Part shown: one piece after another, positions 1 through 64,000 of the stretch | How the letters are laid out: each line of letters opens with the position of its first letter | Position numbering within the stretch: position 1 is the first letter of the stretch | Assembly (NCBI GenBank): GCA_963752475.1 | Contig: CAVVYR010000008.1 | Location: 160,001-224,000 of the forward strand | Direction of reading: 5' to 3' | From: an uncultured Chloroflexia bacterium | Lineage (GTDB): Bacteria; Chloroflexota; Limnocylindria; Limnocylindrales; CSP1-4 | DNA length: 64,000 nt | The notes under the pieces: model-generated | Database searches by the model: none | Told to the model about the DNA's origin: nothing | Seen by the model: the letters and a program-made list of their open reading frames with translations, nothing else | Translations under genes and position numbers: made by a program

Positions 1-592
1 GCGGGTCGGTGATGTGATGCCCACGCTCGGTCGTCCCGGAGGTGGCCACGGCCAGATCGTTCCCCTGCAGCACGAGCGCCACCGCATCCGGCGCGAAGGG
101 ATGAGCGATCCCGACCCTCCAAGGCACGCTTCGCTCCTGCCCACCACGGACGATCACGTCGCCGCCGGCGCTGAGGTAGAAGCGGTCGATGCCCGCGGCC
201 GAGAGGATGGCGCCGGCCCGGTCGACCGACCAACCCTTGACCACCCCGGTCGGATCGGGCCGGCCATCGCTGCGATGGGCATGGACGTCGAAGGCGCCGC
301 CGCTGAGCGTCTTGACAACGTCAGCGATCTCGAAGACCTCGCGCAGGTCGACCGAGATCCGGGACATCGGGATCTCGCCTCGCATCACGCGGCTGACCTC
401 GCTCTCGTGTTTGAACGGACTGAATCGCTCTTCGGCCTCGTGGAGCCAGGCGAAGGCGGCGTCGGCGGCGGGCGAGTCAGCGCCGCCCTCGGGAAGGTAG
501 AGGCTGATCATCGTGCCCATCGCGCGCTCGACACGACGGCGCCCAGGGTCGCGTGTGGTGAGGCCGGGCTTCGGCGCCGGCTCCGCGACCAT
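1..592 (-). CDS. apbE: FAD:protein FMN transferase (ApbE family), runs off the left edge
   Basis: Not in the ORF track. Manual translation from ATG 592 (overlapping the upstream TGA) gives MVAEPAPK...RVERAMGTMISL at the start and DLAVATSGTTERGHHITDP at the window edge, both typical ApbE motifs. Confidence 0.9.
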   Translation of the reverse strand, partial: MVAEPAPKPGLTTRDPGRRRVERAMGTMISLYLPEGGADSPAADAAFAWLHEAEERFSPFKHESEVSRVMRGEIPMSRISVDLREVFEIADVVKTLSGGAFDVHAHRSDGRPDPTGVVKGWSVDRAGAILSAAGIDRFYLSAGGDVIVRGGQERSVPWRVGIAHPFAPDAVALVLQGNDLAVATSGTTERGHHITDP

Positions 593-1488
593 CAGATGCC
601 CAGCTGGTCCAGGGCGGACTGCAGCGAACCGGCGTAGGCCTCGCTGGTGTAGGTGGCCCCGGAGATGACGTTGACGTCCGCACTGTCAGAGGCGATGGCC
701 TCGTCGCGCAGGATCGATTCGACGCGGTCACTGATGTCGGAGGTGCGCTGGTCGCCTTCGGGCATGGTCAGCGCCTCGACGTCGATGATGTCGTCGCCCT
801 CGACGGTGACCGCGACCTGGACGTCGCCCCAGCGGATGCCGACGACGTCGCCGGTGGCGGTACGGATCTCGTCGGTCGCAGTCGCGGAATCAGCATCCTC
901 GGCAACGACCTCGGGCTCGGACTCGGGCTCGGTCTCGGCATCGGCAGCCTTGACTTCGGGCGCGGTTTCGGGCTCGGCCTCGGCCTCGGCTTGATCGAGG
1001 GCGGACTGCAGCGACAGCGCGTAGGCCTCGCTGGTATAGGTGGCGCCAGAGAGGACGGAGAGGCCTTCGGCCGAGTCGGTGGTGATGGCCTCCTCGCGCA
1101 GGATGGGCTCCACGTACTCGCTGTACTCGACGGTGTGGTGGTCGCCGTCCGGCATCTGCAGGGCCTCGACGTCGATGATGTCGTCACCCTCGATGGTGAC
1201 CGCGACCTGGACGTCGCCCCAGCGGATACTTGCGACGTCACCGGTGTAGGTGACTCGCTCGACGACTGCCTCGGCCGCGGCAGACTCGGTGGCGGCTTCG
1301 GTGGTGCCGTCGGCAGCGATGAGCTCGTCGGTGGCCAGCGCCCCGTGATCGGCCGCGGTGACCGATCCGGTCGAGGCCAGCGGGCCACCCTGGAAGGAGA
1401 GCAGGAGGGTCAGCGCGCTGACGGTGCCGACGGTGGCGATGGTGCCCCGCAAAGGCAGGCGCGATGGTTCGCGAGCGTCATAGGTCAT
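592..1488 (-). CDS. Exported FMN-binding protein with two tandem FMN_bind domains
   Basis: N-terminal hydrophobic segment; two repeats of IRWGDVQVAVT...SGATYTS, each with the [ST]GA[ST] flavinylation motif; adjacent to apbE. Confidence 0.9.
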   Translation of the reverse strand: MTYDAREPSRLPLRGTIATVGTVSALTLLLSFQGGPLASTGSVTAADHGALATDELIAADGTTEAATESAAAEAVVERVTYTGDVASIRWGDVQVAVTIEGDDIIDVEALQMPDGDHHTVEYSEYVEPILREEAITTDSAEGLSVLSGATYTSEAYALSLQSALDQAEAEAEPETAPEVKAADAETEPESEPEVVAEDADSATATDEIRTATGDVVGIRWGDVQVAVTVEGDDIIDVEALTMPEGDQRTSDISDRVESILRDEAIASDSADVNVISGATYTSEAYAGSLQSALDQLGI

Positions 1489-1491
1489 GGC

Positions 1492-2877
1492 CTAGTACCC
1501 GAATCTCTCTGCGTGGACTTGGCTGTCAGGGACCCGCAGCGTCTTGAGGCTGGACAGGACCCGTTCGGTGAATGAGCGTGAGCCGCACACGAGCACGTCG
1601 GCCCCGGTGAGGTGCGGCGCGTGGCGATGGAGCCACTCGGGCGCGAGGGGGTCGATGGGCATCTCGGGTGAGCCTCGATGGCCCTCGAGGAAACGCAGCT
1701 TTGCGCCGTGTCGCGCGGCCAGCGCCAGCAGCTCCTCACGGAAGATGGTGTCGGCGGGGTCGCCCTCGCGGTAGAGGAAGGTGATGTGCTGCTCGCCCGG
1801 TGGCAGGGCCTCGAGGATCGAGCGCAACGGGGTCACGCCCACGCCGCCCCCCAGCATCACCACATGGTCCCTGGTGATGACGTTGGGGGTGAAGGCGCCG
1901 TAGGGACCCTCGACGAAGACCGGCGTGCCCTCGGGCATCGTCATCATGCGATGGGTGTCGTCGCCCAGGTCCTTGATGGTCATGCGCAGGTACTCACCGT
2001 TGGGCGCGGCAGAGATGGAGAAAGGGTGCGGACGCCACCAGCCGCCACGCCGCAGGAAGCGGATATGGAAGAACTGGCCGGCGGCCACGGGCAGCTGCTC
2101 GAGGGAACGGCCGGTGAGATAGATGGAGACCACGCCTCGCGCCTCGGGCACGACCGCGGCGACACGCAGCTTGTGCCTGGCGGACACGCGGATCGGGGTC
2201 AGCACGCGGTACCAGACGAGGAGGCCGAAGGTGATCACGTAGAGCCCGACCCAGAAGGCCACGGCCACCGAGTCACCGATGAAGTCTGCTCCGATGGTGA
2301 CCTGGTGCAGGAATGAGAGCGCGATGCCGAGGTAGGCATAGAGGTGCAGGCCGTACCAGGTCTCGTACGAGAGCCGTCGTCGGATAGCGCGGAGCGAGGT
2401 GACCGCTACGACGGCCAGCATGGCCGTGCCAACGGTGGCGATGAGGATGTCCCAGATGCCGTTGAGGGCGAGGAACTCTCCGATGAAGTCGCTGCCGGAG
2501 CTCATGGCCCAGCCGGTGGTCGTGAGGACGACGTGCGAGAGGATGAGCGTGATCGTGCCGATGCCCAGCCAGCGATGCCAGGCCATGAGCTTGTCGCTGC
2601 CGACCACGTGGTCGATCCAGGGGACCCGGGCCATCAGCACGATCTGGGCGAGGGCAAGATAGGTCCCGGTCAACGCCGTGATCTGACCGAGACCCGTTGC
2701 CAGCCCGGCCGGCGTGCCCAGGCCGTCGAGTCCACCGTGGATGACCCACATGCCGGCCACGAGAAGCCCGACCGCAGCCAGCACCACCACGATGTCCGCG
2801 GAGCGGAAGGGCCACGTTCGAGGCGTGCGTGCGCGGCGGGTGAAGGGAGGGTTGCCTGCCTGCGTCAGCGTTGCCAT
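1492..2877 (-). CDS. Ferric-reductase-like membrane oxidoreductase (heme b TM domain plus FAD/NAD(P)H-binding domains)
   Basis: TM His motifs WHRWLG, LSHVV, GLHLYAY and FLHQV; FAD motif HPFSIS; NAD motif GGGVGVTP; C-terminal VCG...HAERF. Confidence 0.9.
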   Translation of the reverse strand: MATLTQAGNPPFTRRARTPRTWPFRSADIVVVLAAVGLLVAGMWVIHGGLDGLGTPAGLATGLGQITALTGTYLALAQIVLMARVPWIDHVVGSDKLMAWHRWLGIGTITLILSHVVLTTTGWAMSSGSDFIGEFLALNGIWDILIATVGTAMLAVVAVTSLRAIRRRLSYETWYGLHLYAYLGIALSFLHQVTIGADFIGDSVAVAFWVGLYVITFGLLVWYRVLTPIRVSARHKLRVAAVVPEARGVVSIYLTGRSLEQLPVAAGQFFHIRFLRRGGWWRPHPFSISAAPNGEYLRMTIKDLGDDTHRMMTMPEGTPVFVEGPYGAFTPNVITRDHVVMLGGGVGVTPLRSILEALPPGEQHITFLYREGDPADTIFREELLALAARHGAKLRFLEGHRGSPEMPIDPLAPEWLHRHAPHLTGADVLVCGSRSFTERVLSSLKTLRVPDSQVHAERFGY

Positions 2878-2949
2878 GGAACGTGGGACCTCGTGTGGGC
2901 TTCTCGTGACTCGTACTCTCGTGCCCGCCCGTCAGCCGACGATCCTGTT

Positions 2950-2968
2950 GATGTCAGGCCGATGTAAG
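2950..2968. promoter_or_regulatory. Possible OmpR/PhoB-type direct-repeat operator
   Basis: GATGTCAG (2950) and GATGTAAG (2961), 11-bp period, upstream of the reductase operon. Confidence 0.3.
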
Positions 2969-3140
2969 CGGACGGACGCTATGCGCGCCTCTCGGATGCG
3001 AAAGGGGCCCGGTCGCCATGACATCGGAACGGGGCCCATCGTGTGGCCGCTGCCAGTACCCGGACCCCAGTCCCGGCCGGCGCGGCCCGGAGAGAGCGGT
3101 GGCGGCGAGGAGGGTTGTCGCTGCGCTACCGTACGCATCC

Positions 3141-3527
3141 ATGGAGTTCAACGACTGGCACCTGGCCGAGGTCACCGCCACGCTCATCGAGATCGCGGGC
3201 GTGCTGGTCATCGGCATCGGCGTGGTCGCGGCCACCATCGTCTCGGCCCGTACCAAGCTGGCCGACCGTGGGGCAGTGACCTACGTCGCCTTCCGACGCG
3301 AGATGTCGCGCTGGCTGCTGCTGGGCCTGGAGCTCCTCATCGCCGCCGACGTCATCAAGACCGTGACACTGGACCTTGACATCGAGAGCGTGCTTTCGCT
3401 GGGCATCCTCGTCGTCGTCCGGACCTTCCTGGCCTGGTCGATCACGATGGAGAACGAGGGCCGCTGGCCCTGGCAGCGCACCAGTGACGCGCGCGCCACG
3501 CAGGACGAGTCGGGGTCAGGGATCTAG
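3141..3527 (+). CDS. DUF1622 family membrane protein
   Basis: LLLGLELLIAADVIKTV...LGILVVVRTFLAWSI..E.EGRWPW signature; start moved to ATG 3141. Confidence 0.85.
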   Translation: MEFNDWHLAEVTATLIEIAGVLVIGIGVVAATIVSARTKLADRGAVTYVAFRREMSRWLLLGLELLIAADVIKTVTLDLDIESVLSLGILVVVRTFLAWSITMENEGRWPWQRTSDARATQDESGSGI

Positions 3528-5011
3528 ACGAACCAGGTACGCAGACGTTCGTACAGGTCGATGAAGCGTCGATAGCCGGCTATCGCCCGCTCGTGCCCCG
3601 CGTCGTCGGGTTCGAAGACGGCCTCGACCTCCGACAGCTCCCGCGCGGCAGACCAGTCATCGACGAGCCCGACGGCCACCGCACCGATGATGGCCGCACC
3701 CAGCGAGTTGGCCTCGTCAACGATCGTGCGCCGTCGGATGGGCACGCCCCAGGTGTCAGCCATGAGCTGCAGCCAGACGTCGCCCTTGGCGCCACCTCCG
3801 ACGGCGTCGATCGATTCGATCGGGCGAACCGACTCCGACATGGCCTCGAAGACGCCGTAGAGGTTGAAGGCCACGCCCTCGAGCACGGCACGGGCCAGCT
3901 GGGCCTGGGTGTGGTGGTGTTCGATGCCGACGAACGAGCCGCGGACGTTGACGTCCCAGATGGGGGCACGCTCACCGAGCAGGTAGGGCAGGAAGAAGAG
4001 GCCGTCCTCGGCTGCTTTGGCCATACCCGCCTCCTCCACGAGCGGACCGACCTGGTCACCCGCGACCCCCACGACCGAAGCGAGCCACTGCAGCGAGGCG
4101 CCGGCCGACTGCATCGCGCCGAGTGGCACGAAGCGGCCCGGGACCACGTGGTCGAAGGCGATGATGCGTTGCCGCGGGTCGCGTACGGGGCGGTCTGCAG
4201 CGGCCGAGATCCAGGCCGAGGTGCCGAGCGTGACCGCCGCACCCGAGTCGGCACCCACGAGGCCAACGCCCAGCGCCGAGGTGCAGCCGTCGGCGCCACC
4301 GACCACGACGGGCGTGCCCTCACCCAGACCCGAGTGCTCGGAGGCGACCCGTGTGACGCCGCCGGCCACAGAAGCTGAAGGGAGGATCTCCGGCAGCACA
4401 TCGCGCTCGATCCCGGCGGTCGCCAAGATCTCGTCCGACCAGTCGCCGGCGTGTTGGTCATAGGCGTTCGTGCCGGACGCATCCGAGGGGTCGATGCAGC
4501 GGCGGCCGGTCAGTCTGAGCGTGACGTAGTCCTTGGCCTGCAGGACGCAGCTCGTCCGCGCCCAGGCCTCGGGCTCGTGCTCGCGCAACCACATCATCTT
4601 GGGCAGGCTGCAGGTCGGGTCGAGCCGGTGGCCCAGGAGGTCGTAGCCGCGTTCGGCACCGACGGCTTCGATCAGCCGCTGCGTCTCGGCCTGGGCGCGC
4701 GTGTCGGCCCAGATGAGCGCTGGGCGGATGGCTTCATCGCGCTCATCGACCAGCGTGGCACCCATCATCTGACCGGACATGACCACGGCGGCGACGTCGC
4801 CGGGGTCGGTCCCGGTCTCGCTCAGCAGTGCTCGGGTGGCCTCGCACACGCCTCGCCACCAGTCATCAGGATCCTGCTCCGCCTTGCCGCCCGACCCGAA
4901 GTCGACCGCGTAGCGCGCGGTGTGGGCCGCGATGAGTCGCCCATCCGCGTGATGCAGCGATGCCTTGTCGCCGCTGGTACCCAGGTCGTGGGCGACGATG
5001 AACCTCCCCAT
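3524..5011 (-). CDS. xylB: Xylulokinase (FGGY family)
   Basis: AHDLGTSGDKA, SGQMMG, WADTRA, DPSDASGT, FLPYLLGERAP and RAVLEGVA motifs; start MGRFIV at 5011, behind a -10 box. Confidence 0.85.
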   Translation of the reverse strand: MGRFIVAHDLGTSGDKASLHHADGRLIAAHTARYAVDFGSGGKAEQDPDDWWRGVCEATRALLSETGTDPGDVAAVVMSGQMMGATLVDERDEAIRPALIWADTRAQAETQRLIEAVGAERGYDLLGHRLDPTCSLPKMMWLREHEPEAWARTSCVLQAKDYVTLRLTGRRCIDPSDASGTNAYDQHAGDWSDEILATAGIERDVLPEILPSASVAGGVTRVASEHSGLGEGTPVVVGGADGCTSALGVGLVGADSGAAVTLGTSAWISAAADRPVRDPRQRIIAFDHVVPGRFVPLGAMQSAGASLQWLASVVGVAGDQVGPLVEEAGMAKAAEDGLFFLPYLLGERAPIWDVNVRGSFVGIEHHHTQAQLARAVLEGVAFNLYGVFEAMSESVRPIESIDAVGGGAKGDVWLQLMADTWGVPIRRRTIVDEANSLGAAIIGAVAVGLVDDWSAARELSEVEAVFEPDDAGHERAIAGYRRFIDLYERLRTWFV

Positions 5012-5069
5012 GCGGCCACTGTAGCCATGGGCTGGTGACACCACAGGGCCACTTTGCGATACTCGGCCG

Positions 5070-5936
5070 ATGCTCGACCAAAGAGCCCGCGGTGCGCCGA
5101 TCGCCCGCGGCAACACGTCCGACCTCTGGGAGTGGTCGGCGGGGAGGGTGGTCAAGGTCTTGCGTCCGGAGATCCCGGCGCACTGGGCCTCGATCGAGGC
5201 TGACACGATCGCTCGCGTTCACGCCGCCGGCTTGCCCGTGCCCGAGACCGAGGGCGTGGTCGACTTCGACGGCCGGCCTGGCATCGTGCTCGAGCGCATC
5301 GAGGGCACGTCGATGTGGGAGCGCATGAAGGCCGAACCGCGGAGCGTGCCGGCGCTCGTCGTTCAGCTTGTCGAGCTGCAGCTGGAGATCCAGCGCACGA
5401 ACGTATCTGAGCTCAGCACCATGAGAGACCGACTACGCCAGAAGGTCGGCGGAGCCGTTCAAATCACAGAGGAAGACCGTCGCAAGGCCCATGGGCTACT
5501 TGCGGCGCTGCCGGCGGGCACGGCCCTCTGCCACGGAGACTTCCATCCGGCGAACGTGATCTTGAGTGACCGCGGCCCGATCATCCTCGACTGGTTCGAT
5601 GCCGCGCGCGGCGACATCACCGCTGACTTCGTGCGTAGCTCACTACTGATGCGTCCGCCGACCGATCGCAGCGCTTGGCTCGCCGGCGCAACGCCCGAGC
5701 TGCTGGACCGCGTCCACAGCTACTACATCACCGAGCTCGTACGACGAGGCGACTTCGACGTTCGCACGTTCGGATCGTGGGAAGCCGTCATGGCCGTGGC
5801 GCGGATGGCGGAGCCGGTCCCCGATGAGGACCTCATCGCGGTCTGGGAGGCCTGGAAGGCACGGGGTTCGTCCGGCGCACGCTCGCTCGTCGACCACTGC
5901 CGGGAGCTCGTGGCGGTGGAGGCTTCTGCGGGCTAG
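5070..5936 (+). CDS. Aminoglycoside phosphotransferase (APH)/choline-kinase-like protein
   Basis: CHGDFHPANV catalytic loop and ILDW metal-binding motif. Confidence 0.8.
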   Translation: MLDQRARGAPIARGNTSDLWEWSAGRVVKVLRPEIPAHWASIEADTIARVHAAGLPVPETEGVVDFDGRPGIVLERIEGTSMWERMKAEPRSVPALVVQLVELQLEIQRTNVSELSTMRDRLRQKVGGAVQITEEDRRKAHGLLAALPAGTALCHGDFHPANVILSDRGPIILDWFDAARGDITADFVRSSLLMRPPTDRSAWLAGATPELLDRVHSYYITELVRRGDFDVRTFGSWEAVMAVARMAEPVPDEDLIAVWEAWKARGSSGARSLVDHCRELVAVEASAG

Positions 5937-6697
5937 GCGACGAGCGAGAAAAGCTCTGGATGGATGCCCGGGGCACCCGCCACCATCAGCTTGCCGTTGT
6001 TCGCGTCGGGTCCCGAGATCGTGGCGCCGGCCTCGCGAGCGACGATCTCGCCGGCGGCGAAGTCCCAGTACTGCATGTTGCGTTGGTAGAAGCCGTCGAG
6101 CCGTCCACAACCGACCCAGCAGAAGTTGAGCGCGGCGGAGCCCATGCAGCGGATGTCCCGAACGGCCGGCAGGAGTCGCCTCACGTACTCGGCCTCCATG
6201 GCGCGGCCCTCGGGCGTGTACATGAACCCGGTCCCGACGAGCGCGGCCGAGAGCTCCGTGGTCGCGCGCGGCTCGATGGCCACGCCGTCGAGCCGCGCGC
6301 CCTCTCCTCGAGCGGCGCTGAAGGTGTCGCCGCGGAGCACATCGACGACTGCGCCGGCGGCGGTCTCCCCATGGACGGTCGCTGCGATAGAGACGCTCAC
6401 CACGGGCAAGTCGTAGGTGAGATTGACGGTCCCGTCGATCGGATCGACGACCCAGCCGATGCCGGATGAGCCAACGATCTCGCCACCCTCCTCGCCCAGC
6501 ACTGATGAGTGCGATGCTCGACGGGCGAGGACCACTCGGATCACCCGCTCCACGGCGACATCGAGTGCGGTAACGGGGTCGGTCGGGGTGGACTTGACGG
6601 TCACCGGTCCCAGGTCGCCGGCGGAGGCGCGCACGAGCCGCGCGCCCTCGGAGGCCGCCTCGACGGCGATAGCCTCCAGCTCGCTGGGGGTGAGCAC
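5933..6697 (-). CDS. Inositol monophosphatase family protein
   Basis: GEE, WVVDPIDGT, GSAALN, GRLDG and WDFAAG motifs. Confidence 0.9.
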   Translation of the reverse strand: MLTPSELEAIAVEAASEGARLVRASAGDLGPVTVKSTPTDPVTALDVAVERVIRVVLARRASHSSVLGEEGGEIVGSSGIGWVVDPIDGTVNLTYDLPVVSVSIAATVHGETAAGAVVDVLRGDTFSAARGEGARLDGVAIEPRATTELSAALVGTGFMYTPEGRAMEAEYVRRLLPAVRDIRCMGSAALNFCWVGCGRLDGFYQRNMQYWDFAAGEIVAREAGATISGPDANNGKLMVAGAPGIHPELFSLVA

Positions 6698-6703
6698 GAA
6701 CTG

Positions 6704-7540
6704 TCAGGCCCGGACGACTCGAGGGCCTTGCTCCTCGATCCGCGATGCGGTCGTGTCGTCCATGCCGCTGTCGCTGTAGACGATATCGACCTCGTCGATC
6801 TCAGCGAAGCGGAACAGCTGGTCGTTCGAGACCTTGGAGTGGTCAAACATCATCACGACCCTTCGTGCGCACGCCATCATCGCGCGCTTGATGGCGACCT
6901 CGGCGCGATACGGCGTCGTGTAGCCGCTTTCGGGCGACATCCCGTCACAGCCGAAGAACAGGACGTCGACGCGGATCTCGCCCAGCATCTCTACGCCGGC
7001 CTCGTCGACGAAGGCCATCGTCCGACGCTCGAGCTTGCCTCCGAGCCCGATGACCTTTGGTCGCTCGGTGTTCGCGAGCGACCGCATGATGGGGATGGAG
7101 TTGGTCACGACGACCAGATCACGGTCCCGGTCGAGCAGGTCCGCAAGGTGCAGTGCCGTACTGCCCGAATCGACGATGAGTGTTCCTCGCTCGGGGACCT
7201 CGGCCAGGGCCGCGCGTGCGATTCGTCTCTTCTCCGCGATCATGTGCTCTTCGCGCACGGCCAACTTGGGGACGAGCATCGATCCACGCCATGGCACCGC
7301 ACCGCCGTGCACTCGGCGCACGAGCCTCTCGCGCTGCAGCTCGCTGAGGTCCCGTCTGATGGTTTCGCCGGTGACACCGAACTCGTCGGCTAGATTGCCG
7401 ACGTCGACGCGCCCGCGATCATGGACACGCTTGAGGATCTGCGCCCGCCGTTCGGCCTGGAACAGCGCGCCCGCATCCCGCTGGCGGCCATCGTTCGCGG
7501 GTTCGCCGGCCTGGGTCATGGAGCGTCTCGGTCTAGCCAC
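6704..7540 (-). CDS. DeoR/GlpR family transcriptional regulator
   Basis: HTH FGVTGETIRRDL..L...RVHGGA; DSGST; VTNS. The true start may be slightly downstream (7519). Confidence 0.92.
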   Translation of the reverse strand: MARPRRSMTQAGEPANDGRQRDAGALFQAERRAQILKRVHDRGRVDVGNLADEFGVTGETIRRDLSELQRERLVRRVHGGAVPWRGSMLVPKLAVREEHMIAEKRRIARAALAEVPERGTLIVDSGSTALHLADLLDRDRDLVVVTNSIPIMRSLANTERPKVIGLGGKLERRTMAFVDEAGVEMLGEIRVDVLFFGCDGMSPESGYTTPYRAEVAIKRAMMACARRVVMMFDHSKVSNDQLFRFAEIDEVDIVYSDSGMDDTTASRIEEQGPRVVRA

Positions 7541-9000
7541 CTCTCGAGCGTGCCATATGTGCCCACGTCGCGGAGCGCCGCGAGTGCGTCGCTGAACGCC
7601 GACACGAACCGTGGGTCGGCGCCCAGTCGCTGACCGAACACGTCGGCGAAGCCCAGGAACGCCGCCGGATCGTCGAGAGAGGCGCGTGCGAACGCCTGGG
7701 CTTCTGCAAGCCTTGGATCGGCCGACAGCGTGATCTCCGAGCCGGCATCATCGGTGCCCAGGAGGTACTGACACCAAGACGCCAGGGCCAGGGCCGAGAG
7801 CTTGATCTGGCCTCCGCGCTCCAACTGTGACTCCACGGTCGGCACCAGGAACTTGGGCCACTTCGAGGTCCCGTCCTGGCAGACCCGCGAGACCTGGTCC
7901 CTGACCTCGGGGTTGGCGAACCGCTGGGCCACCACGCGCTTGTACTCCGGGACGTCCACGCCGCTGACCGGTGGCAGCGACGGTGTCACCTCCTGGTCGT
8001 GGAACTGCTGCAGGTAGCGCGCGAGCGGCGGGTCGGCCATGATCTCGTGGATGTACGCGTGGCCGACCAGCGCGGCCATGTAGGTGATCGTCGAGTGACC
8101 GGCGTTGAGGATGCGCAGCTTCAGCGTCTCGTACGGTCGCACGTCAGACGTCATCAGCACACCCACGTCCTCGTAGGGCGGGCGGCCTGCGGCGAAGTCA
8201 TCCTCGATGACCCACTGGATGAACGGCTCGGCCACGACCGGCCAGCGGTCGACGAGCCCGAGTTCCTCGGCAAGGAAGGAACGATCGGCATCGGTCGTCT
8301 GCGGGGTGATGCGATCCACCATGCTGTTGGGGAACGAGACGTTCTGCGTGACCCAGTCCTCGAGGCCAGGCTCGACCATGGCGCAGATGCCGAGTACAGA
8401 CGTGCGGGCCACGTCGCCGTTGCCCATGACGTTGTCGCAGCTCTGCACGGTCAGGCCCGCAAGGCCCGCGTCGCGCCGGGCCTGGAACGCGCGCGCCAAA
8501 GCGACGAAGGTCGGCGGGAGCTCACCGGCGGACGGAGGTGCGAACTCGCCACTGGACTCGTCGACGGGGTAGCCGCCCTCGGTGATGGTCATCGAGACGA
8601 TGCGCGTCTCCGGCGCCGCGAGACGGGCCACCAACGGCTCGAGGTCACCGGCCGACAGCACGTAGTCGGTGATGGAGCCGATGACCCGAGCGTCCGTACC
8701 GCGTTCGTCGCGGGTGACGAGGGTATAGAGGTGGTCCTGGGCGGCGAGGGACTCCGCCATGCGCGCGTCAGAGGCGAGGACGCCCGCACCGGTGATCGAC
8801 CACTCGCTGACGCCGGCGCGACAGACATCATCAAGGTAGACAGCCTGGTGGGCGCGATGGAACCCACCCACGCCGATGTGGACGATGCCGCGGCCCAGCA
8901 CGCTCCTGTCGTACGCGGGGATGGTGATCCGTGGGTCAAGCCGGCTGAGGCTCTGGGCCGAGAGCTCGAGGCGGCGCCGGCGGCCGTCATCGGCGGTCAT
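7516..9000 (-). CDS. mtlK: Mannitol dehydrogenase family protein (mannitol 2-/D-arabitol dehydrogenase-like)
   Basis: HIGVGGFHRAHQA, TITEGGY, SCDN, FPNSMVDRITP, EPFIQWVIED and KLRILNAGH motifs. Confidence 0.85.
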   Translation of the reverse strand: MTADDGRRRRLELSAQSLSRLDPRITIPAYDRSVLGRGIVHIGVGGFHRAHQAVYLDDVCRAGVSEWSITGAGVLASDARMAESLAAQDHLYTLVTRDERGTDARVIGSITDYVLSAGDLEPLVARLAAPETRIVSMTITEGGYPVDESSGEFAPPSAGELPPTFVALARAFQARRDAGLAGLTVQSCDNVMGNGDVARTSVLGICAMVEPGLEDWVTQNVSFPNSMVDRITPQTTDADRSFLAEELGLVDRWPVVAEPFIQWVIEDDFAAGRPPYEDVGVLMTSDVRPYETLKLRILNAGHSTITYMAALVGHAYIHEIMADPPLARYLQQFHDQEVTPSLPPVSGVDVPEYKRVVAQRFANPEVRDQVSRVCQDGTSKWPKFLVPTVESQLERGGQIKLSALALASWCQYLLGTDDAGSEITLSADPRLAEAQAFARASLDDPAAFLGFADVFGQRLGADPRFVSAFSDALAALRDVGTYGTLERWLDRDAP

Positions 9001-9071
9001 ACCCGTACCCTACTCCAACACAAACACAGATGAAAAGCCCCAATTCGTTGTGGGTATCTCTGCTTAGCGGG

Positions 9072-9100
9072 TTGCTTTCACAGGACCTTCCAACTAGGAT
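9072..9100 (+). promoter_or_regulatory. Sigma70-type promoter of the polyol ABC operon
   Basis: TTGCTT (9072-9077), 17 bp spacer, TAGGAT (9095-9100) in an AT-richer divergent intergenic region; AAGGAGG RBS before ATG 9172. Confidence 0.6.
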
Positions 9101-9171
9101 GCAGTCCAGCGTGCATCTTCACGCTCCAGGAGGTTGCGGGCTCACGGCCCGCTTCAAGGAGGATCAGGCCT

Positions 9172-10545
9172 ATGTGGTTCACAAGGAATGCGCGTGGCAA
9201 CGGCCCACGCGTAGCGGCCACTGCGCTGGCGCTCTCGATGGTGGCCTCGACGGCCATCGCGGGATCCGCGCTGGCTCAGGACGAGCGCTCGATCAACGTC
9301 GCCATCGTGGGCAACCCCCAGATGCAGGACATCGCCAGCCTCACGCCGGAGCTGTTCACCGCGGAGACCGGCATCAACGTCAACTACGTGATCCTCGAGG
9401 AGCAGACGCTCCGCGAGATCGTCACCCGCGACGTGGGCGCCGGCGGCGAGCAGTTCGACGTCGTCATGATCGGCATGTTCGAGGCCCCGCAGTTCGGCCG
9501 CAACGGCTGGCTCGTGGACCTCAACGAATTCGCCGAGGGTGACGAGGAGTACATGCTCGACGACATCATCCCCGCGGTCCGCAATGGCCTCTCCTACGAG
9601 GGTGGCCTGTATGCGGCCCCGTTCTACGCCGAATCGTCCTACGTGATGTATCGCAAGGACGTCCTCGACGAGGCTGGGATCGAGATGCCACGCGAGCCAA
9701 CATGGGACGAGGTCGCGGAGATCGCCCGCACCATCGACTCCGATGAGATGTCCGGCATCTGTCTGCGCGGTAAGCCCGGCTGGGGCGACCTGGGCGGGCC
9801 GCTCGGCACGGTCATCAACACCTTCGGGGCGACCTGGTGGCTGGCCGGTGAGAACGACACCATCGGTGAGTCGCAGGTCGACCAGCCCGAGTTCGCGGAA
9901 GCCGTCAATTTCTGGGTCGATCTGCTTGCCGACGCGGGCCAGGAAGACGCCGCCAACGCGAGCTACAACGAGTGCACCCAGCAGATGCTCAACAGTAACT
10001 CGGCCATGTGGTACGACGCGACGGTCGCCGCGGCCAACCTCGAGGCCGACGATAGCCCCATCAAGGGCAAGCTCGGCTACGCGCTGGCTCCGACCAAGCT
10101 GACCGACTCTGCTGGCTGGCTGTGGGCCTGGGCCCTCGCCATCCCCGAGAACGCGCCTGACAAGGAGACGGCCTGGGAGTACATCAGCTGGGCCACCGGG
10201 CCTGAGTACCTGGCCGTGGCTGGCGACCTGCTGCCAGGCGGGTGGGCTACCGTGCCCCCGGGCACACGCGCCTCGCTCTACGAGAACCCCAAGTACCAGG
10301 AAGCCGCGGCATCGTTCGCGGACATCTATCTCGAGGCCATGCAGAAGGCGCCGATCGACATGCCCGGCCTGCAGGAGCGCCCGGGTCTGCCCGGCATCCA
10401 GTTCGTCGGTGTGGCGCAGTTCCAGGACGTCGGTACCCGCTGCACCGAGCAGATCTCGGCGGCCATCGCCGGCAACGTCTCGGTGGACGACGCACTGACC
10501 GCTTGCGATGCGATCGCTTCCGAGGTGGAAGGCGAGGAGTGGTAA
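9172..10545 (+). CDS. Polyol/sugar ABC transporter substrate-binding protein (SmoE/MtlE-like)
   Basis: Signal peptide; APFYAESS, GICLRGKPGWG, AMWYDAT and GWLWAWALAIP motifs of sorbitol/mannitol-binding proteins. Confidence 0.88.
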   Translation: MWFTRNARGNGPRVAATALALSMVASTAIAGSALAQDERSINVAIVGNPQMQDIASLTPELFTAETGINVNYVILEEQTLREIVTRDVGAGGEQFDVVMIGMFEAPQFGRNGWLVDLNEFAEGDEEYMLDDIIPAVRNGLSYEGGLYAAPFYAESSYVMYRKDVLDEAGIEMPREPTWDEVAEIARTIDSDEMSGICLRGKPGWGDLGGPLGTVINTFGATWWLAGENDTIGESQVDQPEFAEAVNFWVDLLADAGQEDAANASYNECTQQMLNSNSAMWYDATVAAANLEADDSPIKGKLGYALAPTKLTDSAGWLWAWALAIPENAPDKETAWEYISWATGPEYLAVAGDLLPGGWATVPPGTRASLYENPKYQEAAASFADIYLEAMQKAPIDMPGLQERPGLPGIQFVGVAQFQDVGTRCTEQISAAIAGNVSVDDALTACDAIASEVEGEEW

Positions 10546-10599
10546 GGAACCACTAGACTCGCGCTAGGCGAGAAACACGGGTAGGAGGGGCCGACCGTC

Positions 10600-11547
10600 G
10601 TGACCACCAACGCCGAGCCGCAGAACTCCGATCAGGCTGCTCGAGAGCGAGCCGCTGCGATCGCGGAGTTCCAGCGCAAGGACAAGTGGCGCAGGCGCCT
10701 GCCGCTCCTACCCGCTCTGCTGTTCACCATCGTGGTGACGCAGATCCCCTTCCTCTTCAACATCTGGTTCAGCCTGCAGGACTGGAAGATCGTCCCGCCG
10801 CGGGGTCCGGACTTCACCGGGCTGGAGAACTTCACCGAGGGGTACTCCAACACCTTCTTCCTGGACGCGGTCGGGATCTCGATCGGCATGACGACCGCCG
10901 CTGTGCTGCTCTCGCTATTGGTGGGCACGGGGCTGGCGCTGCTGCTGGACCGTCAGTTCTTCGGTCGCGGTATCGCCCGGACGCTGCTCATCACGCCCTT
11001 CCTCATCATGCCCGTGGTCGCCGGCCTGCTGTGGAAGAACCAGATCTTCAGCTCTACCTTCGGCGTACTCAACGCGATCATCGAGCCGCTCGGGATCGAC
11101 GCCATCCCGTTCGTGGAGCGTTACCCGTTCTGGGCCATCGTGGTCGTGCTCGTGTGGCAGTGGTCGCCGTTCATGATGCTCATCATCCTCGCGGGGCTGC
11201 AGGGCCAGCCGACCGACATCCTCGAGGCCGCGCGCGTCGACCGCGCCACCGGCCGGGGGATCTTCACTCAGATCACGCTGCCGATGCTGCGGCCGTATAT
11301 GGAGCTGGGCATCGTCCTCGGCGCCATCTACCTGCTGCAGGTGTTCGACCACATCGACGTCATGACCGGCGGCGGGCCAGGCTCCACCAACGTCCCCTAC
11401 TTCGTCTACCAGCGCTCGATCGGCGGGGGCTGGGACTTCGGACAGGCAGCCGCGTACTCGATCATCGTGGTCATCGCCACCATCATCATCGCCACGATCG
11501 CGCTCCGCGTCCTCTCCAGCCTCTTCCAGCGCCAGGAGACGGCATGA
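10600..11547 (+). CDS. Carbohydrate ABC permease (SmoF-like)
   Basis: Multiple TM helices; EAA loop ILEAARVDRA. Confidence 0.9.
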   Translation: MTTNAEPQNSDQAARERAAAIAEFQRKDKWRRRLPLLPALLFTIVVTQIPFLFNIWFSLQDWKIVPPRGPDFTGLENFTEGYSNTFFLDAVGISIGMTTAAVLLSLLVGTGLALLLDRQFFGRGIARTLLITPFLIMPVVAGLLWKNQIFSSTFGVLNAIIEPLGIDAIPFVERYPFWAIVVVLVWQWSPFMMLIILAGLQGQPTDILEAARVDRATGRGIFTQITLPMLRPYMELGIVLGAIYLLQVFDHIDVMTGGGPGSTNVPYFVYQRSIGGGWDFGQAAAYSIIVVIATIIIATIALRVLSSLFQRQETA

Positions 11548-12404
11548 CCCTGACCGCACGCGACAAGCAACTACGCGGCGAATCGCGATGGGGCACGGCC
11601 GCGCTCGGCATCGTGACCTGGCTCGTGGCCGCGCTCTTCTTCTTCCCCATCTTCTGGATGGTGCTCAACAGCTTCAAGACGGAACTGGACGCCAACACCA
11701 CGCCCAAACTCCTCTTCGAGCCCACGCTCGATCGCTGGCAGGCCGTGACCGAGACGATCCCCGGACTACTCAGCTTCAGTGAGGCCTTCTACAACTCGTT
11801 CCTCATCGTCATCGTCTCGACGGTGCTGGTCCTCGTCCTAGCCATCCCGGCCGCCTATGCCCTCTCCATCTACCCCATCGGCAACTGGCGGGACGCGCTC
11901 TTCTTCTTCATCTCGACCAAGTTCCTGCCCATCGTCGCCGCCATCCTGCCGCTGTGGATCATCGCCCGCGAGCTACAGCTGCTCAACACCCACCTCGTGC
12001 TCATCATCCTGTACACGGCCATGAACCTGCCGCTCGCGGTATGGATGCTCAACTCGTTCTTCCGGGAAGTACCCCGTGAACTCATCGAGGCAGCGCAGAT
12101 GGACGGAACCGGCCTGTACGGGCAGATCAAAGACGTGATGCTGCCCATCGTCGCGCCTGGCGTGGCAGCGACGGCGTTGTTGTGCTTCATCTTCGCCTGG
12201 AACGAGTTCTTCCTTGCCGTGCAGCTCAATCCAGTGGAGGGTTCGACCGTACCGGTCTGGGTCAGCACCAATGTGACCACGCGCGGCATGTTCATGGCCA
12301 AGCTGTCGGCGGCCTCCACGCTGGCCATCCTGCCGGTCGTCATCGCCGGCTGGGTCGCGCAGAAGCGGATGATCCGAGGCCTCTCCATGGGTGCAGTCAA
12401 GTAG
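11544..12404 (+). CDS. Carbohydrate ABC permease (SmoG-like)
   Basis: ATGA overlap with the previous gene; start MTLTARDK; EAA loop LIEAAQMDG; FAWNEF. Confidence 0.9.
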   Translation: MTLTARDKQLRGESRWGTAALGIVTWLVAALFFFPIFWMVLNSFKTELDANTTPKLLFEPTLDRWQAVTETIPGLLSFSEAFYNSFLIVIVSTVLVLVLAIPAAYALSIYPIGNWRDALFFFISTKFLPIVAAILPLWIIARELQLLNTHLVLIILYTAMNLPLAVWMLNSFFREVPRELIEAAQMDGTGLYGQIKDVMLPIVAPGVAATALLCFIFAWNEFFLAVQLNPVEGSTVPVWVSTNVTTRGMFMAKLSAASTLAILPVVIAGWVAQKRMIRGLSMGAVK

Positions 12405-12410
12405 GGAGTC

Positions 12411-13508
12411 ATGGCAGAAGTCACGTACCGAGATGCGACCAGGATCTACCCCGGCACCGAGCAGCCGGCGGTCGATCGCCTGAACCTGACCATCGACGAT
12501 GGGGAGTTCCTCGTGCTCGTCGGACCCTCGGGCTCGGGCAAGTCGACGGCGCTGCGCATGCTCGCGGGGCTGGAGGCCTGTGACGAGGGCACGATCCACA
12601 TCGGCGATCGCGACGTCACGCTGGTCCAACCCAAGGACCGCGATGTCGCCATGGTCTTCCAGAGCTACGCGCTCTATCCCCACATGTCCGTGGCCCAGAA
12701 CATCGGCTTCCCGCTCAAGCAGCAGAAGGTGCCCAAGGCGGAACGCGAGAAGCAGGTGCGCGAGGCGGCTCGCATCCTCGACCTGGAGGAATTCCTCGAC
12801 CGCAAGCCCAAGCAGCTGTCCGGCGGCCAGCGCCAGCGCGTGGCCATGGGCCGTGCCATCGTCCGGCACCCGCAGGTCTTCCTCATGGACGAGCCGCTGT
12901 CGAACCTCGACGCCAAGCTGCGCGTGCAAACGCGCGCCGAGCTGGCCGACCTGCAGGCGCGGCTCGGTGTGACGACCGTGTACGTCACGCACGACCAGGT
13001 CGAGGCCATGACCATGGGCCACCGCGTGGCGATCCTCGACTACGGCGTGATGCAGCAGTGCGACACGCCCGGCGAGCTCTATCGCCACCCGGCCAATCTC
13101 TTCGTAGCCGGCTTCATCGGCTCCCCGGCCATGAACCTGCTGCCCACGCACGCCCAGGACGGCTCTGTGGTCCTTGGCTCGCTGAGACCCGATCTCGACT
13201 CGGCCGTGGCTAAGGCCGTCTCGGAGTCCGGCGGCGCCGACCTGACCCTGGGCGTCCGTCCGCAGGGTCTGACGTTGGGCAGCGAGGGCGCCCCGGCAGA
13301 GGTAAAGGTCGTCGAGGAACTGGGATCGGAGACCTTCGTCTTCGCCGAGCTGGAGCATCTTGGCGAGCCCACGCGCATGCGCGTGCGGGTCGATGCCGAC
13401 TACAAGGTCGCCCGGGGTGACAAGACGCATATCGACGTCGTGGGGCAGGTGCACGTCTTCGGCGCCGACGGGCTACGGCTGAAGACGGCCGAGGAGATGG
13501 AGGGCTAG
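12411..13508 (+). CDS. Sugar ABC transporter ATP-binding protein (MalK/SmoK family)
   Basis: Walker A GPSGSGKS, LSGGQRQR, MDEPLSNLDAKLR, YVTHDQ; C-terminal TOBE region. Confidence 0.95.
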   Translation: MAEVTYRDATRIYPGTEQPAVDRLNLTIDDGEFLVLVGPSGSGKSTALRMLAGLEACDEGTIHIGDRDVTLVQPKDRDVAMVFQSYALYPHMSVAQNIGFPLKQQKVPKAEREKQVREAARILDLEEFLDRKPKQLSGGQRQRVAMGRAIVRHPQVFLMDEPLSNLDAKLRVQTRAELADLQARLGVTTVYVTHDQVEAMTMGHRVAILDYGVMQQCDTPGELYRHPANLFVAGFIGSPAMNLLPTHAQDGSVVLGSLRPDLDSAVAKAVSESGGADLTLGVRPQGLTLGSEGAPAEVKVVEELGSETFVFAELEHLGEPTRMRVRVDADYKVARGDKTHIDVVGQVHVFGADGLRLKTAEEMEG

Positions 13509-13514
13509 CGATCC

Positions 13515-14327
13515 ATGCCGGCCAGCTACGACCTCTCGGGCTTGGTCGCCTTGGTCACTGGGGCTGGTGGCGACATCGGCCGCACCGTGGCTGTTCGCCT
13601 CGCGCAGGCCGGCGCCGCCGTTGTCCTTACTGACCTGGACCGCGCTGTGGAGGGTCTGGAACGCACACGGACCGCGTGTGCCGCCGCGAGCGACGACGAC
13701 CGTGTCAGCGTCATGCCCGCAGACGTGACCGACACGACGAGCGTGGCGGCCTGCTTCGACGAGGTGGGGTCACGGCTCGGCACGCCCGACCTCGTCTTCA
13801 ACAACGCCGGCGTGCAGGGCGAACTGCTGCCGCTTCAGGACTACCCCATCGAGGACTTCCAGTTCGTGATGGACGTGAACGTCAACGGCATCTTCCATGT
13901 CCTGCTGCAGGCGGCCCAACGTCTGCGACGCGCCGGTAAGCCGGGGTCCATCGTCAACTCGGCCTCCATGGCCGGCGTCGAAGGTGCCGCCAACATGCCC
14001 GCCTACAGTGCCTCCAAGGGCGCGGTCATGAGCCTCACGCGCTCGGCCTCCAAGGACCTGGCTCCACTAGGCATCCGCGTCAACGCCATCTCGCCGGCCT
14101 TCATCGGGGAGGGCCTGATGTGGGATCGCCAAGTCGAGCGGCAGGCGCGAGCGAACTCGCAGTACTACTCCACCGACCCTGCCGTCGTGGCGCAGGAGAT
14201 GATCGGGGCTGTGCCGCTCCGTCGTACCGGCACCCTGGCCGAGGTCGCGGCCACCGTCATCTGGCTCCTCTCTGACGAATCGTCCTACGTCAACGGGCAG
14301 AACGTGATCATCAGCGGCGGGATCTAA
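13515..14327 (+). CDS. SDR oxidoreductase, NAD-dependent xylitol dehydrogenase-like
   Basis: TGAGGDIG, NNAG and YSASK. The insert MWDRQVE.QA..NSQYYSTDP.VVAQEMIGAVP matches the Gluconobacter xylitol dehydrogenase as I recall it. Confidence 0.8.
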   Translation: MPASYDLSGLVALVTGAGGDIGRTVAVRLAQAGAAVVLTDLDRAVEGLERTRTACAAASDDDRVSVMPADVTDTTSVAACFDEVGSRLGTPDLVFNNAGVQGELLPLQDYPIEDFQFVMDVNVNGIFHVLLQAAQRLRRAGKPGSIVNSASMAGVEGAANMPAYSASKGAVMSLTRSASKDLAPLGIRVNAISPAFIGEGLMWDRQVERQARANSQYYSTDPAVVAQEMIGAVPLRRTGTLAEVAATVIWLLSDESSYVNGQNVIISGGI

Positions 14328-14358
14328 GGCTCCTGCCTAGACCGCCTCCGGTCTCCTC

Positions 14359-14409
14359 CTGCCGGGTGGTGGGCCTCGTAGACATCGGCGAGGCTCTACC
14401 GCCCGGCAG
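14359..14409. terminator. GC-rich hairpin between convergent genes
   Basis: CTGCCGGGTGGTGGGCCTCG pairs with CGAGGCTCTACCGCCCGGCAG (about 20-bp stem). Confidence 0.5.
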
Positions 14410-14436
14410 CTCCACGTCCTGATCGGGTGCCTGGCG

Positions 14437-15924
14437 CTAGCTGTAGAACGACTTGACGGTCTCCTCGAGGGCGCTGCGCGAGGGCAGTGGACGGTCGCCG
14501 TGGCAACGCTTGAACTTGCGCCCGGAGCCGCAGGTGCAGGCGTCATTTCGTCCACGGGCCGCATCCTCGACCGAGTAGGACAGCATGATCTCAGCAGGTG
14601 GACGGTTCGCCTCGATGAGCGTCTTCATGGCCTCCATCGAGGGCAGCACATGGCGGAAGAAGACCAGGTAGCTGGCACAGAGGTAGTTGTGGCCGGGCTC
14701 TCCGTAGGCATCGTCGCGGAAGCGGTCCTTGGGACAGCCGCCGTGGCAGAGGAAGCGCACGTCGCACTCGAGGCACTGGCGCGGCAGCGTGTCGCGCTTG
14801 TCCAACCCGAAGATCTCCATCTTCGGTGAGGCCACCAGGTCGACCATGTGGGTCTCGTGGATATTGCCCAGCTTGTAGGCGGGCTCCACGAAGTGGTCGC
14901 AGCAGTAGAGGTCCCCGTTGTGCTCCAGCGCCGGGCCGCGGCCGCAGGTCTCGGTATGGATGCACAGGCCCGGAGGCGCACCGACCACGTTCGCGAGCGT
15001 GACGTCGAACATCTGCACGTAGACCGTGCCCACATCGCGCCGCACCCACTCCTCGTAGACATCGACGAGGAACCGCCCGAACTGCTCGGGACCGATGGAG
15101 CGGCTGGTGACGAGGTCGCCCTTCTGCTCGTAGAGTGGGCGAGCCTTGTTGCTGTCACCCCAGCCGGCCTCGGCGATCTCGAGGAGCTCCGGCGTCGCTC
15201 GCTCGATGATGGGGATGAACTGGACGAAGTTGGCACCGACCTCGTCGCGGAAGAAGCGGTAGACCTCCTTGCCGTGATCACCGTTGACGGCGTGGACGGT
15301 GCACAGGATGTTGAACTCCGCGCCGGCCTCCTGCAGCACCCGCGCCGCCGCCATGACCTTCTCGTGCGTGCCCTTCCCGCCCTTGTCCACGCGCTGGGCA
15401 TCGTGGAGCTCGGGCGGGCCGTCCATCGAAAGCCCGATGAGGAAGTCGTGCTCGGCGAAGAACTCGGCCCACTCCGCGTCGATCTTGGTCCCGTTCGTCT
15501 GGAGCGTGTGCTCGATGGCCTGACCCGGCTGCCGATATCTCTCCACCAGCTTCATCGTGTCGCGGAAGAAGTCGAGGCCCATGAGCGACGGCTCGCCGCC
15601 CTGCCAAGCGACGGTCACGCGGTCGGTGCGGTGACCCTCCATCAGCTGGCGGATGTACTGCTCGTGGGTCTCGTCGGTCATGCGGAACCCGCTGCCTGGA
15701 TACAACGCCTCCTTCGAAAGGAAGAAGCAGTAGGTGCAGTCGAGGTTACAGACGGCGCCGGTGGGCTTGACCAGCGTGTGGAAGGCTGGTGGCGCACTCT
15801 GGGGTAGCGGGTCCGGCAGGACGGGCAGCATGCGAGTCCTGGCGCTCTCGTCCGATCCCCCGGCGGCCGACGACGGCAGGCCCGTGACCACATCGCCCCG
15901 CGTGAAGCTTCGGTTCGGGTCCAT
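14437..15924 (-). CDS. Anaerobic sulfatase maturase (radical SAM/SPASM) with C-terminal SEC-C motif
   Basis: KPTGAVCNLDCTYC, WQGGEP, SPASM cysteines (C..C...CHGGCPKDR...LC) and terminal RNDACTCGSGRKFKRCHG. Start is 15924 (behind a -10 box) or 15831. Confidence 0.9.
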   Translation of the reverse strand: MDPNRSFTRGDVVTGLPSSAAGGSDESARTRMLPVLPDPLPQSAPPAFHTLVKPTGAVCNLDCTYCFFLSKEALYPGSGFRMTDETHEQYIRQLMEGHRTDRVTVAWQGGEPSLMGLDFFRDTMKLVERYRQPGQAIEHTLQTNGTKIDAEWAEFFAEHDFLIGLSMDGPPELHDAQRVDKGGKGTHEKVMAAARVLQEAGAEFNILCTVHAVNGDHGKEVYRFFRDEVGANFVQFIPIIERATPELLEIAEAGWGDSNKARPLYEQKGDLVTSRSIGPEQFGRFLVDVYEEWVRRDVGTVYVQMFDVTLANVVGAPPGLCIHTETCGRGPALEHNGDLYCCDHFVEPAYKLGNIHETHMVDLVASPKMEIFGLDKRDTLPRQCLECDVRFLCHGGCPKDRFRDDAYGEPGHNYLCASYLVFFRHVLPSMEAMKTLIEANRPPAEIMLSYSVEDAARGRNDACTCGSGRKFKRCHGDRPLPSRSALEETVKSFYS

Positions 15925-15988
15925 GCGGGCAAGCCTACAGGCCGCGTACGCTAGCGGCACGAAACCACCTCTCAAGGAGCGTCCGTCC

Positions 15989-16864
15989 ATGACCCAGGCC
16001 AAGCTCCCGTCATGGCGACCGGGACCCACGCGCGACCGGATCGAGATCCTTCTCGACGACGCCGAGACGATCCCCGTCGAGCGACGCGTGGCGGTCTTCG
16101 ATGTCGACGGCACCCTCTGGTGTGAGCGGCCGCACAACCCGCAGCTCCAGTTCCTCGTGGCCGAGCTCCGGTCGGCCCACGAGTCACGTCCCGAGTTGGC
16201 GCGGCGGCCCGAGTACCGTGCGGTGCTGGACTGGGATCGAGCGGCCATCGCCCGACTCGGAGCGGTGAACGTGATGCTGGCGCTCTCGGAGCTGCACGTT
16301 GGCCTGACGCCGGAGGAGTACGAGGCCCGCGTCGTGGCCTGGTTCGAGAGCAGCGCACACCCGGAGCTGCGCGTGCCCTGGTCCCAGACGCGCTATCGAC
16401 CCATGCTCGAGCTCATCGGCGAGCTGCGGGCTCGCCACTTCTCCGTGTACCTCGCGACCGGCATCGGCACGGAGTTCGTGCGCGTCATCAGCCAGCGCTT
16501 CTTCGGCGTCTCGCCCGAGGGCGTCGCCGGCGCACAGGTGGGCTATGAGCTGGAGCGCAGCTCCGGTGTGCCTCGGATGCTGCGGACCCGAGAGATCGTG
16601 GGCGACCCCAACGAGGGTGCGGCCAAGGTCGGCAACATCATCCGTGGCCTCGGCCGGCGTCCGATCCTCGCGGCCGGCAGCAACGCCGGTGACGCGCAGG
16701 TCTTGGAGTACACCGCGGCGACCGCGGGTCCATCGCTGGCGCTCCTGCTGCGCCACGATGACGTGGAGCGTGAGTACGCCTACGACGGCGGCGCATCTGC
16801 ACAGGCCGACAGGACCACGGTATCGATGAAGGACGACTGGTCCACGATCTTCGCCGACACCTAG
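15989..16864 (+). CDS. HAD-family hydrolase (phosphatase-like)
   Basis: AVFDVDGTLWCE.P motif I, Y.PMLEL, RRPILAAG, HDD.EREYAY and VSMKDDW. Confidence 0.85.
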   Translation: MTQAKLPSWRPGPTRDRIEILLDDAETIPVERRVAVFDVDGTLWCERPHNPQLQFLVAELRSAHESRPELARRPEYRAVLDWDRAAIARLGAVNVMLALSELHVGLTPEEYEARVVAWFESSAHPELRVPWSQTRYRPMLELIGELRARHFSVYLATGIGTEFVRVISQRFFGVSPEGVAGAQVGYELERSSGVPRMLRTREIVGDPNEGAAKVGNIIRGLGRRPILAAGSNAGDAQVLEYTAATAGPSLALLLRHDDVEREYAYDGGASAQADRTTVSMKDDWSTIFADT

Positions 16865-16872
16865 GCATGAAG

Positions 16873-16902
16873 AAGCCGCCGGCGGTCGCCCACCGGCGGC
16901 TT
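16873..16902. terminator. Probable bidirectional intrinsic terminator
   Basis: AAGCCGCCGG / CCGGCGGCTT stem between convergent genes, with T-rich tails on both strands. Confidence 0.7.
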
Positions 16903-16918
16903 TCCTGGGGCGTGCGGA

Positions 16919-17737
16919 CTACTCGGTCGCGGGGGTCTGCGATGCCTCCAGCGCGGCGATGCGGTCCTCGTGGTCGACCGCGGTGGCCTCGAGCACCTTG
17001 ATCCGATCACGCAACTTGTTGATGGTCAGATTGATACTGGCGATCTTCTCCGCCTGCGAGGCCGTCTCGAGCTCAAGCTCCGAGATGCGGCCCTTCATGC
17101 CGTCGACGTTGAGGCCCTTGGTCTTGTCCTGGAGCTTGACCACGTCCTTCTCGACCTGCGTCACGCGCTTGTCGAACTTGTTCACCGGGATCGAGGCAGT
17201 CGCCTCGGCAAGTGCCGCGACCTCGGCACTAGCCTCGTCGATCTGGGCCTGCAGGTCGCCGAGCGTAGCCACGAGGGTCTCGATGTCGCTCTCGGTGATG
17301 TCGACGGGGGCCTCGCCATAGACCAGCTGCACCGCGCCCTCGGCGTCGGCCAGGCTGAGCGCGCCCTCGTCGTCGATGGCCCAGGTCGCGGAGTCCTGCA
17401 GCAGTGGCAGGTAGGCGCCCTCGACGGCCATGGCGGTCTCTTCGCACATCTTCAGTGTTGAGCCGAACGGAGTCGGGAAGGTCAGCGCCTCGCCATCGAG
17501 CTCGTAGCTGCCGAAGAACGAGTTGCAGCCTGCGTTGCCCACGACCTCGCCGCCGCTGAGGAAGAGGGTGGCCTCGACCTCGGCCGGGACGGCATCGCCA
17601 GCCAACGTCGTAAGCGCCCACTCCACGCCCTCGGGCGTGATCTCGGCCTCGGCGTCCTGTGCCAGGGCTACGCCGGGCAGCGCGCCGAGGAGCATCGATG
17701 CGGCCAGTGCACCGATCAGCGACTTGCGTGTGTTCAT
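16919..17737 (-). CDS. Secreted META-domain protein with C-terminal coiled coil
   Basis: Signal peptide ending ALAQ; META signature G.AGCN...G.Y...STLKMC; heptad-rich C-terminal half. Confidence 0.85.
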   Translation of the reverse strand: MNTRKSLIGALAASMLLGALPGVALAQDAEAEITPEGVEWALTTLAGDAVPAEVEATLFLSGGEVVGNAGCNSFFGSYELDGEALTFPTPFGSTLKMCEETAMAVEGAYLPLLQDSATWAIDDEGALSLADAEGAVQLVYGEAPVDITESDIETLVATLGDLQAQIDEASAEVAALAEATASIPVNKFDKRVTQVEKDVVKLQDKTKGLNVDGMKGRISELELETASQAEKIASINLTINKLRDRIKVLEATAVDHEDRIAALEASQTPATE

Positions 17738-17849
17738 CGTGGCGAGATCCTCCATGAGCGTCCGGCAGTGACGGTCCGAACACGTAGGAGACGATTGTGC
17801 CACCCCTCTCGACGCGGCGGCCCGGATCGAGTCGTAGGCGGTGGCGTGT

Positions 17850-18003
17850 GGTCGCGGACGCGGTCAGCAGTGACAGCCCACTCGGGACCAGCATCCTGAG
17901 CTACAGCCTCGGTGACACGGTCGGCATGTCCGTGCTCCGTCGCGGAGAGGAGATCGACCGCTCGGCTACGCTCGGCACGAGGCGGGCGGGCCCGATCGGC
18001 TGA
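17850..18003 (+). pseudogene. Possible remnant of a PDZ domain (HtrA-like C-terminus)
   Basis: Reads DSPLGTSILSYSLGDTVGMSVLRRGEEIDRSATLG with no plausible N-terminus. Confidence 0.3.
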
Positions 18004-18034
18004 CCCCGGCTCCGTGTCCCGCTACGCTTATGCC

Positions 18035-19018
18035 ATGCAGTACCGACGACTTGGCAAGACTGGCTACGAGATCAGCGCCATCGGTTTCGGCGCGTGGGCC
18101 ATCGGGGCTGACTGGGGGACCGTCGACGACAAGGACTCCCTGGCCGCCCTCCACGCTGCCGCCGATGCCGGAATCAACTTCATCGACACCGCCGACGTCT
18201 ACGGCGACGGCCGCTCCGAGCGGGTCATCGCGGGCTTCCTGAAGGAGCGTGCGGGCGAGCGCATCTACGTGGCCACCAAGATGGGCCGCCGCGTGGAGCA
18301 GAAGCTGGAGAACTACACGCCCGAGGCCTTCGCGGCCTGGACCCAGCGCTCGCGCGACAACCTCGACACCGAGACGCTGGACCTGGTCCAGCTGCATTGC
18401 CCGCCCTTCGACGTCTACTACACGCCCGAGCTGTTCGCAGCCTGCGACGAGATGGTCGAGGAGGGTGTCATGCGCCACTACGGCGTGAGCGTGGAGAAGA
18501 TCGAGCAGGCCCAGAAGGCCATGGAGTACCCCGGCACCGCATCGGTGCAGATCATCTTCAACATGGTCCGGCAGCGTCCGGCCGACCGCTTCCTGGGCGA
18601 GGCCCTGGCCAACGATGTGGGCGTGCTCGCGCGCGTGCCCCTGGCCTCGGGCCTGCTCACCGGCAAGTACGACGCAGCCAGCACCTTCGCCGAGAACGAC
18701 CACCGCAACTACAACCGCCACGGTGCCGCTTTCGACGTGGGTGAGACGTTCGCGGGCCTCGACTACGACGCGGGCCTGGAGTTCGTCGCGGCTGTGCAGG
18801 GGCTGGTGCCCGATGGTGCTACCACCGCGCAGCTGGCACTCCGCTGGATCCTGATGCACGAGGGCGTGACCGCGGCCATCCCCGGGGCCAAGAACCCCGA
18901 GCAGGCACAGGGCAACGCCGCTGCCGCCGACCTGCCGGCCCTCGACGAGCCCACGATGACGCGCATCCGAGAGCTCTACGAGCAGCTGGCCAAGCCGCTG
19001 GTGCACCAGCGCTGGTGA
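18035..19018 (+). CDS. Aldo/keto reductase
   Basis: MQYRRLGKTG, FIDTADVYGDG.SE, ATK, DLVQLH and PLASGLLTGK. Confidence 0.93.
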   Translation: MQYRRLGKTGYEISAIGFGAWAIGADWGTVDDKDSLAALHAAADAGINFIDTADVYGDGRSERVIAGFLKERAGERIYVATKMGRRVEQKLENYTPEAFAAWTQRSRDNLDTETLDLVQLHCPPFDVYYTPELFAACDEMVEEGVMRHYGVSVEKIEQAQKAMEYPGTASVQIIFNMVRQRPADRFLGEALANDVGVLARVPLASGLLTGKYDAASTFAENDHRNYNRHGAAFDVGETFAGLDYDAGLEFVAAVQGLVPDGATTAQLALRWILMHEGVTAAIPGAKNPEQAQGNAAAADLPALDEPTMTRIRELYEQLAKPLVHQRW

Positions 19019-19106
19019 GACGCGACCCACGCGGTGGCACGCGGCGGTTCATGCGCGCCCATCGCCTGTAACCTAGCACCGCCCAAGACCAGACTGAAGG
19101 AAGCCC

Positions 19107-20783
19107 TTGTCTACGCACGCCCATGAATCGACGCTGCAGGAGATGGACCCTGCGCTCTCCCTGCCCCACCGGCGGAAGATGGAGATCCTCTTCGCGGTCC
19201 TGCTCGTGGTCTTCCTCTCGGCCCTCGATCAGACCATCGTGGGTGTGGCCCTGCCGCGCATCGTGGGCGAGCTCGGCGGCACCAACGAGCTCTACACCTG
19301 GGTCATCACCAGCTACCTGCTGACGGCAACCATCACCGGCGTCTTCTACGGCAAGCTCAGCGATATCTACGGCCGCCGGCTGATGCTGCTCTTCGGCGTC
19401 AGCGTCTTCCTGCTGGGCTCGGTCCTCTGCGGCATCTCCTGGAACGTCGAGAGCCTCGTCATCTTCCGTGGTGTTCAGGGCATCGGCGCCGGCGCCATCT
19501 TCCCCATCGCGCTGGCGGTCATCGGCGACCTCTTCGGACCACGCGAGCGCGGTCGCTACCAGGGTCTCTTCGGCGCCGTCTTCGGCATCGCGGCCGTGCT
19601 GGGCCCCTTCCTCGGTGGCTTCATCACCGATAGCCTCGGCTGGCACTGGATCTTCTTCGTCAACCTTCCGGTGGGCATCGTCACGCTCTATATCGTGTGG
19701 CGCTACCTGCCTTCGGTCCATGGCGAGGCGACCACCTCGGTGCGCAACCTCGACTTCCTCGGCGCCCTGGTCTTCGCCATCGCCGTGGTCTTCCTGCTGG
19801 TCGGCCTGACGAACAAGCAGTCGGGTGCGTGGACCGACTTCTCGGTCGGCGGCTTCATCTTCATCGCCGCCGTGTTGACGCCCATCTTCATCTTCATCGA
19901 GGCGCGAGCCAAGGAGCCCATCGTGCCGCCCCAGCTCTTCGGCATCCGCAACTTCGCGGTCACCATCATGGCTGTCTTCGTGACATCCATCGCGTTCTTC
20001 GGGGCCATCGTCTTCCTGCCGCGCTGGTTCCAGTTCGTGCAGGAGGTCAGCCCCACGGAGTCGGGCCTTTACTTGTTGCCGCTGACCTTCGGCGTCATCA
20101 TCAGCTCAGTCGGTGGCGGCATCATCGTGAGCAAGACCGGCCGCTACAAGTGGCTGCTGGTGGGTTCGCTGGTGCTGCTTGCGAGTGGCCTGTACCTCTC
20201 GACGCGCCTGACAGCGACCACTGATCTGCCCGTGCTCTGGGTCTGGATGTTCATCAGCGGCCTCGGTGTCGGCCCCACCCTCAGCGTCTTCACCATCGTG
20301 GTGCAGGCATCGGTGCCGTTCAGCCGACTGGGTGTCGCTACGGGCAACCTGACCTTCTTCCGCCAGATCGGCGCGTCGGTCGGCCTGGCCTTGGTGGGCA
20401 CGGTCTTCGCGGACTCGTTCTCCGAGCGACTGACGCCCGAGCTCGTCCGCGCCGGCGTGCCCGAGCGGATGGCAGGGATGGTGGAGGAGTTCACGACCTC
20501 GGGCGGTGGCGACCTGACACAGGTCAGCGAGGCCTCGCTCGGCGAGCAGCTGGCCCTCGTGCCGCAGCTCGAGGGCATCGTCGAGCAGCTGGTGGCCGGG
20601 ATCTACGCCGCCTTCTCGCTGGCTATCGCCGATACGTTCTGGATCGGCCTGGTGGTAACGCTGGCGGCGCTTGCGCTCGTCACGCTCGGACTGCAGGACA
20701 AGCCCATCCGCCACCTGGCCGAAGGGGCCCCGTACGACGCCAGGGACACCGACGGCGAAGTTGCGCCACCGACGGTAGCCTGA
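19107..20783 (+). CDS. MFS drug:H+ antiporter (DHA2, EmrB/QacA-like, 14 TM)
   Basis: LDQTIV.VALP, GKLSDIYGRR, FRGVQGIG and W.WIFFVNLPVG. Confidence 0.92.
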   Translation: MSTHAHESTLQEMDPALSLPHRRKMEILFAVLLVVFLSALDQTIVGVALPRIVGELGGTNELYTWVITSYLLTATITGVFYGKLSDIYGRRLMLLFGVSVFLLGSVLCGISWNVESLVIFRGVQGIGAGAIFPIALAVIGDLFGPRERGRYQGLFGAVFGIAAVLGPFLGGFITDSLGWHWIFFVNLPVGIVTLYIVWRYLPSVHGEATTSVRNLDFLGALVFAIAVVFLLVGLTNKQSGAWTDFSVGGFIFIAAVLTPIFIFIEARAKEPIVPPQLFGIRNFAVTIMAVFVTSIAFFGAIVFLPRWFQFVQEVSPTESGLYLLPLTFGVIISSVGGGIIVSKTGRYKWLLVGSLVLLASGLYLSTRLTATTDLPVLWVWMFISGLGVGPTLSVFTIVVQASVPFSRLGVATGNLTFFRQIGASVGLALVGTVFADSFSERLTPELVRAGVPERMAGMVEEFTTSGGGDLTQVSEASLGEQLALVPQLEGIVEQLVAGIYAAFSLAIADTFWIGLVVTLAALALVTLGLQDKPIRHLAEGAPYDARDTDGEVAPPTVA

Positions 20784-20837
20784 GGGCCACACCACCGCTC
20801 CTCGCGTAGCCATCGCAACTCCGAAGGGGGTTCTCCC

Positions 20838-21725
20838 ATGAAAGTCGGACTCATCACGCCCCAGGGCTGGAAGCTCGAGTACAAGGGCTGGGACCCGGCC
20901 CGGGCTTGGTCCAACACCGTCGAGCTCGCCAAGCAGGCCGAGGAGCTGGGCTTCGAGTCGCTCTGGGCCTTCGACCACTTCACCACCGTCCCCGAGCCTG
21001 AAGACGAGATGACGCTCGAGTCCTTCACGCACCTCTCGGCCATCGCCATGGCCACCGAGAACGTGCGCCTGGGCCACATGGTCATCTGCACCGCCTTCCG
21101 CAACCCGGCCCTGACGGCCAAGCTGGCCTCGACCCTCGACGTCATCAGCGATGGTCGCTTCGAGATCGGCATCGGCGCCGGCTGGAAGGAAGATGAGTGG
21201 ATCGCCTACGGCTACGGCTTCCCGCCCATCGGCGAGCGCATCAGCACCTTCGAGGAGCACCTCGAGGTCATCACGCGCATGATCGCGCCCGGTCACGCCA
21301 CATACGAGGGTGAGCGGGTCCACGTCATCGATGCCATCAACGAACCGCGCAGCATCCAGGAGAAGATCCCGCTCATCGTCGGTGGCAACGGCCGGAAGCG
21401 CACTGCCGGCCTGGCCGTGAAGTTCGCCGACGAGCTCAACTGGGTCTTCCAGTCGCCGGCTTTCGTGGCCGAGCGCATGCCGGAGGTCAAGGCCATGTGC
21501 GAGGCCGCCGGTCGCGATCCGGCGACGCTGCGCTTCTCGATGTACACGTATGACGAGGACTTCGCCGAGGCGGGCCAGGCGCGCGTGGACCTGCTCGGCG
21601 AGTTCAACGAGAGTGGGCTCGACCGCCTCGTCTGCTTCCCGACCAAGTACGACCCCTCCCTCGAGGCCCAGGCCGCATTCGCCGAAGACGTGAAGGCCGC
21701 AGGCATCGCCCTCGACGGGGCCTAG
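20838..21725 (+). CDS. LLM-class oxidoreductase, probably F420-dependent (TIGR03560-like)
   Basis: GLITPQGW, W.FDHF.TVP.P, RNPALTAK...LDVISDGR..GIGAGW.E.E..AYG. Confidence 0.85.
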   Translation: MKVGLITPQGWKLEYKGWDPARAWSNTVELAKQAEELGFESLWAFDHFTTVPEPEDEMTLESFTHLSAIAMATENVRLGHMVICTAFRNPALTAKLASTLDVISDGRFEIGIGAGWKEDEWIAYGYGFPPIGERISTFEEHLEVITRMIAPGHATYEGERVHVIDAINEPRSIQEKIPLIVGGNGRKRTAGLAVKFADELNWVFQSPAFVAERMPEVKAMCEAAGRDPATLRFSMYTYDEDFAEAGQARVDLLGEFNESGLDRLVCFPTKYDPSLEAQAAFAEDVKAAGIALDGA

Positions 21726-21732
21726 CCGACCG

Positions 21733-22699
21733 ATGGGGCGTGCAATAGCGGCGCTGGCGCTGGCGCTCGTCACAGGCCTGGTCTGGTCCGGGGGTGCCGC
21801 CGTGGCGCAGGAGGCGGAGGGCCCGACCGTGGTGGCCCAGTCCGACGATGATCCCGGCGTGCGCGCCTCGTTGACCTTCCCCGCCGGTTGGCGCCAGGAG
21901 GCTAAGGGCGACCAGGCATCCCGACGTTTCATCAACGCCGTCGAGGTCGACGAGCGGTGCGAGTTCGGCGCCCGCCGGTCGGATTTCCCGGACCTCATCA
22001 CCGATGTCGACGACTTCGAGGTCACGCTGGCGCCGGGCTCGGGTTACATCTTCATCGAGCGCGAATCGCTCGAGCTGCCCGCCGGACCGGCCGAACGGAT
22101 CGACTTCGCTGGCAACGAGGACGGCGGCCGCTGGTCGGTGTACTCGGTCTGGGAAGACGGCTTCGTACACGAGCTGTGGTGTCGTGGCGACGAGTTGCCC
22201 GAGGATCGTTGGCTACCGATCGCGCAGACCTTGGACCTCACCATAGAGGGCGAGGGCACGCCATTCGACCCCGCCGTCAGCCGACCCGATGCCGGCGTGG
22301 CCATGGCCTTTCCCGAGAAATGGCATGTCCGTGGCAGCTCCACCAACCAGGGCCTGCTCTATGCCACCAGCGACGACCGCCGTCTGTGCGCTCAGTGACT
22401 ACAGCGCGGTCCCCGCAGCTGAGGCTTGGGACACCGTGGATGGCATGCACGACGAGTACGTGGCCACTGCTGGTTCCCGCGACGACCTCAGCGTCAACGA
22501 GACCGACTACCTCGACCTCGCCGCCGGCCGCACCGGCTTCGCCGACATCAGCTTCGACGACGGCACACGGGCGATCCGTTACTCGTTCGCCGACCCATCC
22601 GGCGAGACGCTGCTGGCGCTGTTCTGCGTCGGCGACCCGACGCCCGCGGACCGCTACCTGCCCCTGGCCGAGTCGCTGGAGTGGCTGGCGTCGGACTGA
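21733..22699 (+). CDS. Secreted protein with two tandem two-cysteine modules (one frameshift near 22372)
   Basis: ORFs 21733-22398 and 22289-22699 join into a signal peptide plus two homologous modules; paralogous to 46436-47029. Confidence 0.7.
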
Positions 22700-22720
22700 G
22701 GCCGATACGACCAGCTCGGC

Positions 22721-23149
22721 TCAGCTGCCGAGCCTGAGCCAGGACAATCCCGCGAAACGACCGAAGTCGGCGTCGAAGGTGACGAGTTCGGCGGCGTGCT
22801 CGATGGCCAGTGCCGCCAGGTGCGCATCACTCACGAGGTTGCCGGCCGTCCCGGCAGCCACGAGCAGGCCGGCGAGCACATCCAGATGACGGGCGGTGGG
22901 CTCGACGATGACTGCCGACGGCTGCGACAGCCACGCTCGGCAGGTCTCGATCGCCTCTTCGGCGGTGAGCGGCCGCTCGAACACCGCCCGGTGTGTGCTG
23001 ATGCGCAGGAAGGCGAGTACGACACCCCAACCGAAGCCCACCGTGACCGGCTGCGCCAGAGCGTCATCCAGCCACTCGCGTGCGACCGCGTGATGCGCCG
23101 AATCGGAGTTCACCGCGTAGAGCAGCACGTTGGCGTCGACGATTCGCAC
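22721..23149 (-). CDS. vapC: Type II TA toxin, VapC/PIN domain
   Basis: VDANVLLYA, FLRISTH, GNLVSDAHLAALA.EH, TFD.DF.RF. Confidence 0.93.
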   Translation of the reverse strand: MRIVDANVLLYAVNSDSAHHAVAREWLDDALAQPVTVGFGWGVVLAFLRISTHRAVFERPLTAEEAIETCRAWLSQPSAVIVEPTARHLDVLAGLLVAAGTAGNLVSDAHLAALAIEHAAELVTFDADFGRFAGLSWLRLGS

Positions 23150-23155
23150 GACCAG

Positions 23156-23410
23156 CTACTTGCGAAGCTCGAGCTTGCGCCTGATCTCCTCGTCCTCGAG
23201 ATCGGCGGCCAGACGCAGGGCCTTGTCGATCGATGCCGATGAGGCGCCCATGGCATACGTCGGGGTGCTGAACGGCGGCCGCTCGGCGCGCGGACCAAGG
23301 CCTGCTCGGATGGCCGCGTTGAGGGCCTCTTTGAAGCTCAGTCCTCGCTCGCGCATGAGCCTGCGCACAGCAGCGTCGGTATCGGCCTCGAGCGTGACGG
23401 TCGTTCGCAT
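23156..23410 (-). CDS. vapB: Type II TA antitoxin, VapB (RHH/CopG-like)
   Basis: MRTTVTLE.D...GLSFKEALN.AIRAGL...LEDEE; directly upstream of vapC. Confidence 0.9.
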   Translation of the reverse strand: MRTTVTLEADTDAAVRRLMRERGLSFKEALNAAIRAGLGPRAERPPFSTPTYAMGASSASIDKALRLAADLEDEEIRRKLELRK

Positions 23411-23415
23411 GGCGG

Positions 23416-23450
23416 CATCATAGCATCAACTATGGTTACATCAACACATC
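23416..23450 (-). promoter_or_regulatory. vapBC promoter and candidate autoregulatory operator
   Basis: Extended -10 TGcTATGAT 6 nt before the ATG; four CATC(A) boxes in 35 bp. Confidence 0.55.
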
Positions 23451-24201
23451 ACCCCTCGGCCCGCCGAGCTTCGGCCACCAGTCGTTCGAGGCGCGCACGA
23501 TGGGCGCCGCGCCAGTAGTCACGCCCGCAATCAGGACAGGTACGGAACCGGTCATAGGTCCGGCGCGTCCCGGGCGGCAGACGGTCTTCGATGTCGGCCT
23601 TGGCTACTGCTCGCAGCAGGCCATTGCAGGCGGGACAGCGCGTGAACGGCTCCAGGCATCGGCTCAGCTGGAAGCGCCGCACTACCTCCGCCAGCTGCTC
23701 GTCGGGCCGATCCGAGCGCAGCAGGTAGCCGTGCGTGACCGCGCGCCGACGGAGCAGGAATCGATCGCGCGTGAGCAGGATGCGCTGGTCGCGCTGGGAG
23801 ATCTCCACCAGGTCACCGTCATCGGCCTCAGCCGGATAGAGGCTGTCGAAGCCGAGCAGGCGCAAGCGCCGCGCCAGCGCCCCCAGGTGGCCATCGAGCA
23901 CGAAGCGCGTCTCCCGCAGCGGCTCCGGCCGTAGCCGCACCAGGGGCCGCACGTCGAAGGACTCGAAGACCGGGTAGACGCTGACCCGCTCCCCGGCCGA
24001 GGGTCGGTGGTCCCAGGCGACCGAGCGGCCATCGACGAGGACGACCTCGACCTCCGTGTGGGGTACGCCGTAGGACTCGACCAGGTCCTTGACCGACTGC
24101 GTTTCGATCAGGCGCTGGCTGATGCGGCCACCGCGGTGCTGCCGTGGAAGGAGGTCACACAGCTCGGCGTAGAAGCGGAGCTCGAGGCGCTCGTCGGCCA
24201 C
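23449..24201 (-). CDS. Mut7-C RNase domain protein with N-terminal ubiquitin-like domain
   Basis: SVKDLVES.GVPHTEV; RFVLD.HLG.LARRLRLLGFD; RCPACNG...CPDCGR.YW.G.H zinc ribbon. Confidence 0.92.
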   Translation of the reverse strand: MADERLELRFYAELCDLLPRQHRGGRISQRLIETQSVKDLVESYGVPHTEVEVVLVDGRSVAWDHRPSAGERVSVYPVFESFDVRPLVRLRPEPLRETRFVLDGHLGALARRLRLLGFDSLYPAEADDGDLVEISQRDQRILLTRDRFLLRRRAVTHGYLLRSDRPDEQLAEVVRRFQLSRCLEPFTRCPACNGLLRAVAKADIEDRLPPGTRRTYDRFRTCPDCGRDYWRGAHRARLERLVAEARRAEG

Positions 24202-24219
24202 GGAGCCAGCCTCCCCGCT

Positions 24220-25287
24220 TCAGGCAGCGGCCACGACCTGCTGGGTCATGCGTCGCGAGACCAGCACGACCGCCGGCACCAGCGCCGCACAGATGGCCAG
24301 CGCCACCGTCAGCTGGCCGATGACGTCAGCCAGGCCCGCGTCCTGGACGGCCACCTCGAAGATGGGGTCGATGATCCAGTAGGTCGGGAAGATCTGGGCG
24401 ATCCACTGCGGCCAATCGGGGAAGATGTAGAAGATCACCGGCGCGAAGAGCAGGATGTTGACCGACTTCATCAACGCGAAGAGCGTCTTGGAGTCCTTGG
24501 CCGCACCGCCGAAGAGCAACCCGATCTCGGCCAGCATGAGGGCCCCGATGAGCACGCTCAGCAGCAGGGCTGCGGGCTGGGTGCCGAGGGCGTCGTTGAG
24601 CCAGAGCGTCACCAGCGTCATGAGGAAGGCCAGCACCAGGCCCATCGCGGCCTTGGCCGCGAGCACATCCACACCGCGGGCGGGAGAGACCAGCAGGGCC
24701 GTCATGGTGCCGTTCTCACGTTCCTGGACGATGCTGAAGGCGGGCACGAAGACACCCGCGATGAGCAGAGCGAAGAGCACCAGCAGCGGCGTCATGCGGC
24801 TGGACATGGGCAATAGCGGTTCACCCGTGGAGACCACCTCCACGTCCACCGGAGGCGTGGCGCCCTCGACCGCGCGCACCGCGTCGAGCGTGGTCACGGC
24901 CAGGATGAGCCGATTCGAAGCCAGCGACTCACCGCCCACGAAGAACTGCAGCTCCGGCTGCTCGCCGGCCCGCACGGCCTCGTCGAAGCCGGCCGGCAGG
25001 ACGAGACCGGCATCGAGGTCGTTCTCGCCGACAAGCGCCGTGAGGGCAGCCTCATCCGTCACGAAGCTGGTCTCGATGCCCTCGACCGCGGTCATCTCGA
25101 CGGCCACTTGCGAGCCACCTTCATCGACGATGCCCAGCCGTGGTTGCGGTGCGAAGAGTGAGCCGAAGACGATCTGGACCACGAACGTGCCCACGACCGG
25201 GAAGACGATGGCCCACAACAAGATGGGTGAGCGTGGACCCAGGCGCAAGTCCTTCTTCAGGACCTCCCAGGCTATGCGGAGGTTCAT
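24220..25287 (-). CDS. ABC-2 type exporter permease
   Basis: N-terminal TM, large extracellular loop, ERENGT..ALLVSP and PTYW; start MNLRIAW. Confidence 0.88.
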   Translation of the reverse strand: MNLRIAWEVLKKDLRLGPRSPILLWAIVFPVVGTFVVQIVFGSLFAPQPRLGIVDEGGSQVAVEMTAVEGIETSFVTDEAALTALVGENDLDAGLVLPAGFDEAVRAGEQPELQFFVGGESLASNRLILAVTTLDAVRAVEGATPPVDVEVVSTGEPLLPMSSRMTPLLVLFALLIAGVFVPAFSIVQERENGTMTALLVSPARGVDVLAAKAAMGLVLAFLMTLVTLWLNDALGTQPAALLLSVLIGALMLAEIGLLFGGAAKDSKTLFALMKSVNILLFAPVIFYIFPDWPQWIAQIFPTYWIIDPIFEVAVQDAGLADVIGQLTVALAICAALVPAVVLVSRRMTQQVVAAA

Positions 25288-26417
25288 AGTGCCTCCACCC
25301 TCCTTCGGAGTACGAACCAGCCGGCGGCGAAGATGATCACGCACCAGACCGTGGACATGAGCAGGTAGCCGGCGCTGTCGGCCCAGCCCTCGCCGTAGGC
25401 CGTGACGCCGACGATGGTCTCGATGAAGCCGTAGGTCGGCAGGAACTGCACCCAGACCGAGGCCGCACCAGGGAACAGTGCGGAGACGGCAGGCACGGCC
25501 ATGGGGATGATGAAGACCATGCTGATGAAGATCGTGGTCATGAAGTCACGCCCGGCCGAACCGGCAAGCATGCCGAAGCCGGCGGTCATGACCGAGCCGA
25601 TGAGCAGCGCCAGCACCAGCAGCAACGGCTCGTGGCCGAAAGCGCCCACAAGCAGCAGCACGAGCCCCGCCTGGGTGAAGGCCAGGATCGTACCGGTCAG
25701 GCCCTTGGCGCTGAGCAGGTCGCCCACCGAAGCGGGTGAGGCCACCACGGCCTTGGCCGTGCGGCTCTGGATCTCGACGGCCACCAGGCCGGCCAGGGCC
25801 ATCGACTCCACCAGCAACACCATCACCGCGATGAGCGGCGTCAGACGGTCCTGCGGCGTGATCTGGGTACCGACGCGGTCCTCGCCCACGACGATGAGCT
25901 CCTGTTCGGGCTGCGTCACCGGCAGGTCCACGCCGGCCATGGCGTAGGTGGCCTCGCGCACGAAGGCATCCATGGCCGTCTGCACCTCGGCCGGCACCGA
26001 GGCGTCGACATAGATGGTCACGGTCGCGGACTCGCCGGCCGCGAGTGAGGCGGCGAGCTCATCAGGGAACGAGATGCCGATGTCGAGGGCGTGCTTCTGG
26101 CCGTCGATCTCGACCTCGCCCCCTTCGACGACAGCGGTCTCGAGCGCCTCGGGGCTCTCGAAGGGCACGACCTCGAGTGCGGCATCGGTCGGCACGGCGT
26201 CGGAGTCGAAGGCTTCGGCGAAGGAGCCGGTCAGACCGCGGGCGTAGACGCCCACCTTGATGGACTCGTCGACCGTGTTGGGCAGCAGCCACAGGATGCC
26301 CACGTAGAACACCAGCATCAGCGGCGTGAGCACCATCCACAGCCGGTCGCGGCTGAACTCGCGCAGATCCTTGGCCACGATCGCGCGCACGATCGCGCCG
26401 CGTCGGGAGAGGGTCAT
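25284..26417 (-). CDS. ABC-2 type exporter permease
   Basis: Same architecture as its neighbour; ATGA-coupled. Confidence 0.88.
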   Translation of the reverse strand: MTLSRRGAIVRAIVAKDLREFSRDRLWMVLTPLMLVFYVGILWLLPNTVDESIKVGVYARGLTGSFAEAFDSDAVPTDAALEVVPFESPEALETAVVEGGEVEIDGQKHALDIGISFPDELAASLAAGESATVTIYVDASVPAEVQTAMDAFVREATYAMAGVDLPVTQPEQELIVVGEDRVGTQITPQDRLTPLIAVMVLLVESMALAGLVAVEIQSRTAKAVVASPASVGDLLSAKGLTGTILAFTQAGLVLLLVGAFGHEPLLLVLALLIGSVMTAGFGMLAGSAGRDFMTTIFISMVFIIPMAVPAVSALFPGAASVWVQFLPTYGFIETIVGVTAYGEGWADSAGYLLMSTVWCVIIFAAGWFVLRRRVEAL

Positions 26418-27298
26418 GCCTCGAGTGTCCGACCCGTCATCTCGACGAAGATGTTCTCCAGGGTCGATTCCTCCGTGTGGATGGTCATGAGCCCGTCGGC
26501 CTGGACGGCAGCGCGCAACTGCTCGCCGACCGCTGGGTCATCGAGCGCGTAACTCTCCTCGGCCACGCCGCCACCGTCCCGGCGGCGCACCTTGACCGAG
26601 CGCTGCCCGTGCTGCAGCTTCAGGTTCTCGGGCGTGTCGATGGCGTAGATCCGGCCCTCGTTGATGAAGGCCACACGGTGGCTGAGCTCATCCGCCTCCC
26701 ACATGTCATGGGTCGTCAGCAGCACGGCGGCGCCACGCGCGGCCTCCTCCCGGATGATGTTGCGGATGGCCTTCGACGAGACCGGGTCCAGGCCGTCGGT
26801 GGGCTCGTCGAGGAAGAGCACGCTGGGCTGGTGCAGGATCGAGCGCGCCACCATCAGCCGCTGGCGCATGCCCTTGGAGTACGAACCCACGCGGTCACCG
26901 GCCCGGTCGGCCAGCCCGACACGTTCGAGCAGGGCATCGGTGTCCACGCCGTCGACGCCGTAGAGCGAGGCGAAGAAGCGCAGGTTCTCCGTGCCCGACA
27001 TGGCCTCGTAGAGGTTCTTCTCCTCGAAGCAGACACCGATCCGGGCCTGCGCCTCGGCATCGTCACGGCCCACGTCCCGGCCCAGGATGCGCACCACGCC
27101 CGCCTTGGGCCGAAGCTGGCCGGTGAGCATCTTGATGGTCGTCGTCTTGCCGGCACCGTTGGGGCCGAGGAAGCCGAAGATCTCGCCAGGCGCGATGTCG
27201 AAGCTGATGCCCTTGACGGCCTCGTGGTCGCCGTAACTGAAGCGCAGGTCTTCCGCGCTGATGGCTGCGCCGTTCGCGGCGTCGGTAGGCTCCGGCAT
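26414..27298 (-). CDS. ABC exporter ATP-binding protein
   Basis: GPNGAGKTT, YSKGMRQR, FLDEPT and TTH; RBS GAGGGAGG before ATG 27298. Confidence 0.95.
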   Translation of the reverse strand: MPEPTDAANGAAISAEDLRFSYGDHEAVKGISFDIAPGEIFGFLGPNGAGKTTTIKMLTGQLRPKAGVVRILGRDVGRDDAEAQARIGVCFEEKNLYEAMSGTENLRFFASLYGVDGVDTDALLERVGLADRAGDRVGSYSKGMRQRLMVARSILHQPSVLFLDEPTDGLDPVSSKAIRNIIREEAARGAAVLLTTHDMWEADELSHRVAFINEGRIYAIDTPENLKLQHGQRSVKVRRRDGGGVAEESYALDDPAVGEQLRAAVQADGLMTIHTEESTLENIFVEMTGRTLEA

Positions 27299-27721
27299 CG
27301 ATCCTCCCTCTAGGGAATCGAGCCTCAGGCTACGCCCTTTGACGAGTGGCACGTAGTGCCATCTGGAACGACCGGAGCGGGTCCAAGGATGAGACCGCTA
27401 CCGCCAGCTGGCCGAGTCCGTGTAGTGGCCTGGCCCCTGAGGATCGGACATGGTGGCCGGGACGCACCCGGCCGTGTATCAGAGCGGGTCGTCGAGCGGC
27501 AACGAGAAGCTGCGATCGACGGTGTCGCTGGCCTCCAGATCGATGAGCGCCAGACCGGTCTCCGGGTCCTCCCGTCGCTGCAGGTGAGCCGGGGTCTCGG
27601 TGACGATCACCTCCAGGGTCGGGCGCCGACCCAGACACCAACACCGCATCCGCGGCGCTACCTGCCAGTGCGCACCATGGCCGCCGCCCACGGGCCGGTC
27701 CTGGTCTACTAGGATTTGCGC

Positions 27722-28573
27722 GTGGAGAGTCTGCAGGAGGCTACGCGCTGGTTCGCTGACAACCTCTTATGGCTGGTCATCCTCGGCGGGGTGCTGGTGC
27801 TGGCCTACGCCTATAGCGGGTCGGTGGTGGACACCCTCGTTCGTCGCGCGCTGCGCGCCACGGAGGGTGACTTCACCGGCGCCGGCGTGGAAGACCACGA
27901 GCTCAGGAAGCGCTCGGCCACGATCGTGGCCTTGGTCACCACGCTCATCCGCATCGGCATCATCGCCGTGGCGGTGCTCATCTTCGTGGGCGTCACCGGC
28001 AGCGAATGGATACTCCTGCTCATCGGCCTCTTCATCGCGGGCATCACCATCGCGGGCCAGTCGATCGTGCTCGACTACCTCATGGGCATCCTCATCATCG
28101 TGGAAGGTCAGTACTTCCAGGGCGACAACATCGAGCTTGCCGACAAGCCCTGGAAGGGCACCGTCGAGAGCGTCGGGCTGCGGCGAACGGTCGTGCGCGA
28201 TGTGAACGGCACGGTCTACTCCATCTCCAACGGAGAGCTGCGCAGCGTGGCCAATCGCACCCGCATCTTCGCCGCGGCCGAGGTCCGCGTCCGTGGCATC
28301 CGCCAGGGCGACCTGGTCAGGGTGGCCGAGGTCATGGACCGCGTGGGCCGGGAGGTGGCGGCCGAGCGGGAGTTCGCCGAAGCCATCATCGAGGCGCCGG
28401 GCCTGGCTTTCGTGGACGACTCGGACGAGCTCGGCGCCATCGCGGTCATGCGCGGGAAGGTCGTGGCGGCCGATCGCTGGCGCATCTCGTCGGAACTGCG
28501 GCTGCGCCTCGATCAGGCCCTCAACGACGAGGGCATCGTCCTCGACCGCCTGACCCTGCAGCCAGGCTCCTGA
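27722..28573 (+). CDS. Small-conductance mechanosensitive channel (MscS family)
   Basis: QSIVLDYLMGILIIVEGQY..GD.I, GTVE.VGLR.T..RD.NG..Y.I.NG; GTG start behind a -10 box. Confidence 0.88.
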   Translation: MESLQEATRWFADNLLWLVILGGVLVLAYAYSGSVVDTLVRRALRATEGDFTGAGVEDHELRKRSATIVALVTTLIRIGIIAVAVLIFVGVTGSEWILLLIGLFIAGITIAGQSIVLDYLMGILIIVEGQYFQGDNIELADKPWKGTVESVGLRRTVVRDVNGTVYSISNGELRSVANRTRIFAAAEVRVRGIRQGDLVRVAEVMDRVGREVAAEREFAEAIIEAPGLAFVDDSDELGAIAVMRGKVVAADRWRISSELRLRLDQALNDEGIVLDRLTLQPGS

Positions 28574-28612
28574 AGCTTGACGGGTCCCACTCGTTCATGG
28601 CTAGATGTGGCC

Positions 28613-28870
28613 ATGAAGACCGTGAAGATCGCCGAGCTCAAAGACCACCTCTCGCGCCACCTGCGCGCGGTGGAAGCCGGCGCCGAGGTCACGGTCACGG
28701 ACCGAGATCGGCCCATCGCTCGTATCGTGCCCGTCAGGCCGGCGACCCCTGGCGTGAGCATCATCCCGGCCAGGACCGAGTTCGCGCCGGTACGTGACCG
28801 TCAGCGTCAGCCCGTGGAACTCGGCATCCCCTCGACCGAGCTGTTGCTCGAAGAGCGCGGGGACCGGTGA
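28613..28870 (+). CDS. Phd/YefM family antitoxin
   Basis: MKTVKIAELKDHLSRHLRAVEAGAEVTVTDRDRPIARIVP. Confidence 0.9.
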   Translation: MKTVKIAELKDHLSRHLRAVEAGAEVTVTDRDRPIARIVPVRPATPGVSIIPARTEFAPVRDRQRQPVELGIPSTELLLEERGDR

Positions 28871-29280
28871 GGGCCTACGTCGATACGTCGGTCGTCCTGC
28901 GGGTGGCCTTCGCCGAACCCGATCGGCTCGAAGCCTGGTCGCAGATCACCCGGCCGCTCTCGAGCGAACTGCTGCGGATCGAGGCCCTGCGCACGTTGGA
29001 CCGCGCCCGCCTCCATGGGTCCCTCGCAGAGGAGGAAGTCGCACGCATCCGCGCAGACCTGCTCGAGATCATCGACTCATTCGAGTTGATCGAGCTCGAT
29101 GACCAGGTCAAGGTCCGTGCCGCGGAACCTTTCCCGACGATGCTGCGCACGCTTGATGCGATGCACCTGTCGAGCGCCCTGCTCGCGCGCGCGACAGAGG
29201 ATGACGAGACGGTCTTCGCGACGCACGATCGCGAGCTGGCCATCGCCGCCACGGCCGTTGGCTTCACGGTGCTGTCATGA
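28867..29280 (+). CDS. vapC: PIN domain toxin (VapC family)
   Basis: YVDTSVVL, LRTLDAMHL.SA and FATHDREL; GTGA overlap with the antitoxin. Confidence 0.9.
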   Translation: MRAYVDTSVVLRVAFAEPDRLEAWSQITRPLSSELLRIEALRTLDRARLHGSLAEEEVARIRADLLEIIDSFELIELDDQVKVRAAEPFPTMLRTLDAMHLSSALLARATEDDETVFATHDRELAIAATAVGFTVLS

Positions 29281-32147
29281 CGGCCGAGGTCCTGCCCGAG
29301 GAGGTCGAAGGTCGGCTGCGCATGATTCTCGGCGATCGTCTCCGCGACGACGCCGGCGCGCGGGCGCTCTTCGCATCCGATGCCTCGCTCTATCGAGCCC
29401 TGCCTGCCCTTGTGGCGGAGCCGGAGTCGACGGATGAGCTTGCCGCTGTCGTACGGGCCTGCGCGGAGGCAGGCGTATCGGTGACCATGAGGGGCGCCGG
29501 CACCAGCATCGCCGGCAATGCGCTGGGAGCGGGTGTGGTCGTCGCCACTCGCTCCCTGGCGCACATCGTGGAGCTGGACCCCGTCGCGGGCTACGCGGTC
29601 GTCGAACCCGGCGTGGTCCTGGACGATCTCAACGCCGCGGCTGCTCCCCACGGGCTGCGTGTCGGTCCCGACCCCTCGACTCACAGCCGCTGCACGCTCG
29701 GCGGGATGATCGGCAACAACGCCTGTGGCTCGCACTCGGTCATCTGGGGCACGACCGCACAGAACATCCTCGGCCTCGACGTCATCCGCTCCGACGGTAC
29801 GAAGTTGCGTCTGACCAGCCCGGGGGCACCGCCAAGGCCGGCCGACCCCGCGTGGCCAGAGCTCGACGGTCCCCTCGCCTACGAGCTACGCGCGTTCACC
29901 GCCGAGCACGAGGACCTCATCCGGCGCGAACTTCCGTCGTGGCCCCGCCGCGTCTCAGGCTTCGCGCTCGACTGGCTCCTGCCCGAACACGGACCAGACC
30001 ACGCCAAGGCGCTCGTGGGCACTGAGGGCACCTGCGCCATCGTGGCCCGAGCCGTGGTCCGGCTGGTACGCCCGCCGGCGTCACGTGCGCTGCTGGTCCT
30101 CGGCTTCGGCGACGATATCGAGGGCGCCGATGCGGTGCCGGCCCTGCTGACCGCTCAGCCGTTCACGGTCGAGTCGCTCTCAGCGGAGCTGCTGGCCCTG
30201 GCTCACGCGGAGGCGGCCGACGTCGGCCTCCCCGACGGCGGAGCCTGGCTGATGGTCGAGGCCCGGGCGGACGATGCCGCGGGTGCGCGTGCCCATGCGC
30301 GGGCCCTGGCCGCCACCATCGGCCGCGAGCTCGACGCACCCGACGTGCGCTTCATCGACGGGCCGGACGCACTCGCCGCCTTGTGGCGTATCCGAGAGGA
30401 TGGCGCCGGCCACTCGGCTCGCTTCGCCGACGGCACGAAGGGCTGGCCCGGGTTCGAGGACTCGGCCGTGCCGCCTGAACGCCTGGGCGCGTATCTGAAG
30501 GAGCTGCGCGCGCTGCTTGCCGAGCACGAGATGCAGGCCATCAGCTACGGCCACTACGGCGAGGGCTGCATCCACCTGCGCGTAGGCTTCGGCCTAGACG
30601 CGCCCGACGGGCCCCAGCGCTACGAGCGCTTCGTGTCAGACGCAGCCGACCTCGTCGTGCGCCACGGCGGCTCGTTGAGCGGCGAGCACGGTGACGGGCG
30701 CTCGCGTGGCCCGCTGCTTCAGCGGCAGTTCAGCCCTGAGCTCATCGAGGCCTTCGCCGCCTTCCGCAGGACCTGGGATCCGAGCGGCCGGCTCAACCCG
30801 CGCATCATCGTCGACCCACCGCCCATCACGGCCGACCTGCGCGCGACGGCGCCAACGCGCCTCACGACCGTCACCCAGCAGGCGTTCAGCGAGGACGGCG
30901 GTGACTTCCGTTCAGCGGTGGAGCGCTGCATCGGCGTCGGCCGCTGCGTCTCGGTGCAGGGAGTGGCACAGATGTGCCCCAGCTACCGGGCCACGCGCGA
31001 CGAGCAGCACTCCACGCGCGGCCGCGCGCGCCTGCTGCAGGAGATGATCGTGGGCGACCTGGCCGATGACGGCTGGCGCTCGACCGAAGTGCGGGACGCG
31101 CTGGACCTCTGCCTCAGCTGTCGCGGCTGCGTCAGTGAGTGCCCCACGGGCGTGGACATGGCCGCCTACAAGGCCGAGTTCCTCGATCACCACTATCGCC
31201 GCCGCTTGCGCCCGATGTCGCACTACTCGCTGGGCTGGCTGCCGGTCTGGCTCAAGCTCACCGCGCGCGTGCCGCGCCTGGTCAATGCCATCACCCAGCC
31301 ACGGCTATCGCGGCGCCTGTTCTCGAAGCTCGCTGGCATCGCCCCGTCGCGTGGCATCCCGCGCATCGCCCGGCGTACCTTCACGCGCGACTGGCGACCC
31401 CGCCCGCGGCCCGATGCAGCCAACGGCCGCGTGGTCCTGTGGCCGGATACGTACAACGACCACCTCACCCCGGAGGTCAGCCACGCCGCGGTTCGAGTGC
31501 TGGAGGATGCCGGCTACGAGGTCACGGTCCCGGCGCGCTGGGTCTGCGACGGGCTCACCTGGCACTCCACCGGACAGCTGGGCACCACCCGCCGTGTGCT
31601 GGAACGCTCCCTTGGCGCGCCCGAGCTGGGCGGCGACGAGCCCGTGTTGGTGCTGGAGCCCTCGAGCGCAACGATGCTCCGAGCCGACCTCCCGCAGCTA
31701 CTGCCCGATGACCCCCGAGCGGAGCGCCTGGCCAGACGCGTGACCACGCTGGCCGAGTTGCTCGACCGCGTGGGGTACGTGGCCCCGCCACAGCGCGGGG
31801 ACCAGGTCCCGGCCATCGCCCAGCCCCACTGCCACCAGCAGGCCGTGCTCGGGGTCGAGGCCGACCGACGTGTCTACGAGCGCAACGGCATCGCCATCGG
31901 TGAGGAACTCACCGGCTGCTGCGGCCTGGCCGGCAACTTCGGAGCGGAGGCCGGCCATGAAGAGGTGAGCCAGAAGGTGGCAGAGTTGTCGCTGGTGCCG
32001 GCACTGGAAGCCGCCCCTGACGCGCCCGTGCTGGCCGACGGGTTCAGTTGCCGCACACAGATCGAATCGCTTTCGGGCCGACGCGCGCGCCACCTCGCCG
32101 AGGTGCTCGCCGAACGCCTGCCAGCAGAAGGGGATCCTGCGCCATGA
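29277..32147 (+). CDS. FAD-binding / Fe-S oxidoreductase (GlcD-GlcF fusion, D-2-hydroxyacid dehydrogenase-like)
   Basis: GAGTSIAGN, PDPST..RCTLGGMIGNNACG, GEHGDG, CIGVGRC...MCPSY, CLSCRGCVSECP, and C-terminal CCG domains. Confidence 0.92.
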   Translation: MTAEVLPEEVEGRLRMILGDRLRDDAGARALFASDASLYRALPALVAEPESTDELAAVVRACAEAGVSVTMRGAGTSIAGNALGAGVVVATRSLAHIVELDPVAGYAVVEPGVVLDDLNAAAAPHGLRVGPDPSTHSRCTLGGMIGNNACGSHSVIWGTTAQNILGLDVIRSDGTKLRLTSPGAPPRPADPAWPELDGPLAYELRAFTAEHEDLIRRELPSWPRRVSGFALDWLLPEHGPDHAKALVGTEGTCAIVARAVVRLVRPPASRALLVLGFGDDIEGADAVPALLTAQPFTVESLSAELLALAHAEAADVGLPDGGAWLMVEARADDAAGARAHARALAATIGRELDAPDVRFIDGPDALAALWRIREDGAGHSARFADGTKGWPGFEDSAVPPERLGAYLKELRALLAEHEMQAISYGHYGEGCIHLRVGFGLDAPDGPQRYERFVSDAADLVVRHGGSLSGEHGDGRSRGPLLQRQFSPELIEAFAAFRRTWDPSGRLNPRIIVDPPPITADLRATAPTRLTTVTQQAFSEDGGDFRSAVERCIGVGRCVSVQGVAQMCPSYRATRDEQHSTRGRARLLQEMIVGDLADDGWRSTEVRDALDLCLSCRGCVSECPTGVDMAAYKAEFLDHHYRRRLRPMSHYSLGWLPVWLKLTARVPRLVNAITQPRLSRRLFSKLAGIAPSRGIPRIARRTFTRDWRPRPRPDAANGRVVLWPDTYNDHLTPEVSHAAVRVLEDAGYEVTVPARWVCDGLTWHSTGQLGTTRRVLERSLGAPELGGDEPVLVLEPSSATMLRADLPQLLPDDPRAERLARRVTTLAELLDRVGYVAPPQRGDQVPAIAQPHCHQQAVLGVEADRRVYERNGIAIGEELTGCCGLAGNFGAEAGHEEVSQKVAELSLVPALEAAPDAPVLADGFSCRTQIESLSGRRARHLAEVLAERLPAEGDPAP

Positions 32148-32638
32148 GCCTGGAGCGTGCCCTTGCCCCGCTCGCTATCGCCGTTGCCGTCATCGCCCTG
32201 GTGGTGTGGCTGCTGCTGATCAACGACGTCGCCCTTGGGCCATGGCTGCTGGCCGTGCTCGTCTTCGCCCATGGCTGGGTCCACCTCATGTTCGTCTTCC
32301 CAAAGCCAAAGGGCCAGGGCAACTACGCGGGCGTGAGCGAGTACCCCTTCGACTTCGGTCGCTCGTGGCTCGTTCGCCGCCTGGGTCTCGACGCTGGGCT
32401 GGTACGGACGATCGGCCTCGTGGTCATGGGAGCGACCTTCGCGTTCAGCCTGCTGGCGGCACTGGTGACCATCGGGGTCGTCATCCCGACTGACTGGTGG
32501 GCCGGCCTGATGGTCGGGGCCGCAGCCGCCTCGAGCCTGATGCTGCTGCTCTTCTACTCGCCCGCGCTCATCCTGGGCTTCGGCATCGATGCCCTGATGG
32601 TGGCCCTGGTCCTGAGCGGGGCCTGGAGCCCTTCCTAG
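32144..32638 (+). CDS. Hypothetical membrane protein
   Basis: About 5 hydrophobic segments; AHGWVHL and SWL motifs; ATGA-coupled to the oxidoreductase. Confidence 0.7.
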   Translation: MSLERALAPLAIAVAVIALVVWLLLINDVALGPWLLAVLVFAHGWVHLMFVFPKPKGQGNYAGVSEYPFDFGRSWLVRRLGLDAGLVRTIGLVVMGATFAFSLLAALVTIGVVIPTDWWAGLMVGAAAASSLMLLLFYSPALILGFGIDALMVALVLSGAWSPS

Positions 32639-32667
32639 TCCCGACGGTCAGAGGGCTCTGATCCGAC

Positions 32668-32970
32668 TCAGGATCGGTCCCGGATAGCATCGACGAGGCC
32701 CGACTTGTCCATCGAGCTTCGTCCGTCGATGTCCAGCTCTCGTGCGCGGTTGTAGAGCTCGTCCCGCGTCCGCTCCTCGAGGGGCGTGTTGGGGTTGCCG
32801 GTGCCCGAGGTCCGGGCGGACGGTGTCCGCCCCTCCTCGCGACGTTGCTTGTTCACGGTTCGCGCCGCGATCTCCTCTGCCTCATCCCCGGACCGGCCAC
32901 GCTTCTGCGCACTCTCCTTGATGTGCTCGTACTGGCGCTCGTCCTTGTCACTCCACTCAGGCATCTCCAT
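32668..32970 (-). CDS. Small conserved protein with Rho_N-like C-terminus (often labelled plasmid stabilization protein)
   Basis: ERQYEHIKES...EEIAARTVNK.R...TRDELYNRARELDIDGRSSM.K; strong GGAGGAGG RBS. Confidence 0.85.
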   Translation of the reverse strand: MEMPEWSDKDERQYEHIKESAQKRGRSGDEAEEIAARTVNKQRREEGRTPSARTSGTGNPNTPLEERTRDELYNRARELDIDGRSSMDKSGLVDAIRDRS

Positions 32971-33033
32971 CCTCCTCCTGATGCGCCTCGCGTGAGCCCA
33001 CCCAAGCAGTCGCGAAACGGCACGGTCAACCTC

Positions 33034-33654
33034 CTAGGCCGCAGGCCCGTCGTCCCCGACGAGCAGCGGCTGTCCATAGGTGGTGACGTCGAGGCGGTCC
33101 ACGACCAGCGCCGGCTCGCCCTCGAACTCAGCGAAGATCTCCTCGTTCAGGACGATGCCGAACTCCTCGGCCATCTGGTCACGCTGGAACTCCTCGAGCC
33201 TGCCCGCGAACTGGACCACATTGCCGGCTTCATAGGTCTCGCCCACCGTCACGGGCAGGCTGCCGCCGGTGGCCAGGCCATAGCCACGGAGGAGTGCGTC
33301 GGGCGCGATGACCACGAGCACGTGGTCGGGCGCCAGGTCACTGCCCACGGCGAGCGCCCGGTCGGTCAGCAGCTCGTCGATGCGGCCGGTGAGCACGGCC
33401 TGCTCGCCGACCATCGACCCGCCCTCCGCAACCACATCGCTGACGCTGAGGTTGCGCGTCTCCTGCGCGTCGTCGCCGCTGGAGGCCAACCATAGGACGG
33501 CGGCCAGGATCACGACGAGCGTGCCGACGCCGGCGACCAGCAGCCAGATCGGGTTCAGGCCGCGCCAGCCAGCCGGCTGTGGCGGGATGCCCGCCTGATC
33601 GTGGCGGCCCTCGCTGGTCGTGGGTGCAGTCGGCGGAACTCCGTAGTTCGTCAT
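33034..33654 (-). CDS. Hypothetical membrane-anchored protein
   Basis: Single TM helix followed by an acidic beta-rich domain; GGAGG RBS. Confidence 0.7.
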   Translation of the reverse strand: MTNYGVPPTAPTTSEGRHDQAGIPPQPAGWRGLNPIWLLVAGVGTLVVILAAVLWLASSGDDAQETRNLSVSDVVAEGGSMVGEQAVLTGRIDELLTDRALAVGSDLAPDHVLVVIAPDALLRGYGLATGGSLPVTVGETYEAGNVVQFAGRLEEFQRDQMAEEFGIVLNEEIFAEFEGEPALVVDRLDVTTYGQPLLVGDDGPAA

Positions 33655-33816
33655 CGTTGGGTCCTCCAGTGGTATCGAGTTCAGCCATGCAGGTCACGAT
33701 GGTGCGCGTCACGACGCCGCGTTCGCGACATCACACCGGCGCGGTGCCTTGCAAGCGCGTGACAAGCAGCCCCACCCAGGGTCGAGCGCCCACGCGAGGA
33801 CGACCCCAGAGACGCC

Positions 33817-35148
33817 CTAGGCTCCAGCCTCGCCGGGCACGGTTCGGGGCTGCCGGCGCAGGCGCCCGAAGAAGCCGGTGTAGACGACCATCCCAAGCAC
33901 GAAGGTGAACGCCACCGTGCCCGCGAAGAACCAGAACGGCAGCGCCCGACCGGCTTCGTAGAGCGCACCCGAGAGCATCGTCGAGACGATGACGGCACTG
34001 GTCCCGACCGAGCCGTAGATGCCCTGCGCGAGCGCGGTTCGGCCCGCCGGTGACCCAGCCGCGACCATGGCGAACAGGGCCGTGCCCAGCATGGCCGCGA
34101 AGGCCGCCTCGATCGTGGCCGCTACCGCCGGCGTGACCGGGTCGGTCGAGAGAGCGAAGGTGATCCCGGCTCCGACCATCACGAGGCTGCCGGCGACCAC
34201 GAAGGGGATCGAGCCCCAGCGATCGACGAAGCGACCGAAGAGGGGCGCCAGGATCATCGAGGGCAGCCCGAGGAGCATGAAGGTGATACCGATCCAGGCC
34301 ACATCGGCCCCGAGGTCGATCATGAACAACGGCCACACCACGTCGTAGATGCCGAAGCTCAGCTGTAGGCCGAAGCCGACGATGACCGCCGCGATGAGCG
34401 TGCGATTGAAGACCGCGCGCAACGGCGCCTGCGTCGGTGGCCGGGGCTCGGGCTCGGCGTAGACACGCTCTGCCGCTGACGCATGGATGCCGGTCTTGGC
34501 CAGCGAGGACTCGGTCTCCTGGTCGCGGTGCACCAGGTCCGGCACGCGCGTGCGGGTCGCCGGGGCTCGCCACAGGAAGAGCGCCGAGACGAATCCCAGC
34601 AGGCCCATGAACACGAAGGGGAAGGTGTAGCCACCGAAGATCGAGGTGCCGAAGGCGCCGATGGCCGGGCCCAGCACGAAGCCGCCGTTCATGAAGGCGC
34701 TGAAGTAGCCGAAGGCCTGGCCGCGGGTCCCTGGGTCGGTGGCGTCCACGAGCTCGCCGCGAGCCGCCGGTCCGAACATGCCACTGGCGATGCCGGCGAT
34801 GAAGCGCAGCAGGAACAGCTCCACCGACGAGGTGAAGACGAGCATGAGGATGCTGGTGATGCCCACGATCAGCAGCGCCACCACCATCTGTGGCCTGCGC
34901 GAGTAGCGGTCGGCCAGCCAACCGAACGGCGGCTCGGCGATCAGTCGGCCGATGGCCCAGCCGGAGATGATGATGCCGATACTGGCGGGGCTGATGCCCT
35001 GCGACTGCACGTACAGCGAGAGCACCGGGATCATGGCCCCGAAGCCGAGCATGACGATGCTCGTCGCCACCATCAGCGGCAGCAACGGTCCCCAGCGTCT
35101 GAGCCATGCGGAACCACGGGCGCGCACTCGCGCGCGGATGTCGGGCAT
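33817..35148 (-). CDS. MFS transporter
   Basis: GWLADRYSRR and GRFVDRWG motif A copies; about 12 TM helices. Confidence 0.9.
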   Translation of the reverse strand: MPDIRARVRARGSAWLRRWGPLLPLMVATSIVMLGFGAMIPVLSLYVQSQGISPASIGIIISGWAIGRLIAEPPFGWLADRYSRRPQMVVALLIVGITSILMLVFTSSVELFLLRFIAGIASGMFGPAARGELVDATDPGTRGQAFGYFSAFMNGGFVLGPAIGAFGTSIFGGYTFPFVFMGLLGFVSALFLWRAPATRTRVPDLVHRDQETESSLAKTGIHASAAERVYAEPEPRPPTQAPLRAVFNRTLIAAVIVGFGLQLSFGIYDVVWPLFMIDLGADVAWIGITFMLLGLPSMILAPLFGRFVDRWGSIPFVVAGSLVMVGAGITFALSTDPVTPAVAATIEAAFAAMLGTALFAMVAAGSPAGRTALAQGIYGSVGTSAVIVSTMLSGALYEAGRALPFWFFAGTVAFTFVLGMVVYTGFFGRLRRQPRTVPGEAGA

Positions 35149-35281
35149 CGCGATCGACTCTAGCGACCGCCCGAGGCGGCCCCTCCTGCCGAGCGTCGTC
35201 CTGCGACGGGCGCATCAGCCCATCGTCTTGGCTACTATCCCCTGACGCACCCAGCGTCCCCTCAGCCCAGAGGAACCGCGC

Positions 35282-36358
35282 ATGCCCTTGGTCGCCCACA
35301 ACGCGTTGCCCACGTTCGAGCGTCTGCGCGCGGAAGGCGAGGATGTGCTCAGCGTCGAGCGCGCGGAGCACCAGGACATCCGCGAGCTGCACGTGGGCCT
35401 GCTGAACATGATGCCGGACGCTGCCCTGCTGGTGACCGAGAAGCAGTACATGCGCCTCATCGGCGCCTGCAACCGCATCACGCAGATCTACGTCTATCCC
35501 TTCAGCGTGCCCGGCCTCGCCCGCAGTCAGGACACACTGGCCCACATCGAGGCCTTCTACGCTGACTTCGATTCGCTCAAAGGGCGCGGCCTCGACGCGC
35601 TCATCATCAGTGGCGCCAACGTGACCAACCCTTCGATCGACCTGGAGCCCTTCTGGGAGCCGCTACAGGACGTCATCGAGTGGGCCGCCGACCACGTCAC
35701 GAGCATCCTCTGCTCCTGCCTCGCGACCCACGCCCTGGTCAAGCATCTCTATGGCATCGACCGCCGCCCGTTCCCGCAGAAGCTGTGGGGCGTCTACCGC
35801 CACCGGGTGTGCGATCGCACCCACCCGCTGACGCAGGACGTGAACACCCGCTTCGATGCCCCGCACTCCCGCTGGAACGACATCCCGCGCGAGGAGTGGG
35901 ACGGCGCGGGCCTGCGCGTGCTGGCGGAGTCGGAGGTCGCCGGCGTGCATCTGGCCACCAGCGCCGACGGCTTCCGCATCGTCTACTTCCAGGGTCATCC
36001 CGAATACGACCGCAACTCACTGCTCAAGGAGTACAAACGCGAGGTCGGTCGCTTCCTCGCGGGCGAGGTGCCCGAGCCTCCGCCGTACCCTGAGCACTAC
36101 TTCACGCCAGAGTCCGAAGGTCTGGCACAGTCCTATCTCCGCGACGCCCTCGCCGCCCAGGCCCATGGCGAGGATGATCCGGGGTTCCCGGAGGCGAGTA
36201 TCGACGACTTCCTGGACAACACCTGGGGGGACACGGGCCGCGCGCTCTTCAACAACTGGCTGGGGCTGGTCTACCAGCTCACCGGCCTCGACCGACAGGA
36301 GCCATTCATGCCCGGCATCGATCCCGATGATCCGCTGGGCCTCGGCCGCCACGCCTAG
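35282..36358 (+). CDS. metA: Homoserine O-acyltransferase (MetA family)
   Basis: HQDIRELH.GLLNMMP, catalytic SCLA, PHSRWN and QGHPEY. Confidence 0.93.
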   Translation: MPLVAHNALPTFERLRAEGEDVLSVERAEHQDIRELHVGLLNMMPDAALLVTEKQYMRLIGACNRITQIYVYPFSVPGLARSQDTLAHIEAFYADFDSLKGRGLDALIISGANVTNPSIDLEPFWEPLQDVIEWAADHVTSILCSCLATHALVKHLYGIDRRPFPQKLWGVYRHRVCDRTHPLTQDVNTRFDAPHSRWNDIPREEWDGAGLRVLAESEVAGVHLATSADGFRIVYFQGHPEYDRNSLLKEYKREVGRFLAGEVPEPPPYPEHYFTPESEGLAQSYLRDALAAQAHGEDDPGFPEASIDDFLDNTWGDTGRALFNNWLGLVYQLTGLDRQEPFMPGIDPDDPLGLGRHA

Positions 36359-36387
36359 CAGCTCGACAGCAGAGCAGGAGGACCCCC

Positions 36388-37665
36388 ATGAGAGACGAGA
36401 CCCTGGCCATCCACGCCGGGTACGAGACCGACCCCACGACGAAGTCGGTGGCCGTGCCCATCTACCAGACCGTAGCCTACGAGTTCGATGACGCCCAGCA
36501 CGGCGCCGACCTCTTCAACCTTGAGGTCGCGGGCAACATCTACACCCGCATCATGAACCCCACCGCTGACGTGCTCGAACAGCGCGTAGCGGCACTCGAG
36601 GGCGGCATCGCCGGCCTGGCTCTGTCGGCCGGCTCGGCAGCCATCAACTACTCGATCCTGACCATCGCCAAGGCCGGCGCCAACATCGTCAGCGTGCCCC
36701 AGCTCTACGGCGGCACCTACACGCTGTTCGCACACATGCTCCCGGCGCAGGGCATCGATGTCCGCTTCGCGGAGGACGACTCGCCCGAGGCGCTCGAGAA
36801 GCTGATCGACGGGGCGACCGCCGCGGTCTTCCTCGAGTCCATCGGCAACCCTGCTGGCAACATCGCCGACATCGAGGGCATCGCCCAGATGGCGCACAGC
36901 CACGGCGTGCCCGTCATCGTCGATGCGACCGTCTCGACGCCGTACCTGACCAAGTCCATCGAGTGGGGCGCGGACATCGTCATCCACTCCCTGACCAAGT
37001 ACATCGGCGGCCACGGCAACTCGCTCGGTGGCATGATCGTCGACGCGGGCAAGTTCGACTGGGCCGCCCACAGCGATCGCTATCCGATGCTGACCGACCC
37101 CGAGCCCGCCTACCACGGCGTGCAGTACACGGAGACCTTCGGCCCGGCCGCGTTCATCGCCCGAGCGCGAACCGTGCCGCTGCGCAACACGGGCTCGGCC
37201 ATCAGCCCCTTGAACGCGTTCCTCATCCTGCAGGGCATCCAGACCCTGCCGGTGCGCATGGAGCGTCACGTGGAGAACGCCAAGGCCGTGGCGGCCCACC
37301 TCAAGGACCACCCGCAGGTCGAGTGGGTCAGCTACGCCGGCCTGCCGGACTCCCCGTACTACGAGCTGGCGCAGAAGTACACGAACGGCAAGCCCTCGGG
37401 CCTGCTCAGCTTCGGTGTCAAGGGCGGCTACGAGAACGGCGTCAAGTTCTACGACGCGCTGAAGGTCTTCAAGCGCCTCGTCAACATCGGCGACGTCAAG
37501 TCGCTGGCGGCGCATCCGGCCTCCACGACACATCGCCAGATGACGCCGGAAGAGCAGCAGCAGGCCGGGGTCACGCCGGACCTCATCCGTCTGTGCATCG
37601 GCATCGAGCACATCGACGACATCATCGAGGACATCGACCAGGCACTCGAAACCTCGGCCAAGTAA
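36388..37665 (+). CDS. metY: O-acyl-homoserine sulfhydrylase
   Basis: AVPIYQT, GNIYTRIMNPT, HSLTKYIGGHG (PLP lysine) and NIGDVKSL..HPASTTH.Q. Confidence 0.93.
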   Translation: MRDETLAIHAGYETDPTTKSVAVPIYQTVAYEFDDAQHGADLFNLEVAGNIYTRIMNPTADVLEQRVAALEGGIAGLALSAGSAAINYSILTIAKAGANIVSVPQLYGGTYTLFAHMLPAQGIDVRFAEDDSPEALEKLIDGATAAVFLESIGNPAGNIADIEGIAQMAHSHGVPVIVDATVSTPYLTKSIEWGADIVIHSLTKYIGGHGNSLGGMIVDAGKFDWAAHSDRYPMLTDPEPAYHGVQYTETFGPAAFIARARTVPLRNTGSAISPLNAFLILQGIQTLPVRMERHVENAKAVAAHLKDHPQVEWVSYAGLPDSPYYELAQKYTNGKPSGLLSFGVKGGYENGVKFYDALKVFKRLVNIGDVKSLAAHPASTTHRQMTPEEQQQAGVTPDLIRLCIGIEHIDDIIEDIDQALETSAK

Positions 37666-37677
37666 CCCTCGCATCCG

Positions 37678-37712
37678 AGCGACCGCGGCCCGACACCTGG
37701 GCCGCGGTCGCT
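37678..37712 (+). terminator. Stem-loop after metY
   Basis: Perfect 14-bp stem AGCGACCGCGGCCC / GGGCCGCGGTCGCT with a 7-nt loop. Confidence 0.7.
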
Positions 37713-37845
37713 TGATTCGTCGACTCCGATCTCGACCTGCTCGACGGCGACGGCGAGACGCCGCTCACCGGCCAAACCTCCCTCGCCCGACTGCTTCGCG
37801 TCCTGACCCACGGGCACTCGGGTCGGCCGGACCTGAAGGTTCGAT

Positions 37846-37881
37846 AGAAAGCGATTTCGACGGGTACCGGTGTGCTAACGT
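37846..37881 (+). promoter_or_regulatory. LacI-type operator overlapping the ABC operon promoter
   Basis: AGAAAGCGATTTCG (37846-37859) fits the TGNAANCGNTTNCA core; extended -10 TGcTAACGT ends at 37881. Confidence 0.5.
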
Positions 37882-37943
37882 GCCCCCTCAAAGGAGGTCG
37901 GCTAGAGGGACGCCGCCGACCCAGTTGTGGAGGAACTCATCGG

Positions 37944-38978
37944 ATGACCCGTTTCAAGGTCGCAGGTTCAGTCGTGCTCTCCGGCGCATTGGTCGCCGGC
38001 TTCGCCGGCACCGCCGTGGCGCAGGAGGCGGAGGACGAGCTGGTCGTCCTGTGCACGCCGCAGGAGCAGTGGTGCGTACGCATGGTGGAGGAGTTCGAGA
38101 GCCAGACCGGCATCCCCACGAGCTACGTGCGCATGTCCTCGGGCGAGTCCCTGGCACGCCTACGGGCCGGGGCCGAGGCTCCCGAATTCGACGTCTGGTG
38201 GGGCGGCCCCGCCGACGGCCAGATCGCAGCCAACGAAGAAGGCCTCATCGAGCCGTACATCTCCCCCAACGCGGCCGTCGTGGCCGACGAGCAGAAGGAC
38301 GCGGACGGCGTCTGGACCGGCGTCTACGTCGGCGCTCTCGGTCTGTGTGTCAACACCAGCGTGGTCGAGGAACTCGGCATCGAGATGCCGGAGACCTGGG
38401 ACGACCTGCTGGACCCGGCGTATGAAGACAACATCGCCATGGCCCACCCCGCCAGCTCGGGCACGGCCTACACCACCTTCTTCACGCAGGTACTCCGCCT
38501 CGGCAGCGAAGAGGCCGCCATGGAGTACGCCAAGGCACTGCATCCGAACATCCTGCAGTACACCAAGTCCGGCTCGGCCTCGGGCCCGATGGCCGGCCGT
38601 GGTGAGATCGCCGTGTCGATCATCTTCAGCCACGACTGCATCGCCAACATCGACGAGGGCTACGAGGATCTCGCGGTCGTCTTCCCCGCAGACGGAACGG
38701 GCTACGAAATCGGTGCGGAGGCGCTCATCGCCAACGCGCCGCACCCGAACAATGCCAAGACCTGGATCGATTGGGCGTTGCAGGCTGATACGCAGTCGAT
38801 CGGCCCGGAGGTTCGCGCCTTCCAGCTGCCGACCAACCCGGAGGCTGAGGTCAGCGAGTTCGCAGTCGACATCTCGCAGGTCAACCTGGTCGACTACGAC
38901 TTCCAGGCCGCTGGTGAGGCACGCACGCGCTTGACTCAGCAGTTCGAGGACGAAGTCGCCGCTGCTCCCGAGGAGTAG
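37944..38978 (+). CDS. ABC substrate-binding protein, AfuA/FbpA family
   Basis: Signal peptide; DVWWGGP.D, MAHPASSGTAYT, QYTKSG, FSHD and GTGYEIG. Confidence 0.85.
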   Translation: MTRFKVAGSVVLSGALVAGFAGTAVAQEAEDELVVLCTPQEQWCVRMVEEFESQTGIPTSYVRMSSGESLARLRAGAEAPEFDVWWGGPADGQIAANEEGLIEPYISPNAAVVADEQKDADGVWTGVYVGALGLCVNTSVVEELGIEMPETWDDLLDPAYEDNIAMAHPASSGTAYTTFFTQVLRLGSEEAAMEYAKALHPNILQYTKSGSASGPMAGRGEIAVSIIFSHDCIANIDEGYEDLAVVFPADGTGYEIGAEALIANAPHPNNAKTWIDWALQADTQSIGPEVRAFQLPTNPEAEVSEFAVDISQVNLVDYDFQAAGEARTRLTQQFEDEVAAAPEE

Positions 38979-39085
38979 CCCGGCACTCGCGCTCACGAGC
39001 ATCGCCGCTACTGCTGTGCTCGTGAGCCCCAGCAGCACACGGGCGGGGTCGGGTCGAACCCGGCCTCGTCCTTCTACGTGAGCGC

Positions 39086-40915
39086 ATGACCGAGACCGCA
39101 CCCCGCCCCGAAGTCAAGGACGCCGCCCTCGGCCGCGCCCTGCCCGAGGGATTCCCGGACGACGAAGCCGGACCCAAGGGCGGCCGGCGCGCCTTCGACC
39201 CCATCGTCATCGCGGCCATCCTCGTGTCGGTCGCCTTCGTGCTCATCGCCATCGTCTACCCGGTGGGCTCGGTCATCCGCGAAGCGCTCTCACCCGACGC
39301 CATCCCCGTCTTCGAGCGCTATCTCACGACCGTCCAGAACGAGATCTTCGTCAACACCATGGTCCTGGGCCTGGCGGTGGCCAGCCTGGGCACGTTCATC
39401 GCCTTCATGTTCGCCTATGTCCAGGTTCGGGTGCCCAAGCCGCGCTGGGTCCAGATGCTCATCCACGTGATGGCGCTGCTACCCATCGTCAGCCCACCCT
39501 TCGCCCTGGCCGTGGCCACCATCAGCCTCTTCGGCCGTAGCGGCATCATCACGCGCGACATCCTGGGCCTCCGCGTCGACATCTACTCCTGGCCCGACGT
39601 GGCCATCCCCATCGTCGACATCCAGGTGCCACCGTTCGGTCTCACCGCGGTCATGGCCCTGACCTTCTTCCCCATCGCCTACATCATGCTCATGGGCATG
39701 ATGCGGGCCCTGGACCCGTCGCTGGGTGAAGCCGCCGCCAACCTCGGTGCCTCGAAGTGGCGGACCTTCCGCAAGGTGGAGCTGCCGCTGCTGGCGCCGG
39801 GTATCGCCTCGGCCTTCCTGCTGCTCTTCGTGGAGGCCCTCGCCGACCTGGGCAACCCGCTCGTGCTCGGCGGCGACTACTGGGTGCTGGCGAGCCGCAT
39901 GTACATCGCCATCATCGGCCAGTACGACCTGACAGCCGGCTCGGTGCTGGCGGTGATGCTGCTGGTGCCCGCGCTCATCGTCTACTTCGCGCACCGCTAC
40001 TTCGCCAACAAGGCCTCGGTGGTGTCGGTCTCGGGCAAGCCCAGCGGCAGACACTCCGAGATCAAGAGCCGCTGGGTCCGCTGGCTGCTGCTCGGCAGCG
40101 TGCTGGCGGTGGTGGCTCTGGTCATCGCGCTCTACGGCACCATCGTGCTCGGCTCCTTCACCAAGCTCCTCGGCGTCAACCACGAATTCACGCTCGAGCA
40201 TTGGCGGTCGATCCTGTTCGGCTACGGCACCAAGGCCGTGACCGACACAGTCACGCTGTCGGCCATCGCGACGCCGATAGCCGGCGTACTCGGTGTGGTC
40301 GTGGCCTTCCTGGTCGTGCGTCGCCGGTTCTTGGGTCGCGGCGCGCTCGACTTCGGCGTCATGCTCGGCATCGCCATCCCCGGCACCATCTTCGGCATCG
40401 GCTACCTGCTGGCCTTCAACACGCCCACAGAGATCGCCGGCTTCACCATCATCCCCAAGCTGACCGGTGGCGCGGCGATGCTGGGTGGCGCCATCGCCAT
40501 CGCCATGGTCTACGTGGTGCGCTCGGCCCCGGGTGGGTTGCGCACCGGCGTGGCCTCGCTCTCGCAGATCGATCCGACCATCGAGGAAGCGTCGACCTCA
40601 TTGGGCGCGAACCAGGCCACGACCTTCCGCCGCATCACGCTGCCGCTCATCCGACCCGCCTTCCTGGCCGGGCTCATCTACTCGTTCGCTCGATCGATGA
40701 CCGCCATCAGCGCCGTCATCTTCCTGACCACGCCCAAGGTGCGCGTCATGACCGCGCAGATCCTCAACGAAACGGAGAACGCGCGCTACGGCAACGCCTT
40801 CGCCTACTCCGTACTGCTCATCCTCATCGTGCTCGCTGCGATCGGCATCCTGTCGCTCGTGGTCGGGACACGCACAGGGGCTGAGCAGGCCAGCGAATCA
40901 GGAGGCACCCGATGA
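39086..40915 (+). CDS. ABC permease with two TM domains (AfuB/FbpB family)
   Basis: Two EAA loops (SLGEAAANLGA, IEEASTSLGA); SPPF; ADLGNP. Confidence 0.9.
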   Translation: MTETAPRPEVKDAALGRALPEGFPDDEAGPKGGRRAFDPIVIAAILVSVAFVLIAIVYPVGSVIREALSPDAIPVFERYLTTVQNEIFVNTMVLGLAVASLGTFIAFMFAYVQVRVPKPRWVQMLIHVMALLPIVSPPFALAVATISLFGRSGIITRDILGLRVDIYSWPDVAIPIVDIQVPPFGLTAVMALTFFPIAYIMLMGMMRALDPSLGEAAANLGASKWRTFRKVELPLLAPGIASAFLLLFVEALADLGNPLVLGGDYWVLASRMYIAIIGQYDLTAGSVLAVMLLVPALIVYFAHRYFANKASVVSVSGKPSGRHSEIKSRWVRWLLLGSVLAVVALVIALYGTIVLGSFTKLLGVNHEFTLEHWRSILFGYGTKAVTDTVTLSAIATPIAGVLGVVVAFLVVRRRFLGRGALDFGVMLGIAIPGTIFGIGYLLAFNTPTEIAGFTIIPKLTGGAAMLGGAIAIAMVYVVRSAPGGLRTGVASLSQIDPTIEEASTSLGANQATTFRRITLPLIRPAFLAGLIYSFARSMTAISAVIFLTTPKVRVMTAQILNETENARYGNAFAYSVLLILIVLAAIGILSLVVGTRTGAEQASESGGTR

Positions 40916-42051
40916 CAGCCACGGCCCAGACCCGACGCGACGCGAGCGCGCCCGCGACCGTCCTGCTCGACCGGCTGTCCAAGCACTTCAAGTCGCCCGA
41001 GGGATCGATCATCAAGGCCGTCGACGACATCACCATCGAGCTCGCCGGTGGCAGCTTCGTGACGCTGCTGGGGCCTTCGGGCTGTGGCAAGACCACCACG
41101 CTGCGCATGATCGCCGGGTTCGAAGTCCCGACCACCGGACGCATCATGGTCGACGACCGTGACATCGCCCGGCTCACGCCGGACAAGCGCGGCATGGGCA
41201 TGGTCTTCCAGTCGTACGCCCTCTTCCCGCACCTCACGGTGCATGACAACGTGGCCTTCGGCGTGCAGCTGCAGGGCAAGAAGGGCAAGGATCTGGAACA
41301 GGCCGTCGAGAACGCCCTGGACCTGGTCAACCTCCACGGTCTCGGCGGGCGCAAGATCGCCGAGCTCTCCGGCGGCCAGCAGCAGCGCGTGGCACTGGCG
41401 CGGGCCATGGCCATCGAACCTCGCGTGCTGCTCTTCGACGAGCCACTCTCCAACCTCGACGCCAAGCTCCGAGTCTCGTTGCGCTCGGAGATCCGCCGCA
41501 TCCAGCGGGCCCTGGGCACGACATCGGTGTACGTCACGCACGACCAGGCCGAGGCCATGGCGCTATCGGATGTCGTGGTCGTCATGAACGCCGGCCAGAT
41601 CGAGCAGGCCGGAGCGCCAGATGAGATCTATCGCCGGCCGGCATCGCGCTTCGTGGCCGACTTCATCGGCCGAGCCAACTTCCTGAGCGGCGAGGTCCTT
41701 GCGGTCGACGGCGACAACGTCGAAGTCTCCCTTCTGGGAACGAACCTGACCATCCCCGCCGGCGAGGGCCACAAGCCCGGTGGTACGGCCGTCGTCGTGA
41801 CTCGGCCCGAGTCGGTGCGCATCGCTGAGGGCGAGCTGCGTGCCAAGGTCAAGGGCAGCACCTTCCTCGGCTCCTACGTCGAATACGAGCTCGAGCTGGG
41901 CGATGGACAGGACAACATGCTCGCGGTCGACGCCGAGTGGATGTCGCACGGTCTCCACCAGCCAGGCGATGACATCGCCTGGGCGCTGTTCCCTGAGCGA
42001 ACGTACGCCCTCCCGGCCGGCGCCGAGCACGAGGTCATCGCGAAGGAGTAG
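40912..42051 (+). CDS. ABC ATP-binding protein (AfuC/FbpC/PotA family)
   Basis: GPSGCGKTT, LSGGQQQR, FDEPLSNLD; TOBE tail. Confidence 0.93.
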   Translation: MTATAQTRRDASAPATVLLDRLSKHFKSPEGSIIKAVDDITIELAGGSFVTLLGPSGCGKTTTLRMIAGFEVPTTGRIMVDDRDIARLTPDKRGMGMVFQSYALFPHLTVHDNVAFGVQLQGKKGKDLEQAVENALDLVNLHGLGGRKIAELSGGQQQRVALARAMAIEPRVLLFDEPLSNLDAKLRVSLRSEIRRIQRALGTTSVYVTHDQAEAMALSDVVVVMNAGQIEQAGAPDEIYRRPASRFVADFIGRANFLSGEVLAVDGDNVEVSLLGTNLTIPAGEGHKPGGTAVVVTRPESVRIAEGELRAKVKGSTFLGSYVEYELELGDGQDNMLAVDAEWMSHGLHQPGDDIAWALFPERTYALPAGAEHEVIAKE

Positions 42052-42055
42052 CCGC

Positions 42056-42541
42056 TCAGATCGGCTCGGCCCACTCCTTGAGGCGCTGGGCCCACTCCTC
42101 GACCAGGGCGGTGTAGATCGGGCGCTTGACCTCCCACATCCCCTCCGCCAGCTCGGCCAGGTCCATCCAGCGGAACGCCTTGAACTCCTGACGCTCGCCC
42201 TTGGGCGGGGTCAGGTCGATGTCATCGTCGGTACCCAGGAAGCGGAAGAGGAACCACCGCTGCACCTGCCCCCGGTTGCGCTTGTCGCGGCGACGGGCAG
42301 GCGGTAGCTCGTACGCCAGCCACTCGGGGTGCTCGGCCGACAGCTCGACGTGCTCGGGCCGCAGGCCCGTCTCCTCCTGCAGCTCGCGCAGCGCGGCCTC
42401 GGCCGGCTCCTCGCCCACGTTGAGGCCGCCCTGTGGCATCTGCCAGCGGTCTGGCTGATCGATACGCTCGAGCGCGAGCACCAGCCCATCAGCACGAGCG
42501 ACGGCGATGCCCACGTTGGCGCGGAAGGTCTGACTGGTCAT
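42056..42541 (-). CDS. rppH: RNA pyrophosphohydrolase (Nudix)
   Basis: FRANVG, WQMPQGG.N.GE...AALRELQEETGL Nudix box, and GQ.Q.WF. Confidence 0.85.
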   Translation of the reverse strand: MTSQTFRANVGIAVARADGLVLALERIDQPDRWQMPQGGLNVGEEPAEAALRELQEETGLRPEHVELSAEHPEWLAYELPPARRRDKRNRGQVQRWFLFRFLGTDDDIDLTPPKGERQEFKAFRWMDLAELAEGMWEVKRPIYTALVEEWAQRLKEWAEPI

Positions 42542-42630
42542 GGCCGCCCTACTCTACTGGCGCACCGACGCCTTCGCGAGCCTCGAACGACGCGGAGCAT
42601 CGGAATGGACCGCAACGGAGGGAGGCTTGG

Positions 42631-43343
42631 ATGATCGAGGAAGCGCTGCTGGTGACCCAGGTGGGCATGTTCCTGTTCATCGTGGCCGGCATGGCCGCGA
42701 TGGGCCTGAGCCTGACCGTGCCACGCATCGTGGAGCCGCTACGCGACCTGCGCATGGTGGGGCTGCTGATGGTGGTGACCGTGGTCTATGCCCCGATCGT
42801 GGTGCCCCTCGTGGTCGAGGGCGCGACCGTCGAGGCCTGGGACATCGCCAGCTCGCTCATCGTGCTCATGCTCATCCCGCTCGGCGCGGGCCTCTTCGTC
42901 AAGGCGCGCTACGAGGAGTTCGCCGACAGCATCGTGGGCCAGGCAGGCCAGATCTCGAGCACCGGCCTGATGGTCGGCATCGTGGCCGCCCTGCTCGTCT
43001 CCTGGCAGGACGTCTTCGGCGCCATCGGTTCGTGGGTCTTCATCGGCGTCGCCATCGTGCTCGTGGCCGCCCTGGTTGTCGGCTACATCTGCGGGGTCGG
43101 GCGCTCACAGAACGACATGATCGTGCTGGCCTGGCCACCGCGCAGCGCAACATCACGGCCGCGCTGGTGATCGCGGCCTCGCTCAGCGGCGACGTCGTGG
43201 TACTCACCATGGTCGGCGCCCTGGTCATCCCCGTCGTCCTCATCGTCCTTGCGGGTGAGCTGGGCAAGCGCTTCGGCTCGGCCGATGGTGAGCGAGGCCA
43301 AGCGCTCGGGCCGAAGGCGGTGTACCCTCGCCCTCTGCCCTAG
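42631..43343 (+). pseudogene. Bile acid:sodium symporter (BASS) family, with apparent internal deletion and a frameshift near 43128
   Basis: AMGLSLTV..IVEPLR joins directly to LLMVVTVVYAP; the LATAQRN.TAALV motif lies in another frame. Confidence 0.7.
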
Positions 43344-43369
43344 TCGTCAAGAGCAGGGGGTATCACCTG

Positions 43370-44569
43370 GTGATCAACAACCGTCTTCTCAGCTCCGTCG
43401 TCGCCGCCGGCATGCTCCTCACGCTACCCGGCCCGGCCCTGGCACAGGAGCCCATCGAACTCGAATACACCGACTGGTCACTCGTGAGCTACTACGACGA
43501 GGAGGCCGGCGAGACCGCTCCGGTGCCCTTCGAGGTCAACGCCACGCTGCGCCTCGAGGATGGCACGGCCTCCGGGTCGGGCGGCTGCAATCGGTTCAGC
43601 GGCTTCTACGACCTCGACGGCAGCACCATCGAGTTCGGCGAGGAGATGTCGGTCACGCTCGCGTTCTGCGAGGGCCCGGCACAGGACGTGGAGGATGCCT
43701 ACCTGGCCAACCTCGGCAGCGTCGGTGGTTGGGCCATCGACGGGGAGCAGCTCGAGCTCTACGACAACCTTGGCGACCTGGCGCTCACCTTCGAGCTGCC
43801 CAGCATCGCCTGGACGCCCACGCAGCTGGCTACCCTGCTGGCCGCTCTGAGCGATCTCCGGAGCGAGATCGACACGCTGCGCACGGACACCGACAAGCTC
43901 AACGTGCCCACGCTCCGCCAGCGCATCAAGGCGCTCGAAGCGGAGAACAGGAAGATCACCAAGAGTCTGACCCAGCTGGAGGACTCCCCCAAGGTCGATC
44001 AGGCGCCGAACACCCAGACGACCTCGTTCAACGCCTCCGAGAAGGTCCTGCTCGAGGGCATCCCTACGCGCATCAGCAACTACTGCAGCCCGTTGCGCAC
44101 GGCGCTGCCCAAGGGCACGCGGGCCGCGGTCACTTGCCGCCCCAACACCAAGACGGTCTCGTCGGTCGACTACTACCTGCTCGACGGCAGCCGGGCCATG
44201 ACCGAGTTCGGCTCGGTGATGTCGAACTACAACGTGCCCGACACCTCGGCCGGCGGCCAGACCTGCGCCGACGGCACCAAGTCCCAGAGCATCTATCTCG
44301 GCGGCTGGCAGGCGCAGGGCTGCTACCGAGAGAACAAGACCGCCCAGCTGCGCTTCGTTGACAACGCCACCGACTGCAAGAAGCTCAAGGTCGGCGGCAA
44401 GACGCTCGGCAGCCCGGCCTTCTATGTCGCCATCCAGGGCGCCGACAACAACGTCGCCAAGGTCTACGACTGGGCCACCAGGGGCCTCCAGGAAGGCGTC
44501 GGTCAGGTGACCTCCATCACGCAGCCGATCCCCTCGAACGCGCGCGCCTCGCCTGCTTGCGCCACCTGA
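43370..44569 (+). CDS. Secreted META-domain protein with coiled coil and Cys-rich C-terminal domain
   Basis: Signal peptide ending ALAQ; GSGGCNRF.G.Y...TLAFC; heptad segment; six cysteines in the C-terminal region. Confidence 0.85.
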   Translation: MINNRLLSSVVAAGMLLTLPGPALAQEPIELEYTDWSLVSYYDEEAGETAPVPFEVNATLRLEDGTASGSGGCNRFSGFYDLDGSTIEFGEEMSVTLAFCEGPAQDVEDAYLANLGSVGGWAIDGEQLELYDNLGDLALTFELPSIAWTPTQLATLLAALSDLRSEIDTLRTDTDKLNVPTLRQRIKALEAENRKITKSLTQLEDSPKVDQAPNTQTTSFNASEKVLLEGIPTRISNYCSPLRTALPKGTRAAVTCRPNTKTVSSVDYYLLDGSRAMTEFGSVMSNYNVPDTSAGGQTCADGTKSQSIYLGGWQAQGCYRENKTAQLRFVDNATDCKKLKVGGKTLGSPAFYVAIQGADNNVAKVYDWATRGLQEGVGQVTSITQPIPSNARASPACAT

Positions 44570-44624
44570 CCGGCACTTGCACGGCGGTCTACCGTTGACC
44601 CTTACCACGGGGAGGATCGACGAC

Positions 44625-45490
44625 ATGGCCAGCAAGAATGCCAAGACCGACAAATCCAGGAAGCCGAAGGCCAAGAAGGCAGCAGGGTTGAGGCAGCACC
44701 CGAGAAGCCCAGGGGCATCCCGAAGAAGTTCTACGAACAGGAGCTGGCCAAGCTCCAGATCGAGCTGGTCAAGCTGCAGGAGTGGATCCGCGCGCGCGGC
44801 CTGAAGGTGGTGGTCCTCTTCGAGGGCCGCGACGCCGCCGGCAAGGGCGGCGTCATCAAGCGCATCACCCAGAGCCTCAACCCGCGCGTCTGCCGCGTCG
44901 TCGCCCTGCCCGCGCCCACCGAGCGCGAGAAGACGCAGTGGTACTTCCAGCGCTACGTGCCGCACCTGCCGGCGGCCGGCGAGATGGTGCTCTTCGACCG
45001 CAGCTGGTACAACCGCGCCGGCGTCGAGCGCGTCATGGGCTTCTGCACCGAGGAGGAGTACCAGGAGTTCTTGCGCTCCTGCCCCGAGTTCGAGCGCATG
45101 CTCGTGCGCTCGGGCATCATCCTCATCAAGTACTGGTTCTCGGTCAGCGACGAGGAGCAGGAGCGCCGCTTCCAGGCGCGCATCGACGACCCCACCAAGC
45201 GCTGGAAGCTCAGCCCGATGGACCTGCGAGTCGCGCGCCCGCTGGGTCGAGTACTCCAAGGCCAAGGACGAGATGTTCGCGCCACACCGACATCAAGCAG
45301 GCGCCCTGGTACGTGGTCAACGCCGACAGCAAGACGCCGCGCCCGCCTCAACTGCATCAGCCACCTGCTGTCGCTGATCCCCTACGAGGACCTGACGCCC
45401 GAGCCCATCGAGCTGCCGCCGCGCCAGCCGGACAAGGGCTACGTGCGCCCGCCGATCGACGACCAGACCTTCATCCCCGAGCCCTACTAG
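44625..45490 (+). CDS. ppk2: Polyphosphate kinase 2 (indels near 44686, 45227, 45282 and 45334)
   Basis: YEQEL.KLQIELVKLQ.W, FEGRDAAGKGG, FDRSWYNR and WKLSPMD; the segments SRARW.EYS.AKDEMF and TD...APWYVV lie in shifted frames. Confidence 0.9.
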
Positions 45491-45493
45491 GCC

Positions 45494-46423
45494 GTGCCCA
45501 GCTCGCCTCGTCGTCATCAACCCACACGCCTCGAAATCCCGAGACGCAACCACGCTGGCGGCGCTGACCGAGCGCCTCGGCGAGGTGCTGGCCGAGCGCG
45601 ACGGCGCCGAGCCGCGGCTGGTCGAGACGGCCGAGGCCAGCGAAGTAGCGCCGGTGGCCAGGAGGCGCTCGACGAGCGGTGTGGCCTCGGTCGTGGGTGT
45701 CGGCGGTGACGGCACAATGCGCGAGATCGCGGGGGTGCTCGCCGGCACGGACGTGCCGCTGGGGGTCATCCCTGCCGGCACCGGCAACCAGGTGGCCGCG
45801 GCGCTCGCTATCCCGCTCGCGCCACTGAAGGCGGCCGATGTCTCGCGAACGCCGTCGCGCGCATGATCGACCTCGGAGAGGTGAGCGACCGGGTGGACGG
45901 CAGGACGGAGACCTCGATGTGCCTCATCGGCTGCGGGGCCGGTTTCGACGCCCAGCTCATGGCCACGACTCGAATGGACTCAAGCGCTGCATCGGGACGG
46001 TAGCCTACTTCGTCCAGGGGGCACGGCTGATGTTGCGCTACAGCGACGCCCTGCCGCGTGACCGTCGACGAGGTAGACTTTCGAGACGGGCGCCACCATC
46101 GTGCTCATCGGCAACATGGGTCAGCTCGTGCCGGGCCGGCTGGACCTGCGGCTGCCGCTCGACCCGTCCGACGGCCTGCTGGAGGTCATCGTGGTGGGCG
46201 CCGTCGGGCCCGGTCAGCGGCCTGCGTGGCCTGCAGGACCAGCTGCGACGCACCCAGCTCGGTGGCGGGGCGGAGATGCCAGCATCCGCCTGCGCGGCAG
46301 ATCGATCGAGATCGAGCCGCTGAGCCCATGCCGCTACAGGTCGACGGCGACTATGTCGGCGAGGGCGGCCTCCACGCTCGCGTCCGTCCAGCCGCACTGC
46401 GAGTGCTGGTGCCTACCGCCTGA
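45494..46423 (+). CDS. Diacylglycerol kinase (YegS/DAGK) family protein, multiply frameshifted
   Basis: VVINP, GVGGDGT, IPAGTGN, GAGFDA, GNMG, DGLLEV and QVDGD motifs are spread across reading frames. Confidence 0.8.
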
Positions 46424-46435
46424 GTCTTCGGTTCG

Positions 46436-47029
46436 TCACGCAGGCTCCCCCTCTTCGGCCCCGCCCCTGGACAGCTCCAGGGACTCCGCCAGCGCCAGCC
46501 AGCCGTCGTCGGCTGGCTCGTCAGCCACGCACTGCAGCTGATAGTGATCGTCACCACTCGCCAGCAGGTAGACCGTGGTGTAGGCCGCGCTGGGCTCGTT
46601 GTGGATGTCGAAGCGATAGGCCTCGCCCGCGGGTAGCTCGACCTCCGTCACCTCGATCGGCCGCTCCACGTCGCTGTGGCTGGGCGTCATCAGTGCTTCG
46701 TAGCGCTCGGCATGTGCATCCAGAGCGAGTGGGTAGCTGGGATACCAGGTCAGGTCGCACCAGCTGCCGCTGCCGTCGCTGGCGTAGATGACCTTCCAGA
46801 ACGGGACCGGCTCTTCGGCAAAGCCCTCGTCGTAGAGGCCCCAGTCCTCCTTCTGGCGCATCTCGATGTCGGCGGACCAAGCCGCCGGCACGGAGAGCGC
46901 CACGCCAGCCTCGGGGACGGGGATCCGCTGGGTTTCACCTCCCTCGGTCGCGTCGTCCTGCGCGACCACCACAGCAACCTGACCGACGAGCAAGCCGGTC
47001 AACAGCAAAGACATGCAGCCACGTCGCAT
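46436..47029 (-). CDS. Secreted protein with one two-cysteine module (paralog of 21733-22699)
   Basis: Signal peptide ending VAQ; AGVALSVP..W, ELPAG.A.R.DI and LQC..D....WL.LAESLE. Confidence 0.8.
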   Translation of the reverse strand: MRRGCMSLLLTGLLVGQVAVVVAQDDATEGGETQRIPVPEAGVALSVPAAWSADIEMRQKEDWGLYDEGFAEEPVPFWKVIYASDGSGSWCDLTWYPSYPLALDAHAERYEALMTPSHSDVERPIEVTEVELPAGEAYRFDIHNEPSAAYTTVYLLASGDDHYQLQCVADEPADDGWLALAESLELSRGGAEEGEPA

Positions 47030-47091
47030 CGCTCTTCCCCCCTATACGTTTCGGCCCATCGTCGACCCCCGACAGAGGGCCGTCAATACCG

Positions 47092-47130
47092 AAGAAGCGC
47101 CGGGGCCCTCGATGGACCCCGGCGCTTCTT
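47092..47130 (-). terminator. Intrinsic terminator of the VIT-vWA gene
   Basis: 14-bp stem AAGAAGCGCCGGGG / CCCCGGCGCTTCTT. Confidence 0.75.
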
Positions 47131-47150
47131 GTGTGCTGCTGGTTCGGGGA

Positions 47151-49300
47151 TCAGCCGCCGAGGTTCGGCCAGGTGATGGTGATCCAGCCGTCAGGACCCT
47201 CGGTCACGACGCGCTCGCCGAGTGCGGCCGCATCGGCCAGGCTCGGATCGCGTGCGATGAGCTCGAGGAACTCATCGCTGCCGACCTCGATGACAGGTGC
47301 GTCGGTGCCCTCTTCGTAGTCGTCACGCGTCCAGGTGTCGTCGACGAAGTAGTAGGAGTGCGAACCCACGACCTCGGTCGTCATGATCGTGTTGGCCCGG
47401 AACTCGGCCTCCTCGCGCATCTCACCCACGGACTTGGCTGCCTTCACCGCGGAGGCACCCGAGGCCGGCGCACTCGCGACCGCCTCGGCCTCGTCCATGG
47501 CCATCTCGAGCATGGCGTCGTCGCCGTCGGCCGCGAACAACCGTCGTGCATCGGGCTCCTCGGCCAGATAGGCGGTGTAGGGGGTCACGATGCCGAACTG
47601 GTTGGCGATCTCCACGACCTCCTCGACCAGCGTGTCACGGACGCCTTCGATGCGCAGCTCGGTCATGAGGTCGGCCACGCGGCGCTGGGCCCATAGCTGG
47701 GAGATGGCGGGATCGTCGGTGTCGCGCTCGGGGAAGAGGACGTCGTAGGCGAACGTCTCGGGTCCGTTGGCGGAGTTGCCGGTGACGGTGACGGTGGCTT
47801 CGCCGGCGCCGTCGTAGCGGCCCGCGAGCAGCGCCTGGCTTCCGGCGAAGATGCCGGGCACGCCGGCCGGAGCCATGTCGAAGGTGTCGACGCCGTCGAT
47901 GACGACCTCGATATCGGCGAGGACGGGCGTCGAGACCATCTCCCACAAGCGAGCGACCTCGGTATCGATGCGCTGCTCGGGAGTGACGTAGTGGCTGGAG
48001 CCGGTGAATTCGGTCGCCAGCGCGTCGAGCAGGACGGTGTCCACGTCGTAGCCCACGCCGAAGGCGAAGAGCTGCGTGCGCTCGGGCGCGTTGCGCTCGA
48101 CCAGCTCGAGGATGCCTTCGGCCGACTCGATGCCGACCGTGGCCAGACCGTCGGTCAGGAACACGATGGTGGCCGGGCGCTCCCCGTCGAGGAACTCCAT
48201 GGCCGTCTCGAGAGCACCGCTGATGTTGGTGTTGCCGCCGGCGCTCAGGTCGCGCACGTAGTCGATGCCTTCATCGGCATCGGAGGCGGGATGGAGCTCG
48301 TCCGCGAACGTACGGACGTAGCGGGAGAAGTCGACCACCGCGAAACGGTCGTCCGCGCCCAGGTTGTCGAGCACGTACTCGGCCGCGTCACGGGCCTGGC
48401 TCATCTTCTCGCCCTCCATCGATCCGGAGCGGTCGAGCACCAGCACCACGTCGCGCGCGACGGTCTCGTCGAGTTCGACCACGGGTGCGAAGAGAAGGTT
48501 GAAGTAGCCGTCGTCGCCCGACTCTCGGTAAGTCAGGAGGCGGGTATCGATGAGGCCTTCGCCCCCTGAGAGGTAAAGGCGGAAGTCGGTGCCGGGGGTC
48601 CAATCGTCGGCTGACTCCCAACCGACGCCGATCTCACCCTCGCCACGCCGCTCCTCGTCGAGGTCGAAGCCGGGCGCGATGGCCGAGCGGACCTCCCAAG
48701 GCACGTCGACGTCGACACTCACCATCCCGCTCGCGGGACGTGGCGACATGCGCGACCAGGGCACCTCCACGATGGCCTGCTCGCCCTCAGCCAGCAGCGG
48801 CGTGGTCACGCTGAAGCTGACCGAACGCTCTTCACCCGCAGGCACGGGGAAGGCCCGCACCTCGTACATGTCGCCCTCGAGCGAGCGCAGCAACGCGGGG
48901 TCGATGAGACGACGGACGATGTCCTCGTAGATGCGCGTGGCATCGTCGGAGTCGAGCAGCTTGCCCTCCAGGGTCTCGGGGCCACCGGAGAGCACGAGGT
49001 CGGTCACCGAGCTGCCGGCCGGGACCGGGAAGACGATGCGGCCCTCGGCGCCTGGGCCACCGCGGCCGGGCTCTGCCGGGTTCGAGAGATCGAAGCGATA
49101 GCGGGCGATGCTCACGCCATCGTTGACCTCGATGTCGGCCTCGATACCGTCGAGCTGTGCCATCTCCGTCACCGGCCACCAGCAGCCGGACAGTCGGGCG
49201 GCATCGGCGGCTCGATGATGACGTCTTGCGCGCGGCCCGCGGCCGGCAGCAGGAACAGCGCCGCCAGCGCGATGACGATGATCCGGGACAGGGAACGCAT
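47151..49300 (-). CDS. Secreted VIT + von Willebrand factor A domain protein (frameshift near 49187)
   Basis: Signal peptide MRSLSRIIVIALAALFLLPAA from ATG 49300 lies in a different frame; YEDIVRRLIDPALL (VIT); MIDAS DRSGSM...GNT...LTDG; FGIVTPYT. Confidence 0.88.
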
Positions 49301-49331
49301 GGTCGTACCTCTTTGCGGTGGGTACGGCTAT

Positions 49332-49357
49332 GACGTTGGCAGCGTCGCTGCGGTTCC
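49332..49357 (-). promoter_or_regulatory. ECF sigma-type promoter upstream of the VIT-vWA gene
   Basis: GGAAC - 17 bp - CGTC on the minus strand, about 30 bp before the ATG. Confidence 0.55.
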
Positions 49358-49358
49358 T

Positions 49359-50201
49359 TCAGCTGGTGCGCGGAGGCCCCAGGCGGATGAAATCACGTAG
49401 CTCGGCCACGCTCATGCGGCCGGGGTAGATGTGCTCGTGCCACCAGGTCACACCGGCCTCGACGTACGGAGCCAGGAGCCTGGAGTCAGCCTCGGGCTCG
49501 CCGCTGAGCAGCCCGGCATGGACGAGGTCGAACGGACCGTCGTCCTGGCGCTCGGCCTCTACGAAGGCCCTCACCTCCGACATCTCCGCGGCTGTCATCT
49601 GGTACTCGAAGCCGGCTCCGGCCTTGATGGGAAAGACGCCGTCCCAGGCGGCCGCACGACGCATGGGACGTCTGTTGGGCCAGGTACCGGCGACCCAGAT
49701 CGGGACCGCGGCCGCTGCAGCGGGCGTGGCAGGAACGGCTCCGTGACGGCATGGATGTACTCGCCCTCGAAGTCGACGGGCTCACCCGACCAGAGTCGGT
49801 CGAGCAAGGCCAGGCTCTCGTCGAGGATGCGGGCACGGATCCGCGGATCGGCCTCATCGCCGAAGGCCGCGAACTCGCGCTCGTCGTTGGCGCCCAGCCC
49901 GACGCCCAGGATGAGTCGGCCACCGGAGAGGTGGTCCAGGGCCACGGTCTCGCGAGCCAGCTTGGTCATCCGGCGGCGCGCCAGGGGCGTGACCATCGGA
50001 CCCAGGATGAGGCGCTCGGTACGGACGGCCGCGGCCGACAGGGCGATCCAGGATCGGTCACCTCGGGCTCGTGTCGGTCGCGAGGTGATCCCACAGGAAG
50101 AAGCCGTCCCAGCCTGCACCCTCCGCGGCCACAGCGACGTCCGCCAGCAGATCGGGGTCGGCATACTCCCCGAAGATCGACAGGTCCAGGCCGAAGCGCA
50201 T
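49359..50201 (-). CDS. LLM-class flavin-dependent oxidoreductase (frameshifts near 50050-50065 and 49712)
   Basis: MRFGLD..GWDGFFLWDH, LGPMVTPLARRR..KLARETV.LD.LSGGRLILGVGLG, PIWVAG.WP and RAAAWDG, across frames. Confidence 0.85.
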
Positions 50202-50270
50202 GTTGCATCCTTTGTGTTCAGGTGGATCGTTCGCTCTGCTCGAGTGTGATGCACCGGCGAAGAGCGAAGG

Positions 50271-50648
50271 TCAGGGCGCGTCCTCTCGCAGCTGGACGAA
50301 GACGCCGCGGGATGGCTCCTCGCCGACGACGCGCGTGACGTGGCCGGTGCCGCTCAGGTCCTCGAGCAGCGCGACGTCGCCGGGGCCCATGTGGCGGATC
50401 TGGCCGTCGCCGACCTCGACCTCCAAGCGGCCGCCGAGGTTGAAGTAGAGCTGCCGTCGGGGGCTGGGGTGCCAGTCGCCGAACCAGCCGGCCGGGAACT
50501 CGAAGAGCAGCGCGCGCTCCGCGGGCAACGGCGCCGAGACATCGAACGGTGGCGCGGGTGGCGCGAAGTCGGCGGGCTCGAGAGCGATGTCGATGTCCTC
50601 GAAGTGCGAGGTGCCGCCGTCATCAGCCCAGATGCGGGTGACCCTCAC
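50271..50648 (-). CDS. Cupin domain protein
   Basis: RIWAD..G.SHFED, DWHP.PRRQ, G..EVEV.DG..R...PGD..LLED..G.GH. Start is uncertain. Confidence 0.85.
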   Translation of the reverse strand: MRVTRIWADDGGTSHFEDIDIALEPADFAPPAPPFDVSAPLPAERALLFEFPAGWFGDWHPSPRRQLYFNLGGRLEVEVGDGQIRHMGPGDVALLEDLSGTGHVTRVVGEEPSRGVFVQLREDAP

Positions 50649-50655
50649 GGCAGCG

Positions 50656-51366
50656 TCATCGGCTGAAAGCGGGGTGTCCCGCGTCGAGGACCTCGGCATA
50701 GACCGTGGACGGCGCAGCGTACGAGCCCAGGAGCGCCTCCAGGTCACGGACCGCCCGGTCGATGTCGTCTGGCGCGGCGTCGTGGTGACCCTCGATGGTG
50801 ATGAGGACCTCGACCGTGTCCTCGCGTGCCGCGCTCGCCTTCGATTGGCGCCAGCACCAACGGCGCGCGCTCACGCGCTCGTCGTCGTCGCTGAAGATGA
50901 CCTCGCCCGGCTCCGGGTGGGCCGTCTGGCTCGAGCCGAGGTCGGCCCAGGCCTCCCCGCCATGGGCCAGGCGCACCGTCGTGCCGCCGCTCACGTCGCG
51001 CTGATCGAAGACCGCCACCGGCAAGGCATAGCGGATGCTGACGAGGTTGGCCAGGTCGACAAGGGCGTTGACCGAGGGCAGCTCGCCCTCCTTGGTGAGG
51101 CGCCGCAGCAAGGCCTCGGCAGCCGAGCGGTACTTGGTGGGGTTGACGCCGAAGCCGCGGAACACGCCGCGCCAGGCAGCCAGGGTCGGCAGCTCCGAGA
51201 GCGGTGTCTCACCGATGCGCTCGCGCACGGAGGCCTGCTCGGCGTGGAAGGCCGCGCTGAGCTCGGCAGGTGCGGGGCGGTTCCTTACGCCGTCTGCGTG
51301 GATGACCCCGCCGACGACATTCGGGAACCGCTCGAGGACCTCGTGGTCGTAGCCGAACCGCGCCAT
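50656..51366 (-). CDS. B3/B4 domain protein (PheRS beta-like, possible tRNA trans-editing factor)
   Basis: AWR..FR.FG..P.KYRS..EALLRR, INALVD..N.VS-like segment, GEVIF.DD and RRWCWRQ. Confidence 0.88.
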   Translation of the reverse strand: MARFGYDHEVLERFPNVVGGVIHADGVRNRPAPAELSAAFHAEQASVRERIGETPLSELPTLAAWRGVFRGFGVNPTKYRSAAEALLRRLTKEGELPSVNALVDLANLVSIRYALPVAVFDQRDVSGGTTVRLAHGGEAWADLGSSQTAHPEPGEVIFSDDDERVSARRWCWRQSKASAAREDTVEVLITIEGHHDAAPDDIDRAVRDLEALLGSYAAPSTVYAEVLDAGHPAFSR

Positions 51367-51383
51367 GCCCAGAGTCTAATGGG

Positions 51384-52720
51384 CTAGCTCGACGCCTCGC
51401 GACCCGCCACGATGTCGGTCGGGGCCTTGCCCTGCAGCGCATGAGCGGCCATCACGGCGGCGCCGAAGGCCGTCGTCTCAGGTTCGGTCACGCGAGCCAT
51501 CGGCCGCTCGTAGGCGGTGCTGCGCAACTCACGCCAGAAGGGAACGCGCGTGGGATGTCCGGCTGCGAGCACCAGCTCGTAGGGCCGCCCGGAGGCAGCT
51601 TCGAGCTTCGCGATGATGGCGGCCGAGCGCTGCGCCAACCCCTCGAGCACAGCGCGCATGACGGCCGCGCGGTCGGCGTCGTAGGGCACGGCATCGAGGC
51701 GACCAGACGCAGGTCGTCGGTGACTTCGAAGTCGATGCCACTGCTGTCCGCTCTGGCCACGGCTTCGTACATGGCCTCGTCCTCTACGCCATCGAAGAGC
51801 AGTGCCCGCCACTGCTGGAAGAAATGGCCGGAGTGGATGTTGATGTGGGCGTACCAGGTGTCGTCGTCGACATAGCAGCCCTGATCGATGCCTCTGGCAG
51901 CCTCGCCCTCGAGGGGCGCCTTCAGCAACGACAGGTGCGCCTCCGAGGTGCCCGCCGAGAGATAGAGCTCTCGCGTCGAGCGCACGCCGGCGCCGTAGGC
52001 ACCGCAGAGGTGATCGTGACCACCGCTCACGAGGGCCGTTCCCGATGGCAGGCCGAGCTGCCGCGCCAGCACGGGATCGAACTCACCGATGACGGTCCGT
52101 CCCGGGACGAGGCGTGGCCACTCCAGCTCGATGGCCGTGGCTTCGATGGTGGCCTGATTCCAGGTCCGCTCGACGATGTCGAAGGCACCGGCACGAGAGG
52201 CGTGCGACCAATCCATCACCAGGTCGGCGCCCAGGCCGTGCAGCACGTAGTCGCCCAGGTCGGTCCAGGTCACGGCACGTTCCAGCGTCTCCGGCCGCTG
52301 GTCGCGGATCCAGAGCAGCTTGAAGAGCGAGAACGTGGCGTCAGGCGGCCAGCGGCGCGTGAGCGGCAGCTCACCTCCCGGCCCACGCATGTAGGTGGCG
52401 GCCTCCGCTAGGCCACGAGGGTCGTACCAGGTGATGACGTCGTCGGTGGGCCGACCCTCGGCATCGAGCAGCACGACCTCCTCGCCGACGCTGGCGACGC
52501 AGAGCGCATCGACCGAAGCTCCGGCCGGCAACCGGCGGACGGTGGAGCCCATCAGTTCCAGCACGGTCTGGAGCACCTGCGCTGGACGATGGGCCTCGCC
52601 GGCTTCGTCGCGCAGCACCGGGGTGGGGGCGGACTCGACCGCCAGCGTTCGGCCGGTCCCGATCTCGAGCGCCAGGACCTTCGTGTGCGTGGTGCCCACG
52701 TCGATCCCCAGGGTGATCAT
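51384..52720 (-). CDS. FGGY-family carbohydrate kinase (frameshift near 51703)
   Basis: GIDVGTT.TK, ASVGE, I.WYDPR, GGHDH and SAGTSE; the C-terminal RAVLEG...E.TAFGAA lies in another frame. Confidence 0.85.
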
Positions 52721-53667
52721 CGGTCGGATACCTGCTCGACGCGGACGCGAGCCCGCCAGGCCTCAAGCTCGAAGTCGGGTGGCAGCTCGGGGGGCAGATG
52801 CGTGGCACCGGACGTGCCGCAGGCGACACCGAGCGCGATCGCGTCACGCGGGGCGAGCCCTTCCTCGATGCCCACGACCAGGCCGGCCAGGAAGAGATCC
52901 CCGGAGCCGGTCGGGTTGACCTCCTCGATCTGGGGCGCGACGGCATGCACGACGCCGTCGCCATCAGCCAGCAACGCACCCTCCGCGCCCATGGTCACGA
53001 CCACGACCTCGATCCCGTGCTCACGGATGCGCTGCATCTCGGCGCCCAGCTCGACGATACCCATCGGTGCGTCGGGATCGGCGGCACCCAACAGCTCCAG
53101 CAGCTCGCGGCGGTTGCACTTGAGCATCCATGGCCGGCTGGCGAAGGCCACGCGCAGGGCCTCGCTATGGATGTCGACGACCGTGCGCGATCCGGCTGTG
53201 CGGCCGATCTCGAGGATCTCGGCCACGACGCTGGCGGGCACGCTGTCGGGCAGGCTGCCAGAGATGACGAGCAGGTCGTCCTCGGCAGCGTCGGCCAGGA
53301 TGTCATCGAGGAGGCGGCCGATCTCGGCTTCTGTCACGGCCGGGCCGGGCTCGTTGAGCACGGTCGTCCGTTCGGCATCGGGCTCGACGATGACGAAGCA
53401 GACGCGGGTGCCGGCAGCGATGGTCGTATGGCGATCCTCGACCCCATCGGCGGCGATGAAACCGCGCAGCGACTCACCCACGTCGCCACCGAGGAACCCA
53501 TAGGCCGCGGCCGACGCTCCCAGGCGCAAGGCGGCCCGGGCCACGTTGAAGCCCTTGCCGCCGGGGACCACCGAGACCTGCACCGCCCGGTTGACCGCGC
53601 CCAGTCGGAGCGGCGGCCAGGTCGAGATGCGGTCCATGGCCGGGTTGGCGCCGACGACGCGAATCAT
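52717..53667 (-). CDS. PfkB family hexose-phosphate kinase (1-phosphofructokinase/tagatose-6-P kinase type)
   Basis: NPAMD, GGKGFNVAR, NEPGP, SGSLP, K.NRREL and NPTGSGD. Confidence 0.9.
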   Translation of the reverse strand: MIRVVGANPAMDRISTWPPLRLGAVNRAVQVSVVPGGKGFNVARAALRLGASAAAYGFLGGDVGESLRGFIAADGVEDRHTTIAAGTRVCFVIVEPDAERTTVLNEPGPAVTEAEIGRLLDDILADAAEDDLLVISGSLPDSVPASVVAEILEIGRTAGSRTVVDIHSEALRVAFASRPWMLKCNRRELLELLGAADPDAPMGIVELGAEMQRIREHGIEVVVVTMGAEGALLADGDGVVHAVAPQIEEVNPTGSGDLFLAGLVVGIEEGLAPRDAIALGVACGTSGATHLPPELPPDFELEAWRARVRVEQVSDR

Positions 53668-54095
53668 GGTCCGGGCTCCCAGTCGGGCTCGGCCAGCTCG
53701 AAGCCGGTGAAGTCGAAGCCCGGCGAAACGGTGCAGCCCACGAGCGTCCAGGCCCCGAGGGGCTCGGCCGTCTGCCAGTCTCCCGCGGGCACGACGAGCT
53801 GTGGTCGATGATCGGCACCCAGATCAGGCCCGAGGATGTGGCGCTCAGCAGGTGCATCGCCGGACCCCGACGCGATCGAGAGCGCAAGGGGGTCACCCGC
53901 GTAGTAGTGCCAGACCTCGGCCGCATCGACACGGTGCCAGTGGGAACGCTCACCGGCGCGCAGGAGGTAGTAGATGGCCGTGCCCGCTGGCCGCTCCCCT
54001 GCCCCTGCTTCGGCTCGCCAAGTCTCAGCGTAGTGCCCGCCCTCGGGGTGTGGTCGGAGCCCCAGCTCGGTGATGATCTCGTGGGGGTCTCGCAT
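53664..54095 (-). CDS. Cupin_5 (DUF985) family protein
   Basis: L.PHPEGG.Y.ET, TAIYYLL, SHWHRV...E.WH.Y.G and LVGCTVSPGFDF..FE. Confidence 0.92.
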   Translation of the reverse strand: MRDPHEIITELGLRPHPEGGHYAETWRAEAGAGERPAGTAIYYLLRAGERSHWHRVDAAEVWHYYAGDPLALSIASGSGDAPAERHILGPDLGADHRPQLVVPAGDWQTAEPLGAWTLVGCTVSPGFDFTGFELAEPDWEPGP

Positions 54096-54147
54096 GGACC
54101 AAGCCTAGCCCGATGGGCTGGACACGGCGTGTAGTGTGAGTCGGCCC

Positions 54148-55455
54148 ATGACGAGTCCCCCCGCCAACGGACACACCGCCGGCCAGATCCAGCGTGTCTA
54201 CCTGCTGCTCACGCTGCTGACCACGCTGGCCGCCTCGTTCATCTGGGGCGTCAACACGCTCTTCCTGCTCGATGCCGGGCTCAGCAACACCGAGGCCTTC
54301 GCAGCCAACGCCTTCTTCAGCGTCGGCATGGTCATCTTCGAGGTCCCGACCGGCGTCATCGCCGACACCCGCGGCCGGCGCCTCTCGTTCATGCTCGGTG
54401 CCGGCACGCTGCTGCTCTCGACGCTGCTGTACCTCGTGATGTGGCAGGTCTCGGCGCCGTTCGTGGGCTGGGCGCTGGCCTCGATCCTGCTCGGCCTCGG
54501 CTTCACCTTCTTCAGCGGCGCGACGGAGGCCTGGCTGGTAGACGCGCTCGGCGCGACGGGCTTCAAGGGCAACCTCGAGACGGTCTTCGGCCGTGGCCAG
54601 ACGATCGCCGGTGTGGCCATGCTGAGCGGCTCGGTGCTCGGTGGCGTGGTGGCCCAGATGAGCAACCTCGGCGTGCCCTACGTGTTGCGCGCGATCTTGC
54701 TCGGCGTAGCGCTGCTGGCCGCGTTCTGGTTCATGCGCGACCTGGGCTTCAAGCCCAAGACCGACGTGAGCACGCGGGAAGCGCTGGGCGACATCACGCG
54801 CGGCTCCATCGACGGCGGGCTGCGCAATCGGCCCGTGCGCTGGATGATGCTGGCCGCGCCGTTCACCGGCGGCATCGGCATCTATGCGTTCTACGCCATG
54901 CAGCCCTACCTGCTCGAGCTCTACGGCGACCCTAACGCCTACTCCATCGCTGGCCTGGCTGCGGCCATCGTGGCCGGTGCCCAGATCGTGGGCGGCCTGT
55001 CGGTACCCATCGCGCGGCGCTTCTTCAACTTGCGCACGAACGCCATCTTCCTGGCGGTGGCGCTGGAGTCGATCATCCTCGTGGCCATCGCCGTCGTCGG
55101 CTTCAACATGGACGACATGGGCATGACCGCCTTCTACCTGGCCATCGCGCTGCTCGTGGCCTGGGCCCTGGTAGCCGCCATCGCGGGACCGATCCGCCAA
55201 GCCTTCCTCAACGGCGTCATCCCCTCCGAGCAGCGCGCGACGGTGCTCTCGTTCGACTCCCTGATGAGCTCGCTCGGCGGCGTCGTGGCGCAGCCTGCTC
55301 TGGGACGCGTGGCCGACATGTCCGGCTACGCGGCGTCGTACATGGTCTCCGGTGCGGTCAGCGCGCTGGCGCTGCCGTTCATCTTCATGGCCAAGCGCGA
55401 GGGGGCTCCGTCCGACCCCATCGACGTCCTGGAACCCACCTCCTCGGAGGGCTGA
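54148..55455 (+). CDS. MFS transporter
   Basis: FEVPTG.IAD..GRR, FFSGA.EAW..D and IPS..RATVLS; about 12 TM. Start is 54136 or 54148. Confidence 0.9.
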   Translation: MTSPPANGHTAGQIQRVYLLLTLLTTLAASFIWGVNTLFLLDAGLSNTEAFAANAFFSVGMVIFEVPTGVIADTRGRRLSFMLGAGTLLLSTLLYLVMWQVSAPFVGWALASILLGLGFTFFSGATEAWLVDALGATGFKGNLETVFGRGQTIAGVAMLSGSVLGGVVAQMSNLGVPYVLRAILLGVALLAAFWFMRDLGFKPKTDVSTREALGDITRGSIDGGLRNRPVRWMMLAAPFTGGIGIYAFYAMQPYLLELYGDPNAYSIAGLAAAIVAGAQIVGGLSVPIARRFFNLRTNAIFLAVALESIILVAIAVVGFNMDDMGMTAFYLAIALLVAWALVAAIAGPIRQAFLNGVIPSEQRATVLSFDSLMSSLGGVVAQPALGRVADMSGYAASYMVSGAVSALALPFIFMAKREGAPSDPIDVLEPTSSEG

Positions 55456-55467
55456 GCCCGCGGCCGG

Positions 55468-55833
55468 TCAGGGCGTGTTGGGATGCTTCTCGGCCGCTTC
55501 ACGAACGTAGGCGGTGACAAGCTCGGCGTCCACATCCTGGGCTCTCTGGTAGTCCGCCTGAGCGGCGGTGCTGGTGCCGACACGCAGGATTCCGGCGGGG
55601 TCATCCAGCTCCGTGCCGTAGAGGAAGCGCAGGTTGACCGTCGCCTTGGAGACACCGATAGCCACGACCCACTCGTGCCATCGCTGTGCGAACGTGTAGA
55701 CGAGCATCTTGTAGGTGAGCTTGCAGTCGAGGTCGATACCGGCAGCATCGATGGCGGCGGCGAGGGCACGGACGGTCCCGCGTGCATCCTCACGTACGGT
55801 CGGCAGATAGGCTTCGAGCAGGGTTTCAGCCAT
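55468..55833 (-). CDS. DUF1801-like small protein
   Basis: V.L.FL.G.EL.DP.G.L..G pattern; overlaps the stop of the PNP-like gene. Confidence 0.7.
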   Translation of the reverse strand: MAETLLEAYLPTVREDARGTVRALAAAIDAAGIDLDCKLTYKMLVYTFAQRWHEWVVAIGVSKATVNLRFLYGTELDDPAGILRVGTSTAAQADYQRAQDVDAELVTAYVREAAEKHPNTP

Positions 55834-56650
55834 CGGCCAGCACCGGGATGGCGGCACGCAGGATGGTGCGGTAGTCAGCGTGCGCTCGGTGGGTCATGTC
55901 CAGCACGGGACCAAGATCGATGGGCGGCCCGATACCGGCCGACATCGTCGAGACGAACGTGAAGGCCACGACCCTCATGCCCGCGTGGTAGCCGGCCATG
56001 ACCTCCGGCAGGAACGAGTTCGAGGAGATGGAGCAGCCGGCCATCTGCGCCAGGCGGATCTCGGCCGGTGTCTCGAAGCTGGGGCCGGTCCAGTAGCCGG
56101 CGACGCCGGTAGGAAGGCGCACGCCGGCAGCCTCGACCGCGGCGACCACACGGCTCGTTAGCCTTGCTTCGTAGAGTTCGGCCATCGAGACGTAGGGCGT
56201 GTCCCATCCCTGGCCGTAGCGCTCGACCGACAGCGGGTTGAAGCCACTGAAGTTGATGTGGTCGGTGAAGGCCAGGAACGAGCCCGGGGTCACGTCCTCC
56301 CGCATCGAGCCGGAGTTGGCCGAGTAGAGCAGCGTGCGACAGCCGGCACGGGCCAGCGCGCGCGCGGGCAGGCCGCTCTCCTGCCAGGTGGCGTCGTCGC
56401 AGGGCAGGACCTTGGCCTTGACAGCGGCGACGGTCACACCGTCCAGCTCGCCGACATCGACCTCGTTGACGTGGTCGGGGATTGCGCTGGGGCGGAAGCC
56501 CAGATCCGCGAAGGGGATCGTCACGCGACCCTCGAGGATGTCGGTGCAGGGGGCGAAGCCGGTGCCGCAGATGACGCCGACCGCCGGTGCACGTCCAGCA
56601 CGCTCGCAGATGGTGGCGGCTGCCTCGTCGGCAGCGGCTCGAGTGTCCAT
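55826..56650 (-). CDS. Purine nucleoside phosphorylase (trimeric PNP family) homolog with a divergent active site
   Basis: ICGTG, DHIN...NPL, GPSFETPAE and PE...H.GMRV are conserved; the GRxHxYE, GMS and TN motifs are substituted. Confidence 0.85.
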   Translation of the reverse strand: MDTRAAADEAAATICERAGRAPAVGVICGTGFAPCTDILEGRVTIPFADLGFRPSAIPDHVNEVDVGELDGVTVAAVKAKVLPCDDATWQESGLPARALARAGCRTLLYSANSGSMREDVTPGSFLAFTDHINFSGFNPLSVERYGQGWDTPYVSMAELYEARLTSRVVAAVEAAGVRLPTGVAGYWTGPSFETPAEIRLAQMAGCSISSNSFLPEVMAGYHAGMRVVAFTFVSTMSAGIGPPIDLGPVLDMTHRAHADYRTILRAAIPVLADG

Positions 56651-56749
56651 GGCTTCAGCATAGGGCCCGCGAGGCCCACCCGATCACCTTGCCGCTGCAC
56701 CTGCCGCGAACGTAGACTCGGAGTGGCTACGCGTGTACGGAGGTTCGTC

Positions 56750-58378
56750 GTGAAAAGGTTGCTCTCTTCCCTGCTGCTCAGCATCGTGCTGGCGGCCGCC
56801 ATACTCCCATCGGTCGTCGTGTCGGCGGAGGGCGTCGAGCCACAGCACGGCGGACGCCTGGAGCTCGTGGCTGCCAACGACCTCATCACGCTCGACAACA
56901 GCCAGGTGCTGGATCTCGACTACAACATGGTCGCGGGCGCGCTGTACGAGGGCTTGTATCACTTCAACCCCGAGGGTGAGCTCGAAGCCGCCTTGGCCGA
57001 CGGGATGCCGGAGGTCTCCGAGGATGGCCTCGTATACACCTTCAAGCTCAAGCCCGGTGCGATGTTCGCTGGCCCGGACTTCGAACCGCGCGAGGTGACC
57101 GCAGCCGATGTGGCCTACGGCATGGAGCGCGCACTGAGCCCTGCCCCAGTGGGGGCGCCCGCCCCGTCGTGGGGTAGTGGCTACCTCTTCCCCATCAAGG
57201 GCGCGGCGGCGTTCAACGCCGGCGAGGCCGACTCGGTCGAGGGCCTCAAGGTCATCGACGATCGAACCCTCGAGGTCACGCTCGAGGCGCCCACGACCAC
57301 GTTCCTGCTGGGCCTGACCATCGCCACCAGCTGGCCTGTGCCGCGGGAGGCGGTGGCAGAGCGCGGCGAGGACTTCGGCAACAGCCCTGTCGGCGCCGGG
57401 CCCTTCTACGTGGCCGAGTGGAACAAGGGCTCGGACATCACCATCGTGCGCAACCCCGGCTACGTCGATCCGGAGCTGCCGTACCTCGATGAGATCTTCG
57501 TCGACCTGGGCGTGGACGAAAACACACAGAAGCTGCGTCTCGAGACGGGCGAGACCGACGGCGTCTTCGACCAGTTCGCGCTCTCGCCACAGTCGCTGCG
57601 TGAGCTCGAGGATGCACCCGGCGTGACGCTCGTCGACTCCGTCGGCCCGCGCATCTTCTACCTCGCGCTCAACAACGACGGCATCTTCGCGGACAAGGAT
57701 CTGCGGCAGGCCGTGGCCCACGCCATGACCACCGACTTCACCGTCCGCTTCGGTGGCCTGGCCAAGCCCTGGAACCAGCTCATCAGCTCCACCTCGGTGC
57801 AGTCCGATCCGGAGGGGACCGTTACCTATGCTCACGATCCGGAGGCTGCGGCGGCGCTGCTGGAGTCGGTGGGCTACGACGGCAGCCCGGTCAAGGTGGT
57901 CTACGACGTCACCGATCCGTACACCACGCAGAACGCCACGGCCCTGACCCAGGACCTGGAGGCTGTCGGGTTCACGGTCGAGCTCATCGGCTTGCAGAAG
58001 GGCGAGTTCTACAACGCCATCTACGACCCCGCAGCCTTCGACATCTCGTCGACGTACTGGAGCGCGGACTATCCCGACGCGCAAGACTTCATCTCGACGA
58101 ACTTCATCTGCGACACGATCGACGTGCTCAACATCTCGCGCTTCTGCGACGAGGCCATCGACGAGGCCTTCTTCGCCACCGAATCGATGGAGTTCGGCCC
58201 TGAGCGTGATGCGGCACTCCTCGACGTCCAGCAGCGGCTCATCGACGAGCTGGCCGGCATCCCGGTGATGGAGGTCACGCCCAAGTCCGTCTTCACCGAG
58301 CGCGTCGGAGACATCCCCACCATCGCCACTTACGCGCCCTTCTTCTGGGCCGAGGCCTGGGTGAAGGCAGACGCCTGA
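56750..58378 (+). CDS. Class 5 (peptide/nickel-type) ABC substrate-binding protein
   Basis: Signal peptide; LYEGL, S.DG.VYTFKL, G.GPF..EW.KG, LRQAV and W.ADYPD. Confidence 0.9.
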   Translation: MKRLLSSLLLSIVLAAAILPSVVVSAEGVEPQHGGRLELVAANDLITLDNSQVLDLDYNMVAGALYEGLYHFNPEGELEAALADGMPEVSEDGLVYTFKLKPGAMFAGPDFEPREVTAADVAYGMERALSPAPVGAPAPSWGSGYLFPIKGAAAFNAGEADSVEGLKVIDDRTLEVTLEAPTTTFLLGLTIATSWPVPREAVAERGEDFGNSPVGAGPFYVAEWNKGSDITIVRNPGYVDPELPYLDEIFVDLGVDENTQKLRLETGETDGVFDQFALSPQSLRELEDAPGVTLVDSVGPRIFYLALNNDGIFADKDLRQAVAHAMTTDFTVRFGGLAKPWNQLISSTSVQSDPEGTVTYAHDPEAAAALLESVGYDGSPVKVVYDVTDPYTTQNATALTQDLEAVGFTVELIGLQKGEFYNAIYDPAAFDISSTYWSADYPDAQDFISTNFICDTIDVLNISRFCDEAIDEAFFATESMEFGPERDAALLDVQQRLIDELAGIPVMEVTPKSVFTERVGDIPTIATYAPFFWAEAWVKADA

Positions 58379-58391
58379 TCCTCAAGGGTCC

Positions 58392-59372
58392 GTGACCACG
58401 GCCCTACCGATGACAGCGCCTCTGCTGGCCGTCGAGGGCCTGTGGGTCACGTCGGCGGCCGGCGACATCCTGCGGGGGGTCGACCTGTCCGTGCCCCGAG
58501 GCAGCGTGGTGGGCGTGGTGGGCGAGTCCGGCTGCGGCAAGTCCACGCTCGGTCTGGCGGTGCTCGGGCTGCTGGGGCGTACGCGGGAGATCAGTGGCGG
58601 CGAGATCCGGCTCGATGGCGAGCGCATCGGCGCGCCCGGTTTCGATGGCACGGCCGGGCTGAGGGGTACGCGCGTCAGCTTCGTGCCCCAAGATCCGTTC
58701 CGCTCCTTCGACCCGCTGCGCCGTGTCGGTCCGCAGGTCCGGCGCCCGCTGGAGCTGCATCGCGGTCTGTCCGCCGGCGAAGCCGACCTTCGAGTCACAG
58801 ATCTGCTGTCCCGCCTGGGCGTGGCGGAGCCCGAAGGCGTCATGGGCCGCTACCCGCACGAGCTCTCGGGCGGGCTGCTGCAGCGAGCGACCATCGCCAC
58901 CGCCCTCTCTTGTGAGCCGGAGCTGGTCATCGCCGACGAGCCCACGACCGCGCTGGACGCCCTGGTGCAGGTCCAGGTCATCGATTCGTTCCTGCCGCTG
59001 GTGCGAGAGCTCGGTACGAGCGTCGTGGTCATCACCCACGACCTGCGGCTTCTGGAGCGCATGGCCGACCACATCGCGGCGATGTACGCCGGCCGGATGG
59101 TGGAGTTCGGACCGGCCGCACGGTTGCTGCGTGAGCCCCGGCACCCATATCCGGCTGCGCTCTTGGAGTCGTCCGTTCGGGCCGCCCGGCCCGGAGAGCG
59201 ACTGCAGGTCATCGAGGGTCAGCCGCCGACGCTGCCAGGGACGTTCTCCGCCTGCGCCTTCGCGCCCCGGTGTCCGGCGGCGCAGCAGCGCTGTCTCGAC
59301 GAGGAGCCGCGCTACGACTGGCCGGCCGACGAGGGCGTCGCCTGCCACTTCCCGTTGGAGCGCGGCTCGTGA
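58392..59372 (+). CDS. Dpp/Opp ABC ATP-binding protein (DppD-like)
   Basis: GESGCGKS, YPHELSGG, ADEPTTALD, HPY and a C-terminal C.F.PRC...C...ACH. Confidence 0.92.
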   Translation: MTTALPMTAPLLAVEGLWVTSAAGDILRGVDLSVPRGSVVGVVGESGCGKSTLGLAVLGLLGRTREISGGEIRLDGERIGAPGFDGTAGLRGTRVSFVPQDPFRSFDPLRRVGPQVRRPLELHRGLSAGEADLRVTDLLSRLGVAEPEGVMGRYPHELSGGLLQRATIATALSCEPELVIADEPTTALDALVQVQVIDSFLPLVRELGTSVVVITHDLRLLERMADHIAAMYAGRMVEFGPAARLLREPRHPYPAALLESSVRAARPGERLQVIEGQPPTLPGTFSACAFAPRCPAAQQRCLDEEPRYDWPADEGVACHFPLERGS

Positions 59373-60235
59373 TCGGCCCGACGCCGATCCCGGCGCCCGC
59401 TGCGACACCCGCGGGCGAGCCCCGGCCGTGGGGCCTGTGGATCGGCGCGGGGATGCTGTTCGTGCTTGTGGCGCTGGTGGTCCTCTACCCGCTGCTCTCG
59501 CCGGTCGACCCGACGTACGAGTCGCTCGATGGTCTGACCGAATTCGGCGAACCCCTGCCCGTCGCCGCCGACGGCTATCCACTCGGTACCGACCCACGAG
59601 GACGGGACATGCTCGCGCGCACGATCCACGCCGGCGGCCTGACGATGCTGACCGCGCTCTCGGCCGTGGCCATCGCCACCCTCGCGGGTGTGGCCGTGGG
59701 ACTCCTGGCCGCCAACACGAAGCGCTTCGCGGGATCGGTCCTGATGCGCTTCACCGACCTCGGCCTGGCCATCCCCGGGCTGCTGCTCGCGGCATCGTTC
59801 TCGACCATCCTCGGCCGCGGCACGCTCTCGCTGATCGTCGGCCTCGCGGCCGTCTTCTGGGCACCCATCGCTCGTGTCACGTACGGGCAGGCGGTCGTGC
59901 TTCGGGAGCGGAACTACGTGGAGGCGGCACGTGTCATGGGCGGCGGGGCCAGCACGGTGCTGCTACGTCACATCCTGCCTCACCTGTTGCCCGTGGTCGG
60001 CGCCTATGCCGCGCTCTCGGTGGGCTGGGCGGTGCTCTTCGAGTCGGCGCTGGGGTTCCTCGGCGCGGGCGTGCAGGAGCCAGAGGCGTCGATCGGCTCG
60101 ATGCTTGAGGCGCATCGCAGCTACTACCGCAGCCACCCGGCGCTGATCATCATCCCCGCGGTCTTCCTGGCCGTGCTGGTGATGGCCGCCAACCTCGTGG
60201 GTGAGGCGTTGCGCACGCGGACCGAGGAACGCTGA
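59369..60235 (+). CDS. Dpp/Opp ABC permease (DppC-like)
   Basis: PLGTD..GRDM.AR, YVEAAR..G....RHILP and E..L.FLG.G; GTGA-coupled start. Confidence 0.9.
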   Translation: MIGPTPIPAPAATPAGEPRPWGLWIGAGMLFVLVALVVLYPLLSPVDPTYESLDGLTEFGEPLPVAADGYPLGTDPRGRDMLARTIHAGGLTMLTALSAVAIATLAGVAVGLLAANTKRFAGSVLMRFTDLGLAIPGLLLAASFSTILGRGTLSLIVGLAAVFWAPIARVTYGQAVVLRERNYVEAARVMGGGASTVLLRHILPHLLPVVGAYAALSVGWAVLFESALGFLGAGVQEPEASIGSMLEAHRSYYRSHPALIIIPAVFLAVLVMAANLVGEALRTRTEER

Positions 60236-61155
60236 TGGGCTGGTATATCGCGCGACGGCTGGCTGCGGCGCTGATCACGGTCTGGATCGTGGCCACAGCC
60301 GGATTCCTGCTCGTGGAACTCATCCCCGGCGACCCCGCCCGGCAGCTCGCCGGCCCTGGAGCGTCCGCCGAGACTCTGGCCAGCATCCGCGAGGCCTACG
60401 GATTCGACGATCCGCTGCCGGTGCGATACGTCGAGGCGATGGCGCGCATGGCGCAGGGCGACCTCGGCTACAGCTTCGCCAAGGCGGAGCCGGTGACCGA
60501 TGCGCTCCTGCGTTCGCTGCCGACGACGCTACTGCTGACCGGTCTGGCCTTCCTGGTGGAGGTGCTCATCGCCATCCCGCTCGCCCTCTGGGTCGTCAGC
60601 CGTGGCGGGTTCGTCGACCGCCTGCTGGTGATCCTGGCCGGCTTCACCGCGGCCATCCCGGCCTTCCTGGTGGGCCTGCTGCTGATCTACGTCTTCGCCT
60701 TCCGGCTGCGCATCTTCCCCCTCGGCGGCGGTGGCTCACCGGCGGCGTACATCCTGCCGGTGCTTACGCTGGGCATCCCCTTCGGGCTGGTGCTGGCGCG
60801 CTTGCTGCGCACGTCGCTCCTGGAGCAGCGCAGCCAGCCCTACGTCGCCTTCAGCGAGGCCATGGGTGAGTCGGCCTGGTCGGTGCGCTGGCGGCATTTG
60901 CTGCCCAACGCGTTGCTGCCGCTGCTGTCGATCCTGGCGCTGGACCTCGCGGGACTCTTCTCGAGCGTGGCCGTCGTCGAGGTGGCCTTCTCCATGCCGG
61001 GACTCGGGGCCGACCTGCTGCTCGGACTCAGGCGCCTCGATACGGCGCTCATCGTGGGCATCGGCATCATCGCCGGCCTGCTCGTGGCGTTCGTGAACCT
61101 GCTTGCGGACCTGGCCGTCATCGCCATCGACCCACGGGTACGACGGAGCACCTAG
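60235..61155 (+). CDS. Dpp/Opp ABC permease (DppB-like)
   Basis: YI.RRL, PGDPA, GDLG.S, H.L.NALLP, VE..F..PGLG and IDPRVR. Confidence 0.9.
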   Translation: MGWYIARRLAAALITVWIVATAGFLLVELIPGDPARQLAGPGASAETLASIREAYGFDDPLPVRYVEAMARMAQGDLGYSFAKAEPVTDALLRSLPTTLLLTGLAFLVEVLIAIPLALWVVSRGGFVDRLLVILAGFTAAIPAFLVGLLLIYVFAFRLRIFPLGGGGSPAAYILPVLTLGIPFGLVLARLLRTSLLEQRSQPYVAFSEAMGESAWSVRWRHLLPNALLPLLSILALDLAGLFSSVAVVEVAFSMPGLGADLLLGLRRLDTALIVGIGIIAGLLVAFVNLLADLAVIAIDPRVRRST

Positions 61156-61241
61156 CCGACCGGGCGACCAGGGCATCTCTGGTCGGCTGGGGCAGTCGGC
61201 CGCGCAGCGTCGCTTCTTTCGGCGCCCGGGGCGGCCCGGCC

Positions 61242-61410
61242 GGATCGTGTCGCCCCCATCGACGCCAGCAGCCGCTCGTGGCCGGTCGTCGCCCGTGGGG
61301 GCCGGCTGGATCGTGTCGTCCCCATCGACGCCAGCAGCCGCTCGTGGCCGGTCGTCGCCCCCATCGACGCCAGCACCCGCTCGTGGCCGGTCGTCGCCCC
61401 CATCGACGCT
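61242..61410. repeat. 39-bp tandem repeat, about 3.5 copies with one interruption
   Basis: Unit CCATCGACGCCAGCAGCCGCTCGTGGCCGGTCGTCGCCC starts at 61256, 61322, 61361 and, partially, 61400. Confidence 0.9.
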
Positions 61411-61443
61411 ATCGGCCCATCCGGCCGGTTCCGGTGGTCAACC

Positions 61444-61605
61444 GTCGTGGGAGTCGACCGTAGTCGCACACCACGACCAGCTCACGTCTCCGAGCCACTC
61501 GCATCCGGCGTCGCCTATGCCCTGCCACGCTCAGCGCTGGTAGCCGGTCGTCCCGCGGACCCCGGATCGGTGGCTACGAGGGTGACTACGGTCGACTCCG
61601 ACGAC
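61444..61605. mobile_element. MITE-like / long imperfect palindrome with 24-bp terminal inverted repeats
   Basis: GTCGTGGGAGTCGACCGTAGTCGC (61444-61467) matches the reverse complement of 61582-61605 (GTCGTCGGAGTCGACCGTAGTCAC) at 22/24 positions; there is also an inner imperfect inverted repeat. Confidence 0.5.
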
Positions 61606-61647
61606 ATCTGTCCACAGCGGCACCGCGGGTAGGGTTCGCGAGGGAGG

Positions 61648-61813
61648 GCCTGGGCCGGTGCGCCCGGGCAGGTGCGTGTCACTGGGCGCCTGGGCAGGTG
61701 CGTTTCACTGGGCGCCTGGGCAGGTGCGTTTCACTGGGCGCCTGGGCCGGTGCGTTTCACTGGGCGCCCGGGCAGGTGCGCCTGGGCCGGTGCGTTTCAC
61801 TGGGCGCCTGGGC
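61648..61813. repeat. 26-bp tandem repeat, about 5 full copies plus 14-bp partials, overlapping the stop of the inverted ATPase gene
   Basis: GGTGCGTTTCACTGGGCGCCTGGGCA at 61671, 61697, 61723, 61749 and 61789. Confidence 0.92.
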
Positions 61814-62615
61814 GGCGCTCGACCTGTTCAACCGCGGGCTCCTTGCCCGTCGCGGCAAGCAACGCCTTCGTGTACTCGTGCTGCGGTCGCTCGAAGATCT
61901 GGTCACGCGTGCCATGTTCGACGATGCGCCCCTCGCGCATGACCGAGACACGCTGGCTGATGTGGCGCACAACGGCGAGGTCGTGAGCGATGAAGAGGTA
62001 GGCGATCCCGCGCTCGGCCTGCAAGTCCATGAGCAGGTTCAGGATCTGGCCCTGGACGGAGACATCGAGCGCAGAGACGGGCTCGTCACAGATGATCAGG
62101 TCCGGCTCCAGCGCCAAGGCGCGCGCGATGCCGACGCGCTGCAGCTGGCCACCGGAGAACGAGCTCGGGCGCCGATCGCCCAGCGAGGGGTCGATGCCCA
62201 CTCGCCCCAACAGCTCATCGGCACGTCGTCGTCGCTCGTGGCTGTCGTAGAGCCGGTGGATGACCCACGGCTCGGCCACGATGTCGCGCACCCGGAAACG
62301 CGGATCGACCGAGGAGTACGGGTCCTGGTAGATGAGCTGCATGTGCTTGCGCATCTCACGGAGCTCGGCACCGTCGAGAGCGAACAGGTCCTGGCCACGG
62401 AAGGTGGCCGTCCCGGCGTCGGGCTCGACGAGGCGCAGCAGGATGCGGCCGGTGGTCGACTTGCCGGATCCCGACTCACCCACGAGCCCATGGGTCTGTC
62501 CGGGCTCGATGGCCAGCGAGACGTCCTGGACCGCCCGGACCTCACGCCGGCCCGAGCCACGGCCGCTCCGGAACGTCTTGGAGAGGCCGCGGGCGTCGAG
62601 GAGCGGTTCGGGCAT
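61797..62615 (-). CDS. Dpp/Opp ABC ATP-binding protein (DppF-like), convergent with the operon
   Basis: VRAV.DVS, GLVGESGSGKST, QDPYSS, FSGGQ.QR.GIARAL, CDEPVSALDVSVQ and P.H.YT.ALL; start MPEPLL behind a -10 box. Confidence 0.92.
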   Translation of the reverse strand: MPEPLLDARGLSKTFRSGRGSGRREVRAVQDVSLAIEPGQTHGLVGESGSGKSTTGRILLRLVEPDAGTATFRGQDLFALDGAELREMRKHMQLIYQDPYSSVDPRFRVRDIVAEPWVIHRLYDSHERRRRADELLGRVGIDPSLGDRRPSSFSGGQLQRVGIARALALEPDLIICDEPVSALDVSVQGQILNLLMDLQAERGIAYLFIAHDLAVVRHISQRVSVMREGRIVEHGTRDQIFERPQHEYTKALLAATGKEPAVEQVERRPGAQ

Positions 62616-62668
62616 AGCCCGACTGTAGCGTTGCGATCGGCGCTGGACGGCGGTGCGACACTGCGGCG

Positions 62669-63046
62669 ATGAACGAGAACCCTGCCGCCACGACCGCCAC
62701 CCGCTACTCGTGGGACGCGATCGAACCGGATCATCCCATCGAAAGGGCCACCCGCCGACTCGTGAAGGGGGAGCGAGCGATGGTCGCACGCTTCGTCCTC
62801 GATGCGGGCCTCGACGTGCAGCCCCACGTCCATCACAACGAGCAGATCACGATGATCCTCGAAGGGCGGCTGCTGGTTCGCATCGGCACCATCGGCTCGG
62901 ACGAGATCCGCGAGGAAGTGCTGGGCTCGGGCGAGGTCATCGTGTTCCCGGCGTTCGTGCCGCATGGGTTCCAGGCCCTCGAGCGCGTGGTCGCCTTCGA
63001 CGTGTTCAGCCCGCCCAGCGCCAAGACCGGCATCGACCAGAGCTAG
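62669..63046 (+). CDS. Cupin domain protein
   Basis: H.H.NEQIT.ILEG, P..VPH and D.FSPP. Confidence 0.88.
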   Translation: MNENPAATTATRYSWDAIEPDHPIERATRRLVKGERAMVARFVLDAGLDVQPHVHHNEQITMILEGRLLVRIGTIGSDEIREEVLGSGEVIVFPAFVPHGFQALERVVAFDVFSPPSAKTGIDQS

Positions 63047-63342
63047 GCGGCCGATACCCACCCCTCTCCCTCCATCGGGCGCTTCTATCGCACACGCGCG
63101 GGGTTTATGAATACGTGTGCACTAGGCCCGGTCCACACGGGCCGGTCGGCCCTGTCTGGCCACCTGCACCGAGGAAGACGCTGAGCGCAACCGAATAGCT
63201 CGAGCCACCGGAGGCTTTCCCCCTGGCTGACCGACGACCCGAGTCGTGGGCCATGTCTGACACATAGCCGTCCGAAAACTACGCCCGCGGTAACCGTGGT
63301 GACGCGCGGTCCGCGGGTGTTTGAGCACGAAGAGGCGTAGTG

Positions 63343-63984
63343 ATGCCAAAGGCTGCTGTTCCGCCACCGCCAGCTCCCGTTGGGGGCAAGCGAGCGGCCA
63401 CGTTCCAAGAGGAAGTCATCGCCATGATCCCGGCTGACTCCCGCCTGGAGACGTGTATCCAATGTGGGACCTGTGGAGGGTCATGCCCCTCGTATGCGGA
63501 CATGGACCACACGCCACGGCAGATCTTTGCGCTTGTCCGCGCCGGGGCCAAGGACAAGGTCATGGACAGCAACACGCCCTGGATGTGCGTGAGCTGCTAC
63601 CTCTGCGCGGTCCGCTGTCCGCAGCAGATCCACATCCCCGACGTGATGTACGCGCTCAAGGCCAAGTCCACCCAGGACGGCCGGGTCCCGAGCCACGTGG
63701 CGCCCGACTTCAGCAAGACCTTCGTCGACTACATCCACCAGTACGGCCGCAGCTTCGAGGTCGGCCTCGTAGCCAAGCACTACCTGCGCCACTACATGAC
63801 GCGCCTGCCGGGCATGACCACCTCCGGTATCGGCATGGTGACCAAGGGCCGCATGGGCTTCCGTCCCCACAAGATCAGGGACATCGACGGGCTCAACGCG
63901 ATCCTCGATCGCGCCACCGAGATCGAGCAGGCCAAGCAGCGCGCCGTCTTCGAAGAGCGGCCGCAGAGCGGGGGAGCGCACTGA
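63343..63984 (+). CDS. hdrC: Heterodisulfide reductase subunit C-like 2x[4Fe-4S] protein
   Basis: CIQCGTCGGSCP..MD.TPR and PWMCVSCYLCAVRCPQ.I. Confidence 0.85.
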   Translation: MPKAAVPPPPAPVGGKRAATFQEEVIAMIPADSRLETCIQCGTCGGSCPSYADMDHTPRQIFALVRAGAKDKVMDSNTPWMCVSCYLCAVRCPQQIHIPDVMYALKAKSTQDGRVPSHVAPDFSKTFVDYIHQYGRSFEVGLVAKHYLRHYMTRLPGMTTSGIGMVTKGRMGFRPHKIRDIDGLNAILDRATEIEQAKQRAVFEERPQSGGAH

Positions 63985-64000
63985 TGGCCACGCAGTACAT
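63984..64000 (+). CDS. Start of the next coupled gene (probably HdrB-like), truncated by the window edge
   Basis: TGATG overlap with hdrC; only MATQY is visible, so the identity is inferred from gene order. Confidence 0.35.

Follow-up and report, generated by a model that had tools for sequence, protein, structure and literature searches.

Introduction

In trimeric purine nucleoside phosphorylases (PNPs), with human numbering, Arg84 and His86 are the phosphate ligands, Tyr88, Met219 and His257 contact the ribose, and Asn243 determines leaving-group handling and base specificity. The nucleoside ABC importers with Bmp/PnrA-type binding proteins use a binding-protein family other than SBP_bac_5. 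Among Dpp/Opp-type systems, the uptake of blasticidin S, kasugamycin and peptidyl nucleosides is the subject of two reports (PMC4927156, PMC12728205). Another SBP_bac_5 importer, that of MeAmi_SBP (8UPI), was annotated as 'peptide'; it is described as tied to a cytoplasmic amidase that processes a non-peptide, amine-bearing ligand, whose carboxamide is read by Tyr32 and Trp34 (bioRxiv 10.1101/2024.02.22.581678). In the present study, we analysed a window of 64,000 nucleotides from an uncultured Chloroflexia bacterium, in which an earlier note had proposed that a PNP-fold enzyme with a rebuilt active site and a head-to-head class-5 ABC importer take up and process a modified nucleoside or similar glycoside.

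Results

The window contains a complete class-5 importer set, with one SBP_bac_5 protein, two BPD_transp_1 permeases and two ABC ATPases, beside the gene of a PNP-fold product that we call PNPL (Table 1). The intact PNPL frame, the divergent region of about 100 bp shared with a Dpp-type binding-protein gene, and a cupin gene divergent from the distal ATPase were all found as the earlier note had described them. The GTG start of the DppC-type permease gene overlaps the stop of the DppD-type ATPase gene (GTGA), and the oligo_HPY match in the second ATPase is partial (24.3 bits, below the cut-off of 27.1). Coupling of a DUF1801 gene to PNPL had also been claimed, and in the window the DUF1801 ATG does overlap the PNPL stop by 8 nt (ATGGCTGA); however, only 5 of the 14 loci of the same genus have this gene. 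The cupin gene is present in 3 of the 14, and no copy of either gene turned up in the Actinomycetota-labelled loci. Both are variable neighbours outside the core module.

Table 1. Features of the PNPL-importer locus (positions in the window)
Feature	Position	Strand	Evidence and remarks
DUF1801 gene	55468..55833	-	PF08818, E 1.6e-10; variable accessory, non-core
PNPL (PNP-fold enzyme, divergent subfamily), 274 aa, intact frame	55826..56650	-	PF01048, E 4.6e-21, 75.7 bits
Divergent control region, 99 bp	56651..56749	.	between PNPL and SBP_bac_5 genes
SBP_bac_5 substrate-binding protein, 542 aa, signal peptide	56750..58378	+	PF00496, E 6.7e-67
ABC ATPase, DppD/OppD type	58392..59372	+	ABC_tran and oligo_HPY (56.5 bits)
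Permease, DppC type	59369..60235	+	BPD_transp_1
Permease, DppB type	60235..61155	+	BPD_transp_1_N and BPD_transp_1
Second ABC ATPase, DppF/OppF type, convergent with operon	61797..62615	-	ABC_tran and partial oligo_HPY
Cupin gene	62669..63046	+	53 nt from distal ATPase start

Ahead of the binding-protein operon, the plus strand of the control region carries TTGCCG (56689-56694), an 18-nt spacer, TAGACT (56713-56718) and GGAGG (56739-56743). On the minus strand, TATGCT (56662-56657) lies 6 nt before the PNPL ATG, a position that suggests a leaderless PNPL mRNA. Among the Limnocylindrales-type loci, TAGACT is present in 21/21, a -35-like TTGYC at 17-19 nt in 17/21 and the PNPL hexamer in 20/21. 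These hexamers are candidate promoters of both transcription units. The -10 box that had been ascribed to PNPL is therefore conserved as a motif, but a consensus promoter scan of 55300-63300 found no sigma-70 site. No Rfam family matched at the control region, and the locus yielded neither a regulator gene nor a riboswitch or shared operator.

The AlphaFold check proposed earlier supported the PNP fold. The model is confident (AF2 pLDDT 96.6) and of the trimeric-PNP type, with TM 0.88-0.92 against 8SWU, 3ODG, 4M1E, 1G2O and human PNP (Foldseek), and the NP-I fold (PF01048) covers the full length of the protein. PNPL could in principle be a normal inosine, guanosine or xanthosine phosphorylase that is divergent in looks only, since it matches PNP and XapA models and structures best and some relatives are annotated at source as purine nucleoside or xanthosine phosphorylase. 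We consider this very improbable. PNPL scores below every curated NCBIfam PNP cut-off, with 163 against 218 for PRK08202, 140.1 against 197.1 for TIGR01697, 142 against 303 for TIGR01698 and 103 against 371 for the XapA model. Furthermore, the genome encodes a canonical PNP with all standard motifs (genome G000, contig C6, 612783-613700), and most same-genus genomes have a match of about 30% identity besides PNPL. In a set of 50%-identity representatives, P0121 (63%, 361 bits) was alone among full-length relatives in exceeding about 40% identity; the next full-length matches, canonical PNPs, had at most 138 bits. Judged from these comparisons, the PNPL family is distinct from the curated PNPs. 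As a separate candidate, 5'-methylthioadenosine phosphorylase was rejected (TIGR01694, 47.9 against a cut-off of 274.85).

The pocket residues were mapped by HMMER alignments to solved bacterial PNPs and by a MAFFT alignment that combined 148 sequences of the family with 119 canonical ones, using what we take to be the human PNP numbering for the equivalents. All of the substitutions and retentions claimed from the window alone were reproduced, and they hold family-wide. H60, F192, E193 and S212, the equivalents of human H64, F200, E201 and S220, are kept in 100% of the 148 members. T30 stands for S33, K80 for R84, L82 for H86, C84 for Y88, N211 for M219, T235 for N243 and L246 for H257, and SANSGS (110-115) replaces the canonical TNAAGG. 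Fixed in 98-100% of the family are T30, H60, N62, K80, L82, C84, D85, W149, A184, W187, F192, E193, SSNSF (209-213), S234, T235 and L246; within SANSGS, S110 stands at 97% and N112 at 95%, and Y153 is likewise at 95%. The canonical PNPs have S/T, H, G, R, H, Y, E, TNAAGG, F, Y, F/Y-E, VGMST, TN and H there. K80 and L82 occur in 100% of PNPL members, against R (96%) and H (94%) in canonical PNPs; T235 occurs in 99%, against N in 94%; and where PNPL has fixed C84, N211 and L246, canonical PNPs have Y (93%), M (94%) and H (75%). The near-universal R, H, Y and N of canonical PNPs (93-96%) are thus absent from PNPL, which also speaks against a normal phosphorylase. In addition, W149 is an invariant Trp inside a 2-residue insertion relative to canonical PNPs, in a loop that in PNP presumably reaches the site of the neighbouring subunit. 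In one sub-lineage (L023 and L073) N112 is replaced by His and T235 by Val, so these two residues are not essential.

The substitutions are common to all relatives, and a decay private to this genome, which the earlier note had named as a way to be wrong, therefore fails as an explanation. The dN/dS of PNPL is 0.12-0.24 (10 pairs), with similar values for the transporter genes, and this, together with the normal PNP elsewhere in the genome, argues against decay. The evidence supports PNPL as a genuine, selected PNP-fold protein with a rebuilt pocket. PNPL could also be a pseudoenzyme that binds the imported compound without converting it, for sensing, sequestration or chaperoning, and the replacement of all the equivalents of Arg84, His86, Tyr88, Met219, Asn243 and His257, with both Thr and Val accepted at the Asn243 position, would suit such a role. 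We regard it as rather improbable, because Thr30, His60, Lys80 and Ser212 of the anion site and the Phe192-Glu193 pair are invariant, and the new polar residues N62, N112, S113, S209, S210 and N211 are fixed at 95-100%, as in a working pocket. Moreover, the domain search found no DNA-binding or signalling domain in PNPL.

The closest solved chain to the window binding protein is 8UPI (E 7e-47). The protein keeps a W/D amine anchor (YWSADYPD), of the type used for peptides, glutathione and amino-acid amides, and the Trp and Asp, which align to Trp410/Asp413 of MeAmi_SBP and D408 of E. coli DppA, are kept in 22/22 family members. We located the DppA residues in the E. coli K-12 sequence, taking Asp408 to anchor the amino group of the ligand and Arg355 its carboxylate; the Arg355 position is Ile in 14 and Val in 8 of the 22. 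Since the peptide-type amino-group anchor is kept, ordinary peptides are among the possible ligands and a plain nucleoside without an amine would be less likely. The module may then be an ordinary di- or oligopeptide importer, with PNPL as a chance neighbour serving an unrelated cytoplasmic pathway such as salvage of endogenous modified nucleosides. The anchor agrees with this reading, as do the best NCBIfam matches, Opp4A, GsiB and DppA-type, although all are far below cut-off (e.g. 107 against 650, and 77.5 against 1005 for the DppA model), and the loss of the carboxylate-binding Arg355 from every member goes against it. A MeAmi-type L-amino-acid-amide binder was rejected: the positions of Tyr32 and Trp34 are both Leu in the window protein, and no FmdA_AmdA amidase, ANTAR or cytosolic PBP genes were found near the module.

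Of the 36 distinct loci with 600 nt or more of upstream sequence, 35 have the same SBP_bac_5 gene divergently beside PNPL. Wherever the flanks are long enough, DppD-, DppC- and DppB-type genes and a reversed DppF-type ATPase were present, and the DppD-type ATPase was orthologous throughout. Within the genus, 14 of 24 genomes have both PNPL and the binding protein and the remaining 10 have neither, and a search of 400 other Chloroflexota genomes did not find the block. The carriers are a few soil and sediment bacteria, from one Limnocylindrales genus and from MAGs labelled Actinomycetota with other flanking genes. Eight loci labelled Actinomycetota or Acidimicrobiia keep the block with the Limnocylindrales flanking genes gone, and the reversed second ATPase holds the same position in Actinomycetota-labelled loci too. 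The suggestion that PNPL should co-occur with class-5 ABC genes was borne out wherever it could be examined, including this second phylum with its differing flanks. In these eight loci, PNPL is 72-76% identical, the binding protein 71-73% in seven and 54-61% in L055, and the ATPases and permeases 50-66%, with a cross-phylum dS of about 0.85-1.35. L055 looks frameshifted. The Actinomycetota-labelled binding proteins have a lipobox and a Thr/Glu-rich linker, and so are adapted to their hosts.

These data bear on the peptide-importer reading in both directions. PNPL and the binding-protein gene are divergent, in two transcription units and not one operon. The number of independent lineages with the block is small: a single Limnocylindrales genus, one or two lineages labelled Actinomycetota, and L078. 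The linkage could go back to a single transfer of the contiguous block, or to two. Against this, the adjacency has outlasted a synonymous-site divergence of about 0.85-1.35 and a complete turnover of flanks across phyla, PNPL and the binding protein are the best conserved genes of the block between phyla (72-73%, against 54-66% for the others), and the pair persists where an IS-like or toxin-antitoxin insertion parts the two genes. Overall, we hold a peptide importer with a chance neighbour to be unlikely.

Kinase genes gave a further hint. In L045, the gene 22 nt downstream of PNPL is a ribokinase-like PfkB gene, and in L078 another such gene adjoins the distal ATPase, with 40% identity between the two; the L078 vicinity also contains a ribonucleotide reductase, an NT5C nucleotidase and an HD phosphohydrolase. 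Such a neighbour was seen in these two lineages only, and the nearby PfkB gene in the window is of the 1-phosphofructokinase/hexose-kinase subfamily, not ribokinase-like. The sugar-kinase neighbours suggest release of a sugar product, which disfavours a pseudoenzyme; together with the PNP fold and the retained E201 and F200 equivalents, they hint indirectly at a ribosyl substrate.

Discussion

The reading that we prefer, at about even chances, is that the importer and PNPL serve the uptake and glycosidic cleavage of a ribosyl compound bearing an amino group. We infer an accessory module of about 7 kb in which the class-5 ABC importer would bring in a small ligand with a free amino group, and cytoplasmic PNPL would then cleave a glycosidic bond, most likely N-ribosidic, in this ligand or its immediate product, with phosphate or water as cosubstrate. 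The enzyme would descend from a trimeric PNP. PNPL retains that scaffold, the Phe-Glu pair responsible for holding base and ribose, and the Thr, His, Lys and Ser of an anion site that is partly kept. Other residues now stand where PNPs recognise the hydroxyls of the ribose, line the pocket for the purine and activate the leaving group of a 6-oxopurine. Because the ribose, purine and leaving-group residues are exchanged, its substrate is probably other than inosine or guanosine. Functional coupling to the importer, catalysis and the ribosyl substrate are putative parts of this scheme. As to the import and processing of a modified nucleoside or similar glycoside proposed at the outset, the rebuilt, selected enzyme and its importer linkage stand, but the nucleoside nature of the ligand does not follow, as the binding protein keeps a peptide-type amine anchor.

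Compared with trimeric PNPs and XapA (NP-I, PF01048, TIGR01697), PNPL is alike in full-length fold, length and order of secondary structure, and it retains the GPSFETPAE motif, the phosphate-loop His and the Ser of the MST motif. However, it is only 27-38% identical to them and falls below all curated family cut-offs. The Arg, His, Tyr, Met, Thr-Asn and His of their phosphate, ribose and base sites are Lys, Leu, Cys, Asn, Ser-Thr and Leu in PNPL, the purine-pocket wall VG/AA has become SS/NS, and the insertion with the invariant Trp is extra. If the ligand is a nucleoside, the module would share its general purpose with the Bmp/PnrA-type importers, although no binding protein of that type was seen in it. 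The MeAmi_SBP operons, as described, follow the same logic of one SBP_bac_5 importer and one cytoplasmic enzyme, and the equivalents of Asp413 and Trp410 are kept in the window protein, but those operons carry an FmdA_AmdA amidase where the present module has a PNP-fold partner. With the Dpp/Opp class-5 (cluster C) importers the module shares the SBP_bac_5 protein, two permeases, two ATPases and the Trp/Asp pair. It differs from E. coli dppABCDF in its gene order, A-D-C-B with F on the opposite strand, and from Dpp/Opp importers in the change of DppA Arg355 to Ile or Val and in its constant pairing with a PNP-fold gene.

Results

Few enzymes have been studied as thoroughly as trimeric PNPs, whose active-site residues are taken to be diagnostic. 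In the present study, the pocket of PNPL, the PNP-fold protein of the window, was compared with them by HMMER alignments to the solved bacterial PNPs 4UC0, 8SWU and 3ODG and by one MAFFT alignment of 148 family sequences with 119 canonical PNPs. All residue substitutions that the earlier note had read by eye were reproduced in both kinds of alignment. In human PNP numbering, we take the residues concerned to be S33, H64, R84, H86, Y88, A116, F200, E201, M219, S220, N243 and H257. Human PNP chains were also among the PNPL matches in the HMMER search of solved structures (E ~1e-19).

Active-site motifs of canonical PNPs and their state in PNPL
Canonical PNP	PNPL
GSG	GTG
Phosphate-loop His	retained
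G-R-x-H-x-Y-E	A-K-V-L-P-C-D
TNAAGG	SANSGS
GPSFETPAE	retained
VGMST	SSNSF
TN	ST
His ahead of last helices	Leu

We found that, apart from N112 and Y153 (95% each), every diagnostic position is fixed in 97-100% of the 148 family members, and that the canonical Arg, His, Tyr, Met, Asn and His occur in 75-96% of the 119 canonical sequences. Beyond the substitutions already listed in the earlier note, the family has fixed N62 (Gly in PNP), A184 (Tyr) and W187, together with a two-residue insertion immediately preceded by the invariant Trp149. Y153 stands where PNP has a Phe that extends into the site of the adjacent subunit. In the sub-lineage of loci L023 and L073, N112 is replaced by His and T235 by Val, so these two positions tolerate change. 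PNPL keeps the Phe-Glu pair and the anion-site His, Thr (for Ser) and Ser, with Lys in place of Arg, and could still bind an anion, whether phosphate or an acidic moiety on the substrate. The equivalents of His86, Tyr88, His257 and the Asn are absent; in PNP, Tyr88 and His257 read the ribose hydroxyls and the Asn activates 6-oxopurines. The polar side chains gained (N62, N112, S113, S209, S210 and N211) would line the part of the pocket that in PNP forms the wall around purine and ribose.

The family is sharply separated from the canonical enzymes. At least 350 proteins were found at E <=1e-10 among 8000 scored candidates in a word-indexed search with PNPL, and the best 120 of these 350 were all 79-93% identical to it. 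Exhaustive search of 50%-identity representatives gave one full-length relative, P0121 (63% identity, 361 bits), which carries the same residue replacements; below it and some fragments came canonical PNPs, at <=138 bits and <=38% identity. When P0121 was used to query metagenomes, all members returned were 60-67% identical to it, and most of them were nearer to the window protein; apart from contig L078, no more distant clade with genome context was obtained. Matches in the ESM Atlas were generic PNP clusters only. Six proteins of 814-889 residues (P0136, P0141, P0195, P0201, P0268 and P0269) match the PNP query over two or three separate stretches and appear to be tandem-repeat PNP fusions of canonical type.

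In 10 pairwise comparisons (NG86), dN/dS of PNPL was 0.12-0.24, equal to or below that of the transporter genes, with dS close to saturation for the distant pairs. Since the substitutions are also shared throughout the 148 sequences, decay private to this genome, which the earlier note had named as fatal to its reading, is not what is seen. The AF2 model was of very high confidence (pLDDT 96.6, pTM 0.94), and its nearest structures were trimeric PNPs and XapA (TM 0.88-0.92). PNPL scores below every curated NCBIfam cut-off for PNP, XapA and MTAP, and its membership in a curated PNP family was ruled out, the defining features having been tested and found lacking. In addition, a canonical-motif PNP is encoded in the same genome (contig C6, 612783-613700). 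The fixed positions, the dN/dS values, the confident fold, the scores below the cut-offs and the separate canonical PNP indicate that PNPL is a selected paralogue with a different pocket, neither the housekeeping enzyme nor a pseudogene. A normal PNP would share this fold and have to act with the ribose- and base-reading residues replaced, and we regard it as very improbable. A non-catalytic binder would accommodate the same replacements and leave the Phe-Glu pair and the anion site retained in a protein that cleaves nothing; this is improbable. PNPL most likely still works like a glycosyl-cleaving enzyme of the NP-I type.

The gene map rests on listed ORFs, Pfam scans and gene junctions read directly in the sequence, and the coordinates and anatomy of the earlier note were found to be correct. 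The G+C content is ~70% across the region.

Features of the locus in window coordinates
Feature	Position	Strand	Remarks
FGGY kinase, hexose kinase, Cupin_5 (DUF985)	51488-54095	-	conserved trio upstream of the MFS gene in Limnocylindrales loci
MFS transporter	54136-55455	+	
DUF1801 gene	55468-55833	-	ATG overlaps stop of upstream gene (ATGGCTGA)
PNPL	55826-56650	-	274 aa, uninterrupted
Spacer	56651-56749		99 bp
SBP_bac_5 binding protein (SBP)	56750-58378	+	signal peptide; GTG start 6 nt past GGAGG
ATPase with oligo_HPY tail	58392-59372	+	
Permease	59369-60235	+	GTGA overlap with ATPase stop
Permease	60235-61155	+	
Gap	61156-61796		640 bp, tandem repeats throughout
Second ATPase	61797-62615	-	convergent
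Cupin	62669-63046	+	start 53 nt from start of second ATPase

The tandem repeats of the gap are of 66 bp x 2.1, 39 bp x 2.4 and 26 bp x 4.7, and in relatives the distance from permease B to the convergent ATPase is much shorter, from a small overlap up to ~430 nt. A part of the gap (~61189-61633) matches two other contigs of the same genome, C29 and C7, at ~85%, which points to a dispersed intergenic repeat element. The last 17.5 kb of the window (46470-64000), PNPL and SBP included, recur on contigs C23 (28.9 kb) and C24 (33.5 kb) of this genome at 98.2% and 98.7% identity. Most likely these copies are not paralogues but strain variants that were binned together, in agreement with the 5.8% contamination figure of the MAG.

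For the association of PNPL with the importer, 54 distinct PNPL loci from all sources were inspected. PNPL lies opposite the SBP gene in 14/14 loci from genomes of the same genus, and the set of DppD-type ATPase, DppC- and DppB-type permeases and reversed DppF-type ATPase follows in the 13 with enough sequence; that of L025 stops inside permease B and that of L026 inside the SBP gene. At least 600 nt upstream of PNPL was available in 36 of the 54 loci, and an SBP orthologue is on the opposite strand in 35 of them. Co-occurrence of these homologs with class-5 ABC genes, the check that the earlier note had proposed, is strong. The gap between the aligned parts of PNPL and SBP is 86-281 nt in 32 of the 35 loci and 0.7-1.5 kb in three. 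In L016 the long gap is accounted for by an IS-like insertion; transposase-like ORFs, read by eye, separate PNPL from a disrupted SBP gene (8300-9550 of that locus) and suggest IS insertion into the module. In L023 it is accounted for by a small secreted protein and a toxin-antitoxin pair (8150-9420, MazF/PemK-like by eye). The sole exception is L073, where SBP was not found within the 668 nt upstream of PNPL. The gene upstream of PNPL here encodes the small secreted protein also present in L023, so SBP is probably beyond the contig end, and L073 is probably not an orphan copy. A BrnT-like ORF, named by eye from its translation, lies downstream of PNPL in L073 (1-2050).

PNPL and SBP orthologues are present in the same 14 of 24 genomes of the genus, and neither was found in the other 10 (59-92% complete). 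In five module-less genomes of the genus (G012 and G017-G020; 80-92% complete), the neighbouring MFS gene was also unmatched. Outside Chloroflexota, the phylum in which the clade of the window (Candidatus Limnocylindrales) is placed, the same block was found in eight loci from MAGs labelled Actinomycetota or Acidimicrobiia, with identities to the window of 72-76% for PNPL, 50-66% for the ATPases and permeases, and 71-73% for SBP in seven loci (54-61% in L055, which looks frameshifted). No Limnocylindrales flanking genes were found in these eight loci, and their SBP begins with a lipobox and a Thr/Glu-rich linker like Gram-positive lipoproteins, which argues against mis-binning. In one of them, L049, three same-strand genes precede the distal ATPase (13-4154; NAD-dependent epimerase, UDP-glucose/GDP-mannose dehydrogenase and DRL-type oxidoreductase with SAF domain), an arrangement of Actinomycetota-labelled loci, and PNPL is followed by a 1617-residue PKD-repeat protein. 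The most divergent copy, on metagenome contig L078, keeps the arrangement unchanged (PNPL 67%, SBP 68%). No PNPL family member was found among 400 further genomes of Chloroflexota, 23 of which represent other genera in the taxonomic family of the window's genus, or among 300 further genomes of the class to which the Actinomycetota-labelled G437 belongs. The block is an accessory unit that has moved between phyla and has been kept together despite saturated synonymous divergence. The known independent lineages behind this linkage number only ~3 or 4. An ordinary peptide importer with PNPL as an unrelated neighbour is held to be unlikely.

Three lineages have sugar or sugar-phosphate kinases, not orthologous to each other, in the vicinity of the block. 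The one in L045 is a ribokinase-like PfkB gene 22 nt downstream of PNPL on the same strand (TIGR02152, 273; cut-off 300). In L078, a ribokinase-like gene (233 bits, 40% identical to that of L045) adjoins the distal ATPase, with ribonucleotide reductase, NT5C nucleotidase and HD phosphohydrolase genes within 4 kb. In the genus of the window, the kinases close to the block belong to the 1-phosphofructokinase/hexose-kinase subfamily (254 bits against a cut-off of 216) and to the FGGY type, with Cupin_5 alongside. The release of a (phospho)sugar fits these neighbours, on thin evidence.

The spacers of 21 Limnocylindrales-type loci were aligned for the control region. TAGACT is invariant (21/21), with TTGYC 17-19 nt upstream in 17 of the 21, and from this conservation the pair is a plausible promoter of the binding-protein operon. 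On the opposite strand, a TATGCT-like hexamer lies 5-8 nt ahead of the PNPL ATG in 20/21 loci, which suggests a leaderless PNPL mRNA. This -10-like hexamer would correspond to the box assigned to PNPL in the earlier note; the consensus promoter/terminator scan gave 0 promoters. The one terminator-like site of that scan, inside the SBP gene, was no excess over shuffles. No riboswitch or Rfam family was found in 54000-64000 at E <=1, the lone match being a chance miRNA, and no shared palindrome or regulator gene was seen at the Limnocylindrales-type spacers and module. Spacers of the Actinomycetota type are unlike these. In RNA libraries X19 and X20, short contigs (151-257 nt, 0-14 mismatches) fall on PNPL, DUF1801 and SBP; these are Logan contigs from libraries that may hold DNA, and transcription, strand and ends are not deducible from them. 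Depth peaks at 58481-58611 and 58874-59004 were rejected as a signal of the module, being conserved ATPase motifs of other organisms.

Discussion

Our preferred reading, at about even odds, is that the block imports and cleaves a ribosyl compound bearing an amino group, by means of a PNP-derived enzyme with a new specificity. The earlier note had proposed the import and processing of a modified nucleoside; this is supported in part, as the enzyme is intact and co-occurs strongly with class-5 ABC genes, and the binding protein looks like an amine binder. A more specific proposal, though an unlikely one, is that the module is dedicated to scavenging or detoxifying a nucleoside with an amino-acid or peptide handle; it would be exchanged horizontally between soil or sediment Chloroflexota and Actinomycetota, and PNPL would be a new specificity class within NP-I. 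Candidates would be a peptidyl- or aminoacyl-nucleoside antibiotic, or a 5'-substituted nucleoside like S-adenosylhomocysteine. The free amine would be gripped by SBP, and PNPL would then act on a ribose bearing something other than a plain hydroxyl on its 5' or 3' side and strip off the base, which fits the His257-to-Leu and Tyr88-to-Cys changes and the ribokinase-like neighbours.

No description of the PNPL family or of its pairing with SBP_bac_5 was found in the searchable literature, subscription journals and supplements being outside its reach. Several hundred environmental sequences keep the PNP fold and part of the anion site, have fixed other ribose and base residues, and are genetically tied to a 'peptide' importer in a small module common to two phyla. 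If the pairing is functional, it would give a new substrate class for NP-I and one more non-peptide cargo for class-5 ABC systems, to which peptide transport is routinely and wrongly assigned in annotation.

The closest solved chain to SBP was 8UPI (E 7e-47). In the preprint describing it, this chain is MeAmi_SBP, which is annotated as a peptide binder but binds L-amino-acid amides; the ligand amine is salt-bridged by Asp413, Trp410 is conserved across binders of peptides and of glutathione, and Tyr32 and Trp34 read the carboxamide (bioRxiv 10.1101/2024.02.22.581678). The chain numbering in our HMMER alignment agrees with that of the preprint. Like MeAmi_SBP, the window SBP has W and D at Trp410/Asp413 (YWSADYPD), but it has Leu at both Tyr32 and Trp34. 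Since this amine anchor is kept, the ligand very probably bears a free, alpha-amino-like group. On the same residues a plain nucleoside would be unlikely, a peptide is possible, and an amino-acid- or peptide-conjugated compound would fit. The W and D of the family also align with GWTGD of E. coli K-12 DppA in 22/22 sequences, where we take the D to be mature residue 408, in keeping with the residue identity. Unlike DppA, which has Arg at mature position 355, all 22 family proteins have Ile or Val there, and by this replacement the ligand is predicted not to be held like a dipeptide carboxylate.
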